From positions 54,562,001 to 54,626,000 of the forward strand of contig NC_086097.1 of NCBI RefSeq assembly GCF_963921235.1: a DNA stretch of 64,000 nt, written 5' to 3'. Below are positions 1-64,000 of this stretch, one piece after another. A program made the translations under genes and the position numbers. The stretch is from Mobula hypostoma. Lineage: Eukaryota. Positions within the stretch are counted from its first letter, which is position 1; each line of letters starts with the position of its first letter. Below the pieces are notes generated by a model. The model did not search any database, had not been told where the DNA came from, and saw only the letters and a program-made list of their open reading frames with translations.

Positions 1-315
1 GCTGGACTTTGTTACCTTGTTATCAAAGTATTTAAGCATTGCTTATGCAACCTTTTCAATCATGATACTGCTCTGTTTGTACTGGAGTTGCTTCTGAAAT
101 AGTTTCCTCTTTGACGGAAGCAAACTGCTTAGTTTTAGTGTGAATACTTTGAAGTTTCAAAATTCTTGCATTTGCAAGTAAAAGCCTGATAATTTCTTCT
201 GAATCCCACTGTAAAATATTTTTGATGGAGCTCCTAAGTTACCATTTAAATAGGAAATAAATAGCCTCATTTTGGAGCAGTTAAATCTGTGTTAATAGAG
301 CAGTACTAACAAGTG

Positions 316-651
316 TTGGCACGTGGCCAAGTGGTTAAGGCGTTCGTCTCGTGATTTGAAAGTCGCTAGTTCGAGCCTTGGCTGAGGCAACGTGTGTGTC
401 CTTGAGCAAGGCACTTAACCACATATTGCTCTGCGACAACACCGGTGCCAAGCTGTATGGGTCCTAATGCCCTTCCCTTGGACAACATCAGTGTCGTGGC
501 GAGGGGAGACTTACAACAAGGGCAACTGCTGGTCTTCCAAACAACCTTGCCCATGTTGCAAGTCTCCCCTCTCCATGCCACTGCCACCCTTGTTGTCCAA
601 GGGAAGGGCATTCCATGGTCTCATGAGACTAACGGATGCCTATTATTATTA
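316..651 (+). mobile_element. tRNA-derived SINE with CORE-like motif and internal inverted repeat
   Basis: Pol III A-box TGGCCAAGTGG 324-334, B-box GTTCGAGCC 369-377, GTGTCCTTGAGCAAGGCACTTAACC motif, (TAT)n tail, 8-bp TSD AACAAGTG at 308-315 and 652-659. Confidence 0.88.
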
Positions 652-699
652 AACAAGTGATCATAACTCAGTTAGTGTGGGTGGAAGTCTAGTACTGGA

Positions 700-2290
700 T
701 GATGAACATGGTCAGGCACCTGGTCTCAGCGAGTGAGTATTTTTGACATAGTTATCACAACTCCCTAATCTTTAGCATCAGTATGTAAAAGGATAGGCAC
801 AGACGATATGAGCAAGTATTTAACTGAGAGGGCTAATGACGATGGTATTAGGCAGGAACTTGGGAGCATAAACTGGGAACAGATGTTCTCAGGGAAATGC
901 ACAGCTGAAATGTGAAGGTTGTTTAGGGACATCTTCATGGGGTTCTATTTAGATTTGTCCCATTGAGAACAGGGAGAGGATAGTAGAGTAAAGGGACCAT
1001 GGTTGACAAGAGGTGGAACATTTAGTCAACAGGAGGAAAGTGTAATGAAAGTTTTGAAAACGAAGTCAGACAGTGCTGTTCAGAATTATAAGGTACCCAG
1101 GGAAGGGCTTAAAAAGGGACTTAAGAGAGCTAGAAGGGGACATGAGAAGGTTTTATCAAGTAGGACTAAGGAAAACCCCAAGGTTTTCTACACATATATG
1201 AAGAACAGGAGATGACGAGAGTAAGGTTAGGGCTTATGAGCAATAATGGGGATATGTGCCTGATGGTGAAGGAGGTAGGGGGAGGTCCTTAATGCATACC
1301 TTTCTTCAGTGTTTACCAATGAGAGGTACTTTGACAAATGTGAGTTAATACAGAATAGGGTACTGTCTTGGAGCATGTTGAGGTTAAGAAATTTTTGGAG
1401 GTCTTGAAAAAAATTAGAATAATTAAGTCCCTAGGGCTGAATGGAGTATACCTTAGGTTGCTACGTGAAGCGAGGGTCAAGATTGCTGGGATATTGGCAA
1501 TAATACTTGAATCCTGTCTTCCCACTGGAATAGTGCAAGGATTGGAGGATTACAAATGTGTTCTGTTATTCAAGAAAGGCAATGGGGAAAATTCTGGGAA
1601 TTATTGACCAACGAGTCTATTCAGTGGTGGGCAAGCTATTGGTGAGCATTCTTAAGGACAGGATTTACGAACATTTGGAGAAGTGTAATCTTATTAGGAT
1701 AGTCAGTGTGACTTTATGATGGGCAGGTTGTGCCTTTCAAGCCTAACTGAGGAAGTGACAAAACAAATTGATAGAGATAGAGTGGTGGATGTGGTATGCA
1801 TGTATTTTCGTAAGCATTTGACAAGTTCCCTTTGACAGCTGCATCCATAAAGACAGGAGGCATGGGATCAATGGGATGGAAACTTGGTTGTCTGGATTCC
1901 AAATTACTTTGTTCACAAAGCTGGAGGGTGGTGGTAGATGGTGGGTATTGTACCAGTAGGTCAGTGACTAGTGGTGTTCCACAGGGATCTGTTCTGGGAC
2001 CCCTGTTCTTTGTGATTTTTTTAAATTGACTTGGATGAGGAAGTGGAAAAGTAGGTTAGTAAGTATTCTGATGACATGAAGGTTGGAGGTGTTGTGGATA
2101 GTATAGAAGATTGCCATAGGTTTCAATGGTTTATAGATAATATGCATAATTGAGCAGAGAAATGGCAGTTAGAGTTGAATCTAGAAAAGAAAACTTGACA
2201 GCAGAGTACAAAGTTGGTAGCAGGATTCTTAGCAGCATAGAGGAACAATGGCATCCTGGGGTCCAAGTCCATAGATCCCTCAAAGAGGTT
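700..2290 (+). mobile_element. Old CR1 LINE ORF2 remnant
   Basis: Disrupted peptides KENPKVFY, LFKKG..GNY and [19 protein letters not shown]; many stops and frameshifts. Confidence 0.85.
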
Positions 2291-3110
2291 GATAAATATT
2301 AAATTTAAGTTACCATTTAGATTTATTTAGTTGCTTGTTTAGTTGTATTAAAATATATTTTTCAAAAATATCTGTTAATTGATAATGGCCTTTATTCTGG
2401 AAAATCAATTGAAAGTCATTAAAATGTGCTAATACACAGTACACACCGAGTTATTCAGCATTGGTCTTCATAGTTAAATATTAAATTGTGCAAAGATGAT
2501 GTACTTCAAGTAATGCGAGATGGATACAAGATACTTTGTAACTTATTTTTGAGAAAAGCATCTTGCCAATATTACTCCTTCAGCCAGTTCTGCCTCAACA
2601 GATTTACTAGTACTTCATACCTTTATGTTCTGTGGGTGTTCAGAGTATACACACTGGGCTGCTTTGATTGCTTGTCAAACGATGTGTTTCCAAATTCCAT
2701 GTAAAAGAGACAAAATTCTTATTTAATATACCTTTTGATTATAACATTTATTTAACATTCATAAAACCCAATATCTAGAAATTTAATTGATTTTTATGTT
2801 GTTTCAGTAAATAATTTGCAGTCAAAGATACTATTGCATTGGTTCTTAAATTGAAGTAGGTATTTATTATATACCTGGCATCTTTATGTATCTATAAAAA
2901 TATCTGACCAGATCAATGTGAAACCTAATGCATGATTCCTTAACTGATTTGAACAAGAGAAACCAGGAATTTTTCTATTGAGACCTGAAATAAATATTAT
3001 TAAATAATGTTTAATTAGTACATGTTGACTAAATGAAAGCATTAATTTTAGATTGTACAAGTGTAATGTCATTTTGCAGTTTTAATTAGAATTGTTTGCT
3101 TTTCTCTTAG

Positions 3111-3229
3111 GCTTTTACAGAAACACAGAAGAAAAGATTATTGTCTTGGAAACAGCAGGTTCAGAAGCTCTTTAGATCTTTCCCCCGGAAATCTCTCTTG
3201 GATATGCCAGGCTATCGACAGCAAAGAAA
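3111..3229 (+). CDS. SAMD4A: SAMD4A (Smaug homolog 1) internal coding exon: [39 protein letters not shown]
   Basis: Acceptor tttctcttAG, donor GTatgc at 3230; 119 nt, phase 0 to 2. Manual translation matches my recollection of the vertebrate SAMD4A C-terminal region and splices in frame to the next exon. Confidence 0.95.
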
Positions 3230-3721
3230 GTATGCTTTAATATTTATCTTGTCAATTCTGAACTTTTCTGAATTATTTTAAATTTATTTTGATTTCTAAG
3301 AATGTATTTTATCTCATTAAATTGTGGAACAAGTGAAAAACTAAATGATAAGTTTCCATCTCCTTAGTTTTGCAAGAATTTATACGGATAATTTAAACTT
3401 GATTTTAAAAACGTCACTCAAGCAATATTCAGTTTCTTGCTGTTTCTAATTGCTTTTCCATATATAATGTTTGTGAACAGTCTTGGATAAATACTACTTA
3501 ATCTACTATTGCCTATAACCTCATTACCTTGCATATCTCTTGCTCAACAAATACAAGCAAGCGATGAGACAAATCCCGATTGAGTAACACAGAAGAGCAT
3601 ACTGGAAAAAACACTGGGAGTGCTTGAAAATGAGGTGGCAACCGAACAGAGCAGCAGCACAGTACTACTTGTTTGCCAAGTACCATGTAGTAGTTAGAGC
3701 TCAGTGATCCCACAACCATTG

Positions 3722-4760
3722 GATTAGATTAAAGCTTCCCTCAACCACATCTCTTCTGTTTCATGCATGTCAGCTCTTACCCCATTCTTCCACCACCCTA
3801 TCAGAGACAGGGTTCCTCTTGTCCTCACCTACTACCTCACCAATCTTCACATCCAGCACATAATTCTCCGAAACTTCTGCCACCTCCAACAGGATCCCAC
3901 CACTGAGCACATCTCCCCCGGCTTTTTGCTTTCCGCAGGGATAGCTCCCTACGCAACTCCCTTGTCCATTCATCCCTCCCCACTGATCTCCCTCTGGGCA
4001 CTTATCCTTGCAAGCAGAACGAGTGCTACACCTGCCCCTACACCACCTCCCTCACTACCATTCAGGGCCTAAACAGTCCTTCTAGGTGAGGCGACACTTC
4101 ACCTGTGAGTCTGTTGGGGTCATTTACTGTATTCGGTGCTCCAGGTGTGGCCTCCTGTTTATTGTTGAGACCACTGGGAGATCCCGCTTGTTCTGGTAGA
4201 TGCTCAGCGAAGTGGTCTCCCAAACTACGTCAGCTCTCGCCGATGTACAGGAGGATAATTATCTCCCAGTGGACATCCATTTTAATTCCACTTCCCATTT
4301 CCATTGTACCTCCACTGTCATGATGAAGCCACGTTAGGTTGGAGGAACAACACCTTGTATTCAGCCTGAGTAGCTTCCAATCTGATGGCGTGAACGCAGA
4401 TTTCTTGAACTTCCAGTAATGCCCCCCACCCCCCTTCACCATTCCCGATCCCCTTTTCCCTCTCTCACCTTATCTCCTTGCCTGCCCAACACTTCCCTCT
4501 GGTGCTCCTCCCTTTTTTTTCTTTCTTCCATAGTCTTCTACCTCTTTCACTAATCAACTTCCCAGCTCTTTACTTCATCCCTTCCCCTCCAGGTTTCACC
4601 CATCACCTGATATTTCTCACTCCCCTCTTCTCCCCCCCCCCCCAAATTTTAAATCTACTCCTCAGCTTCTTTTTCTCCAGTCCTGTGGAAACGTCTACTG
4701 TGCTTTTTCCATAGATGCTGCCTAGCCTGCTGAGTTCCTCCAGCAATTTTTGTGTGTTGC
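3722..4760 (+). mobile_element. Penelope-like retroelement 3' part (GIY-YIG remnant plus pyrimidine-rich pseudo-LTR), degenerate hammerhead
   Basis: RDRVPLVLTY..LHIQHIILRNF peptide; homologous to the copies at 34.5, 50.5 and 55.4 kb; shares the tail GATGCTGCCT.GCCTGCTG.GTTC. Confidence 0.85.
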
Positions 4761-5052
4761 AAGGTCCTCCATCTGTCTGTCCATACCGTAGCACACAGAC
4801 ATAGAAGGATTCTACATTGCTGTTTCTGTAGCAGTTTTTTTGACCAGTCAGGGTTGTTAGCCCTAAGCTTAACCCCCAAACCTGGAGGACCAGTGGATCA
4901 CTCTTAGTCTGGCCTCGACCTTTTGACCTGTTGGCATGAATGACCTGACCAAAAGCCAAAGCACAAGGCCCTAGCTCAAGCCAACATAGCTTTCTGGGTT
5001 ATTGAGGTATGCGAGCTTCTAAATCATGACAGGGTTGTGGTCCTCTTGGAGG
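4761..5052. mobile_element. Short non-autonomous repeat, possibly RTE-clade derived
   Basis: Motif GGGTTGTTAGCCC...AACCCCCAAACCTGGAGGACC resembles RTE-related ends by recall only; it is wedged between two other TEs. Confidence 0.4.
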
Positions 5053-5057
5053 CTTTC

Positions 5058-6640
5058 TTAGATAAGGGGCCCCAGACCTTCTCACAACATTCCAAATGCT
5101 ATAGCATTACACCTTTGATTTTATATTTGAGTCCTCTCGAAATGAATGCTAACATTGCATTTGCCTTCCTTCCCACCAATTCAACCTGCGACATAACCTT
5201 TAGGGAATCAAGTAATGGAACTGAATTCTGATTTCTCTGATTTCTGAATTTGCTCCCCTTTTAGAAAATACCCAAAATATATTACCATACACTTCCCTAC
5301 ACTATATTCCACCTGCCACTTGTTTGCCCATTCACCTAATCTGTCTAAGTTCTTCTGCATGCTCCCCTCTTCCTCAACATTACCTGACCCTCTACCTATC
5401 TCCGTATCAACTGCAAACCTGGCTACAAAGAGAAAAAATTCCTTCATCTAAATCGCTGACATATGACATGAAAAGAAGCAATTCCAGTACTGATCCCTGC
5501 GTAACACCACAAATCATTGGTAGCCAACCAGAAAATGGCCCCTTTATTCTCACTCTTTGCATAGAAATATAGAAAACCTACAGCACAATACAGGCCCTTC
5601 GGCCCACAAAGTTGTGTCGAACATGTCCCTACCTTTGAAATTGCTAGGCTTACCTATAGCCCTCTATTTTTCTAAGCTCCATGTACCTATTGAAAAGTCT
5701 CTTAAAAGACCCTTTCGTATCCGCCTCCACCACCGTTGCTGGCAGCCCGTTCCACGCACTCACCACTCTCTGAGTAAAAAAACTTACCCCTGACATCTCC
5801 TCTGTAACTACTCCCTAGCACTTTAACCTGTGTCCTCTTGTGACAACCATTTCAGCCCTGGGAAAAAGCCTCTGACTATCCACACAATCAATGCCTCTCA
5901 TCATCTTACACACCTCTATCAGGTCACCTCTCATCCTCCGTCGCTCCGAGGAGAAAAGGCCAGATAGCTAATCTTCTGTACACACTAGTATCTTTCCTGT
6001 AATACCATGGTCTCTTGTCTTATCAAGCAATCTCATATGTGGATATGTGGCATCTTGTCAAAGGCTTTCAGAAAATTCAAGTAAACAACATCCACAGACT
6101 CTCTTTTGTCTATCCTGCCTGTTTTTTCCTCAAAGAATTCCAACAGATTTGTCAGGCAAGATTTCACCTTAAAGAAACTATGCTGACTTTGGCCTATTTT
6201 ATCATGTGCCTCCAAGTACCCCAAAATCTTATTCTTAGTAATGGACTCCCACATCTTACCAGCCACTGAAGTCAGGCTAACTGGCCTACAAGTTCCTGTC
6301 TTTTGCCTCCCCCTCTTAAAGAGTAGAGTGACATTTTCAATTTTCCAGTCTTCTAGAATCATTCTAGAATCTTGATTCTTGAAAGATCAGATTAGTGCAT
6401 CCACAGTCTCTTCAAACACCTCTTTTAACCTGGGGTGTAGTCCATCTGGTCCAGGTGACTTACCTACCTTCAGACCTTTCAGCTTCCCAAATACCTTCTT
6501 AGTAATTGTGATTACACTCTCTTCCATTACCTGACACGCTCGTATTTCTGGCATATTGTTAGTATTTTCCACAGTGAAAACTGGTGCAAAATACTTACTG
6601 ATTTTATCCGACATTTCTTTGTCACCCATTACTACCTCTT
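5058..6640 (-). mobile_element. CR1 LINE ORF2 fragments with a nested younger CR1 3' end (~5560-5961)
   Basis: Minus-strand ORFs with KSPGPDGLHPR, RPVSLTSV and [12 protein letters not shown]. The nested piece has the same 3' tail as the copy at 44283. Confidence 0.88.
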
Positions 6641-6759
6641 CAGTCCTGTAATGGAACTAGTGTAGCTATATATTTGATGGTTAGTATAGACATGGTGGGC
6701 TGAAAGGTCAGAAGTGGAGATGTGTTTCCCAGAATTGTGAGACAATGACCACCAACAAC

Positions 6760-7400
6760 AAAAGTATGTCTAATACCTATCCTTGACATTCAATGGCAAC
6801 GCCATGGCTGTGTCTCCCATTATCAACACCCAAGAGGAAATGCACAGTTAAACAAGTCACACTGACTGCGCTGGGTATCTTGCCATCCTGAAGCACTCAT
6901 GTTGTTACGACAGAATCAGGTACATGTTGAATATTCTCCACTTGTCTGGATAAATGTAGTTCCAAAAGAGTTCAAGAAAGTCAGCAACATCTGAGATAAA
7001 ACATCCCATCTATAGGCACACATCCAGAACCCTAAATGTTCTTCTCTTCACCAATGATGTTCTCTGACTGCAGTATGTATTTACAAAAAGCATGGTAATT
7101 ACTGATCTTTGCTTCTCTGACAATAAACTCAGTTTCATTTTACCAAGGACAAAAACAATGATCACTTGAAAAAAAATCAAAACTCATATGCTTTCCTCTA
7201 AGTTGCACACCATCTTGATTTGGAATTATTTTATATTCCTTCATCACCACATCTAAGTTGAATAATACCCAACCCATTAAAATTATGAGAGTATCTTCTC
7301 AGAAGGTCTACTCTGTTTCAAGGGTTATGAATTACCAACAACTCTGAGGGCAACTGGGGACAGTCAAATGGATATCTTGTCAGATAGGTCATCCCAAAGT
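6760..7400 (+). mobile_element. Highly degenerate LINE-like 3' fragment
   Basis: Resembles ancient CR1/L2-group repeats by recall (CCTTGACATTCAATGGCA...); no intact ORF. Confidence 0.4.
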
Positions 7401-8339
7401 TATGACAGACATCCATTCTTGTGGAATTGTTCATAACACAAACTGTTTGCAAGTCATTAATGCAGCTGTTAGCTGCACTCCCAAATGGAGAAGATGCCTG
7501 CAGCCACACAGGGCGTTCCACATTCATAGAAACATAGAAAACCTAGAGCTTATCCCCCAGTCTTCCAGATGTTTACTTGCATGTATGGGTTACTTATAAG
7601 TTGGGCAGTTGTAAACTGGGATGTACCTGCATATAAAAAATAATTGGTGAATCAGACAAGAATTTAAAATCAATTATCATTGTTATGGCATTGCTATCTC
7701 TTAATTAGGGTACATTTCACTTTTTCCATTGTAGCATAATCAAGGATTACGAAAACCTTGTTTGATAAACTTAAGATCATTAATACTTACATTGAAGTAT
7801 GTGCAAAATATAAATTCAATTAGTCTTTAAAGGCTGACTTTTTGGGAAATGTGCACATCTAGGAGTAGAACAAATTTTAAATACCACTGTATTGATTGAT
7901 TTTCATAACTACAGCATTTCTGTGGGGCTATGTTGAGGGTAGGTCAAATGTAGTCAAATATCTACAGTAAATTGTTCTTTCTGAAAATGTAACATGACTT
8001 AAAATTCAATCTTTCTCAAATGTTCTGGACGTGTACTCTATATTTTCTCATGTTTTTGCCCTATAAACAAAAGGTAAATACTGTTCGTATTTATTATTAG
8101 AGAGCAATATGTAAAAATTGATCGTAGGTGTGTGTCCATTTCCAAGAATCCCTCTCCCCTTTTTATAATAGTCCATCAATTTCTGGAAGGAAATCTGTGC
8201 ACCAAATTCATTGAATAATGTATTTGGTGCACAGATAAGGTTAGGACATGTTCAGCACAGCTTTGGGGGCTGAAGGGCCTGTATTGTGCTATAGGTTTTC
8301 TATGTTTCTATGAATGTGGAGCGCCCTGTTGTAAATCTA

Positions 8340-8590
8340 TATCCTAACTTTGCAGCCACAGAGCCCAAAATGTTAAGCCCAAATTGGTGACTAGCAATGC
8401 AACCCCTTCCTTGAATACCTTCCCCTCTATCATGTCTAAATTATCAGAGCCCTGGAACATTGAGCTGCCAGTCCTGCCTCTCCCACAGCCAAGTCTGACT
8501 AAGGCTACAACATCGTAATTCCACGTGCTTGCCCATGCTCTTAAGTTCATCTGTCTTACCTATAATGCTCCCTGAATTGAAATATATGCA
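8340..8590 (-). mobile_element. CR1 endonuclease N-terminal fragment
   Basis: ORF 8344..8550 LRAWASTWNYDVVA matches the start of the CR1 ORF at 46603. Confidence 0.8.
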
Positions 8591-8778
8591 ACTCAGAACA
8601 TTTGTCCCACCACGCTCAGCCGAGGTTTAGACTATCCTTTTCTTTATATACAGTCTTGCCAAACTTCCATTCATAGTAGGATTGTTTCCCAGCTCAAAGT
8701 TCAAATGTATTTATGTACGTACATCATATACAACCTTGAGATTAATCTTCATGCAGGCACTCATAAAATAATTTAACA

Positions 8779-9059
8779 CAGTGGTCCCCAACCTCCGGGA
8801 CGCACCCAGCACATCTTTAAGAAAAAAAGCTGAAATAAACAAGCTAATTAATTAGGTGCCGCCCGGCACATAAATGCCAGCCCAGATCAGAGGCGATTGC
8901 CGATTGCGTTGCCTCTGATCTGGGCCGACATTTATGTGCCGGGTAGCACCTAATTAATTAGCTTGTTTATTTCAGCTTTTTTCTTAAAGATGTGCTGGGT
9001 GCATCCCAGCTACCGCTGCGCCCCTGCATGCTTTGTGGCCCGGAGGATGGGGACCACTG
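8779..9059. mobile_element. Palindromic hAT (Charlie-like) MITE
   Basis: TIRs CAGTGGTCCCC...GGGGACCACTG; perfect 8-bp TSD ATTTAACA at 8771-8778 and 9060-9067; long internal inverted repeat. Inserted in a Rex1-type tail (~8693-9315, minus). Confidence 0.92.
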
Positions 9060-9977
9060 ATTTAACACAAAAGAATTCACTGAAAACATACAAGAAGACT
9101 GGCACGTATCCAGTTTGCAAAAGAGGACAAATCACACAAATAGATTAAAAAAAAACAAAAACACATGGAACATGAACTCTGCAGAATCCCCAAAAGTGTG
9201 TCCACAGCTGAGGTGAGTGAAGCCCGTCCAGGAGCCCAGTGGCTACAGTTAAACAACTGCTCCTGAACTTGGTGATGTGGGACCCAAGATTCCTGTACCT
9301 CCTGCCTAACAGTAGTAGCAAGAAGACAGGGATTCTGGTCAAACACAGGCAGTTGTCTCTGAACTCCTGTTCGTTTTCTGCTCTCGTCCTTGATGATTTT
9401 AATCTTGCTCAATGCTTAATCAGTGTGGAGTGATGAAGCTGATCACAGGTTCGTATTCGGCTATCAGTCCTCGATGCAGCACCCACCCTGAAGGTGGCTG
9501 CACCTGCGTCCTTGAGAGTCTCGTTCACTGAATCCCCCAGGAGGTTGCAAAAGTGCCAGATGGTTTAGTCAGTTCAAAAGTACATCCTTAAAAGAAAAAT
9601 TACTTACAGGCTGCAGACTGCAATGATCGCAGTTCGAATACATATATCCAATAAAGTATGCAGTAGTTTTGTGAGCTGTCTGAAAAATGTTGCCGTTGGT
9701 CACTGGCGCCATTACCTTTCCTTTCCTACATAGATGCTGTAGCTGGTAAATGTTGTCAATGAAATAGTTGAATGAAACACAATATTTCGTGAAAATGGCT
9801 ATAGTCATTGATTATTCACCAATTGTTAGTTGTACAGTTTTAAACATCAAATAAAGATAAATGGCACACAACAATGTACATATCATGCATAAATGTATCC
9901 CTATCAGCTGTTTGTGGAATAGTTGATTGGGCTTTAATATAATTTTGTTTCATCAAAATCATTTCTTCCTTCCACAG

Positions 9978-10179
9978 CTGGGGCTTCAGTCAGTCTAACT
10001 CCCTACCAGCAGCTGGATCTGTGGGTGGAGGAATGGGTAGACGAACTCAACGTCAATTCCAGATGCCCCCTCGAAATCTACCCACTGCTCGTCTGGGTCT
10101 TGTGGGTCCAAGTGGACTCTTGGGTACTCCACAGCGCAGTGCAACAAGCAATCCAGCCATATTAAAACAAGGAAGGCAG
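9978..10179 (+). CDS. SAMD4A: SAMD4A internal coding exon: (N)[67 protein letters not shown]
   Basis: Acceptor cttccttccacAG, donor GTttgt at 10180; 202 nt, phase 2 to 0; open frame continuous with both neighbouring exons. Confidence 0.93.
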
Positions 10180-10261
10180 GTTTGTTGAAGTCTTTGTTTT
10201 CACCAAGAAGGTACTATACATGCAATAGTGTTAAATTAATCAGGTTAAGTAGATTTGCAAA

Positions 10262-10886
10262 TCATAGTCATAAAATAATACAGCACAGAAACAGGCCATT
10301 TGGCCCATCTAGTCCCTGCCAAACTATTGATTTGCTTACTTCCTTTCACCAGCACCTGGACCATAGCCCTCCCTACTCCTCCCATTCATGTACCTATCCA
10401 AATTTCTCTTAAATGTTGAAATCAAACTCGCATCCACTATTTCTCACTGGCAGCTCCAACCTGAGTGAAGAAGTTCCCCCTCATGTTGCCCTTAAACATT
10501 TCACCTTTCACCTTTAACCCATGACCTGTAGTTCTAGTCTCACCCAACCTCAATGGAAAAAGCCTGCTTGCATTTACCATATATATGCCCCCCAAAATTC
10601 TGTATATCTCTGTCAAATCTCCCCCATTCTCCTATGCTTCAGGGAATAAAGCCCTAGCCTCTTCAACCTTTGCCTGTCACTCAGGTCCCTAGGTCTTGGC
10701 AGCATTCTTGCAAATCTTCTCTGCACTCTTCCAATCTTACTCATATCTTTCCTGAAGGCAGGTAACCAGAACTAGACACAATACTCCAAACTGGGGCTCA
10801 TCAATGTCTTGTACATCTTCAACAAAACATCTCAGCTCATGTACTCAGTAATTTTATTTATGAAGGCCAATGTGCCAAAAGCGCTC
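10262..10886 (-). mobile_element. CR1 LINE 3' fragment
   Basis: Reverse complement carries PQFGVLC.VLV and FRV.GE.FKG-type CR1 C-terminal sequence plus a CR1 3' tail. Confidence 0.8.
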
Positions 10887-11246
10887 TTCTGGATTAAATC
10901 ATTTTCTCATTTTTCTGTTATCAGTAATTTAGTTGATTTTTGTTTTAAAGACCCACTGAGGCTTTTCCCCACCTTGGTGCCGAGAAATGCTTAATGAAAA
11001 TATAGAGAGAACTGAATCTGCTTCTGATAATGGGAAAACCATGAATGTTGTATACAATCAGTGTACAAAGGATTCATTCAGAAAGTCTGGATGTAATGAA
11101 TGGAACTTATAAGAATAGTAATTTCTGTGGCAGTTTGTACTGCCAGCATAGTAAGAACTTAGTGATATGTAATTAATGAGGTTCTCCTATATTAGAAATG
11201 GCATGTTTAAAATTATTTTGGTACATGTATGGTTATGCTTTCACAG

Positions 11247-11373
11247 AACCTTTGGTTTGCTAACCCTGGAGGAAGTAATAGTATGCCAAGCCGAACCCAT
11301 AGTTCTGTCCAACGTACACGCTCACTGCCTGTTCACACATCACCACAAACCATGTTGATGTTTCAGCAGCAAG
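11247..11373 (+). CDS. SAMD4A: SAMD4A internal coding exon: [42 protein letters not shown]
   Basis: Acceptor tttcacAG, donor GTgagt at 11374; 127 nt. Lies inside ORF 11229..11420 and is a highly recognisable SAMD4 motif. Confidence 0.96.
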
Positions 11374-12190
11374 GTGAGTCGAAGAGAAACATAAGTCAAT
11401 GTCTTTATTTAGGTGGGTAAAATTTAGCATCAGCTCTTAAATACTCTTGGAAAATATTATTCCTCAATTGTGACTCTGCATTCCTTTGAAATTGTGAAGA
11501 TAATTCTACCCTGCAAGGCCAGCATCTGCAGTGACTGGTTGGCTGAAGGCCAGAATATGCAGACGAGAATCAACTATGGCTGTACAAAGAAAAATGTATG
11601 ATGTTATTCAGATTACTAAATTGATTAAGCAGCAGGCATCGCTTGTGGAATCTGTATCTATAAATAACAGGGTGACTGTATCAGATCTTTAGTTAGCATT
11701 GTAGCATTGGCTCTATGTACAACTGAAATGTTATTGTGTCCATCTAAAACAAAATACTCCTTTTAAAATATTGTAGTATACCACATGCATCATGGAAGGT
11801 ATTATTGTCCTTAACTGAATAGTATGCTATGTAATAGATGATATTTTCCCTGAGCGGTAAATGCTTATAGATTGTCACCTTCTAAAATTTGTGTGTAGAA
11901 TAAGTAGAAGATTATAGAAAGAACTGCTTAAATACATTTCCTTCAAAATAAACAATAATTGCAAATAAGATTTTAATAGATTTTACAGTAGTGTGCAGCT
12001 TCATAAGAGGTATGATTTTTACTAAGGCAAAACATTTCCAATTTATGTTGCCATTAGAATTTCATTATTTTCACTCAAAAAAGGAAGTTTTATCTGACAG
12101 CTAGCTGAGATGTGTGGACCTGAGGGGTTTTGATACATAGTTTCAGTTGTTGGAAAGTTAGTAATTAGAGGGTATGAGCTAAAAAAAATA

Positions 12191-14515
12191 CAGTGCCTAT
12201 AAAAAGTATTCACCCCCCCCTTAGAAGTTTTCACGTTTTCTTGTTTTACAACATCGAATCACAGTGGATTTTTTTGACGCTGATCAACAGAAGAAGACTT
12301 TCATGTCAAAGTGAAAACAGATCTCTGTAAAGTAATCAAATTAATCACAAATATAAAACACAAAATAATTGATTGCATAAGTATTCACCCCCCCGCTTAA
12401 TATGACACACCAAATCATCACTGGTGTAGCCAGTTGGTTTTAGAAGACACATAATTAGTTAAATAGAGATGGAGACCTTTTTACAGTCAAGGTGTTAACA
12501 TAGAATAGTACAGCACAGTACAGGCCCTTCGGCCCACAATGTTGTATCGACCCTCAAACCCTGCCTCCCATATAAGCCCCCACCTTAAATTCCTCCATAT
12601 ACCTGTCTAGTAGTCTCTTAAACTTCACTAGTGTATCTGGCTCCACCACTGACTCAGTGCATTACACGCACCAACCACTCTCTGAGTAAAAAGCCTTCCT
12701 GTAATATCCCCCTTGAACTTCCCACCCCTTACCTTAAAGCCATGTCCTCTTGTATTGAGCAGTGGTGCCCTGGGGAAGAGACAATGGCTATCCACTCTAT
12801 CTATTCCTCTTATTATCTTGTACACCTCTATCATGTCTCCTCTCATCCTGCTTCTCTCCAAAGAGTAAAGCCCTAGCTCCCTTAATCTCTGATCATAATG
12901 CATACGCAGCATTCTGGTAAATTTCTTCTGTACCCTTTCCAATGCTTCCACATCTTTCCTATAGTGAGGCGACTAGAACCGGACACACTACTCCAAGTGT
13001 GGCCTAACCAGAGTTTTATAGAGCTGCATCATTACATAGTGACTCTTAAACTCTATCCCTCGACTTATGAAAGCTAACACCCCATAAGCTTTCTTAACTA
13101 CCCTATCCACCTGTGAGGCAACTTTCAGGGATCTGTGGACATGTACCCCGAGATCCCTCTGCTCCTCCACACTACTAAGTATCCTGCCATTTACTTTGTA
13201 CTCTGCCTCGGAGTTTGTCCTTCCAAAGTGTACCACCTCACACTTCTCCGGGTTGAACTCCATCTGCCACTTCTCAGCTCACTTCTGCATCCTATCAATG
13301 TCTCTCTGCAATCTTTGACAATCCTCTACACTACCTACAACACCACCAATCTTTGTGTCATCTGCAAACTTGCCAACCCACCCTTCTACCCCCACATTCA
13401 GGTTGTTAATAAAATGTTTCAATTGATTGTAGTATAAATACACCTGTATCCTGGCAAAAACTACACCATGAAGACAAATGAACACTCCAAGCAACTCTAC
13501 AAAAAGGTTATTGAAAAACAGGAGATCGATACAAGAAAATTTCCAAGTCGCTGACTATCCCTTGAAGTACAGTTAAGTCAATCATCAAGAAATGGGAAGA
13601 ATATGGCACAGCTGTAATTCTGCCTAGAGCAGGCTGTCCTCAAAAACTGAGTGACCGTGCAAAAATGACAACTCTGGAGGAGTTACAAGCTTCAGTGGCT
13701 GAGATGGGAGAGACTGCGTATACAGCAACTGTTGGCTGGGTACTTCACCAGTTGCAGGTTTATAGGAGAGTGGCAAAGAGAAAGCCACCGTTGGAGAAAA
13801 AACTTATATGAAATCTCAGCTAGAATTTGCCAGAAGGTATGTGGGAGACTCTGAAGTCAGATGGAAGAAGGTTCTAGGTCTGATGAAACTGAAATTGAGC
13901 TTTTTGGCCATCAGACTAAATGCTATTTGGCATAAACCAAACACCACACATCATGAAAAGCACACTGTCCCTACCATGGGGATGCTTCACTGCAGCAAGA
14001 CAATGACCCCAAGCATAAAGACAAAGCTACGCAGGAATGGTTTAAAAAGAACAAAGTTAATGTCCTGGAGTGGTCAAGTCAGAATTCAGACCTCAATCCA
14101 ATTGAGAATTTGTGGCTGGACTTGAAAAGGGCTGTTCACTCATGATCCCCATGTAATCTGACAGAGCTTGAGCAGTTTTATGAAGAAAAATGTGGATAAA
14201 TTGCAGTGTTCAGATGTGCAAAGCTGATAGAGACCTATCCACACAGGCTCGAGGCTGTAATTGCCGCCAAATGTGTATCGACTAGATACTGACTTGAAGG
14301 GGGTGAACACTTGTGCAATTAATTATTTTGTGTTTTATATTTGTAATTAATTTAGATCACTTTGTGGAGATCTGTTTTCACTTTGACATGAAAGAGTCTA
14401 TTTATGTTCGTCAGTGGCAAAAAAAGTCAAATTAAATCCACTGTGATTCAGTGTTGTAAAACAATAAAACATAAAAACTTCCAGGAGGGGGGATGAATAA
14501 TTTTTATCGGCACAG
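12191..14515 (+). mobile_element. Tc1/mariner transposon, IR/DR type, defective transposase (~13468-14292), interrupted by a CR1
   Basis: TA|CAGTGCC...GGCACAG|TA ends; ~210-bp TIRs with repeated AAGTATTCACCCCC; peptides FARRYVGDS..WKKVL and QQDNDPKH. Confidence 0.93.
12497..13413 (-). mobile_element. 5'-truncated CR1 LINE nested in the Tc1
   Basis: ORFs 12628..13494 include [20 protein letters not shown] and LERVQKKFTRML; the Tc1 sequence resumes on both sides. Confidence 0.92.
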
Positions 14516-14639
14516 TATATTTCAGGTTTCATGACAGAACACTTTTACATAATATTGCACTGACTTCTGTAATAACACAAAATCCCACTTCATGATGTCC
14601 TTTTTAGTTCCTATCCAAACTCCTCAAGTCATCTTACTT

Positions 14640-15560
14640 TCAAAAGGTTCATGTATTATCAAAGTACACAACTCCAAAATTCTTCACGTAGCCGTGAAAC
14701 CTAGAAAGAAAAGAAAGGCAGCATGATCATCAACCCCCGAATCCCCCTCCCTGCAAAAAAAAACAAAAACGAATCAGGCCCATCAACCTATAAATCCCTT
14801 CTCCCACACAAAACCCAAGCAAAATGGATTAGACACATCAATCCCCAAAACCCTACTCCAGCACAAAAAAAAGAACAAAATGGATCAGGCACATCAACCT
14901 CCAAATCCCCCTCCCCACACACGAGAAAACGAGGAGATCAGGCAAAAAAAAAACAAAGCATATAAAAACTATAAGACTGAAAAAAGGTCTAAGTCCAAAG
15001 TCCAATCCAAAATGCAGAACGAACCTGGACCGCACTTTCCGCAGCGACAGACTCTCCTCTCTCTGGTACAGAGCAACCGATCAAAAGGCAAGCAGCCAAC
15101 ACTCACCATCTACCCTTGCTCTGATGCTTCAATTTTCTCATCACTTTAGCAGTGAGCAATTAGAGCTTTAATCGGTGAAATGGAGGTTGTGGTCTGTCTT
15201 GCAGCCTGCCTGCTACGAGGTTTGCATACGCTCCCTCTGCTTCCCGGAATCCTCTTGGAGACTGCAGAACACTGGAACCCCCAAAAGATCTCCAAACTTC
15301 TGTATTTGCCTTGATGTTTCAATTGATCTTGTCGCTTTAATTGGCTAAATGGGGTCAAACATCGGCTCACATGCATCCTGCAGTGATGAGGTTTGTTCAC
15401 GCTGTCTACTGCGCCAATGATCTCCAAACAGCAAAACACAAGCTCCCACAATTCTAGAATCACATTCAAGACAAGAAACAAATGTAAAAGACATAAAATA
15501 AGTGATAAAGGTGGTTTCATGATCTATTCAGAAGATGTCAACCTAAAGAGTGTTGTTTGC
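14640..15560 (-). mobile_element. Non-autonomous retro-repeat with Rex1-type tail and internal imperfect tandem units
   Basis: Begins with a GTTCA..TATTATCAAAGTAC tail motif shared with other Rex1-type ends; 3-4 related CATCAACC..AAATCCCC..CACA units at ~14725-14960. Confidence 0.45.
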
Positions 15561-15658
15561 AGGAGCCATCTTGAAGCTTGTCAAGTGAGACTTAAGATTG
15601 CAATCTTCTGCTTCAAAGACCAAAGGACTTTAATTTATGTGAATTTTCTTTTTGAATG

Positions 15659-17135
15659 GTTCAAAGTTCAAAGTAAATTTATTATTAAAGTACATATGTC
15701 ACCATATGTAACCCTGAGATTCATTTTCTTGAGGGCATACTCAATAACTCCATAATTGAAACCATAATAGACTTAGTGAAAGACTGTACCAACTTGAGAT
15801 TTCAACCGGAGTACACAAGACTACAAACTGTGCAAATACAAAAAGAAGGATATAATAATAATAAATAACTAAACAATAAATAAATATTGAGAACAGCAGA
15901 TGAAGAGTCCTTGAAAATGAGTACATAGGTTGTAGGAGTATTTCAGTAATGGGGTGAGTGAAATTATCTCTTTTCGTTCAAGAGCCTGATGGTTGAGGGG
16001 TAATAACTGTTCCTGAATCTGCTGGTGTTAGGTCCTGAGGCTCCTGTACCACCACCTTGATGGCAACAGTGAGAAGAGAACATACTTGGGTGGTGGGGGT
16101 CCCTGAAGATGGATATTGGTTTCCTGTAATAACAATCTGTGTAAATGTACTGAGTTGTGGAGAGGGCTTTACCCATGATTCAGTGGGCCATATTAACTAC
16201 TTTTTGTAGGATTTTCCATTCAAGGGCATTGGTGTTTCCATACTAGGCTGTTTCACAGCCAGTCAATATTCTTTCCACCACACATCCATAGAAAAGTTTC
16301 AGTTTTAGATGTCATGCCAAATCTTTGCAAACTCCTGAGGAACTAGAGGCACTGTCGTGTTTTCTTCATAATTGCACTTGCTTGCTAGGCCCAGGACAGG
16401 TTCTCTGAAATAACACCATCGAATTTAAAATTGCTGACCCTCTCCAGCTCTGATCCCCTGATGAGAACTGGCTCATGGAGCTCTGGTTTTCTCTTCCTGA
16501 AATCAGCAATCATCTCCTTGGTCTTACTGACATTGACTAAGAGGTTGTTATTGTGACACCACTCAGCCACATTTTCAGACTCTCTCCGTTATGCTGATTT
16601 GTCACCACCTTTGATTCAGCCAATGACAGTTGTATAATCAGCAAACTTGAATATGGCATTAGAGCTGTGCTTAGCCACACAGTCATAAGTGTAAAATGAA
16701 TAAAGCAAGGGCTAATCTCATGGTTCATCCAGGGCTTCTGGTTGGAGAAGACGATGAATAATTTTGTGGGGACACATTTGTCTACAACTGTTTTTATAGA
16801 GTCTGTGACAAGCATGGTGTATTCATTCAGATCCAAAGATGAATGCTTGAACACAGCTCAGTCCATCAACTCAAAGCAATCCCATAGCTGCTCCTTTGCC
16901 TCCCATGACTCCCTCTTGTTATCTTAATCTCTGGAGCTTTGCTCTTTAGCTACTGCCTTTATACAGGTGGGGGAAGGACAGCCAAGTGATTAGATTTCCT
17001 GAAATTGTGGTCCATGCGTTCCTTATCTTAGTATAACAGTGGTCTAGTGTGTTGGGCCTTCTGATGCTACAGGTTATATGGTGATTATAATTGGGTAGGG
17101 ATTACTTCAAACAAGCTTGATTGAAATCCCCAACT
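15659..17135 (-). mobile_element. Rex1/Babar non-LTR retrotransposon remnant
   Basis: Peptides EWCHNNNLLVNVSKTKEMIADFRK, NQKPWMN and RFRNSYYPSTIRLLN; AATAAA followed by (CTTTGAA)n tail on the minus strand. Confidence 0.85.
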
Positions 17136-17349
17136 ATGATAGCAACTTAAGGTTAAGAACGGTTATTCTGTAGGATAGAATCTTGTCAGTTACAGGAAGG
17201 CACTGTGCTATGGTGTGCAGTTAAGTTCAGAGATGACCTTGAGGCAATAATTGAAGTCCAAATATCTCAGTTTTATAGGATGAAATAAAGTTTGGAATGG
17301 ACAAGCCTATGGAGCAATTTTGAATACTAAGAAGTTACTTAAAATGAAC

Positions 17350-18520
17350 ACGTTCCTTAACCAGTTGCCAATGTTGTTCTGCAAGCTAGATAACAAGTAA
17401 AATGGATGGGTGCAAATTAAGATACAGACATAAGAATTTTTATGAGAAATTTTATTTTTGTGGATTTAGTAAAGCATTTGGCAAACTCCATTAACTGGGC
17501 TGGTTCAGCGAATAAATCACACAGGATCCATGATGGGTTGGTATCTTGGATACAAAACTGACATGGTCAAAGAAAACAGAGTAATGATTGAGGTTGTTTC
17601 TCTGACTGGTAGCTTGTGATCAGTAGTATTCCGTAAGCGCTGGGACCTGTGTACATATAAAAATAACCTTGATGAAAATGTTGCTGTTGTGTTTGTGTTC
17701 ACTGTTGACATGAAAGATTGGTGGAGTTGTGATAGTAAAGAAAGTTGTTGTAGGATCCAGGAGCATATAGATCAATTGGAAATAATGTAGGAAAAATGGT
17801 GGATGGAGTTTAATCTGGACAAATTAGAGGTGTTGCATTTTAGGAGGTGAAATATAAGAGGAAAATGTACAGGTAAATGGAAGCATCCTTAGGGCATTGA
17901 TGTACAGAGGGATCTTGGGGTGCATGTTCATAGCTCTATTAAAGTGGTATTGCAAGAGGTGATAGGGCAATAAAAATAAAGGCATACAGCCAGCTTCCCA
18001 TCATCAGTTGGGGCATTGTGTATTAATGTTAGACAGCCATGTTGCAACTGTAACCTTTGGTTAGGTCACATTTAGAGTATTGTGTATAATACAGGTCCCC
18101 GCACAGCAGGAAGGATGTGAAGGCTTTGGGTAGGATACAGAAGTGGTTCGCTGTAATGTTGCATGGATTGGGGTGTGTTAACTATAAGAAGAGTTTGGAT
18201 TTCAAATATTTTCTGTGGAGTTGTGACCTGATAGAAATATATAAAATTATGAAAGACATAGATAGGGTAGGTAGATGGTCTTTTTCACAGAATGGAGGGC
18301 ATAGGCTTAGGGTGAGAGGGAAAGTTTACAGATTTCCAAGGCAAGTGTTTTTTTTACACAGAGGGCATTATGTGCCAGGACTTTGCTGCCATGGGAGGTG
18401 GATAAAGCAAATGTGCTAACAAAATTTAAGTAGTATTTAGGCAGACCTCTAATGGGCAGAAAATAGGAAGATACAGACTTTATGTAGGTGGTTGGGTTTA
18501 ATTCAGATTGTCACTGTCAT
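17350..18520 (+). mobile_element. Old CR1 LINE ORF2 3' remnant
   Basis: Degenerate DFSKAF, MEFN.DK.EVLHF and DLIEIYKIMK motifs. Confidence 0.78.
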
Positions 18521-18757
18521 CACAGACAAAGAAGGCAAAGTGGTGGTTGACGTTTCTCTCACTGCAGGTCTGTGACCGTGGTATCTCATAAGGATCGATA
18601 CAAAATTGATTTTCTAAAAGAAATCCTTTTGAAAATGACCTGTGTAGTTTCTAACAGTTTAACCATTGTGAAATTATAATTACTATTTATTATTGAAATG
18701 GTAATTCTATTCTGCAATTATCTTTGAATGCTGATAGAAAGGCAATTTTCCTTTTAG

Positions 18758-18841
18758 AGTTCCAAGTGCCAGTGACAGAACCTGATATAAACAACAGACT
18801 GGAATCATTATGTCTCAGCATGACTGAACATGCCTTGGGTG
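18758..18841 (+). CDS. SAMD4A: SAMD4A penultimate coding exon: (E)[27 protein letters not shown]
   Basis: Acceptor ttttccttttAG, donor GTaagt at 18842; 84 nt, phase 1 to 1; conserved [13 protein letters not shown] motif. Confidence 0.96.
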
Positions 18842-20417
18842 GTAAGTGTAAAGGTTGCAGATAAAATGTAATACATGTATCCCCAAAACCTCTATGCAGT
18901 AGTTATAAAATTAGAATGCTTTAGATTAATGTGAAAAGGCAATATGCTTTTAATTGGTTTGACTTGGTAAACCAAATTTATTATAAATAAGACCTTGAGT
19001 GAAAACATCATTTTACAGCTCTTAGCTTTTCTGTTTCACAAGTGTAAAGAAGTGGTAAATGTCTCCAAAATTTGCTATTTATAATATTTGTATGATCATT
19101 CTACAATCTACATTGTCTTTCATTGCGATCAAATTTCAGTGAATGTCTCACTCTTTGTCATCTGTAAACTATAATTAATGCATTCACTTTGAATCTTCCA
19201 AAAAATCTTAATTGGCAGAAAACTGCCCTGATCTGAAAAATGATCACAACTCTATTTCAGTCTATCTCAATGCCTCTCACTTTGGTGCTGAGATACTTCA
19301 AAGTTAAATCAAACTGTTTCACCAACACTACCATATATCAAGCTTTTAATATTTGCAACATCAAAGACCATTTAGATCAGGCCTATACCAATTTTTATTT
19401 TACTAAAATGACCCATAATTTTGTGGGGTTTTTTGTCCTTAATTATATCCAATTTTACTTTCAAAATGCAATCATCTCTGATTTGACTACTTCATGATCA
19501 GCATCTCATGTTCCAGCAGCCGCAGAAAGGAATTCCAGTTAGTATCTTAAAATTAAAGCTTAAACCAGAAGAGATATCACCTCCCTAACTCTATGAAACC
19601 TTCATTCATTTTCAATAAAATATACTTAAGTTTTACATAGATTTGCATTAAATTTTGTGTTTTGCTGGAATTAATCCTAGTGATTCAAGTATCTCCCCAC
19701 AACTACTGTAACTATTCCCAAGCGTGGTGAATATACATTAATAATTCTCAATGGGTTTAATATTGTTTCTGTTATGACAGTTATAATGCTTTACAATACT
19801 GTGACTGTAATTCTAAAATCCAAAATAGTAATGCTGTTTTTAATAGCTAGGTTTATTTGCATTTTTAGGCTGTTTCCAAACACTTTTTTTCCGTTGAGTG
19901 CCTTCTCATGACACTCAAGGTTTTCACCTCAAGGTATATTGTTGGTCAACATTCAACATGTAAAGATATACACCACTTGTCTCTCTATTCTGCTAACCAT
20001 GTTACAAAATCGCTTTTGTCATCTCTCTAATTTCCTAAGACACCAGTTTGGTGGCATCATCAAATTTTAAGAAAGTTTTATTCTCAAACAGAAATATGAG
20101 GATAGACACTTAAGCTGTTCTCCATTCACCCACTCTCAGAACATTTGAAATGTGAACTGGAGTAGCCCGTGTAGCTCCTCAAGCCTGCTGTAAAATTCAA
20201 AAGAATCATGGCTATTTTTTTGTCAAAAGTTCAAAATAAATGTATTATCAAAGTACATAGATGTCATCATATAGCCTGAGATCTTTTTTCTTGCAGACAT
20301 AAACAGAGAAAAGAAATATATGGTAGAACCAATGTAAAACTGCACACAAAGACTGACGACCAATATGCAAAAAAAGACCGTGCAAATACAGTACCAAAAA
20401 ACTAATAATGATAAATA

Positions 20418-21319
20418 CAGTCGGCCCTCCTTATCCGCGAGTTTCGTATGCACGAATTCAACCAACTGTGAATTGAGAAAACCCGGAAGTGCTCTTCCAG
20501 CACTTGTTGTTCGAGCATGCAGAGACTTTTTTTTTCTTGTCATTATTCCCTAAGCAATGCAGTATAACCACTATTTTACATAGTATTTACATTGTGTTAG
20601 GTATTGTAAGTAATCTAGAGATGATTTAAAGTATACAGGAGAATGTGCATAGGTTATCCTGGATCGGGATCGAGAAAAAAGGAAAGTTCCTTTACTAAGT
20701 AAGTCGGAACAAGTACATCCGGTATTATTTAGTGTCAGTTAGTCAAACGTTTGTCTTAGTATATATTTTACTTTTCTATACATATAAAACACTTAAGAAA
20801 CCTATGTTTCAGCCCCAGGCTCGGAAACAGAAGTTCCCGAGTTCAATCCAGTGATAGACCGCTCCCGAGCGCGCTCTTCATCTGTGCCAGGTTGATGTGG
20901 AAGATCAAAAACCCAATAATTAAACCACTGCGTTGCTTAGTAATAATTTTAGCTTTCATCGGGGCAGGGCCTTTCTCACTTTATCCTTTAAAATTGTTCC
21001 GATCGTTGACCAACTGTAGCCTAACGCTTTTCCAATGACCAATTGCATTTTACCTCCTTCCGATTGCTTTATTATTTCCATTTTATTTTCAATCGTGATC
21101 ATGGTTATTTTCATGAACAGAAACACTGCAGGTTCAGAGCTCCGCTGCCAGGTCCTAATGTCCACCGCACTGAGACAGGTTAAATAAGGTCCAGGGTTCC
21201 GCTGGGTCCTAAGGTCCACCACATTTAGACAGGTTGAATAAGGGACTTGACCATCTGCGTTTTTTTGTATCTGCGAGGGGTCCCGGAACAAATCCCTCGC
21301 AGATAAGGAGGGCCGACTG
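20418..21319 (-). mobile_element. Tigger/pogo-like non-autonomous DNA transposon with CENP-B-type HTH remnant
   Basis: TA|CAGTCGGCCCTCCTTATC...GATAAGGAGGGCCGACTG|TA; peptide ITIENKMEIIKQSEGG...GYSWSTIGTILKDK. Inserted in a Rex1-type tail (~20225-21470). Confidence 0.9.
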
Positions 21320-21654
21320 TACATAAATAATATTGAGAACGAGTTGTAGAGTCCTTAAAAGTGAGTCAATAGGTTGTGGAATCAGTTCAGTGTTGAGGGG
21401 AGTGAAGTTATCCACACTGGATCGGCAGCCTGATAGTTGAAATATAATAACTGTTCCTGACCCTCAACTTCAACTCATCCTTCCCATCCTGTTGCTTTAT
21501 TTGCCTGGATTCCAAAGTCTCAGACTTGGAATACCCTCAATACATGGTCCTTGAGTAAAGAATTCCAGAGATTTAAACCCTGTGTTCTTCCTGATTTCAG
21601 TTAAAGTAATTTTTAGATCAATAGAAAACAAAGTTTTCTGTTATATTTATACCT

Positions 21655-22125
21655 CAGAATCAGGTTTAATATCACTGGCATATGTAGCACCAATAAATTG
21701 CAATATATAATATTAAAATAACTACAAATTACAATAAGAAATATATATATAAATTTAATTAAGTAGTCCAAAAAGTGAGAGAAAAAAATTGAAAATTGAG
21801 GTAGTGCACATGGGTACTTCGTCCATTCAGAAATCTGATGGAGGAGGGGAAGAAACTGTTCCTGAAGCATATGAGTATGTGTATGTCTTCAGGATCCTGT
21901 GCTTCCTCTTTGGTAGCAATGAGAAGAGAGCATGTTCTGGGTGATGGGGTATTTAATAATGGATGCTGCCTTTTTGACGCATCACATTTTCAAGGTGTCC
22001 TGGATGCTGGGGATGTTCATGCCCATGATGGAGCTGGCAGAGTTTCCGACTCTCTGTGCAGTGGCTGCTCCTTACTAGACAATGGTGCACCAGGTAGAAT
22101 ACTTAGTCTTTGTAAGTCCCTTTGA
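21655..22125 (-). mobile_element. Rex1/Babar 3' fragment
   Basis: Tail AGAATCAGGTTTAATATCACTGGCAT and body homologous to the copy at 38493. Confidence 0.8.
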
Positions 22126-24236
22126 GCAGTGAATCCTTCCTAAAATCCAATTAAGTTGTGCAACGTTTCCCTAAGTGTCACTCTCCTAGTACACATTGTT
22201 AGCTTGACTAATAAACTGTTCTTTGCAGTGAACTACTTTTTATATAAACAGTTGAAAGTTTCAACTAAATTTTATTATATTCATTTGGAACACAAAATTT
22301 AATATCCTTTTCTATGAAATATTGAATCTGGTAAGGTTTCAACAAAAAATGAAATATTGTATCTATGCATCCAAGTTTAATCGTAAATAACTTGATACCC
22401 GAAATAATTTAAAAACTGTATGCAAATTACATAAACATCCAATATTTCTACTTCTGTGAGCATTGTCAGAAGAAGATTTAAACATATGTTTAATCAAATC
22501 TCCTTTGTCAAATATTGAAGCAACTATAGGATTGAACTACAAATATCCCATGTTTATTGAGATAATATCAGCTGGCCAATATACAGATTGTTTTATCTGA
22601 ATACGATGATGAAAGCTCAACATTGTTTATGAATTTACATAATCTAGACAATTGTTTATATTTTATCCATAAAATGAAATGTTTGAGTACAAAAAAAGAA
22701 TTTAAGTTGCATATAACTCTGAGTTTTATGCTGTTGCATGGCAAATTGAAAAAATAATGCTTTAATGTTACAAACTACTTTATGAAGTAAGTGGTAGAAT
22801 GAATATTTCTGTCTCAAGGTGGTTTTTAAAAATACTTAAACTGTTAGAAAATCTGAATGTTTCTACCTATGAAGTAGTCAAATCAGATAATTGAATTATT
22901 ATATAATTTTTATTGTTAATTTTCTTGGCATGTTTGCAGTCCAATTTCTGCTTACAAGCCATTTACACCCACTCCCCCACACTTTAAGGGTCAAGGAGTT
23001 GGGATTTAGTGTGGTTTCCCTTTATCAAATGAAACAGTGGCTTGGTGAATGGTAAATGAGTTTGCATGTTCCACATAACAAGAAGTTTAACATTATTTGT
23101 ATTTAATAATCCTCTGTGATCTTTCTATATCAGTGGAATTATGTAAATTGGAAAACTGAGCAATTATCTTTTCCACTTTTCCACTTTTCCACTTTGAAAG
23201 GATAGAAATCATTTTATTGCAGGCTTTTAGCCTAATTATCCTCAATTGAATGAAGAAATGAGGAAGGAAATGTTTTTCAGAGGTATTGTGAACCCATCAG
23301 GCCGAAAATTAGAGTTTCCATGCGCCAGAAAGTATTTTCTCTTTCTATAGCATTATTTCCCCTTCAAGCACCTACATCTTTCTTGCAGATTGACTACAAT
23401 CTTTGGCCACCTTGTATACTTTTTCACCTCAGCTTCAAAGGATTTAATTCTCTAAAAACAAAATCCTTAGTTTGGATGGTCTATGACTTTGACCACATGC
23501 GGGAGAACTTTATTTGGTTTGAGGAGAGATGAGTAACTTCTCTGCATGAAACTGCACAAAGAAATCGACTTCAGGGGAGTGATTTATTTGATAAGGGATA
23601 AATGCTCATAAAGATCATCTCGGCCCTTTGCTTACGAAGACTGCCTTAGATACAGTGATTCTGTATAATGTGATTTATGTTTTCCACTATGGACAATTCT
23701 GGTAAATACTCCTGGTATGTCATACTTTAAATGCAATATTTCTTTAATTTGGATTCCCATGTCACATAAGTGTCCATGATTGTCTTATTTGCAAACTTGC
23801 CACTGTTATTCTCTAGCTTTTAGAAGAGGTCATCACAGATTATTATTAGATGTCTTCGTGTCAGCAGTAAGAATCATAGTTTTGCCACATATTTAAAGTA
23901 GGCCACCACATATTCCAAATCAATATCATATGTTGAAACCAAAAAGCTGATGATAGACTGTTAAGGAAATCTTAATCAGTTCCTTTTTAAAGAAATGTAA
24001 TAAAAGAACATTTAAAATAAATTTATTTGAGTTTGAAGTTTTTTGAAGTGATATCTTTTAGCGCACGCCTACATAATAATATATTTTTTGTAATCTGTTT
24101 TCAAGCCAAGTGAAGTTTTAGTCACTATTGTGTAGATTAAATAAAATACTACTTTAAATAATGTAACATGTAGATAGCAATGTGTGAGAATATTTCAATA
24201 AAACTTCAGAATACTAACTTTGATTTTAATTTTCAG

Positions 24237-24265
24237 ATGGCGTTGATAGAACTTCTACTATCTAG
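24237..24265 (+). CDS. SAMD4A: SAMD4A final coding segment: (D)GVDRTSTI-stop
   Basis: Branch point TACTAAC at 24212-24218, acceptor ttttcAG, TAG at 24263-24265. DGVDRTSTI is the SAMD4A-type C-terminus as I recall it. Confidence 0.95.
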
Positions 24266-27155
24266 AAAGGATAAACTACACCAGTTGATGTTGGCTCTGA
24301 ATCTTATAAATAATCGTGGGTTCAGACCACGTTCATAAGTTCCAGTCACGTGCCCTGGTCAGGGTCAACTGATACCTTGTGTCATGTTTCTGCAAGCTGT
24401 AATGAACATTTTATTTTTACGCGTGTTTGGATTGTCACTGTGTCATCAAATCCTGAAGCATTGTCAAGCCAAATAAAAGTACTTCAGTCCGCGAAAAGGA
24501 TTTTGCAGTGAAACAACCTCAGAGAAGTCAGCAGATGAGTTAGTGAGGTGGCAGATAAATGGGGTGGTCTTTTTTAGTGACAACAGGTGAATTTCAATAG
24601 TGGTTCGTTACATTTCTGTTCTTAAAAACATTTCTTTAAAAGAATTCTGCAAACTTGTACTAAAAATATGCTACCAGAAGAAGTCTGACATGAGATGTCA
24701 TTCACCTTAAATGCATCTGATTTGGTTGTTGAGCTCTTTTCAAAATTGAAGTACTATTGTCATGAAGAGGACTCTGAGATGAATAATTTAAGTGCAACTA
24801 AAATTAACTTGTTGTTTACATAATTATAAAGGGTACATAAACATTTTCAGGTATGCTATTGTTATTTGTATTGTCATTGTTAAAGCATTTTCCCCCTCTG
24901 CAATAGCAGCAGGTTTGTTCGTTTGATTAGCAGCAAAGCCATGCTTCCATGGGGTAGTTGCTTTTTCTAAAAGAAAGTGTAAGTGCTTGTGACCTAAGTG
25001 GGTACATTTGTTGATGATGAGAGAGGGGTTCTGGAATGTTGTTGAATGCTGGAGAGTTATGTGATACCATAGGAGTTAAACTCAATCAGTCTTGCAGTCA
25101 GTTTAACTGTTGGCAAATATGCTGTTTGCTCTTGTTTTGCTTCCAATTCCCCCTCCCCGTCCCTTGCAAAAAGGCCCAGTGTTTACAGTTAAAATTAAGT
25201 TGGTACTGTATGCAAGTTACCAGGTCCTAAATATTTTCTGCATCCCTTCCCCAATCACTTACCCAAAGTGTTGAAAAACTAGAGAGTAAGCATCCAAGAG
25301 TGTGAAAGAGGGAGTTTGTACAACATACACAATATAAAAGGAAGGATAAGGACTGAGAAAAATTAGACAGATACTGGATGAGGTTGAATATATGGATATT
25401 TTGTCAGAAAGGGAGTTGGAAATGCAGTATTAAAGAAACTGGTGAAAGCAAAGTGTTTAACCATTTTCACAAAAAGTGCATTTATATACAATGAATGCAA
25501 GTTCAAACATTTAATGTGACTCTGTTCTTGCTAACACAAAAACTTGTTTGATGAGAGTCCTTAGAAGTATTTACAAATCAGAATTGATATTTATTCCTCC
25601 ACTGATTTATAGATACAGAGGTTATCTATTAATTAGATGTATTATTTTAGATATGTATTAACTTGCTATGGCTGGTAACCATGAGTATGTCTCAAAATAT
25701 TAACATCCATTTAGTTAATTTTAATATTATTGCTTATTTCTACTGATGAGTATAGTTTAAATATTTGCATAGATAAAAAATGTTTTGCTAAGAAGTGCTG
25801 TCTGGTGAATTAATTTTAACATGTGGCTTTGTCTTGAGAACACTGATGCCATTCTGTTTTTTTTTCTGTTGAGTCCTGTATTGACTGCAGGTGTAGAGCT
25901 TGGTTAATACTATCCTATGTAAATTGAATTATTTATGAAATGATGATTGCATGCATATAAGGCTGTGAAGTCAAATATTTAGGAAAAAAAGCGGCAGTGC
26001 CTTTCCTTTTGTATCTTCCACATACCCCAAACATTAACTGTTTTATACAGAACAAAATAGCACCATTAATTGAAAACAAAGGTGACAAGACATATTCTTG
26101 ATATTTATAGTCTTTGTTTTTGTTTGGTTAAGTGTTGTGCACACTAAATATCCCTGCAAGTCCAGCAGAAAGCCTGGTAGAGTAACTCTTTTGAATATGT
26201 TTGAAGTGCTTAATTTTTTGTGGACATTGGAAAAATTCAGTAGTGAAACCATATAAAATAGCTTACTATTGTGAGCTGTTCCAGAAATGAAAGTTTTCTA
26301 GAATTTCTGCCAGGTTACTGTAATGCCTTTAAGAGATTATGGCTGGAAAACAAGACCTCTTAGTAATGATATTTTAAAGTTCAAAGCAGAGTCTTGCATG
26401 GATGTGTGTGCACTATATATAAGAGAAAACTAGATTACATTTTTAAAAAGAATTGTTTTGTACAAGCCATTAACATTTGCTATGATGGCTTTTATTTTTT
26501 GTATTTCTTTATCTTGATTCAGAAAATAGTGAATGTTTATTCCTCTGAGAGGAATAGGAAGCAATGCTAGTAGTAATTACCTGGATACTTCCGCCCTCTT
26601 TTTTTTAATATTATATTATTCCCTAAGTATTTATGGACAGTTTTGTTAAACAGTGTAGAACCTTTTTTCTTTTTTTTAAATACTCAATCCCATATTACTT
26701 CCTTTGTTGCATGTCAGGCAGAGACAGCCCCACATGGTAGGTGCATGCATGCTAATGTTCTCGTTTTCCTCTGTAAAGAAGGTAGTGTACAAGAAAAGTG
26801 TTTCTTGCATAGTTACTGCTGCACATAAATGCATATTTTTACAGCTTGTCACCTTATGGAAAAAGCACGTTTGTTACATGTTAAAGCTTTATGACAAACA
26901 CTCGTTTTACTTGCTGTTCTTGCAAGTGTATAGTTTTCAAATGTTCTTGTTTAAAGTTACCAATGAATTACTCTTGTGACTTAAAACAGCAAATGCTACA
27001 ATGTATTTATTTACTCCCAATTCTGTCACTTAACTAAAATGTTGGCTATTTCACATCAGCATTATATTGAAAGTGAAGGGAGATAATACAAGTTTTTGTA
27101 ACATTGTGGTGTATGTGTTTGTTTTTTTCAAAAATAAAACTTACACACCCAGTTT
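24266..27155 (+). other. SAMD4A: Probable SAMD4A 3'UTR (~2.9 kb)
   Basis: AU-rich stretch with no recognisable TE after the stop. AATAAA at 27133-27138 is preceded by UGUA/U-rich sequence; a proximal AATAAA lies at 24472-24477. The end point is inferred. Confidence 0.65.
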
Positions 27156-27500
27156 GAATACTCATGCAATCCCAAAGACAGCTTCTGTATAAAAAGCTGC
27201 AGATGAGTGATCAGGCCATACTGTTAAAGAGAAAATAGCTAGTGAGCCAGTAGGTGATTTCCTCTCACTTTGAAGGTGTTCTCAAATTTTGTTATCCTCT
27301 GATTAAGAAGGTGGCAAGAAATTATGCCAAACCTCTTGGGCTGCTGCAATAGGTACAGTATACAGAACAATTTATGCTGATTTCTTCATTAAATGGTTCA
27401 CTCTTGCTCTTTTTTTAAAAATTGCTTTCTCTTTGGGAAATTTATCATTTTCACCGAGCTGATCTGTTGAACCACTTAAATGAGATAGCTAATTTGCCCT

Positions 27501-29773
27501 CATAACCATATAACAGTTACAGCATGGAATCAGGCCATCTCAGCCCTTCTAGTCCATGCCTACTCTCACCTAGTCCCACCGACCTGCACTCAGCCCATAA
27601 CCCTCCATTCCTTTCCTGCCCATATAGCTGTCCAATTTAACTTTAAACGACAACATCGAACCTGCCTCAACCACTTCTGCTGGAAGCTCGTTCCACACAG
27701 CTACCACTCTCTGAGTAAAGCTCCCCCTCATGTTACCCCTAAACTTTTGCCCTTTAACTCTCAACTCCTGTCCTCTTGTTTGAATCTCCCCCACTCTCAA
27801 TGGAAAAAGCCTATCCACGTCAACTCTCTATCCCCCTCATAATTTTAAATACCCCTATCAAGTCCCCCCTCAACCTTCTACATTCCAAAGAATAAAGACC
27901 CAACTTGTTCAACCTTTCTCTGTAACGTAGATGATGAAAGCCAGGTAATATTCTAGTAAATCTCTGTACTCTCTCTATTTTGTTGACATCTTTCCAATAA
28001 TTCGGTGACCAAAACTGTACACAATACTCCAAATTTGGCCTCACCAATGCCTTGTACAATTTCAACATTACATCTCAACTCCTATACTCAATGCTCTGAT
28101 TTAAAAAGGCCAGCATACCAAAAGCTTTCTTCACCACCCTATCCACATGAGATTCCACTTTCAGGGAACAATGCACCATTATTCCTAGATCCCTCTGTTC
28201 TACTGTATTCTTCAATGCCCTACCATTTTCCATGTATGTCCTATTTTGATTAGTCCTACCAAAATGTAGCACCTCACATTTATCAGCGTTAAACTCCATC
28301 TGCCATCTTTCAGCCCACTCTTCTAACTGGCCTAAATCTCTCTGCAAGCTTTGAAAACCTACTTCATTTTCCACAACTCCACCTATCTTAGTATCATCTG
28401 CATACTTACTCATCCAATTTACCACCCCTTCATCCAGATCATTAATATATATGCCAAATAACATTGGACCCAGTACAGGATCCCTAAGGCACACTACTAG
28501 TCACCGGCCTCCAATCTGACAAACAGTTATCCACCACCACTCTCTGGCGTCTCCCATCCAGCCACTGCTGAATCCATTTTACTACTTCAATATTAATTCC
28601 CAACAATTGAACCTTCCTAACCAACCTTCCATGTGGGACCTTGTCAAAGGCATTACTGAAGTCCATATAGACAACATCCACCGCTTTACCCTCATCAACT
28701 TTCCTAGTAACCTCTTCAAAAAATTCAATAAGATTTGTCAAACATGACCTTCCACGCACAAATCCATGTTGACTGTTCCTAATCAGACCCTGTCTATTCA
28801 GATAATTATATATACCATCTCTAAGACTACTTTTCATCAATTTACCCACCACTGATGTCAAACTCACAGGCTGATAATTGCTAGGTTTACTGTTAGAACC
28901 CTTTTTAAACAATGGAACAACATGAGCAATATGCCAATTTTCCGGCACCATCCCCGTTTCTAATGACATTTGAAATATTTCTGTCAGAGCCCCTGCTATT
29001 TCCACACTAACTTCCCTCAAGTTCCTAGGGAATATCCTGTCAGGACCTGGAGACTTATCCACCTTTATATACCTTAAAAGCTCCAGTACTTCCTCTTCTT
29101 TAATCATCATAGTTTCCATAACTTCCCGACCTATTTCCCTTATCTTACACAATTCAATATACTTCTCCTTAGTGAATACCAAAGAAAAGAAATTGTTCAA
29201 AATCTCCCCCATCTCTTTTGGCTCCACAGATAGCTGTCCACTCTGATTGTCTAAGGGACCAATTTTATCCCTCACTATCCCTTTGCTATTAATATAACAG
29301 TAGAAACCCTTGGGATTTATTTTCACCTTACTTGCCAAAGCAACCTCATATCTTCTTTTAGCTTTTCTAATTTCTTTCTTAAGATTCTTTTTACATTCTT
29401 TACATTCCTTGAGCACCTCATTTACTCCATGCTGCCTATATTTATTGTAGATAACTCTTTTTTTGACCGAAGTTTCCAATATCCCTTGAAAACCATGGCT
29501 CTCTCAAACTTTTAACCTTTCCTTTCAACCTAACAGGAACATAAAGATTCTGTACTCTCAAAATTTCACCTTTAAATGACCTCCATTTCTCAATTACATT
29601 CTTCCCATAAAACAAATTGTCCCAATCCACTCCTTCTAAATCCTTTCGCATCTCCTCAAAGTTAGCCTTTCGCCAATCAGAAATCTCAACCCTGGGTCCA
29701 GACCTATCCTTCTCCATAATTATATTGAAACTAATAGCATTATGATCACTGGACCCGAAGTGCTCCCCAACAC
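27501..29773 (-). mobile_element. Relatively young 5'-truncated CR1 LINE (RT domain, frameshifted)
   Basis: ORFs of 91, 331, 139, 82 and 82 aa covering DKSPGPD, SCLTNLIEFFEEVT and [10 protein letters not shown] through to the 3' tail. Confidence 0.96.
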
Positions 29774-30300
29774 AAAGGGTATACTGACATTGGAGAGGGT
29801 TCAGAGAAGATTCACGAGAATAATTCCAGGAATGAAAGGGTTACCGTATGAGGAATGTCTGCCAGCTCTTGGGCTGTATTCCCTGGAGTTCAGGAAAATG
29901 AGGGGGGATCTCATAGAAATATTCCAAATATTAAAAGGCCTGAACAGATTAGATATGACAAAGTTATTTCCCATGGTAGGGGAATGTAGGACAAGAGGGC
30001 ATGACTTCAGGATTGAAGGATCTCCATTTAGAATAGAGATGCGAAGAAATTACTTTAGTCAAGAGAGTAGGAAATCTGTGGAATTTGTTGCCACGAGCGG
30101 CTGTGGAGGCCAAGTCGTTGGGTGCATTTAAGGCAAAGATAGATAGGTTCTTGATTAGCCAGGGCATCAAAGGGTATGGGGAGAAGGCAGCGGAGTGGAG
30201 ATGACTGGATGAATTGGATCAGCCCATGATTGAATGGCAGAGTAGACTCAATGGGCTGAATGGCCTACTTCTGCTCCTTCTATATCTTATGATCTTATAT
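29774..30300 (+). mobile_element. CR1 LINE 3' end of a different subfamily, abutting the previous copy
   Basis: LERVQRRFTRIIPGMKGLPYEE; tail TCTTATGATCTTAT. Confidence 0.9.
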
Positions 30301-30329
30301 CTTCTCTTACATGAAACTCAGTGGGAAGG

Positions 30330-33200
30330 CAGTTGATGAGAATATTTGGATTTTGAAATCGGATATAGATTGAGTGAGGAATGCAGACTTGACAAGTTAA
30401 GTGTGGGAAAGCGTGAGGCAATTCAATAAGAGGAATTTAAAGGCAAGCTATTATCTGTAAAGGATTGCAGATGAGCAAAGTGCAGAAGGATCTTGCTGTC
30501 CTTGTATGTGCATCACAAGAAGTTAGTAGGCAGGTGTACCAAGTCCTTAAGAAGGCAAATGACATTAGAATCATAGAGTAATACAACACGGAACAGGCCC
30601 TTCTGTTCAACTAGTCCACATTAACCACAGCATCCTTCCTTCCATGTACTTGTTCAAATGCCTCTCAAATGTTGCCATTGTACCTACATCATCTAGCAGT
30701 TCATTCCAAGTATTCACTACTCTCAGTTTAAAGAAGTTAATTCTCGTGCCTCTTAGGTCTCTCCCCTCTTAACTAGTGTCTGTACCATCTAGTTTTGAAC
30801 TCTCCAAACCTGCGGAAAAACACTATGACCATCCCCTTTAATCTTAACCCCTCATGATTTTATATTTCTTTGAAGTCACCCCTCATTCTCCTGTGGTCCA
30901 ATGTAGCCAACCTCTCCCTGTAATTTAGGCCCTCTAGTCTAGGTAGCATCCTCATTAATCTCTTCTCCATCCTCTCCAGCATTACGATGGCTTTCCCATA
31001 ACCGGATGACTACAACAGTACAAATACTCTGAATGCAGACAAGAACAAGTACAACGTAATGACTCTACTCCTAAACTCAGTGCCATAACTAATGAAGACC
31101 AACATGCTAAATGCTTTCTTCACCACCTCATCTTCCAGTGAACTGTGCACTTGTACTCTGAGGTCTCTGTTCTACAACACTCATTAGGGCGGTGCCATTC
31201 ACTGATTTGATGCAACACCTCATGCTTGAAATCCATATGCTATTCCTCAGCTCATCTCCCTAACTGAACAAGATCTCTTCACTACTGACAAGATCCTCTA
31301 ATTGAGCAACATTATCAAACTTGCTAATTTGTATATTTACATAAATTATGGATAATAGAGGGCCCAACACTAACCCTTGGGACACTGCACTAGCAACAGT
31401 AACATTTATTATCAGAGTACATACATGTCACCATTTACAACCCTGAGATTCTTTTTCTGTGGGCGTACTTAGGAAATCTACAGAACGGGATCTGTAAACT
31501 GTAAACAAACTGTGTGAATGCAGTTGATAAATAAATAGCAATAAATAATGAACATGCAATAACAAGATAAAAGAGTCCTTAAATGACTGTAGTTATCCCC
31601 TTTTGTTCAAGAACCTGGGTGAGGAGGATCTTTGATGATGATTGCTGCTTTTCTATGGTAATGTTTCCTGTAGATGCGCTCAATGGTTGGGAAGGTTTAG
31701 CCCATGATGTACTGGGCTGAATCCACTACCTTTTGTAGGATATTCTACTTAAAGGCATTGGTGTTCCCAGGCGGTAACACAGCCAGTTGGCACACCTTCT
31801 ACCACACTTCCACAGAAATTTGCCAAGGTTTTTGATGACGTGCCAAATCTCTGCAGACTCCTGACTCCTGTCACACTTTCTTCACAATTGTATTTACATG
31901 ATGGGTCCAAGACAGGCCCTCTGAGAAAGTGACACCCAGGAATTTAAAGTAACTGACCATCTTCACCTCTGATTGTCTGACGATTACTGGCTTATGGACC
32001 CCTGAATTTCCCTCTCCTGAAGTCTACAATCAGTCTTTTCGTCTTAGATTGACATTGAGTCAGAGAAACAACCATGATTCTCACCTTTCTATCATTGAGT
32101 CAGTTCCAAATCTACTTAAGTAGCTCACCCTGAATTTCACATGACCTAACCTTCCAGATCAGCCTGCCAACCTAGAACTTGCCAACGGCCTTACTGAAAT
32201 CCATATAGACAACATCTACTTCCCTATCTTCAACTATCCCCTTAAGTCACCTCTTCAAAAAACTCAAGTTTCATCAGACATAACCTCCCATGTACAATCC
32301 TTGCTGACTATTCATGTTCAAGTCATGGCAACATCCTTACAGTTTGTGTCCCTTATGAGCCATTCCACCCATCTATTTATACTTCCTTTAAGTAGATTAA
32401 TTTATTCAACATTGCTGTTTCATATAATCTGTTCATTTGGAAATTGTGCTGTAGATCTGTCTAAATTATTAAAGTATATTATGAAAAGGACTAACCCTAA
32501 CAACCGTTTGTTCAAAGTTCCACTGTACACTCCCCTGTAGTCAGAAAAGTTTTGAGGATTGCTGTTTCCCATAACTTAATTCTTACTCCATGATCTTGAT
32601 TACATTTATTATGTGGCTCCTATTAAATCTATCTTAGAAATCACATGCATCTATCTTTTCTGTTGCTTTATCAAAAACTTGTCCAGGTGATTGGATCTGA
32701 CTTACATCTAACAAATTCATTCTGGCTTTCTCTAAATTAATCCAAACGAGTAAAGTTACTACTTGTTCTGCCCCTGGTTATTGTTTCTAAAACTTTCCCT
32801 ACCACTGAGGTTAAATTTCTAGTCTGTAGTGGCTAGGTTATCTCTTTTTTGTTCCTTTTTTTTGAACAAAGATGTGGCATAAATGTTTTTTCCATTCCTC
32901 AGGCACTTACTTGAAATCTGGATGTATGGAACGTTACTGCTTGGACCTCTAATTTTCTCCTATGCTTGTCCCAAGAAGTTGGGGTATATCTCATCTTCTA
33001 CCCTGTAACTTGCAGTATAGTTCATTTTTCTACTATTGTTTTTCTATCATTTGTACTGCATCTGAGAATTTCAATTATCTATTCCTTTGCTAGGTCTCCA
33101 GCAGCATCTTCTGAGGTGAAGATTGAAATAAAGAACTCATTCAACATCTCGATTATGCCCTCATGAATAGAATTCCTTTTTGGTTTCTGATCAATCTCAT
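30330..33200. mobile_element. Cluster of old CR1 fragments (mostly minus) with a nested Rex1 3' fragment (~31400-32060, minus)
   Basis: Degenerate CR1 motifs such as CCATATAGACAACATCTAC (VDVVYMD), and a Rex1-type segment homologous to 15659-16530. Confidence 0.65.
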
Positions 33201-34527
33201 TTCTCCTCTAAAACCCTTTATCCCAAATGGGTTTCTTACAGTGTGTCCAGGTACAATGCTTCACATGAATTGGAATTATAAACATTTTTAACGCCAGATT
33301 AAATTTAGTCCAGTATTTTCTAAATGGCCAGCATTCATTGCCCAATGCCAGATGAGGCTCTTCAAATCAGTATGATGATGGTATTTTCATTATGATTGAT
33401 TTAGAGTATTTTGATTAGTGACGAATTAGAGCCAATCTATGTCTATGTTAGATTGATGTGCTATTTTGAAGGAACTTCCAGGTTTCAATGTTCCCTTCTG
33501 TTTCCTGTGCTGGTCTTTTCAATTAATCGTGGTAAGGGGTTGGAGAGATCTTGCCAAAGGGTACCTCTAGAGCATTTTATAAATAATATACAATGTAACC
33601 ATTGTACATCTACAGCATGATGAAGGGAGTGAACGTTTTAAAATGGTGAGTGGACATTGATAAAGTAGATTATTTTGTTCCTGATGATGTTGAGTTTCTC
33701 AACTACTGTTGGAGCTAATCATAATCAGGCATATGTTGGGAAATTTGTCATCTTTGTGGCAGACATACCATGCAATACATAATAATGCGCGCGTACACAC
33801 ACACACACACCCGTTAAATAAGTAGTGAGGTAATGTTTTTGGGTTCAATGTGCATTCAGAAATTGGATAGCAGAGGGGAAGAAGCTGTTCCTGTTCAATG
33901 TGTGCCTTCAGACTTTTCTACCTCTTTCTTGATGGTAGAAATGAGAACAAGGCATGGGGGCCCTTCATGATGGGTGCTGCCTTTTTGAGGCATCATTCCT
34001 TGAAGATGTCCTAGATACTGCAGAGGCTAATGCCCATGATGGAGCTAACCAAGTTCACAAATCTCTGCAGCTTATTTTGATGCTGTGTAATAGAACCATG
34101 TCTCTCCCAGCACCCCTCCCCATCCCCCACCATACCAGACAGTGATGCAGCCAGTTAGAATGCTCTACACGGTAAATCTGTAGAAATTTGTGAGTGTCTT
34201 TGATGACATACAGTGCTAATAAAAAGCATTCGCCCCTTCTTGGAAATTTTGATGTTTTATTGTTTTACAACATTGAATCGCAGTTGATTTAATTTGGCTT
34301 TTTTGACAAAGATCGACAGAAAAAGACTCTTTCATGCCAATGTGAAAACAGACCTCTACAAAGTAATCTAAATTAATTACAAATATAAAATACGAAATAA
34401 TTGATTACATAAATATTCACCTCCTTCAAGCCAGTATTTAGTAGATGCACCCTTGACAGCAATTACAGCCTTGAGTCTGTGTGGTTAGATCTCTATCAGC
34501 TTTGCACATCTGGACACTGTAATTTTT

Positions 34528-35514
34528 AGGAAGAGGTACAGTCGATGTTTCGGGCCGAGACCCTTCGTCAGGACGAACTGAAGGAAGAGATAGTAAGAGG
34601 TTTGAAAGTGGGAGGGGGAGATCCAAAATGATAGGAGAAGACAGGAAGGGGAGGGATGGAGCCAAGAGCTGGACAGGTGATTGTCAAAAGGGATACGAGA
34701 GGATCATGGGACAGGAGGGCCAGGGAGAAGGAAAAGGGGGAGGGGGGGACACAGAGGATGGGCAAGGGGTATAGTCAGCGGGACAGAGGGAGAAAAAGGA
34801 GAGAGAGAGAAAGAATGTGTGTATATAAATAAATAATGGATGGGGTACAAGGGGGAGGTAGGGCATTAGTGGAAGTTAGAGAAGTCAATGTTCATGCCAT
34901 CAGGTTGGAGGATACCCAGACAGAATATATGGTGTTGTTCCTCCAACCTGAGTGTGTCTTCATCTTTACAGTAGAGGAGGCCATGGATAGACATATCAGA
35001 ATGGGAATGTGATGTGGAATTTAAAATGTGTGGCCACTGGGAGATCCTGCTTTCTCTGGCGGACAGAGCGTAGGCAGTCAGCAAAACGATCTCCCAGTCT
35101 GCGTCGAGTCTCTCCAATACATAGAAGACCACATTGGGAGCACTGGATGTAGTATATCACCCCAGCCGACTCACAGGTGAAGTGTCGCCTCACCTGGAAG
35201 GACTGTCTGGGGCCCTGAATGGTGGTAAGGGGGGAAGTGTAAGGGCATGTGTAGTACTTGTTCCACTTACAAGGATACGTGCCAGGAGGGAGATCAGTGG
35301 GGAGGGATGGGGGGGAACGAATGGACAAGGGAGTCGTGTAGGGAGTGGTCCCTGCGGAAAGCAGGGGGAGGGAAAGATGTGCTCAGAGGTGGTCTCGGCC
35401 CAAAACGTCGACTGTACCTCTTCCTAGAGATGCTGCCTGGCCTGCTGCGTTCACCAGCAACTTTGATGTGTGTTGGTTGAATTTCCAGCATCTGCAGAAT
35501 TCCTCGTGTATGCG
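34528..35514 (-). mobile_element. Penelope-like element: minus copy plus short inverted 3' end, nested in the Tc1
   Basis: ORF 34996..35328 GVIYYIQCSQCGLLCIGETRRRLGDRF (GIY-YIG); inverted terminus 35390-35514; imperfect 12-bp flanking duplication. Confidence 0.9.
34539..34576 (-). ncRNA. Minimal type-I hammerhead ribozyme motif (AUC variant)
   Basis: Minus strand: cgtc CTGACGA agggtctcggccc GAAAC ATC gactg. Confidence 0.62.
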
Positions 35515-38492
35515 ACCGTATTTTTTCCTTGTTTGCAAAACTGCTCAAGTTATGTCAGATTGCATGGGGATCATGAGTGAACAGCCCTTTTCAAGTCCAG
35601 CCACAAATTTGCAATTGCAGTGAGGTCTGGACTCTGACTTGGCCATTCTAGGACATTAACTTTGTTGTTATTAAGCTATTCTTGTGTAGCTTTGGCTTTA
35701 TGCTTGAGGTCATTGACTTGCTGGAAGACATCTTCTCCCAGGTCACAGTTCTCTTGCAGACTGCATCAGGTTTTCCTCCAGAATTTCCTTGTATTTTGCA
35801 GCATTCATTTTACCCTCTACAAGCCTTCCAGGGCCTGCTGCAGTGAAGCATCCCCACAGCATGAAGCAGCCACCATGTACGGTGTTTGACTTACGCCAAG
35901 CATAGAGTTTAGTCTGATGGCCAAAAAGCTCAATTTTGGTTTCATCAGACCATAGAACCTTCTTCCAGCTGACCTCAGAGTATCCCACATGCCATCTGGC
36001 AAACTCTAGCCAAGATTTCATTTGAGTTTTTATCAACAGTGATTTTCGCTTTGCCACTCTCCCATGAAGCTGCAACTGGTGAAGCACCCAGGCAACAGTT
36101 GTTCTACGTGCAGTCTCTCCCATATCAGCCACTGAAGCTTGTAACTCCTTCAGAGTTGTCATGGGTCTCTTGGTGGCCTTCATCACTAGTCCCCTTCTTG
36201 CACGGTTGCTCAGTTTTTGAGGACAGCCTGCTCTAGGCAGATTTACAGCTGTGCCATATTCTTTCCATTTTAGATTATGAAGACACGTAGTCCTCTTTTA
36301 TTGTCATTTAGTAATGCATGCATTAAGAAATGATACATTATTTCCTCCGGTGTGATATCACAAAACACAAGACAGACCAAGACTAAAAAAACTGACAAAA
36401 CCACATAATTATAACATATAGTTACAAACAGTACAACAATACCATAACTTGATGATTGATTTAACTGTACTCCAAAGGATAGTTAGTAACTTGGAATTTT
36501 TCTTGAATCCATCTACTGACTTGTGTATTTCAATAACCCTTTCGTGGAGTTGCTTGGAGTGTTCTTTTGTCTTCATGGTGTAGTTTTTGTCAGGATGCTA
36601 ACTCACCAGCAGTTGGACCTTCCAGATACAGGTGTATTTTTACTACAATCAATTGAAGCACCTTGATTGCACATGGTTATCTCAATTTAACTCATTATGT
36701 GACTTCTAAAACCAATTGGCTGTACCAGTGATGATTTGGTGTGACATAGCAAACGGGGTGAATACTTATGCAATCAATTATTTTGTGTTTTATATTTGTA
36801 ATTAATTTAGATCACTTTGTAGAGATCTGTTCTCACTTTGACATGAAAGAATCTTTTATGTTGATCAATGTCAAAAAAAGTTAAATTAAATCCACTGTGA
36901 TTCAAAGTTGTAAAACAATAAAACATGAAAGCTTTTAAGATGAGTGAATAGGTTTTATTGGCACTGTAGCAAATCTCCTCAAACTGCTAATGAAATATTG
37001 CCACTGTCATGCCTTCTTTGTAGCTGCAAAGATATGTTGGAAACAGGATAGATCTTCAGAGATATTGACAGCTAGGAACTTGAAATTGCACACTCTTTGC
37101 ACTTCAGATTCCTGGATGAGAACTGATGTGTGTTCCCTTGTCTTACCCTTTCTGAAGTGTACAGTCAGTTCTTTGGTCTTACTGGCATTGAGTGCAAGGT
37201 TGTTGCTGCAGCACCACTCAACCAGCTGATCTATCTTGCTCCTGAACGCCTTCTCACCACCATCTGAAATTCAGACAACAATAGAATCATCAAATTTATA
37301 GATGGCATTTGAGCTGTGCCTAGCTGCACAGTAATGGGTGTAGAGAGAATAGAGCAGTGGGCTAAACGCACATTCCTGAGGTCCGACAGTGTTGATTGTC
37401 AGTGAGGTGGAGATGTTATTTCCAAACCACACAGATTGTGGTCTTCCTCTTAGGAAGTCAAGGATCGGGTTTCAGGGGGAAGTACAGAGGCCCAGATTCT
37501 GGAGCTCTTCAATCAGAGCTGTAGGAGTGATTGTGGTAAACACTGAGATATAGTCAATAAACAGCATCCTGACATGGGTATTTGAATTGTCCAGATGATC
37601 GAAGGCCATGTGAAGAGCCAATCAAGTTGCATTCTCCATAGACCTCTTGTGCTGATAGGCAAATTGCAGTGGGTCCAGGTCCTTGCTGAGACAGGAGTTA
37701 ATTCTAGCCAAAACCAACCTCTTGCTGTTTATTGATTATGACTCAGTGCTACTGGATGATAGTTGTTAAGACAGCACACCCTGCCCCTGCCAAAGGACTT
37801 AGGCCCGAATTGTCGACTGTACTTTTTTCCATATTTGCTGCCTGGCCTGCTGAGTTTGTCACCCTGCCCCTCTTGGGCACTGGTATAATTGTTGCCCTTT
37901 TGAAGCAGGTGGGAACTTCTGACTGTAGCGGTGAGAGCTTGAAAATGACTTTGAACACCCCTGCCAGTTGCTTGGCACAGGTTTTCAGAGCCCTTCCACG
38001 TGCTCCATCTGGGCCCATCACCTTGTTTGAGGGTCCATGCTCCTGAAAGATGGCCTAACATTGGCCTCTGAGACAGAAATCATTGGGTCACCGGGCGCTG
38101 CAGGGATCCTCACAGCTGTAGTTTTATTCTCCCTTTTAAAGTGTGCACTAAAGGCATTGAGCTCACCTGAGAGTGAAGCATCACTGCCATTCGTCATGTT
38201 AGGCTCACTTTGTAATGGCCTGTAAACCTTGCTAGAGTTGAGGTGCATCTGATTCAGACTTGTTCCTTTGTGCTTCAGCAAGTCATACCTGGTTTTCTTG
38301 TACAGACCAGACCTGAATGCCGCAGATCTAGCCCTTGGCAGACTATGAACCAAGCTGATCCAAGCAAATGGAATGTATTACATTATTTTCCTAACTCAAG
38401 GTTTACAATTGGAGGTGGGATGAAGCTTTGGAGAATCAGGAAGTGAATAGCAATCCTCTTCATCATGCTGCTCTTCCAGTATGTTTCTGATA

Positions 38493-39815
38493 AATCAGAA
38501 TCAGGTTTATTATCACTGGCATGTGTCATGAAATTTGTTAACTTAGCAGCTGCAGTTCAATGCAATACATAATCTAGAAGAAGAAAAATAATAAATAAAT
38601 AAATTACAGTATACGTATATTGAATAGATTAAAGATCATGCAAAAAACAAATAATATATATTTAAAAAGTGAGGTAGTGTTCACGGGTTCAATGTCCATT
38701 TAGGAATCAGATGGCAGAGGGGAAGAAGCCGTTCCTGAATTGCTGAGTGTGTGCCTTCAGGCTTCTGTACCTCCTACCTGATGGTAACAGTGAGAAAAGG
38801 GCATGCCCTGGGTTCTGGAGGACCTTAATAATGGATGCTGCCTTTCTGAGACACTGCTCCTTGAAGATGTCCTGGGTACTTTGTAGGCTAGTACCCAAGA
38901 TGGAGCCAACTAAATTTACAACCCTCGGCAGCTTCTTTCGGTCCTGTGCAGTAACCTCCCCCTGCCCCCCGCCCTCTCATTCCAGACAGTGATGCAGCCT
39001 GTCACAATGCTCTCCATGGTATATTTATAGATGTTTTTGAGTGTTTTTGTTGACAGACTCTTGAATGAAGCATAGTCACTGTCTTGCCTTCTTTATAACT
39101 GCATCGGTATGTTGGGACTAGGTTATGTCCTCAGAGATTTTGACACCCAGGAACTTGAAACTGATCATTCTCTCCACTTCTGATCCCTCTACGAGAATTG
39201 GTTTGTGTTCCTTCATCTTACTCTTCCTGAAGTCCACAATCAGCTCTTTCGTCTTACTGATGTTGAGTGCCAGGTTGTTGCTGCGACACCACTCCACTAG
39301 TTGGCATATCTCACTCCTGTACACTCTCTCGTCTCCATCTGAAATTCTACCAATAATGGTGGTATAATCTGTAAATTTATGGATGGTATTTGAGCTATGC
39401 CTAGCCACACAGTCATGTGTATATAGAGAATAGAGCAGTGGGCTAAGCACACACCCCTGAGGAGCGCCACTGTTGATCGCCAGGAGATGTTATCACCAAT
39501 CCACACAGATTGTGGCATTCTAGTTAGGAAGTCAAGGATCCAATTGCAGAGGGAGGTACAGAGGCCCAGGTTCTGCAACTTCTCAATCAGGATTGTGGAA
39601 ATGATGGGGTTAAATGCTGAGCTATAGCCAATGAATGGCATCCTGACATAGGTGTTTGTATTGTCTAGGTGGTCTAAGGCCATGTGAAGAGCCATTGAGA
39701 TTGCATTTGCTGTTGACCTATTGTGGTGATAGGCAAATTGCAATGGGTCCAGGTCCTTGCTGAGGCAGGAGTTCATTCTAGTCATGACCAACCTCTCAAA
39801 GCATTTCATCAGTGT
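38493..39815 (-). mobile_element. Rex1/Babar RT 3' portion
   Basis: MKCFERLV...[23 protein letters not shown] and EWCRSNNLALNISKTKEL; (CTGATT)n tail. Confidence 0.93.
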
Positions 39816-40157
39816 AGTTGAAATGGTGCACTTAGGTAAAATTTTGGAGATTTGGCAATGGTAAAGTTTTCAAGTATTAATAAAGAGGTGGCTAGACTGG
39901 AAATGGTGTTGCTTTGTACTTGCATGGTGGAAAATTATGTGTCATACATAACTGAGTTGTTTTGGAGCTTGCCAGAGGCAGTGCAATGACTTGAACACTA
40001 TTCAGTCATCAGTAATATCCCAACATCTGACTTCCTGATATAGTGTAGTACATCAGTAAAATACTTAAGTATTACGCCTGGGATGCAACCATATTTTATT
40101 GGAGTTTTCCTGGGATTCCCATTAAGTTCAGTTTTGTTAGGAGTTAAGGCCTTATCC

Positions 40158-41010
40158 CAGGGGTCAGCAACCTTTTCGTCGCTGTGGGCCAGATTGCGTA
40201 TTAATGAGCGGACGGTGGGCCAGATAGATGCCATAGAAAACTTGAAATGTGGGAATTATCCATTTAAATACATCTAGTTATGTTTTGCCTCAAATTAATG
40301 AATAACGCATGCTAGAAAATCATTTGTGCTTAACCAAGGATGCCAATTAGTAATCAAAGAACTCAGTTTAGTTGCAATTTATTTCAATCAAGGCATCTTT
40401 TGAATCTATTAAAAGGACACAGAGAATCTTTAAACATAAAACCTATGAACATGATGCATTGAATGGTGGTAAATTAAGTATAATAAAAAAGAAAATTTTA
40501 AAGCAGTCAATCAATGTGAAACTTGATGCTGTTTGTTGCTTGAAAGCGTCTCAATATTGGGTGCCCGACTTGTTGATGCCAAGAGCAAGACATTATCCAG
40601 ATGGGCATCAGTCAATCTTGTTCTCAAATGCTTCTTGGTGTGCTTCATTTTTGAAAATAATTGCTCACACAGATAAGTGCTGCCAAACAATGATGCCATC
40701 ACATGTAAATATCTGGATATTTAGTGTGGATTTTTCGTTAAAACACAGTGATGCTGTTTCTGTTTACAAATTTGAACGATCCCATCTGAAAACCTGTGCG
40801 TGCACGGACAGTATCTAATACATATTAATAAGGTAGTCTGCCTTCCCGTCATTCGTATATACCAGTGTTTGGTTTGGAACAAAACAGAACCTGGGGCCAG
40901 TGTAACAAGATGTCATGCATGTCCATCAGTTGGTCATGTGAAACACTCAGAATAAGGAAAAATTGCTCACGGGCCGGTCAAAATACCTTCACGGGCTGTA
41001 GGTGGCCCTG
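40158..41010 (-). mobile_element. Internally deleted hAT (Charlie/Buster/SPIN-like) transposon
   Basis: CAGGG...CCCTG ends; perfect 8-bp TSD CCTTATCC at 40150-40157 and 41011-41018; ORF 40511..40702 SLFGSTYLCEQLFSKMK..RTRLTDAHL is the hAT C-terminal dimerisation region. Confidence 0.93.
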
Positions 41011-41094
41011 CCTTATCCAGTCAAATACAGCCTCACTGACATTCAACTGATTGTCTAAGTAATTTTTCCTTGTGATCATACACCCTGTTGGACA

Positions 41095-41520
41095 TTGGTA
41101 ATATGGAATACTGCAAGTCCTGTTCACTTGATACCAACAACGGGGCAGCTGCATGGCCTTGGTTGTAGCATGGACTCGTCCTCAAGCCGCAGTGTTTCCT
41201 GTTGCTGCTGCCCAGGAGAGGTGACACTGGAGGCAGTGTGCACGGCATCCAGCCTGGCATCAGTGTTTCCCTCCAGTGTTTATTTGGTGGAAAACAAGCT
41301 GGATTATGTTCGTCTGCAGATCGCTGCAGGCTTGTTCTTGCCGACAACATCCAAGGACTCGGACTTGGACTGTATGTATTTTTATTGTGTGACTATGTTT
41401 ACTGCATTCTTATATGTGTTATACTTGCCTTGTGCTGTGTGTGACTGTGGCCCTGGAGTAACACTGTTTCGTTTGGCTGTGTTCACATATGGCTGAGTGA
41501 CAATTAAACCTGAACTTGAG
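41095..41520 (+). mobile_element. Short non-autonomous Rex1-related element
   Basis: ENKLDYVRL-like ORF-start remnant joined to a GT-rich tail ending ATTAAACCTGAACTTGA. Confidence 0.5.
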
Positions 41521-42956
41521 GTAGCTTTATGGCTTTGTACAAGTAGGCAAAGAAGATGTCTAGAGCATGGGAATTCTCATGAGGTCAAAACTAAACAAAA
41601 TTTATTGGTGAATATTTGATATATGAAAAAGCCTTCATAATTTTATGAATAATTGAGATTGGGATTGGGTGGTGGTTATTTGCCAGATTGGGTTGGCTTT
41701 CGCGGACTCAGCAATTCTCTTCATTGTCAGTACTACGTTAAAATTCCTTGGGTGGAAGAACATGGTGAATGTGTGTTGACAGAACAGATGTGATGTTCTT
41801 GATTTTCTGAAAGTCTAGATGCAAAGTTTCTTCACTAGGTGAATTCATAGGACTGATTAGAGTCAACCAACTGACTGTGGAACTTGTATAAGTGCTTTGC
41901 TGTGTTAGGGAAGAATTGCACCTGTACTTTCATATTAAAAAATCATTAATAAACAAGATGGATTTCAACCTTTATTCATTCATAGCTTTTTAATTCTAGA
42001 TTTAATTACTTAACCGTTTATACTTGATTAATTTCAGGTGGTTGAATTTGAGCATGTGTGGATCATTAGTCCAAACTTCTGAATTATTTGTCCTGTTAAA
42101 TACACTTTATGTATAAGGTATATGAAGCTTTAATTTTGTGCCTAAAGGTATTGATCTCTAAATGTGTATTACTGGTGTACGGTAAATAATGCAACAAAGA
42201 AATACAGTTAGGACACTACCTCCCAGGTGCCAAGGTCAAGGATGTATCAGATCTGTCCACAGCATTCTAAAGGGGGGGGGGACAACAGCCAGAAGTCATG
42301 GTACATATTGGTACCAATGACATAGGTAGGGACAAAGATAAGGTCTTGAAAGAATGGAGAGAACCAGGTAGGAAACTGAAAGGCAGGACCTTACAGGTAG
42401 TACTCACTGGATTGCTGCTTGTAACATGCACCCGTGAGGGTCAGAATATCTGGATCTGGTGTAGCTGAGGAACTGGGGCAGGGGCAGGATTTTAGGTCTG
42501 TGGGTCATTGGATCCCTTCTTGGAAAGGAATGACCTGTACAAAAAGTATGGGTTACACATGAACTTGAGGGCTCCAATATCTTCACTGGCAGGTTTGCTC
42601 GAGCTGTTAGGGAGAGTTTAAACTAGTTTTGCAGGGGGATGGGAAGATGACTGACAGCTCAAAGGATGGGGCAGTTGGTGTACGGGTAGGGGCAGCCTAT
42701 AGACAGACATTTTATAGGGCAAAATTACAGTTAGTTGGATAGGTTGAAATTTGTCTATTTTAGTGCAAGAAGTATCAGGAAAGAGGGTGATGATCTTAGA
42801 GCATGTGTCAGTACCTGCAACTATGATGTTGTAGCCATTACAGAAACTTGGCTGTCACAAGTGCAGGAATGGCTGCAGGCTCTTCCGGGTTTAGATATTT
42901 TAAAAGGGACAGATAGGGAGGTAAAAGAGGTGGGGGAGTAGCATTGCTTATCAGGG

Positions 42957-43955
42957 ATGTCTGACAAGAAGCTCAGAAACCTCTGCCTTGACCCTGCCTT
43001 GTGCAGCTGGATCCTGGACTTCCTGTCAGATCGCCAACAGGTTGTAAGAGTGGGCTCCCTCACCTCCAACCCTCTGACTCTCAATACAGGAGCCCCTCAG
43101 GGCTGCGTACTGAGTCCCTTCCTTTACTCCCTGTATACCCATCCACAACTCCAATCTGCTCATTAAATTTGTCGACACTACATTGATTGGCCTTATCTCA
43201 AACTATAACAAGGTGGCCTACAGGGAAGGAGACATCTCTTTCCCTCAATGTCACAAAAACAAAGAAGCTGGTTATGGACTACAGGAGGAATGGAGATGGG
43301 CTAACCCCTATTGACATCAATGGATCTGGGGTTCAGAGGGTAAACAGCTTCAAGTTCCTCGGCATCCACATCACTGAGGACCTCATGTGGTCTGTACATA
43401 CCGACTGTGTAGTGAAAAAGGCACAACGGTCTTCCACCTCAGACGTTGAGGAAGTTTGGTATGGGCCCCCAGATCCTAAGAACTTTCTACAGGGGCACAA
43501 TTGAGAGCATCCTGACTAGCTGCATCACTGTCTGGTATGGGAACTGTACCTCCCTTAATTGCAGGGTTCTGCAGAGAGTGGTGTGGACAGCCCAGCACAT
43601 CTGTAGTTGTGAACTTCCCATGATTCAGGACATTTACAAGGACAGGTGTGTAAAAAGGGCCCATAGGATCATTGGGGACCCAAGTCATCCCAACCACAAT
43701 CTATTCCAGCTGCTACCATCCGGGAAACAGTACCGCAGCATAAAAACCAGGACCATCAGGCTCCAGGACAGCTTCTTCCACCAGGCTATCAGACTGATGA
43801 ACTCATGCTGATTTGAGTGTACTCTATATTACATTGACTGTTCTATTTATTATAAATTATTATGATTGCACATTGCACATTTAGATAGGACGTAACGCAA
43901 AGATTTTTACTCATGTATGTGAAGTTGTAAGAGATGAAGTCAATTCAATTCAATT
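42957..43955 (+). mobile_element. Rex1/Babar 3' fragment nested in CR1
   Basis: [27 protein letters not shown] and RLQDSFFHQAIRLMN; (CAATT)n tail. Confidence 0.92.
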
Positions 43956-44282
43956 TGCAGCAGTTTATCACAGCTGCAGAAAGGCTTTGGAGACATTGTG
44001 GGTGGATGTCAGATACACGAAGGGAGTATTCGATAGATATTGCTCCCTCCCCCAATAGCAACTGAGAGAATGAAGAGGAGATTGATCGGCAGATTTTGTA
44101 AAAGTGCAAAAAAAACAATGTTATTGTTATGGATGACTTCAACTTCCTTAATATTGATTGACATCTCTTTAGTGCAAAAGGTTTAGATGGGGCAGAATTT
44201 ATTAGGTGTGTTCTGGAAAGATACCTGACACAATATTTAGACAGGTTGACTAAAGCAGAGACCATACTGTATCTGGTGCTAG

Positions 44283-45020
44283 ACATAGAAACATAGAAAA
44301 CCTACAGCACAATACAGGTCCTTCGGCCCACAAAGTTTGCCAAACATGTCTCTACCTTAGAAATTACTAGGGTTACCCATAGCCCTCTATTTTTCTAGGC
44401 TCCATGTACCTATCCAAAAGTCTCTTAAAAGACCCTATCGTATCCACCTCCACCACTGTTGCCGGCAGCCCATTCCACGCACTCACCGCTCTCTGCCTAA
44501 AAAACTTACCCCGACATCTCCTCTGTATCTACTCCCCAGCACCTTAAACCTGTGTCCTCTTGTGGCAACCATTTCAGCCCCGGGAAAAAGCCTCTAACTA
44601 CCCACACGATCAATGCCTCTCATCATCTTATACACCTCTATCAGGTCACCTCTCATCCTCCGACACTCCAAGAAGAAAAGGCTGAGTTCACTCAACCTGT
44701 TTTCATAAGGCATGCTCCCCAATCCAGGCAACATCCTTGTAAATCTCCTCTGCACTCTCTCTATAGTTTCCACATCCTTCCTGTAGTGAGGCGACCAGAA
44801 CTGAGCACAGTCCTCCAAGTGGGGTCTGACCAGGGCTGCAACATTACCTCTCGGCTCCTAAATTCAATTCCATGATTGATGAAGGCCAATACACTGTATG
44901 CCTTCTTACCCACAAAGTCAACCTGCGCAGCTGCTTTGAGTGTCCTATGGACTCGGACCCCAAGATCCCTCCGATCCTCCACACTGCCAAGAGTCTTACC
45001 ATTAATACTATATTCTGCCA
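44283..45020 (-). mobile_element. 5'-truncated CR1 nested in the older CR1
   Basis: QFWSPHYRKDVETIERVQRRFTRMLPGL; (CTATGTTT)n tail. Confidence 0.92.
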
Positions 45021-46598
45021 GTGAAATCTAGACAGTGAAGATGTCAGATTACTCAGTAGGTGAACATTTAGAAGACAGTGACCACAGCTCCCTGAGTTTT
45101 ACCTTGGCTTTGGAGAGCGATAGGAGTAGATGGTATGTGAAAGTATTTAACTGGGGGAGGGGAAATTAGAATGTTATTAGGTAGGAACTTAGGAGTGTAA
45201 ATTGGGAATAGATGTATTCAAGGAAATGCACAATGGAAATGGGAGCACTTGCGTAATTCTCTGTATAGGTTTGTCCATGGGGCAGGGAAAGGATGGTAGG
45301 GTGAAGGATCATGGTTGACAAGACATGTGGACTATCTAGTCAAGAGGTAGAAAGAAGCTTAAACAATGTTCAGGCAGGTTCTAGAGAGTTGCAATGTAGC
45401 CAGGAAAGAATTTAAGGATGGACTTAGGAAAGTTTGAAGGAGGGCCTGACAAGGCCTTGGCTGGTAGGATTAAGGAAAACCCCAAGAGTGAGGAAATGAC
45501 TGATCAGGGATAAAAGAGGAAACATGCCTAGAGTCAGAGGAAGGAGGAGAGGTCCTTAATGAATCCATGCTAGGCTCATTGAAAAAATCAGGCATGGGGT
45601 TCAGGGAAGCTTTGTTGTATGGCTTTAGAATTGGCTTGCACATGGAAGGCAGCAGTTGGTTGTAGACTGAAATACATTCTGCCTGGAGATTGGGGATCAG
45701 TGGTATTCTGTAGGGATCTATTGTGGGATCTGTGCTCTTTGTGATATTTTTAATGACTTGGATGAGGAAGTGGAAGCATGGGTTAGTAAGTTTGTCAGTG
45801 ACATAAAGGCTAGTGATGTTGTGGATAGCGTAGCAGGTTGCCGAGGTTTACAACAGGACATTGATAAGATGCAGAGCTAGGCTGAGAAGTTGCAGACGGA
45901 ATTCAACCTGGAAAAGCGTGAAGTACTTCACTTGGGAAGGTTGAATTTGAAGGCAGAGTACAGGGCTATTGGTGGGATTGTCAGCACTGTAAATGAACAG
46001 AGGAATTCAGCGCCCATGTCATTAGATCTCTCAAAGTTACAATGCAAGTCGATAGGGTTGTTAAGAAGGCGTAGAATGTGCTGGCCCTCATTAGTTGGGG
46101 GATTGAGTTCAAGAGTTGTGAGGTAATGTTGCAGCTCCATAAAACCCTGATTAGACTACACTTGGAATATTGCGTTCGGTTCTAATCATCACGTTATAAG
46201 GATGTGGAAGCTTTAGAGAGGGTACACAGAAGATTTACCAAGATGTTGCCTGCCTTGGATAGCATTGTCTTCTGAGGACAGGTTGAGCGAGCTTGGGGTT
46301 TTCTCTTTGGAGCGAAGGAAGATGAGAGGTGACTTGATAGATGTGTAAAGATAATAAGAGATATTCATCAAATGGACAGCAAGAGACTTTTTGCTAGGAT
46401 GGAAATGGCTAATAATAGGGGCATAATTTTAAGGTAGGATTTTTATACAGCATGATGGATGCGTGGAACATGCTGCTGGAGATGTTGGTAGAGGCAGAGT
46501 GGAGGGCTATGTAGGAAGGAAGGGTTAGATTGATCTTAGAGCAGGTTGGCACAACATCATGGGCTGTAGGATGCATTGTTCTAGAAATCAAGTCAGCC

Positions 46599-49440
46599 AA
46601 ATATGAGGGCGTGGATTGACACGTGGAATTACGACGTTGTAGCAATTAGTGAAACTTGGCTAAAGGAGGGGCAGGACTGGCAGCTTAATATTCCAGGGTT
46701 CCGATGTTTCAGATGTGATCGAGGCAGAGGAATGAAAGCTGGGGGAGTAGCATTGCTTGTTAGGGAAAATATTACAGCAGTGCTCAGGCAGGACAGATTA
46801 GAGGGCTTGTCTACTGAGTCCTTATGGGTGGAGCTGAGAAACAGGAAAGGTATGGCCACATTAGTGGGATTGTATTACAGACCACCCAATAGTCAACGAG
46901 ACTTGGAAGAGCAAATCTGCAGAGAGACAGCAGGCAACTGCAGGAAACATAAAGTTGTGGTGGTAGGGGATTTTAATTTTCCATATATTCATTGGGACTC
47001 CCATACTGTTAGGGGTCTAGATGGTTTAGAGTTTGTAAATTGTGTTCAGGAAAGTTTTCTAAATCAATATATAGAGGGACCAACTAGAGGGGATGCAATA
47101 TTGGATCTCCTGTTAGGAAACGAGTTAGGACAAGTGACAGAAGTTTGTGTAGGGGAGCACTTTGGTTCCAGTGATCATAACACCATTAGTTTCAGCTTAA
47201 CCATGGACAAGGATAGACTGGTCCTAGGGTTGAGGTTCTTAACTGGAAGAAGGCCAAATTTGAAGAAATGAGAAAGGATCTAAAAATCGTGGATTGGGAC
47301 AGGTTGTTCTCTGGCAAGGATGTGATCGGTAGGTGGAAACCCTTCAAAGGAGAAATTTTGAGAGCGCAGAATTTGTATGTTTCTGTCAGGATTAAAGGCA
47401 AAGTGAATAGGAATAAGGAACCTTGGCTCTCAAGGGATATTGCAACTCTGATAAAGAAGAAGAGGGAGTTGTATGACATGTATAGGAAGCAGGGAGTAAA
47501 TAAGGTGCTTGAGGAGTATAAGAAGTGCAAGAAAATACTTAAGAAAGAAATCAGGAGGGCTAAAAGAAGACATGAGGTTGCCTTGGCAGTCAAAGTGAAG
47601 GATAATCCAAAGAGATTTTACAGGTATATTAAGAGCAAAAGGATTGTAAGGGATAAAACTGGTCCTCTTGAAGATCAGAGTGGTCGGCTATGTGTGGAAC
47701 GAAAGGAAATGGGGGAGATCTGAAATAGGTTTTTTGTGTCTGTATTTACTAAGGAAACTGGCATGAAGTCTATGGAATTAAGGGAAACAAGTAGTGAGAT
47801 CATGGAAACTGTACAGATCAAAAAGGAGGAGGTCCTTGCTGTCTTGAGGAAAATTAAAGTGGATAGATCCCCGGGACCTGACAGGGTGTTCCCTCGGACA
47901 TTGAAGGAGACTAGTGTTGAAATTGCAGGGGCCCTGGCTGAAATATTTAAAATGTCGCTGTCTACAGGTGAGGTGCCGCAGGATTGGAGAGTGGCTCATG
48001 TTGTTCCATTGTTTAAAAAAGGATCGAAAAGTAATCCGGGAAATTATAGGCTGGTAAGTTTAACATCGGTAGTAGGTAAGTTATTGGAGGGAGTACTAAG
48101 AGACAGAATCTACAAGCATTTGGATAGACAGGGATTTATTAGGGAGAGTCAACATGGCTTTGTGCGTGATAGGTCATGTTTGACCAATCTATTGGAGTTT
48201 TTCGAAGAGGTTACCAGGAAAGTGGATGAAGGGAAGGCAGTGGATATTGTCTACATGGACTTCAGTAAGGCCTTTGACAAGGTCCCGCATGGGAGGTTAG
48301 TTAGGAAAATTCAGTCGCTAGGTATACATGGAGAGGTGGTAAATTGGATTAGACATTGGCTCAATGGAAGAAGCCAAAGAGTGGTAGTAGAGAATTGCTT
48401 CTCAGAGTGGAGGCCTGTGACTAGTGGTGTGCCACAGGGATCAGGGCTGGGTCCATTGTTATTTGTCATCTATATCAATGATCTGGATGATAATGTGGTA
48501 AACTGGATCAGCAAATTTGCTGATGATACAAAGATTGGAGGTGTAGTAGACAGTGAGGAAGGTTTTCAGAGCCTGCAGAGGGACTTGGACCAGCTGGAAA
48601 AATAGGCTGAAAAATGGCAGATGGAGTTTAATACAGACAAGTGTGAGGTATTGCACGTTGGAAGGACAAACCAAGGTAGAACATACAGGGTTAATGGTAA
48701 GGCACTGAGGAGTGCGGTGGAACAGAGGGATCTGGGAATACAGATACAACATTCCCTAAAAGTGGCGTCACAGGTAGATAGGGTCGTAAAGAGAGCTTTT
48801 GGTACATTGGCCTTTATTAATCAAAGTATTGAGTATAAGAGCTGGAATGTTATGATGAGGTTGTATAAGGCATTGGTGAGGCCGAATCTGGAGTATTGTG
48901 TTCAGTTTTGGTCACCAAATTACAGGAAGGATATAAGTAAGGTTGGAAGAGTGCAGAGAAGGTTTACAAGGATGTTGCCGGGACTTGAGAAACTCAGTTA
49001 CAGAGAAAGGTTGAATAGGTTAGGACTTTATTCCCTGGAGCGTAGAAGAATGAGGGGAGATTTGTTAGAGGTATATAAAATTATGATGGGTATAGACAGA
49101 GTGAATGCAAGCAGGCTTTTTCCACTGAGGCAAGGGGAAAAAAAAACCAGAGGACATGGGTTAAGGGTGATGGGGGAAAAGTTTAAAGGGAACATAAGGG
49201 GGGGGCTTCTTCACACAGAGAGTGGTGGGAGTATGGAATGAGCTGCCAGACGAGGTGGTAAATGCGGGTTCTTTTTTAACATTTAAAAATAAATTGGACA
49301 GATACGTGGATGGGAGGTGTATGGAGGGATATGGTCCGTGTGCAGGTCAGTGGGACTAGGCAGAAAATGGTTCGGCACAGCCAAGAAGGGCCAGAAGGCC
49401 TGTTTCTGTGCTGTAGTTTCCATGGTTCTATGGTTCTATA
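46599..49440 (+). mobile_element. Young CR1 LINE with near-complete ORF2 (APE endonuclease plus RT), disabled
   Basis: ORFs of 222, 151, 289 and 206 aa with ISETWL, YYRPP, GDFN, SDH and KFADDTK; stops at 47721 and 48603, frameshift near 47220; tail (ATGGTTCT)n. Confidence 0.97.
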
Positions 49441-49726
49441 AGCAAAAATTAGATATCAGAAACCTACACGATCCTTTTGCTTGTATCGTTTGATCTTTTC
49501 TTCCCTCCCCCACCTCAGCAGGGAATATTTTTCTTCTTTAGAACGCAACTTTTTTGCCACTGACAACTTAGCTAGAGGAGTCTTTTATTGAAAACTGGAA
49601 GTGTTGTACTTGTATTTAATTAGATTGATCTCATTACCTGAATTTATGATTACATTTTGCTGATCAAGCATTGTTTGTATAATCACTCAATTTCTCACTC
49701 AGTCTGTGGCTGCAACCTTAAAGCTG

Positions 49727-50215
49727 CAGACACCCCACCCTGCAAAAACTCATTTCAGGGAGGTAGCACCATCAATTTGCGGGAGACTCCTGGAACTTCC
49801 GGGAGAGATAGGATGTCTGCAATAGTGTAGCTCCTTAGCAGCTAGCCAGCTAGTTAAAATAATGTTAGCTATGCTAATGAATGAATGACACATGTTAAAC
49901 TCACTTCAACATGTCTTTTACAGTCTTAACCCACCATGGGCAATAGAAAAGTCACTGTTGCAAACAGTGCAGCGAGCAACACTGTCATTATTTTTTACCC
50001 CTATTAGGCAGGGGTACACTTTAGTGTAGTCTGGGGTGACGTACATTTTATTATTTTTTTTGGAACACTCTGCTATGGCACGCACTCGCTCGCTCTCTCT
50101 CGCTTGCTCTCAAAAAAATGTAGTTCCGGGACATTGTATATAATTTGCGGGCATCAGCGAGCCACTATTAATATGCGGGAGACTCCCGGAACTTCCGGGA
50201 GAGGTGGGATGTCTG
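49727..50215. mobile_element. Non-autonomous DNA transposon with 6-bp TSD (possibly hAT-related)
   Basis: TIRs CAGACACCCCACC / GGTGGGATGTCTG; TSD AAGCTG at 49721-49726 and 50216-50221; subterminal CGGGAG repeats. Confidence 0.82.
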
Positions 50216-50551
50216 AAGCTGGAACTAACAAAACTTAAATATTAAATTAATATACCAGACTTCAAGATTTAGCTAAATAAACAAAAGTAATTACAATAGG
50301 ATAAAGAAGCCCCATTAAGAAATCAAGTAAAGTAGACTAGCGTTTTCAAAATTGGGAAAAACTGAGGTAAAGTAATGGGATTTTCCCTTCTCTAAGAATC
50401 GCAGAAAATTTGGTTGTTCACAATACAACAATCAAAGGTTAGTGAGTCCATTTAAGATTGCCAAAGGAGATGGTAGAAAGTTAAGCAAAGCAGCACACAT
50501 AAAAGTTGCTGCAGAACGCTGCAGGCCAGGCAGCATCTCTAGGAAGAGGTA

Positions 50552-50589
50552 CAGTCGACGTTTCAGGCCGAGACCCTTCGTCAGGACTC
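50552..50589 (-). ncRNA. Minimal type-I hammerhead ribozyme motif (intact core)
   Basis: Minus strand: agtc CTGACGA agggtctcggcct GAAAC GTC gact; stem I agtc/gact. Confidence 0.75.
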
Positions 50590-51810
50590 ACTGAAGGAAG
50601 AGTTAGTAAGAGATTTGAAAGTTGGAGGGGGAGGGGGAGATCCAAAATGATAGGAGAAGACAGGAGGGGGAGGGATGGAGCCAAGAGCTGGACAGGTGAT
50701 TGGCAAAGGGGATATGAGAGGCTCATGGGACAGGAGGCCTCGGGAGAAAGAAAGGGGGAGGGGGGAAGCCCAGAGGATGGGCAAGGGGTATAGTGAGAGG
50801 GACAAAGGGAGAAAAAGGAGAGAGAGAGTATATAGAATAATAAAGAAGAAATAAATAATGGATGGGGTGGTGGGGCATTAAAGGAAGTTAGAGAAGTCAA
50901 TGTTCATGCCATCAGGTTGGAGGCTACCCAGACAGAATATAAGGTGTTGTTCCTCCAATCTGAGTGTGGCCTTATCTTTACAGTAGAGGAGGCCGTGGAT
51001 AGACATATCAGAATGGGAATGGGACATGCAATTAAATGTGTGGCCACTAGGAGATCCTGCTTTCTCTGGCGGACAGAGCGTAGGTGTTCAGCGAAATGGT
51101 CTCCCAGCCTGGTCGGGTCTCGCCAATATATGGAAGGCTGCTTCGGGAGCACCGGACGCAGTATATCACCCCAGCCGACTCACAGGTGAAGTGTCGCCTC
51201 ACCTGGATGGACTGTCTGGGGCCCTGAATGGCTCCTGATGCGGCCTTCTATATATTGGTGAGACCTGATGCAGGCAGGGAGACCATTTCACTGAACACCT
51301 ACGCTCTGTCCGCCAGAGAAAGCAGGAACTTCCAGTGGCCACACATTTAATTGCACGTCCCATTCCCAGTCTGATATGTCTATCCACAGCCTCCTCTTCT
51401 GTCAAGATGAAGCCACACTCAGAATGGAGGAACAACACCTTATATTCCATCTGGGTAACCTCCAACCTGCTGGCATGAACATTGACTTCTCTAACTTCTG
51501 TTAATGCCCCACCTCCCCTTCTGCTATTTATTTCTTCTTTATTATTATTTATATATATATATATATATTCTCTCTCCTTTTTCTCCCTCTGTCCCTGTCA
51601 CTATACTCCTTGCCCATCCTCTGGGCTTTTTTCCCCCTCTTCTCCCTTTCTTTCTCCCTGGGCGTCCTGTCCTATGATCCTCTCATATCCCTTTTGCCAA
51701 TCAACTGTCCAGCTCTTGGCTCCATCCCTCCCCCTCCTGTCTTCTCCTATCATTTTGGATCTCCCCCTCCCCCTCCCACTTTCAAATCTCTTACTCACTC
51801 TTCCTTCAGT

Positions 51811-51848
51811 TAGTCCTGACGAAGGGTCTCGGCCTGAAACGTCGACTG
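51811..51848 (+). ncRNA. Minimal type-I hammerhead ribozyme motif (intact core)
   Basis: tagtc CTGACGA (51816-51822) agggtctcggcct GAAAC (51836-51840) GTC gactg; predicted cleavage after C51843. Confidence 0.78.
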
Positions 51849-52627
51849 AACCTCTTCCTAGAGATGCTGTCTGGCCTGCTGTGTTCACCAGCAACTTTGA
51901 TGTGCGTTGCTTGGAATTCCAGCATCTACAGATTTCCTCATGTTTGTGAGGTTAAGCAAAGTTTATTTTTATATGCAGGTGTTATTCAGGATGTGGATTC
52001 TGAGACACCCAATACAGTGTATGAGTCATCATCTATGGGCAGAGGGAATAATCTGATACAGTAGTTTAAAATGTTTTTTTTTACTTTTTGACCCAAATGA
52101 CTGCTGACTTTCAATTAGTTTAATATTTTTATATATCTCTTGCTTGTTGAAGGTGCTGTGTTTTCTTTTGGAGTATACCATGATTTATTTGGCTAAAATA
52201 CTTCCCATGACATTACTAAAAATGTGAAAACAGAAATCTAGGTTTTCATATGCCAGTACTTGGGATAGACCAATTCTTGGTGATTGATTGTAAATTGAAA
52301 CAAACAAGGCAATACACAAGTAGGTGACGATGATCTTTTAGTAATGTGGCATTTTAAAATAATTTATTTAAAATTAATTGGCTAATATATTAGGAAAATT
52401 CAGTCACTATAGAAGAGAAACATAATTAAGAATAGCCCAAGCTGGTGAATCAGTGTTTCTGAACTGTAATCCTCCTACAAGTTCCTTTCAATTGGTTTCC
52501 CTGCTCATTGCAACCAACCACTGTAGTTTTACAAACTTAAGCATTCCCAATGGATTGAGATAAAGTTACTTTCACTTTGGGTGGAATCATTGCTAACAAC
52601 ACAATAATCCTGATTTTACTTGCACCA

Positions 52628-52992
52628 CTGAGCAATTGGTTTTGTTACATCTCCCCTCTTGCTGTGAAACGGGGACAACTCTTTCCCTTATTAGGGGGAG
52701 AGAGAGGGACAGCCTGTGGTATGTCGAATTACCGGGTGAATGAGCAGTCTTTGGGGTACTGTAAGTCTGTGTCTTTATTGATGTTTTGCTGCACGCTGGA
52801 GTGCACAGTGGCGGGGGGGGGGCTCTGATGCTTTCTTGCTGGTGGGGGCCTTGGGGTTCTAACATTTAACTGTCATTCATTCTTTTGGGCACTGCTCTGT
52901 TCTCTTGGATGTTTGTGAAGAAGAATAATTTCAGGATGTATATTGTATACATTTCTCTGACATTAAATGTACCTAATGAAACCTACCTATTG
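52628..52992 (+). mobile_element. Short non-autonomous retroposon; a related copy lies at ~62330-62555
   Basis: Both share ATTTCAGGATGTATATTGTATACATTTCTCTGACATTAAAT followed by a short tandem tail. Confidence 0.7.
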
Positions 52993-53606
52993 AAATAACT
53001 AACTAGGTTGGTCCAATTTTAGGAATAAACAAACAAATCTTATACAACTTAAAGTTGTTGCAGAATACCTGCCTGTAAACTGCCTGTACTTTTTGCTAAT
53101 TAGGATAAGCACACACTTACATTGAGTATATTATAAAGTAGCAACAACTTCAACCAGTTAAGGGTTTTGCACCTTTGAATTTCCCCCTTTCCCCCATTTA
53201 GGAAAGTGGGGGTAGAGTTACTGACCAAATTAAAGACCAAGATAAATGTTGGTCTGCAGGCATGTTGAGGACTATGGGGCAAAATCAGTAAAGTGAAACT
53301 GAGCTACGATTACATCAGCCATGATCTTATTAAACGGAGGAACTGCACCAAGGGGCTGCATAACCCACCTCTCCGTCACTATTTGATCTCTCAAACATAT
53401 ATGAAGGGGCATATTAAAGCCTTGCCCACTAACATAAGAAAGAAAACATTAACAGCTGGCTGTCACAAATAAAAATAATCAAATGTTCACAAATCTCTAA
53501 TTTTACAGTAACATTAAGAATGAATTAAAACAATTCACATTGTAAGTAAATTAATGAAAGTTATATAAAACTCAAGTGAATCTCACTAACACGAGGAAAT
53601 CTGCAG

Positions 53607-55406
53607 ATGCTGAGAGAGGTCTGGAGTGGGATGAGGACCATCACTGGGTTCCGGGAAACTAGTAACAGAGGAGCTGAGGGCAGTGTGGACAGGGCCAACG
53701 AACTTAACCTGTTCTTTAACAGATTCGACATTGTGGCCCCTGCCCATCCCCTTCGTGAGTCATCTGTTGTTGGCCCCCAACCAACACATATTCCACTCTC
53801 CCCTCCTACCCCTCCTCACAGTCCCCCACCCTGCTCTCATGACTATACCTCTTCCCAACATGAAACCACCACAGTGGGCTTCACAGCTGAACAGGTGAGA
53901 AGACAGCTGAAACGTCTCAACCCAAGCAAGGCTGCAGGACCGGATGGTGTCAGTACCAGGGTGCTCAAAGCCTGCGCCCCTCAGCTATGTGGAGTACTTC
54001 GCCATGTATTCAACCTGAGCCTGAGGCTCCAGAGGGTTCCTGTGCTGTGGAAGACGTCCTGTCTCGTCCCTGTGCCGAAGACGCCGCGCCCCAGCGGCCT
54101 CAATGACTACAGACCGGTGGCATTGACCTCCCACATCATGAAGACCCTGGAGAGACTTGTTCTGGAGCTGCTCCAGCCTATGGTTAGGCCATACTTAGAT
54201 CCCCTCCAGTTCGCCTACCAGCCCCGACTAGGAGTTGTGGATGCCATCGTCTACCTGCTGAACCGTGTCTACGCCCACCTGGACAAGCCAGCGAGCACTG
54301 TGAGGGTCATGCTTTTTGACTTCTCCAGTGCGTTCAACGCCATCCGTCCTGCTCTGCTGGGGGAGAAGCTGACAGCGATGCAGGTGGATGCTTTCCTGGT
54401 GTCATGGATTCTTGATTACCTGACTGGCAGACCCTTATACGTGTGCTTGCAACACTGTGTGTCTGACAGAGTGATCAGCAGCACTGGAGCTCCACAGGGG
54501 ACTGTCTTGTCTCCCTTTCTCTTCACCATTTACACCTCAGACTTCAACTACTGCACAGAGTCTTGTCATCTTCAGAAGTTTTCTGGTGACTCTGCCATAG
54601 CTGGATGCATCAGTAAGGGAGATGAGGCTGAGTACAGGACTACGGTAGGAAACTTTGTCACATGGTGTGAGCAGAATTATCTGCAGCTTAATGTGAAAAA
54701 GACTAAGGAGCTGGTGGTAGACCTGAGGAGAGCTAAGGTACCGGTGACCCCTGTTTCCATCCAGGGGGTCAGTGTGGACATGGTGGAGGATTACAAATAC
54801 CTGGGGATATGAATTGACAATAAACTGGACTAGTCAAAGAACACTGAGGCTGTCTACAAGAAGGGTCAGAGCCGTCTCTATTTCCTGAGGAGACTGAGGT
54901 CCTTTAACATCTGCCGGATGATGCTGAGGATGTTCTTCGAGTCTGTGGTGGCCAGTGCGATCATGTTTGCTGTTGTGTGCTGGGGCAGCAGGCTGGGGGT
55001 AGCAGACACCAACAGAATCAACAAACTCATTCGTAAGGCCAGTGATGTTGTGGGGATGGAACTGGACTCTCTGACAGTGGTGTCTGAAAAGAGGATGCTG
55101 TCCAAGTTGCTACCATCTTGGACAATGTCTCCCGTCCACTACATAATGTACTGGGTGGGCACAGGAGTACATTCAGCCAGAGACTCATTCCACCGAGATG
55201 TAACACAAAGCGTCATAGGAAGTCATTCCTGCCTGTGGCCATCAAACTTTACAACTCCTCCCTTGGAGGGTCAGACACCCTGAGCCAATAGGCTGGTCCT
55301 GGACTTATTTCCTGGAATAATTTACATATTACTATTTAACTATTTATGGTGCAACTGTAACGAAAACCAATTTCCCCCAGGATCAATAAAGTATGACTAT
55401 GACTAT
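53607..55406 (+). mobile_element. Young 5'-truncated Rex1 retrotransposon with a 401-aa RT ORF
   Basis: KAAGPDGV, DYRPVALTSHIMKTLERL, DFSSAFN and GAPQGTVLSP; catalytic motif reads KFSGDS; AATAAA followed by (GACTAT)n tail. Confidence 0.96.
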
Positions 55407-55473
55407 TTCAAGCAACACACATAAAAATTGCTGGTGAATGCAGCAGGCTAGGCAGCATCTCTAGGAAGAGGTA

Positions 55474-55511
55474 CAGTCGATGTTTCGGGCCAAGACCCTT
55501 CATCAGGACTA
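55474..55511 (-). ncRNA. Minimal type-I hammerhead ribozyme motif (AUC variant)
   Basis: Minus strand: tagtc CTGATGA agggtcttggccc GAAAC ATC gactg. Confidence 0.65.
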
Positions 55512-56949
55512 ACTGAAAGAAGAGCTAGTAAGAGATTTGAAAGTGGGAGGGGGAGGGGGAGATCCGAAATGATAGGAGAAGACAGGAGGTGGAGGGATGG
55601 AGCCAAGAGCTGGACAGTTGATTGGCAAAAGGGATACGAGAGGATCATGGGACAGGAGGCCTCGGGAGAAAGACAAGGTGGGGGGGAACCCAGAGGATGG
55701 GCAAGGAGTGTAGTGAGAGGGACAGAGGGAGAAAAAGGAGAGAGAGAGAGAAAGAATGTGTGTATATAAATAAATAACGGATGGGGTACAAGGGGGAGGT
55801 GGGGCATTAGCAGAAGTTAGAGAAGTCAACGTTCATGCCATCAAGTTAGAGGCTACCCAGACGGAATATAAGGTGTTGTTCCTCCAACATGAGTGTGGCT
55901 TCATCTTTACAGTAGAGGAGGCCGTGGATAGACATGTCAGAATGGGAATGGGACGTGGAATTAAAATGTGTGGCCACTGGGAGATCCTGCTTTCTCTGGC
56001 AGACAGAGCGTAGGTGTTCAGTGAAACGGTCTCCCAGTCTGCGTTGGGTCTCGCCAATATATAGAAGGCCACATCGGGAGCACCGGACACAATATATCAC
56101 CCCAGCTGACTCACAGGTGAAGTGTCGCCTCACCTGGAAGTTCTGTCTGGGTCCCTGAATGGTGGTAAGGGAGGAAGTGTAAGGGCACGTGTAGCACTTG
56201 TTCCGCTTCCAAAGATAAGTGCCGGGAGGGAGATCAGTGGGGAGGGATGGAAGGCATCACCGGAAGAGGCTTCGCAGTAGTGAATTTAAAAACGCAAACG
56301 CAAGGAAATCTCACTGTTCACTTAATCCCATCATTAGAAACCAGTGCTTTAACATGTTCAATTTATGTTCTTTACTTGCCTCTTCACTACTTCATCTAAG
56401 CCACACCTTGAATACGTCTATTGGCAACTCTGTTAATCACCAATCATAATGGCACAGAATTTGCAGTTGCAATACTGATGAACTATCAGCATTTACCACT
56501 GAAAATGGTTCTACAATTTTTTTTCTATGAGCGGTTATAATATGTACTATATTTTTCTCTGACACAGGAGACCACTTGGACCATTGAGTGCATACCTAGT
56601 CTCAGAACAATTACATTCACCCACCTGTTTCGCTGCACTGCACCTTACACAGAAATCCTGAAGCTATTTTCAGTGGTTGGACTTTTAATGCTGAGAAAAA
56701 TAAATTGACCAAAATGTTAACTAGTTAAAATTTCAAGCTGTAGTAAAATAGAACATAGAACAATACAGGCGCTTCAGCCCACGATGTTGTGCTGACTTTT
56801 TAACTTCAAGGTCATTCCAACCATTCCCTCCCGCATACCCTCCTCTTTACTTTCATCCATATGTCTGTCTAAAAGACTCTTCAATCTCCCTATGTATCCA
56901 CACTTCCCACCACCCCGGCAGTGTGTTCCACACAATTAGCACTCTCTGT

Positions 56950-57781
56950 TGTCATGTGTGAAGCCAAGCAGAGCTGCAGAACGGATGATGTTAATGAGAG
57001 AGCTAATGAGAGACAACGGAGAGCCATTCAAAATGCTAATAAGAGAGAAGAGAGAGAACGAGAGAGAGACACATAATTCAGTATGTGGCGTCTGCCACAG
57101 ACAGTTTGCTTTGAACCTGAACTGTTCTTTAACAATCCTGCTGAGACAATAGGAAGTGTGAAGTTTGATGGACAGGTGATACCCCATCAGGGGGATAAAA
57201 ATAGTGGGTTTGCTAAGGCACGACACACACGCCACGAGACCCTGGAAAGAGCATTGTGCCCCACAAGTTGGTGGGAGTTTGGAGGACTGATTCACGGGAA
57301 TCGGTCAGAGGCTCACAGGGTGTAAAGGTACGACCGGTGGGGACCAGTTGTGTGTCCGCCCTTGCCTGGGTGCCAGGTTCACCACGGAAGAACGGTCGCA
57401 TCCGGAACGGAGAGGTCACAGTCGGTGACCACAGCTGGATCAGAAGGCATTGAATGGTTTGCCTGAAACCAACTGTATCTCTCACTCTCTCTCCCCCCAA
57501 CGGTAAAACAGCAGCGATTACTTCGAATTACACTAGACTGAACTGAACTCTGCTTCACCTTAAGACTGATCATTTTACCCCCAGACTGCGATAGAGCTTG
57601 GTTGATTCCTATTACCCTATTTCTCTGTATATGAGTATACTATCATTGCTAACCTGTTACATTGCGGTCAGTGTACTGTATTACTTATTTTTGTTAATAA
57701 AACTTTATTAGTTCTAGTAATCACAGACTCCGAGTGTTCCATTTCTGCTGGTTTGACAACCCAGTTACGGGGTACGTAACA
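56950..57781 (+). mobile_element. Solo LTR (~830 bp) inserted in a CR1 3' end (~56747-57915, minus)
   Basis: TGT...ACA termini (TGTCATGT / ACGTAACA); near-perfect 4-bp TSD CTGT/CTGC; TATA-like GATAAAAA at ~57194 and AATAAA at ~57696; no internal coding region. Confidence 0.8.
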
Positions 57782-58624
57782 CTGCGTAAAACACAAAATC
57801 TACCTTTGACATCCCCTATACTTTCCTCAAATCACTTTAAAATTGTGCTCTCTCATATTAGCCATTTCTGCCCTGGAAAAAGGCTGTGCACTTTATCAAT
57901 GCCTCTTATATTCAAGAAAAATGCCATACTGTCATAATTACTACTGTCAAGCTCCCTAGCCCTAGTAAATATTTCCAAATGTAATGATCTTAACATTTTG
58001 GCTCTAATTTAATTGTACACATTTTAATCTTTTCATAGTGCTCTGGCAAATGTTTAAAATATTAGCCTAAAAATTGTTTTTATTGTTTCTAATCGATGAG
58101 TTTTGTGTGATTGGCTGGACGGTTGGCTTGATGTTAGCATGGCTGTTGGCCCTGGAAAACGGCAGAACTACCTGTTCCACTACGGTGCACTCAACATGGT
58201 AATCTCGAAGATGCACAGACCTCCAACGTCTGGCATCAACCTTAGACAGATATCTGACAGTAATCAAAGTTAGGAAAATGGAAGTCTATGCTAGAGATCA
58301 TTTGATATTTATGGGAATGTTTCTTTTAGGTCAGCAGCAAGCGATTGCAAAAATCCAGGCCAGATTGTTGTTGACTCGCACAAGTTCAATGTCTTATCTC
58401 TGCATTAGCAAAGTAACACCTTAACAAGGTTTAATTGGATTTGTTCTGAAACAGCTGGCTTGTTTGTACGTCATCGCACCTGACATGTTCCTTCACCTTA
58501 CTCCATTCCACCCCAGTTATTAACCTGGGTGAGACAGCCAAGTCAAAATCATTACTCTACCTCAAAATCAAACAGGAAGGGTAAAGCAAAATGTCAGTGT
58601 TACAACTGACACTGAAACGCTACT

Positions 58625-61600
58625 CAAGTTCCAGATATATTTGTATTTTAATGAAACAGTTTGAACACAAGCTGAATTAAAGTTTTAAAGTATAATTTAA
58701 TGGACATAAATTAACTAATAAAAGCTAATGTACAATATATTAATTAGACACAACTACCACAGTGCTGAATGTGCATTAAAACCACAAATGCATTTCAATA
58801 AAAGACAAAACAAGTACAAAAAGCATGATTAAAACAAACAAATCTATTTGCTTCTGCAGACATTACAGAGTCCAAGGCCACTTTCTTGTGTGAACAAACG
58901 ACAGGATAATACACCCAACAGGGATACTCAGAACAACATACAGTGAGTCTGGATTTTGACATACTTGAATGAGTTCATGATAAATTTGAGTACCATTCTG
59001 GATGACTGTGTTCTTTTTTATATGACAAAACAGGTCAATTAATGACATTCAATTTTCGTTATACAAAATTGCACAATAACATTTTAGCAGTTCATTCACT
59101 TGAGTACAACTGAGTTTTGCAACGTCATAGAATGGGAATGTGAAGGTAGTCATCTTTTGGAATACAGGCATCAAAGATATATGCATCCATGTTTCAAAGA
59201 GAATAATTCTGTCACTAAGTCTGTGGCATTTAAGTGCAATTTAAAAAACAAATCACACAGTAATGATTAGACAGTGCTTGTGTAAACAATGTCATCTTGG
59301 TCAATGGCACATCACATCATGGACAACCAAACCAAATTCCAACTGATCCCTAACATAAATGAAATATACAGCAAATCTACAGCTACATTGTTTATTACAA
59401 ATAAAATATCTGCTCAACTACTTAACGTAAATGAAATCCTAAATCCAACCTTCAACCTTGAAACTTAACTTAACAAGAGGAAAAATAAGAGGAATTAGTT
59501 GCCTGGTAAACACAACAGTATCTGTTAAAGTCACAACCCATTTTAGACCTTCATTTACATAAATGTATACATATTAGTTGGTTCCTAAATTCTAAACGTT
59601 GTATTGCACTCTCAGACCTAGAAATTAGGCTATGCTGAAGAACAGTGTTAATTTTTAAAATAATTATGATTATAAAGTTAATTTCCAAGTAACTAGTTCT
59701 GTATTTCATTAATAAAATGCTCACTGACGATATATTGATACTCTGACATAAATTTTCCTTCACTGTTTTATAAATAGTTAAGATCATAACTGATGTATGT
59801 GCATTTTTAAACCGTACTATATACAACTGGTTAACACCCTTCTACAAATTCATTTACTTGGTTTTTCAAAGACATTAACTTAGAATCATTAAATAATTTA
59901 ACAATACCATTAACCCTAAGCATCAAAATAATTCTATTCAACTTCATTAAGCTTTTTAATATCTATTACTTGTGATTTCAAATCCCCACTTTTGCAAGGT
60001 TGCATCTGTTGTGTTGGGGCTTTAATGAATAAATACACATTTAAACACTGTAAAACTGGATAGTTTATAAGAATTATCAGTAAACAGGAATCCGGTTGGT
60101 CCTTACATCAAAAGGGTTTCTTACTTGTCTTCTTACTCTAAAAGCTCAACCATTTATCAATGATAAATGTCTCAAATTTGGTTATCTATATTCCTATTGG
60201 AAGATATGGCAGTCTGTATTCTCATTTGAGATAAATCGGTCAATGTTATTAACATATTATTATATATTTTTTCACACAATTTCTCGATCTTTTCCAAATC
60301 TACTGTAACTTGTTATTTTTTTTTCCTTCACAAACAAAATATTCTTTCCTTCTGTCACCCACTATCCCTCTAATTGACCAAATGATATTAGGAACTCACA
60401 GTGAGGATATTGAAATGAATGTCCCATCCATCCCTTGTTATTTTACTAACGTGATGCATCCTTTATGTTCAGGGGCAGGTAGGAATGATAAAGGCTAATT
60501 GACTGATGGACTTTATTGAAAGGGTGTAATTAAAGATGTTGTAGTTGAAGGAATTTGGTAAAAATTTGATAGGGCTTTGGAAAACACACATCTGCAGAGG
60601 TGTTTTGGTCTCTACTCATGGAAAGATGTGCTTGCATTTGATACAGTATATTGGAAAGAAGTTCAATTCCTGGGATGAGAGGGTAGTTCCTGAGCACAAA
60701 TGTTTTGCACAATACTCAGTGGAGGCGAGTAGAATAAGAATCAAGCTCATTCATTTATAAAAGTTTACGAGATTTTAACAGGGTTGGTGGTGAGAGGCTG
60801 CTTACCCTCACTGAAGAACTTGTAACTAAATAGCAGAGTCTCCCTTTAAATGCTCAGGCATTTCGGAATGTAATTGAGAAATTTCTTCACGGCTTGTACT
60901 TCTAAAATTCTGTATTCCAGAGGGCTGTGAATAATTTCAAGACGGTAATCAATATATTTTTGGACCTCTAAAAGAAACCATGACTAGGCCATTTTCAAGT
61001 TATAATATCTATGGAAAAACAATACTATATTGAATTATATTAGCAAAATTTAAAGTTCAAACTTGAAATTTATTATCAAAATATGTATACCATGTACAAC
61101 CTTGAGATTCACCGTTTTGCAGACGTGGTCAGACCTTGCCATAAGTATCAGTTCCACGTTTAGTCACAGTGACAAAGGGGACACAGCTGTTCCCTAGGGC
61201 TTTTAATGTTCAGAAGAATTTAGTCTGAAAAGTTTTGAAATAATAATTTGAAAAATATTTACAATTGTGAGATTCAAGCACAGGGTGCTAGGATGATATA
61301 ACTAAAATGGATTGGTTTTGTCCACATATAGCTTACCATTCAGAACCAATTAGAGTTGTAGCTGTAGTAGAGGCATTCTGGCTAAAAATTTTAAAGAAAA
61401 GGAAACTGGGATACATTCTGGAATTAGCAGGCCAAATATGGTGATTGATCTACATTACTGGTTAAGTAAACTCTGGTGCTTATTTCAATGGTTATAGAGA
61501 TGAAAAAAATCTCAAAGAAAGAACAGAACAGTATGGAGTGCAGTGGTCTGGGAAGGGAAGACCAATGCTCATCACTGCATCAACTCTAAGCCATGAGAAT

Positions 61601-62020
61601 CATTAACGAATACTGACATGGGAAATTAAAGTATCCAAACTGTGTTGGGAAAAATATCAAATAATTGACTGATGTAGAATAGACTTAATACTTAGTGTAT
61701 CTATGTGAAAATTACAACAGATAGGGAAGGAGAAAATATTTCATGTAATTATCAAACTTTATAGTTCCATAGCTATTATAAATCACTGTCTAAATATGTA
61801 TCAGATGCTATGCTGTTTTATCGAAAATCATAGTTATAAAACTAAAATATTGTCTAGTTGAAACTTTGATACAAGTACACAGTCCGAGTTTAGTTTTTAA
61901 ACTAATGTGACTTAAAAGAAATTCCGAATCCCACATCTCTTCCTCTTACAATATAAAACATTTACTGAATGTCTATAAGGATCTTGAACATCCAATGAAG
62001 TTCCATCGAGGACAAGATTT
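58625..62020 (-). other. GCH1: Probable GCH1 3'UTR, end uncertain
   Basis: U-rich on the minus strand. Candidate minus-strand poly(A) signals: AATAAA at 61069-61074, 60512-60517 and 59391-59396; ATTAAA at 58647-58652. Confidence 0.45.
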
Positions 62021-62147
62021 TCAATTCCTGATAAGTGTCAGAAACTCTTCTCGGGTCTTTGGGTCTTCCCGAAACACACCCAACATAGTGCTCGTTACTG
62101 TTTTACTGTTCATCTTTTGAACTCCCCTCATTACCATGCACATATGC
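62021..62147 (-). CDS. GCH1: GTP cyclohydrolase 1, last coding exon: [45 protein letters not shown]
   Basis: Reverse-strand translation gives the GCH1/FolE C-terminal signature HMCMVMRGV. Acceptor ttttctttgcAG (AG at 62149-62148); TGA at 62023-62021; 127 nt. Confidence 0.97.
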
Positions 62148-62629
62148 CTGCAAAGAAAAGTTGCATTAGGAACTGTTGTCCATCTCTCTTTCCCATGAAA
62201 TCCTCCAGAAGTGTTTGTTTGTTCAGTAATATTAGTCTAACTTCATTCCATTAAAACTTTTAAATTTAAAGAAAATGTTCGTAGTGATTTTGTAACTGGA
62301 CTACCAAGTTTTCCATTTTTCAATATCAACCTCTAGCGGGTGCGCATTTTGTTTTGCCGGTGGTGGGGAGGGGGGATTGTTGCTCGCCGCCACTTACACG
62401 CGGTGGGGGGGCTTTGGGTTTCTCGCGTTTAACTAGTTTAACTGTTGTTCATTCTTTGGGGCACTTCTCTGTTTTCGTGGATGTTTTGAGAAGAAAACAG
62501 ATTTCAGGATGTATATTGTATACATTTCTCTGACATTAAATTGAATCTTTGAACCGACCCTGAGTAATATTTAAATTGTGAACTAACGCCATTAAGATTT
62601 TACTGTACTCTTATTCTTCTGCTTTTCCT

Positions 62630-63750
62630 TCATATTTCATCTTCTATTTCCTTGTGTTTTTTTTTAAGTTGCCTTCTCTTGGTTTTTAAAGTTTTTCAAA
62701 CCCCTAACTTCCCACTAACATTTGTTATATTATACGCCCTCTCTTCTGCTTTTATTCTGTCTTTGACTTCCCTTGTCAACCACAGTTGTCTCATCATCCC
62801 ATAAGAACACTTCTTCGGGATGCATCTACCCTGCATCTGATGCATCTGATTTCAGCTTCTCCCTCCGAAACTAGTTCTGGGAAATGAGCCTGGCCGGGTG
62901 ACTAGCCTTTCAGTGGGAGAGCATTTGGAGAACAGTGATAACAACACCTTAAGTTTTAAGAGGTTATGAAGAAGAGCAGGTCTGTGGGAAAGTACCAAAG
63001 GGATGGGGGGGTGGGGGGGAAGGAGGACAAATTACGACATTGAGACAGGAGCTAAGGGTCATTAACTGGGAGCAGCTGTTATCAGGCAAGTCCATATTTG
63101 ACATGTGAGACTTGTTTAAAGACCATTCTGGGATACATGCCATTAGGCCTTGATGGCATATATCAGGAGAAGGAATGGGTCGGATACACGCAAGCTAGGA
63201 TTACAAGAGTCCCGGGAGGAGAGAGGGGATGCATAAATGTACTCAAGAAAGAAATCAGCAAAGAGGCAGAAGGTAGCTTTGGTAGAGAAGATTAAGGCAA
63301 TCCACACAAATTTTATAATTATATTTACAGTAACCAGGAAGAAAAATAGGGTTCCTCAAGGACCAAAATGGACTGCAGGAGATGGGTGAGATCCTCAATG
63401 AATATTTCTCCTCTGTTTTTACCATAAAGGCAATGAAGACTTTGGACCTTGAGAAAGTAAATGGAGAAGTCTTGGGAACAGTCTGCATTGCAACAGGGGT
63501 AGTATCGGATGTCTTAATCTGTATAAAGGGAGATCAATCTCCAGAGCTTCATCAGATCTATTCAAGAAAACTGTGGCAAGGCAAAGAAGAAATTGTGGGA
63601 ACAAGACTGGAGCATGGCTAATGTTATGCCTTTTTTATTTAAGAAGGCTGCAAAGATAAGCCTGGGAACTGTACTCCAGTTATCTTAATATCTGGGGTTG
63701 GTAGTTGCTAGGGGGATTTCTGAGGGATAAAATTTAGAAATACAGGCTGA
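62630..63750. mobile_element. Old CR1 fragments in the last GCH1 intron (minus ~62630-62830, plus ~62880-63750)
   Basis: MGEILNEYFSSVFT and LFKKA..DKPGN-like remnants. Confidence 0.78.
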
Positions 63751-63752
63751 TT

Positions 63753-64000
63753 ATCAGAGTCACGTTTATTATCACCAGCATGTGACGTGAAATTCGTTAA
63801 CTTAGCAGCAGCAGTACAATGCAATACATAATCTAGCAGAGAGAGAAAAATAATAATAATAACAAATAAAATAAAACATAATAAATAAACAAGTGAATCA
63901 ATTACGTATATTGCATAGATTTTTTAAAATGTATATTTTTAAAAAAGTGAAGCTTTAACATCCATTTAGGAATCGGATGGCAGAGGGGAAGAAGCTGTTC
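63753..64000 (-). mobile_element. Rex1/Babar 3' end, continuing beyond the window
   Basis: Closely similar to the 38493-38735 tail (TTTATTATCAC..GCATGTG...GAATC.GATGGCAGAGGGGAAGAAGC). Confidence 0.88.

Follow-up and report, generated by a model that had tools for sequence, protein, structure and literature searches.

The hammerhead-like motifs scattered over this stretch of ray DNA raise the question of whether they are self-cleaving RNAs at work in the genome or the remains of a retroelement whose source copies cut themselves. The window, by which we mean the whole 64,000-nucleotide stretch analysed, had been described in an earlier note as holding a minimal hammerhead in the terminal repeats of Penelope-like elements (PLEs), with both core boxes, stem II, stem I and an NUH triplet, and with an ACGT palindrome in place of an intramolecular stem III; both parts of this description were borne out. 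The 36-nt consensus of that note was found without mismatch at 51812-51847 on the plus strand and 50553-50588 on the minus strand, and with two mismatches each at 34540-34575 and 55475-55510, both on the minus strand. These four near-full matches in the 64-kb window compare with 0.00 by chance (100 shuffles); the bare core pattern is weaker, with four matches against a shuffle mean of 0.81, and one of 100 shuffles reached four. The broken copies reported at 4678, 35390 and 37786 were recovered by BLAST and alignment, the second of them at 35391, and an nhmmer profile of the seven motifs returned the same seven in the window, with no eighth at E<=1. The 35391 copy lacks the first core box and carries G12>A, and the 37786 copy is diverged; the other five are as follows.

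51811-51848, plus strand: minimal type-I hammerhead, core and palindrome intact, with G10.1-U11.1; predicted cut after C51843
50552-50589, minus strand: second hammerhead, in the opposite arm of insertion 1, with a 4-bp stem I and G10.1-U11.1
34539-34576, minus strand: damaged hammerhead; G16.2>A breaks the palindrome and A2.4>C breaks stem I
55474-55511, minus strand: damaged hammerhead; G16.2>A breaks the palindrome, with neutral changes at N7 and in the loop (C>T)
4678-4700, plus strand: broken hammerhead in insertion 4, with a 15-nt deletion through core and stem II, and G1.1>T

The register of the 51811 motif runs from the stem I 5' strand through C3-A9, one extra A (between 9 and 10.1), a 4-bp stem II and a 4-nt loop to G12-A14, the palindrome A15.1-C-G-U16.1, C17 (position 51843) and the stem I 3' strand. 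It reads CUGANGA, GAAA, the ACGU palindrome and a GUC triplet, and no intramolecular stem III was found in it, ACGU being the proposed dimer interface. Stem I, which closes the motif, stem II and the extra base 9/10.1 are present by register and covariation, and the core boxes CUGANGA and GAAA, together with U16.1-H17, are complete in four of the seven motifs. The palindrome is ACGU in the 51811, 50552, 35391 and 4678 motifs and has decayed to ACAU in 34539 and 55474; that such AUC variants come from CpG decay, as had been proposed, is upheld by the sister arm at 35391, which belongs to the same insertion as 34539 and still reads ACGT. At position 11.1, U is present in both 'intact' cores (G10.1-U11.1) and C in the 34539, 55474, 35391 and 37786 copies; G10.1-U11.1 is also found in some natural PLE hammerheads (supplement file 2 of PMC4209133), and a literature search gave no paper naming 'U11.1' among those listed. 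The Rfam hammerhead families gave no match in the window at gathering threshold, and within 50400-52100 a search up to E 10 gave two unrelated chance matches and no hammerhead. Folding energies of the motifs are ordinary compared with shuffles (z -1.2 to +0.8). Since Rfam gives no score and folding energy is ordinary, the identity of the motif rests on sequence context and comparison.

The carrier is an endonuclease-positive Neptune-type PLE of the ray, with the motif in its 3' pseudo-LTR (pLTR); the Neptune-type label is provisional, its linker being common to Neptune and Nematis. Its coding part is represented by one feature.

55846-56256, minus strand: Cys linker and GIY-YIG endonuclease C-terminus of a 5'-truncated PLE ORF

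Pfam PF01541 matched the GIY-YIG domain in one of the three PLE fragments scanned (55846-56253, minus strand; E 1.1e-4, 22.9 bits against a cut-off of 22.6), and the hammerhead follows about 310 nt downstream of the endonuclease stop on the same strand, sense to the ORF. A protein search with the endonuclease fragment gave 14 proteins among 171 candidates, the best relative being 92% identical (Mobula hypostoma), with 89% identity in Hypanus sabinus; on this basis a myliobatiform ray is the probable host. In the alignment, these relatives have RT motifs, then a C-x4-C-x2-C linker, then the endonuclease; this linker marks Neptune and Nematis (10.1101/2021.04.23.441226; PMC3846280). The family resembles the Neptune clade in its RT, Cys linker, C-terminal GIY-YIG, pLTR, inverted 5'-truncated arm, one-sided tail and target duplications of 8-12 bp, and differs in that the window holds no full ORF; the window copies contain no RT core of this PLE family, and no full-length or tandem ray element was found in the window. 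PLE ORF or pLTR sequence also turns up in five RefSeq ray gene models (P0003, P0004, P0008, P0017 and P0018), of which four bear host gene names; this is either exonisation or an annotation artefact.

The seven motifs belong to five 5'-truncated insertions, and PLE pieces cover 7% of the 64-kb window, which was noticed for its PLE pieces.

50491-51950: insertion 1, a head-to-head pair of 5'-truncated PLE 3' ends, the minus arm spanning 50491-51230 and the plus arm 51231-51950
50480-50490 and 51951-51961: target duplication of insertion 1, 11 bp
51916-51950, plus strand: PLE 'tail', an optional extension of about 35 nt, in the plus arm of insertion 1 only
34528-35515: insertion 2, a fold-back PLE fragment within a Tc1-like DNA transposon relic
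35391-35515, plus strand: inverted arm of insertion 2, beginning within stem II, with G12>A and a tail
53578-56308, minus strand: insertion 3, with an 8-bp duplication read by eye
about 3728-4760: insertion 4, older, of a second subfamily, holding the 4678 hammerhead
37789-37859, plus strand: insertion 5, a 71-bp 5'-truncated diverged piece of the second subfamily that starts within the core
37777-37788 and 37860-37871: target duplication of insertion 5, 12 bp, inside an older LINE

The two arms of insertion 1 have diverged at 60 of 660 sites (about 9%). The earlier note had singled out the cores at 51811 (+) and 50552 (-) as intact; they are exact matches to the consensus, but they prove to be the opposed arms of this one insertion, and both have the G10.1-U11.1 pair. 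A contig from the related organism B spans the flank to 51920 with nine differences and one gap over 232 bases, and insertion 1 appears to be common to this organism and the window species. Over the tail, summed contig depth drops to 0.13-0.17 of the preceding bins. The Tc1-like host of insertion 2 is identified by a Pfam HTH_Tnp_Tc3_2 match at 35743-36294, and the only exact target duplication found for this insertion is 6 bp long. Between the tail of insertion 3 (53579-53612) and its body lies an RT-bearing LINE that arrived later (about 53613-55404, plus strand); this LINE is 5'-truncated and has a 410-aa open frame (RVT_1 E 1e-21). At the 5' end of insertion 3 (56257-56308, minus strand) the last part of a tail and about 35 more bases precede the linker; these extra bases may be the start of the element body past the pLTR, otherwise absent from the window. 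The second subfamily, to which insertions 4 and 5 belong, differs from the other copies in its 3' flank, and insertion 4 also contains a short internally inverted endonuclease segment at 4171-4303. Inverted 5'-truncated arms, a one-sided tail and target duplications are thus all present among these insertions, which make a tidy local example of PLE insertion anatomy; inverted, fold-back arms, optional tails and target duplications of 8-10 bp are described PLE features (10.1101/2021.04.23.441226; PMC3846280).

Other repeats surround these insertions. APE/RT LINE relics lie at 27569-30131 (minus strand), 46585-49360 (plus strand) and 10476-13415, in opposite orientations and with about 75% identity; we take them to be CR1-like. 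Tc1-like transposase relics (HTH_Tnp_Tc3_2) were found at 13665-14424 and 34299-36297, the second being the one interrupted by insertion 2, and a 55-bp tandem repeat of 3.5 copies lies at 14728-14921.

Searched by tblastn with full relatives, four of the five insertions contain endonuclease coding sequence, with staggered 5' ends. This bears on whether the motifs might instead come from a non-autonomous retrozyme or a SINE-like satellite with a hammerhead, and not from the ends of an autonomous PLE. The 71-bp insertion at 37789 does lack coding sequence, and non-LTR retrozymes derive from PLE pLTRs and are present in the one chondrichthyan sampled in a recent preprint (10.64898/2026.07.22.740005); like these retrozymes and the satellite hammerheads of newt and Schistosoma, the ray motif is a type-I hammerhead that would act as a dimer. 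Retrozymes, however, are non-coding tandem arrays, while the ray motifs are dispersed ends of a coding element, and the window contains neither a tandem array of the motif nor the tandem non-coding hammerhead units that are the retrozyme hallmark. With the coding sequence in four insertions, this leaves a retrozyme origin hardly credible.

The best explanation, and one that we hold with high confidence, is that the motif is a minimal type-I hammerhead in the pLTR of a Neptune-type PLE, in which dimers of the source element cut while the copies in the window are dead-on-arrival ends. In the mechanism that we propose, the source element would have the layout pLTR-ORF-pLTR, a partial tandem giving one RNA with two same-strand hammerheads. 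The ACGU palindromes of the two copies would pair and build the missing stem III, and the resulting double hammerhead is predicted to cut after C17, slowly and probably with help from the element's own protein; the cut would help to process the element RNA, as other PLEs suggest. Beyond the cut site there are two end points, at about 70 and 107 nt, and reverse transcription would begin at either; the end points are observed here, and the start mechanism is taken from the Anolis element, in which the tail marks two internal starts (PMC11167929). Starts past the cut site would leave ribozyme DNA in almost every insertion, however 5'-truncated, and the five window insertions would be dead-on-arrival ends, two of them fold-back pairs, decaying by CpG mutation. 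The segment from the cut site to the end of the tail (51844-51950, plus strand) forms a long hairpin in two copies, not better than shuffles (z -1.2 and -0.7), and is a candidate RT start structure.

For the ray element the dimer step is proposed by analogy. That PLEs carry minimal type-I hammerheads, with dimers proposed as the cleaving form, had been stated in the earlier note, and the ray motif agrees with the published PLE consensus (PMC4209133); in that study, monomers of the minimal hammerhead (min-HHR) showed no cleavage and dimers cleaved weakly. The Anolis motif also cleaves, with C3G/G8C rescue, but it depended on the element protein to do so, and RNA-seq showed no ends at the cut (PMC11167929).

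The window copies themselves most likely do not cleave, as judged from their damage and from folding models. Five of the seven motifs are damaged, and the palindrome is broken in two of the four full ones (34539 and 55474), leaving C-A mismatches in the dimer helix. The two 'intact' cores, on opposite strands, cannot combine into a double hammerhead; folding of read-through RNA from either strand of insertion 1 predicts pairs between the arms for 37 of 38 ribozyme bases, which would bury the cores in a long duplex. The monomer MFE structure pairs the core with CGUC, and the dimer MFE structures are plain duplexes of -24 to -33 kcal/mol, against -11.9 to +1.0 for the double-hammerhead model, in calculations that ignore core tertiary contacts. 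A GAUG/CAUC pairing in 55474, considered as a compensatory change, was rejected as two CpG decays that keep an inactive fold.

These observations also weigh on a quite different reading, in which the dispersed copies are still at work in large numbers and cleave host transcripts, whether as monomers, in trans or by pairing with a nearby copy. Two motifs do keep every core base and the palindrome, with a G10.1-U11.1 pair that natural PLE hammerheads share (PMC4209133); CpG retention is higher inside the ribozyme than outside (see below); and at seven motifs per 64 kb, long introns would hold several same-strand copies. In sequencing runs guessed to be RNA, depth over the ribozyme and 3' part is 2.6-5x that of the upstream pLTR, while DNA runs give about 0.95 for the 3' part; none of the guessed runs is on record as RNA, they consist of contigs, from which neither ends nor strand nor level can be read, and assembly at low depth is biased towards conserved k-mers. 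A higher share of intact CpG in the same runs was set aside, as it may be an assembly-threshold effect. With most of the motifs damaged, the two intact ones forming antiparallel arms of one hairpin, published monomers inactive and dimers weak (PMC4209133), and no RNA ends at the Anolis cut site (PMC11167929), we regard a working population as improbable. The earlier suggestion that seven relics imply a very large population of self-cleaving motifs therefore stands in part: the family is very large, while an active cleaving population is unsupported, the relics amounting to five events with two intact antiparallel cores, and published monomers being inactive.

Relatives were sought by an endonuclease-anchored metagenome scan, in which 67 pattern matches reduced to 22 loci. 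A hammerhead descriptor run over these loci found six motifs in four of them (L001 twice, L003, L020 twice, L021), those of L020 and L021 being identical. All six lie on the sense strand, the 3' ones 307-513 nt past the endonuclease match, and all six are palindromic (AUAU or AAUU) though the palindrome was not required; shuffles gave 0-1 matches in each of 20 runs. Twelve loci extend far enough downstream to be rescanned with a looser pattern, which brought to light decayed motifs in L005 and L012 and nothing convincing in six; the remaining 10 loci end within 190 nt of the endonuclease match. The motifs of L005 (about 534) and L012 (about 3483) lie about 110 nt past the endonuclease match and are near the ray motif, but with CCGACGA (U4>C) and a damaged stem II. 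Those of L020 (446 and 3640) and L021 (3102) have the core variant U3-A8 (UUGAUAA), which is reported for Schistosoma PLEs (PMC4209133). L001 is a near-complete relative (269-3513) in which two hammerheads, 3152 nt apart, flank an open frame of 936 codons, and it is usable as a model of the autonomous layout. Among viral contigs, the protein scan gave no relative in 50 candidates, and the single DNA-pattern match (L023, left out of the descriptor shuffle control) falls within a long coding stretch of phage-like character and has neither GUC nor stem I; it was put down to chance.

Preferential conservation of the core and covariation of the stems, to which the earlier note had tied the hammerhead reading, were found between subfamilies and across PLE families. 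In an alignment of seven motifs, three of whose rows were chosen by a pairing descriptor and make the test partly circular, 92% of cells are paired with 18 two-sided changes, none of 500 shuffles being as high, and the palindrome varies as CG, AU or UA. Contig loose ends cluster exactly at 51812 and 51848 in all four sequencing runs; in run X1 they number 573 and 545, the largest of the six rows listed, in a table with 2437 further rows. Because the ends fall at these two positions and the flanks of the contigs ending there resemble the second subfamily, similarity between subfamilies is confined to the ribozyme. Among the four window copies, non-CpG differences number 2/112 in the ribozyme against 87/1326 in the pLTR flanks (p=0.04) and 34/968 in the endonuclease (p=0.57). 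CpG sites are kept at 17/24 in the ribozyme and 29/67 outside (p=0.03, a post hoc comparison of non-independent copies sharing sources); pure neutral decay does not predict such higher retention, which speaks against taking these copies as inactive relics. Families with nothing in common in their flanks still retain CUGANGA, GAAA, U-H and the palindrome. At the level of the family, conservation and covariation indicate that the ribozyme structure is under selection.

A further feature adjoins the 51811 motif.

51790-51813, plus strand: candidate 3' splice site, with a branch-like motif, a pyrimidine tract and CAG at 51807-51809

The CAG ends one base upstream of the stem I strand; the 95 nt before it are free of AG, and a second AG lies at 51812-51813, inside stem I. 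YAG sites as pyrimidine-rich as this one number 38 among 4072 in the window, and a canonical branch motif is present in one of five copies checked; a U-rich 5' flank is general to PLE motifs (PMC4209133). A protein search with the reading frame across the motif gave two proteins among three candidates, both RefSeq ray models: in XP_072132000.1, a predicted model, host sequence gives way to PLE sequence at the acceptor point, and in XP_062913069.1, also predicted, the switch falls two residues before it. In D. virilis Penelope an intron ends at helix I (PMC4209133), so that the two elements share a 3' splice site at the stem I 5' strand, shown there and a candidate here; in D. virilis Penelope, unlike the ray element, helix III is present but small and helix II is bulged. 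No AG lies next to stem I in the relatives L001, L003, L005 and L012. From the sequence we infer that splicing may occur at this acceptor.

Two further observations were set aside. A contig joint 51453>51813, which reads GT..AG if shifted by one base, occurs in one contig in each of the two RNA-guessed runs and in neither DNA run. It was not counted as a splice: the part between is marked as unknown, the short side measures 29 letters, and DNA runs also show joints to 51812. A diverged subfamily copy may account for it. The open frames that cross the pLTR without a stop are taken as a by-product of pyrimidine-rich sequence (in a second-frame search, none of five candidates was significant).

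The motif might instead be kept mainly as a splice acceptor or as a structure bound by protein or RT, with cleavage incidental. The pyrimidine tract and CAG adjoining stem I and the host-to-PLE switches in the two ray models would fit this, as would the Anolis ribozyme mutants, with which insertion by the element protein in vitro was unaffected (PMC11167929). Yet the core boxes, U-H and palindrome persist in families with unrelated flanks, the four relatives named above lack the AG, and the Anolis motif does cleave with C3G/G8C rescue, and we find this account very unlikely. The dimer hammerhead of a Neptune-type PLE remains the preferred reading, and the acceptor may be added to it in a more speculative form that we consider possible, if doubtful: the ray Neptune pLTR would have an acceptor fused to stem I, splicing would rewrite the stem I 5' strand and gate the ribozyme, and the dispersed copies, numbering in the tens to hundreds of thousands, would together be one of the largest hammerhead families of any vertebrate and, throughout the genome, a source of cryptic exons and fold-back RNA. 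Should the acceptor hold, the layout with an intron ending at helix I would be common to insect Penelope and vertebrate Neptune elements, and it would bear on the role of PLE hammerheads in vivo.

That PLE pLTRs carry hammerheads, and that these have spread massively through genomes, is already published: Cervera and De la Pena described the min-HHR of metazoan PLEs in 2014 and reported it in fish Xena, Poseidon and Neptune (PMC4209133). The ray motif is like the min-HHR in its type-I topology, the lack of helix III, the palindromic 15.2-16.2, the extra base 9/10.1, the U-rich 5' flank, the pLTR location and the predominance of solo truncated copies with some close opposite-strand pairs, and unlike it in a shorter stem II (4 bp). 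The supplement file searched lists no cartilaginous fish. The Poseidon element of Anolis carolinensis (PAc; Frangieh et al. 2024, PMC11167929) also has a hammerhead near the pLTR end and two genomic end points 30-40 nt apart downstream, but belongs to a different clade, and its ORF starts at stem II; no long ORF starts at the ray motif, and in the relatives L001 and L020 the first Met lies about 160 and 100 nt past the core. A literature search by title, abstract start and term counts returned no ray or shark account of this PLE family; preprint supplements and repeat databases lay outside its scope, and the supplements of the retrozyme preprint (10.64898/2026.07.22.740005) and of the Squalomix preprint may list the ray family. 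The portion of PMC6155905 consulted contains nothing on rays. The present results extend the known link between ribozymes and retroelements to a ray family.

How abundant the motif may be was estimated in two ways. The local density of 7 motifs per 64 kb corresponds to 109 per Mb (95% interval 44-225) in a window that was noticed for its PLE pieces; at this density a ray genome of 3.68 Gb, the size of that of the red stingray (10.1101/2025.06.08.657570), would hold a few hundred thousand motifs, which is a ceiling. Contig records matching 926 bases number 136,040 in run X1 and 125,585 in run X5, as a count of records and not of copies, and the summed depth at the ribozyme is about 10^6 (X1) and 4x10^5 (X5) times that of unique flank, again not a measure of copies; divided by 31 to allow for overlapping words, these depths would give a rough floor of 14,000-35,000 copies. 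Published copy numbers are about 4,000 in coelacanth and about 9,000 in Xenopus (PMC4209133), and the ray figure, which is not a direct count, is probably above both. With a very high copy number, rays would be well suited to measuring, in alignments of the subfamilies, how selection acts on the ribozyme, and the family is large by either estimate.
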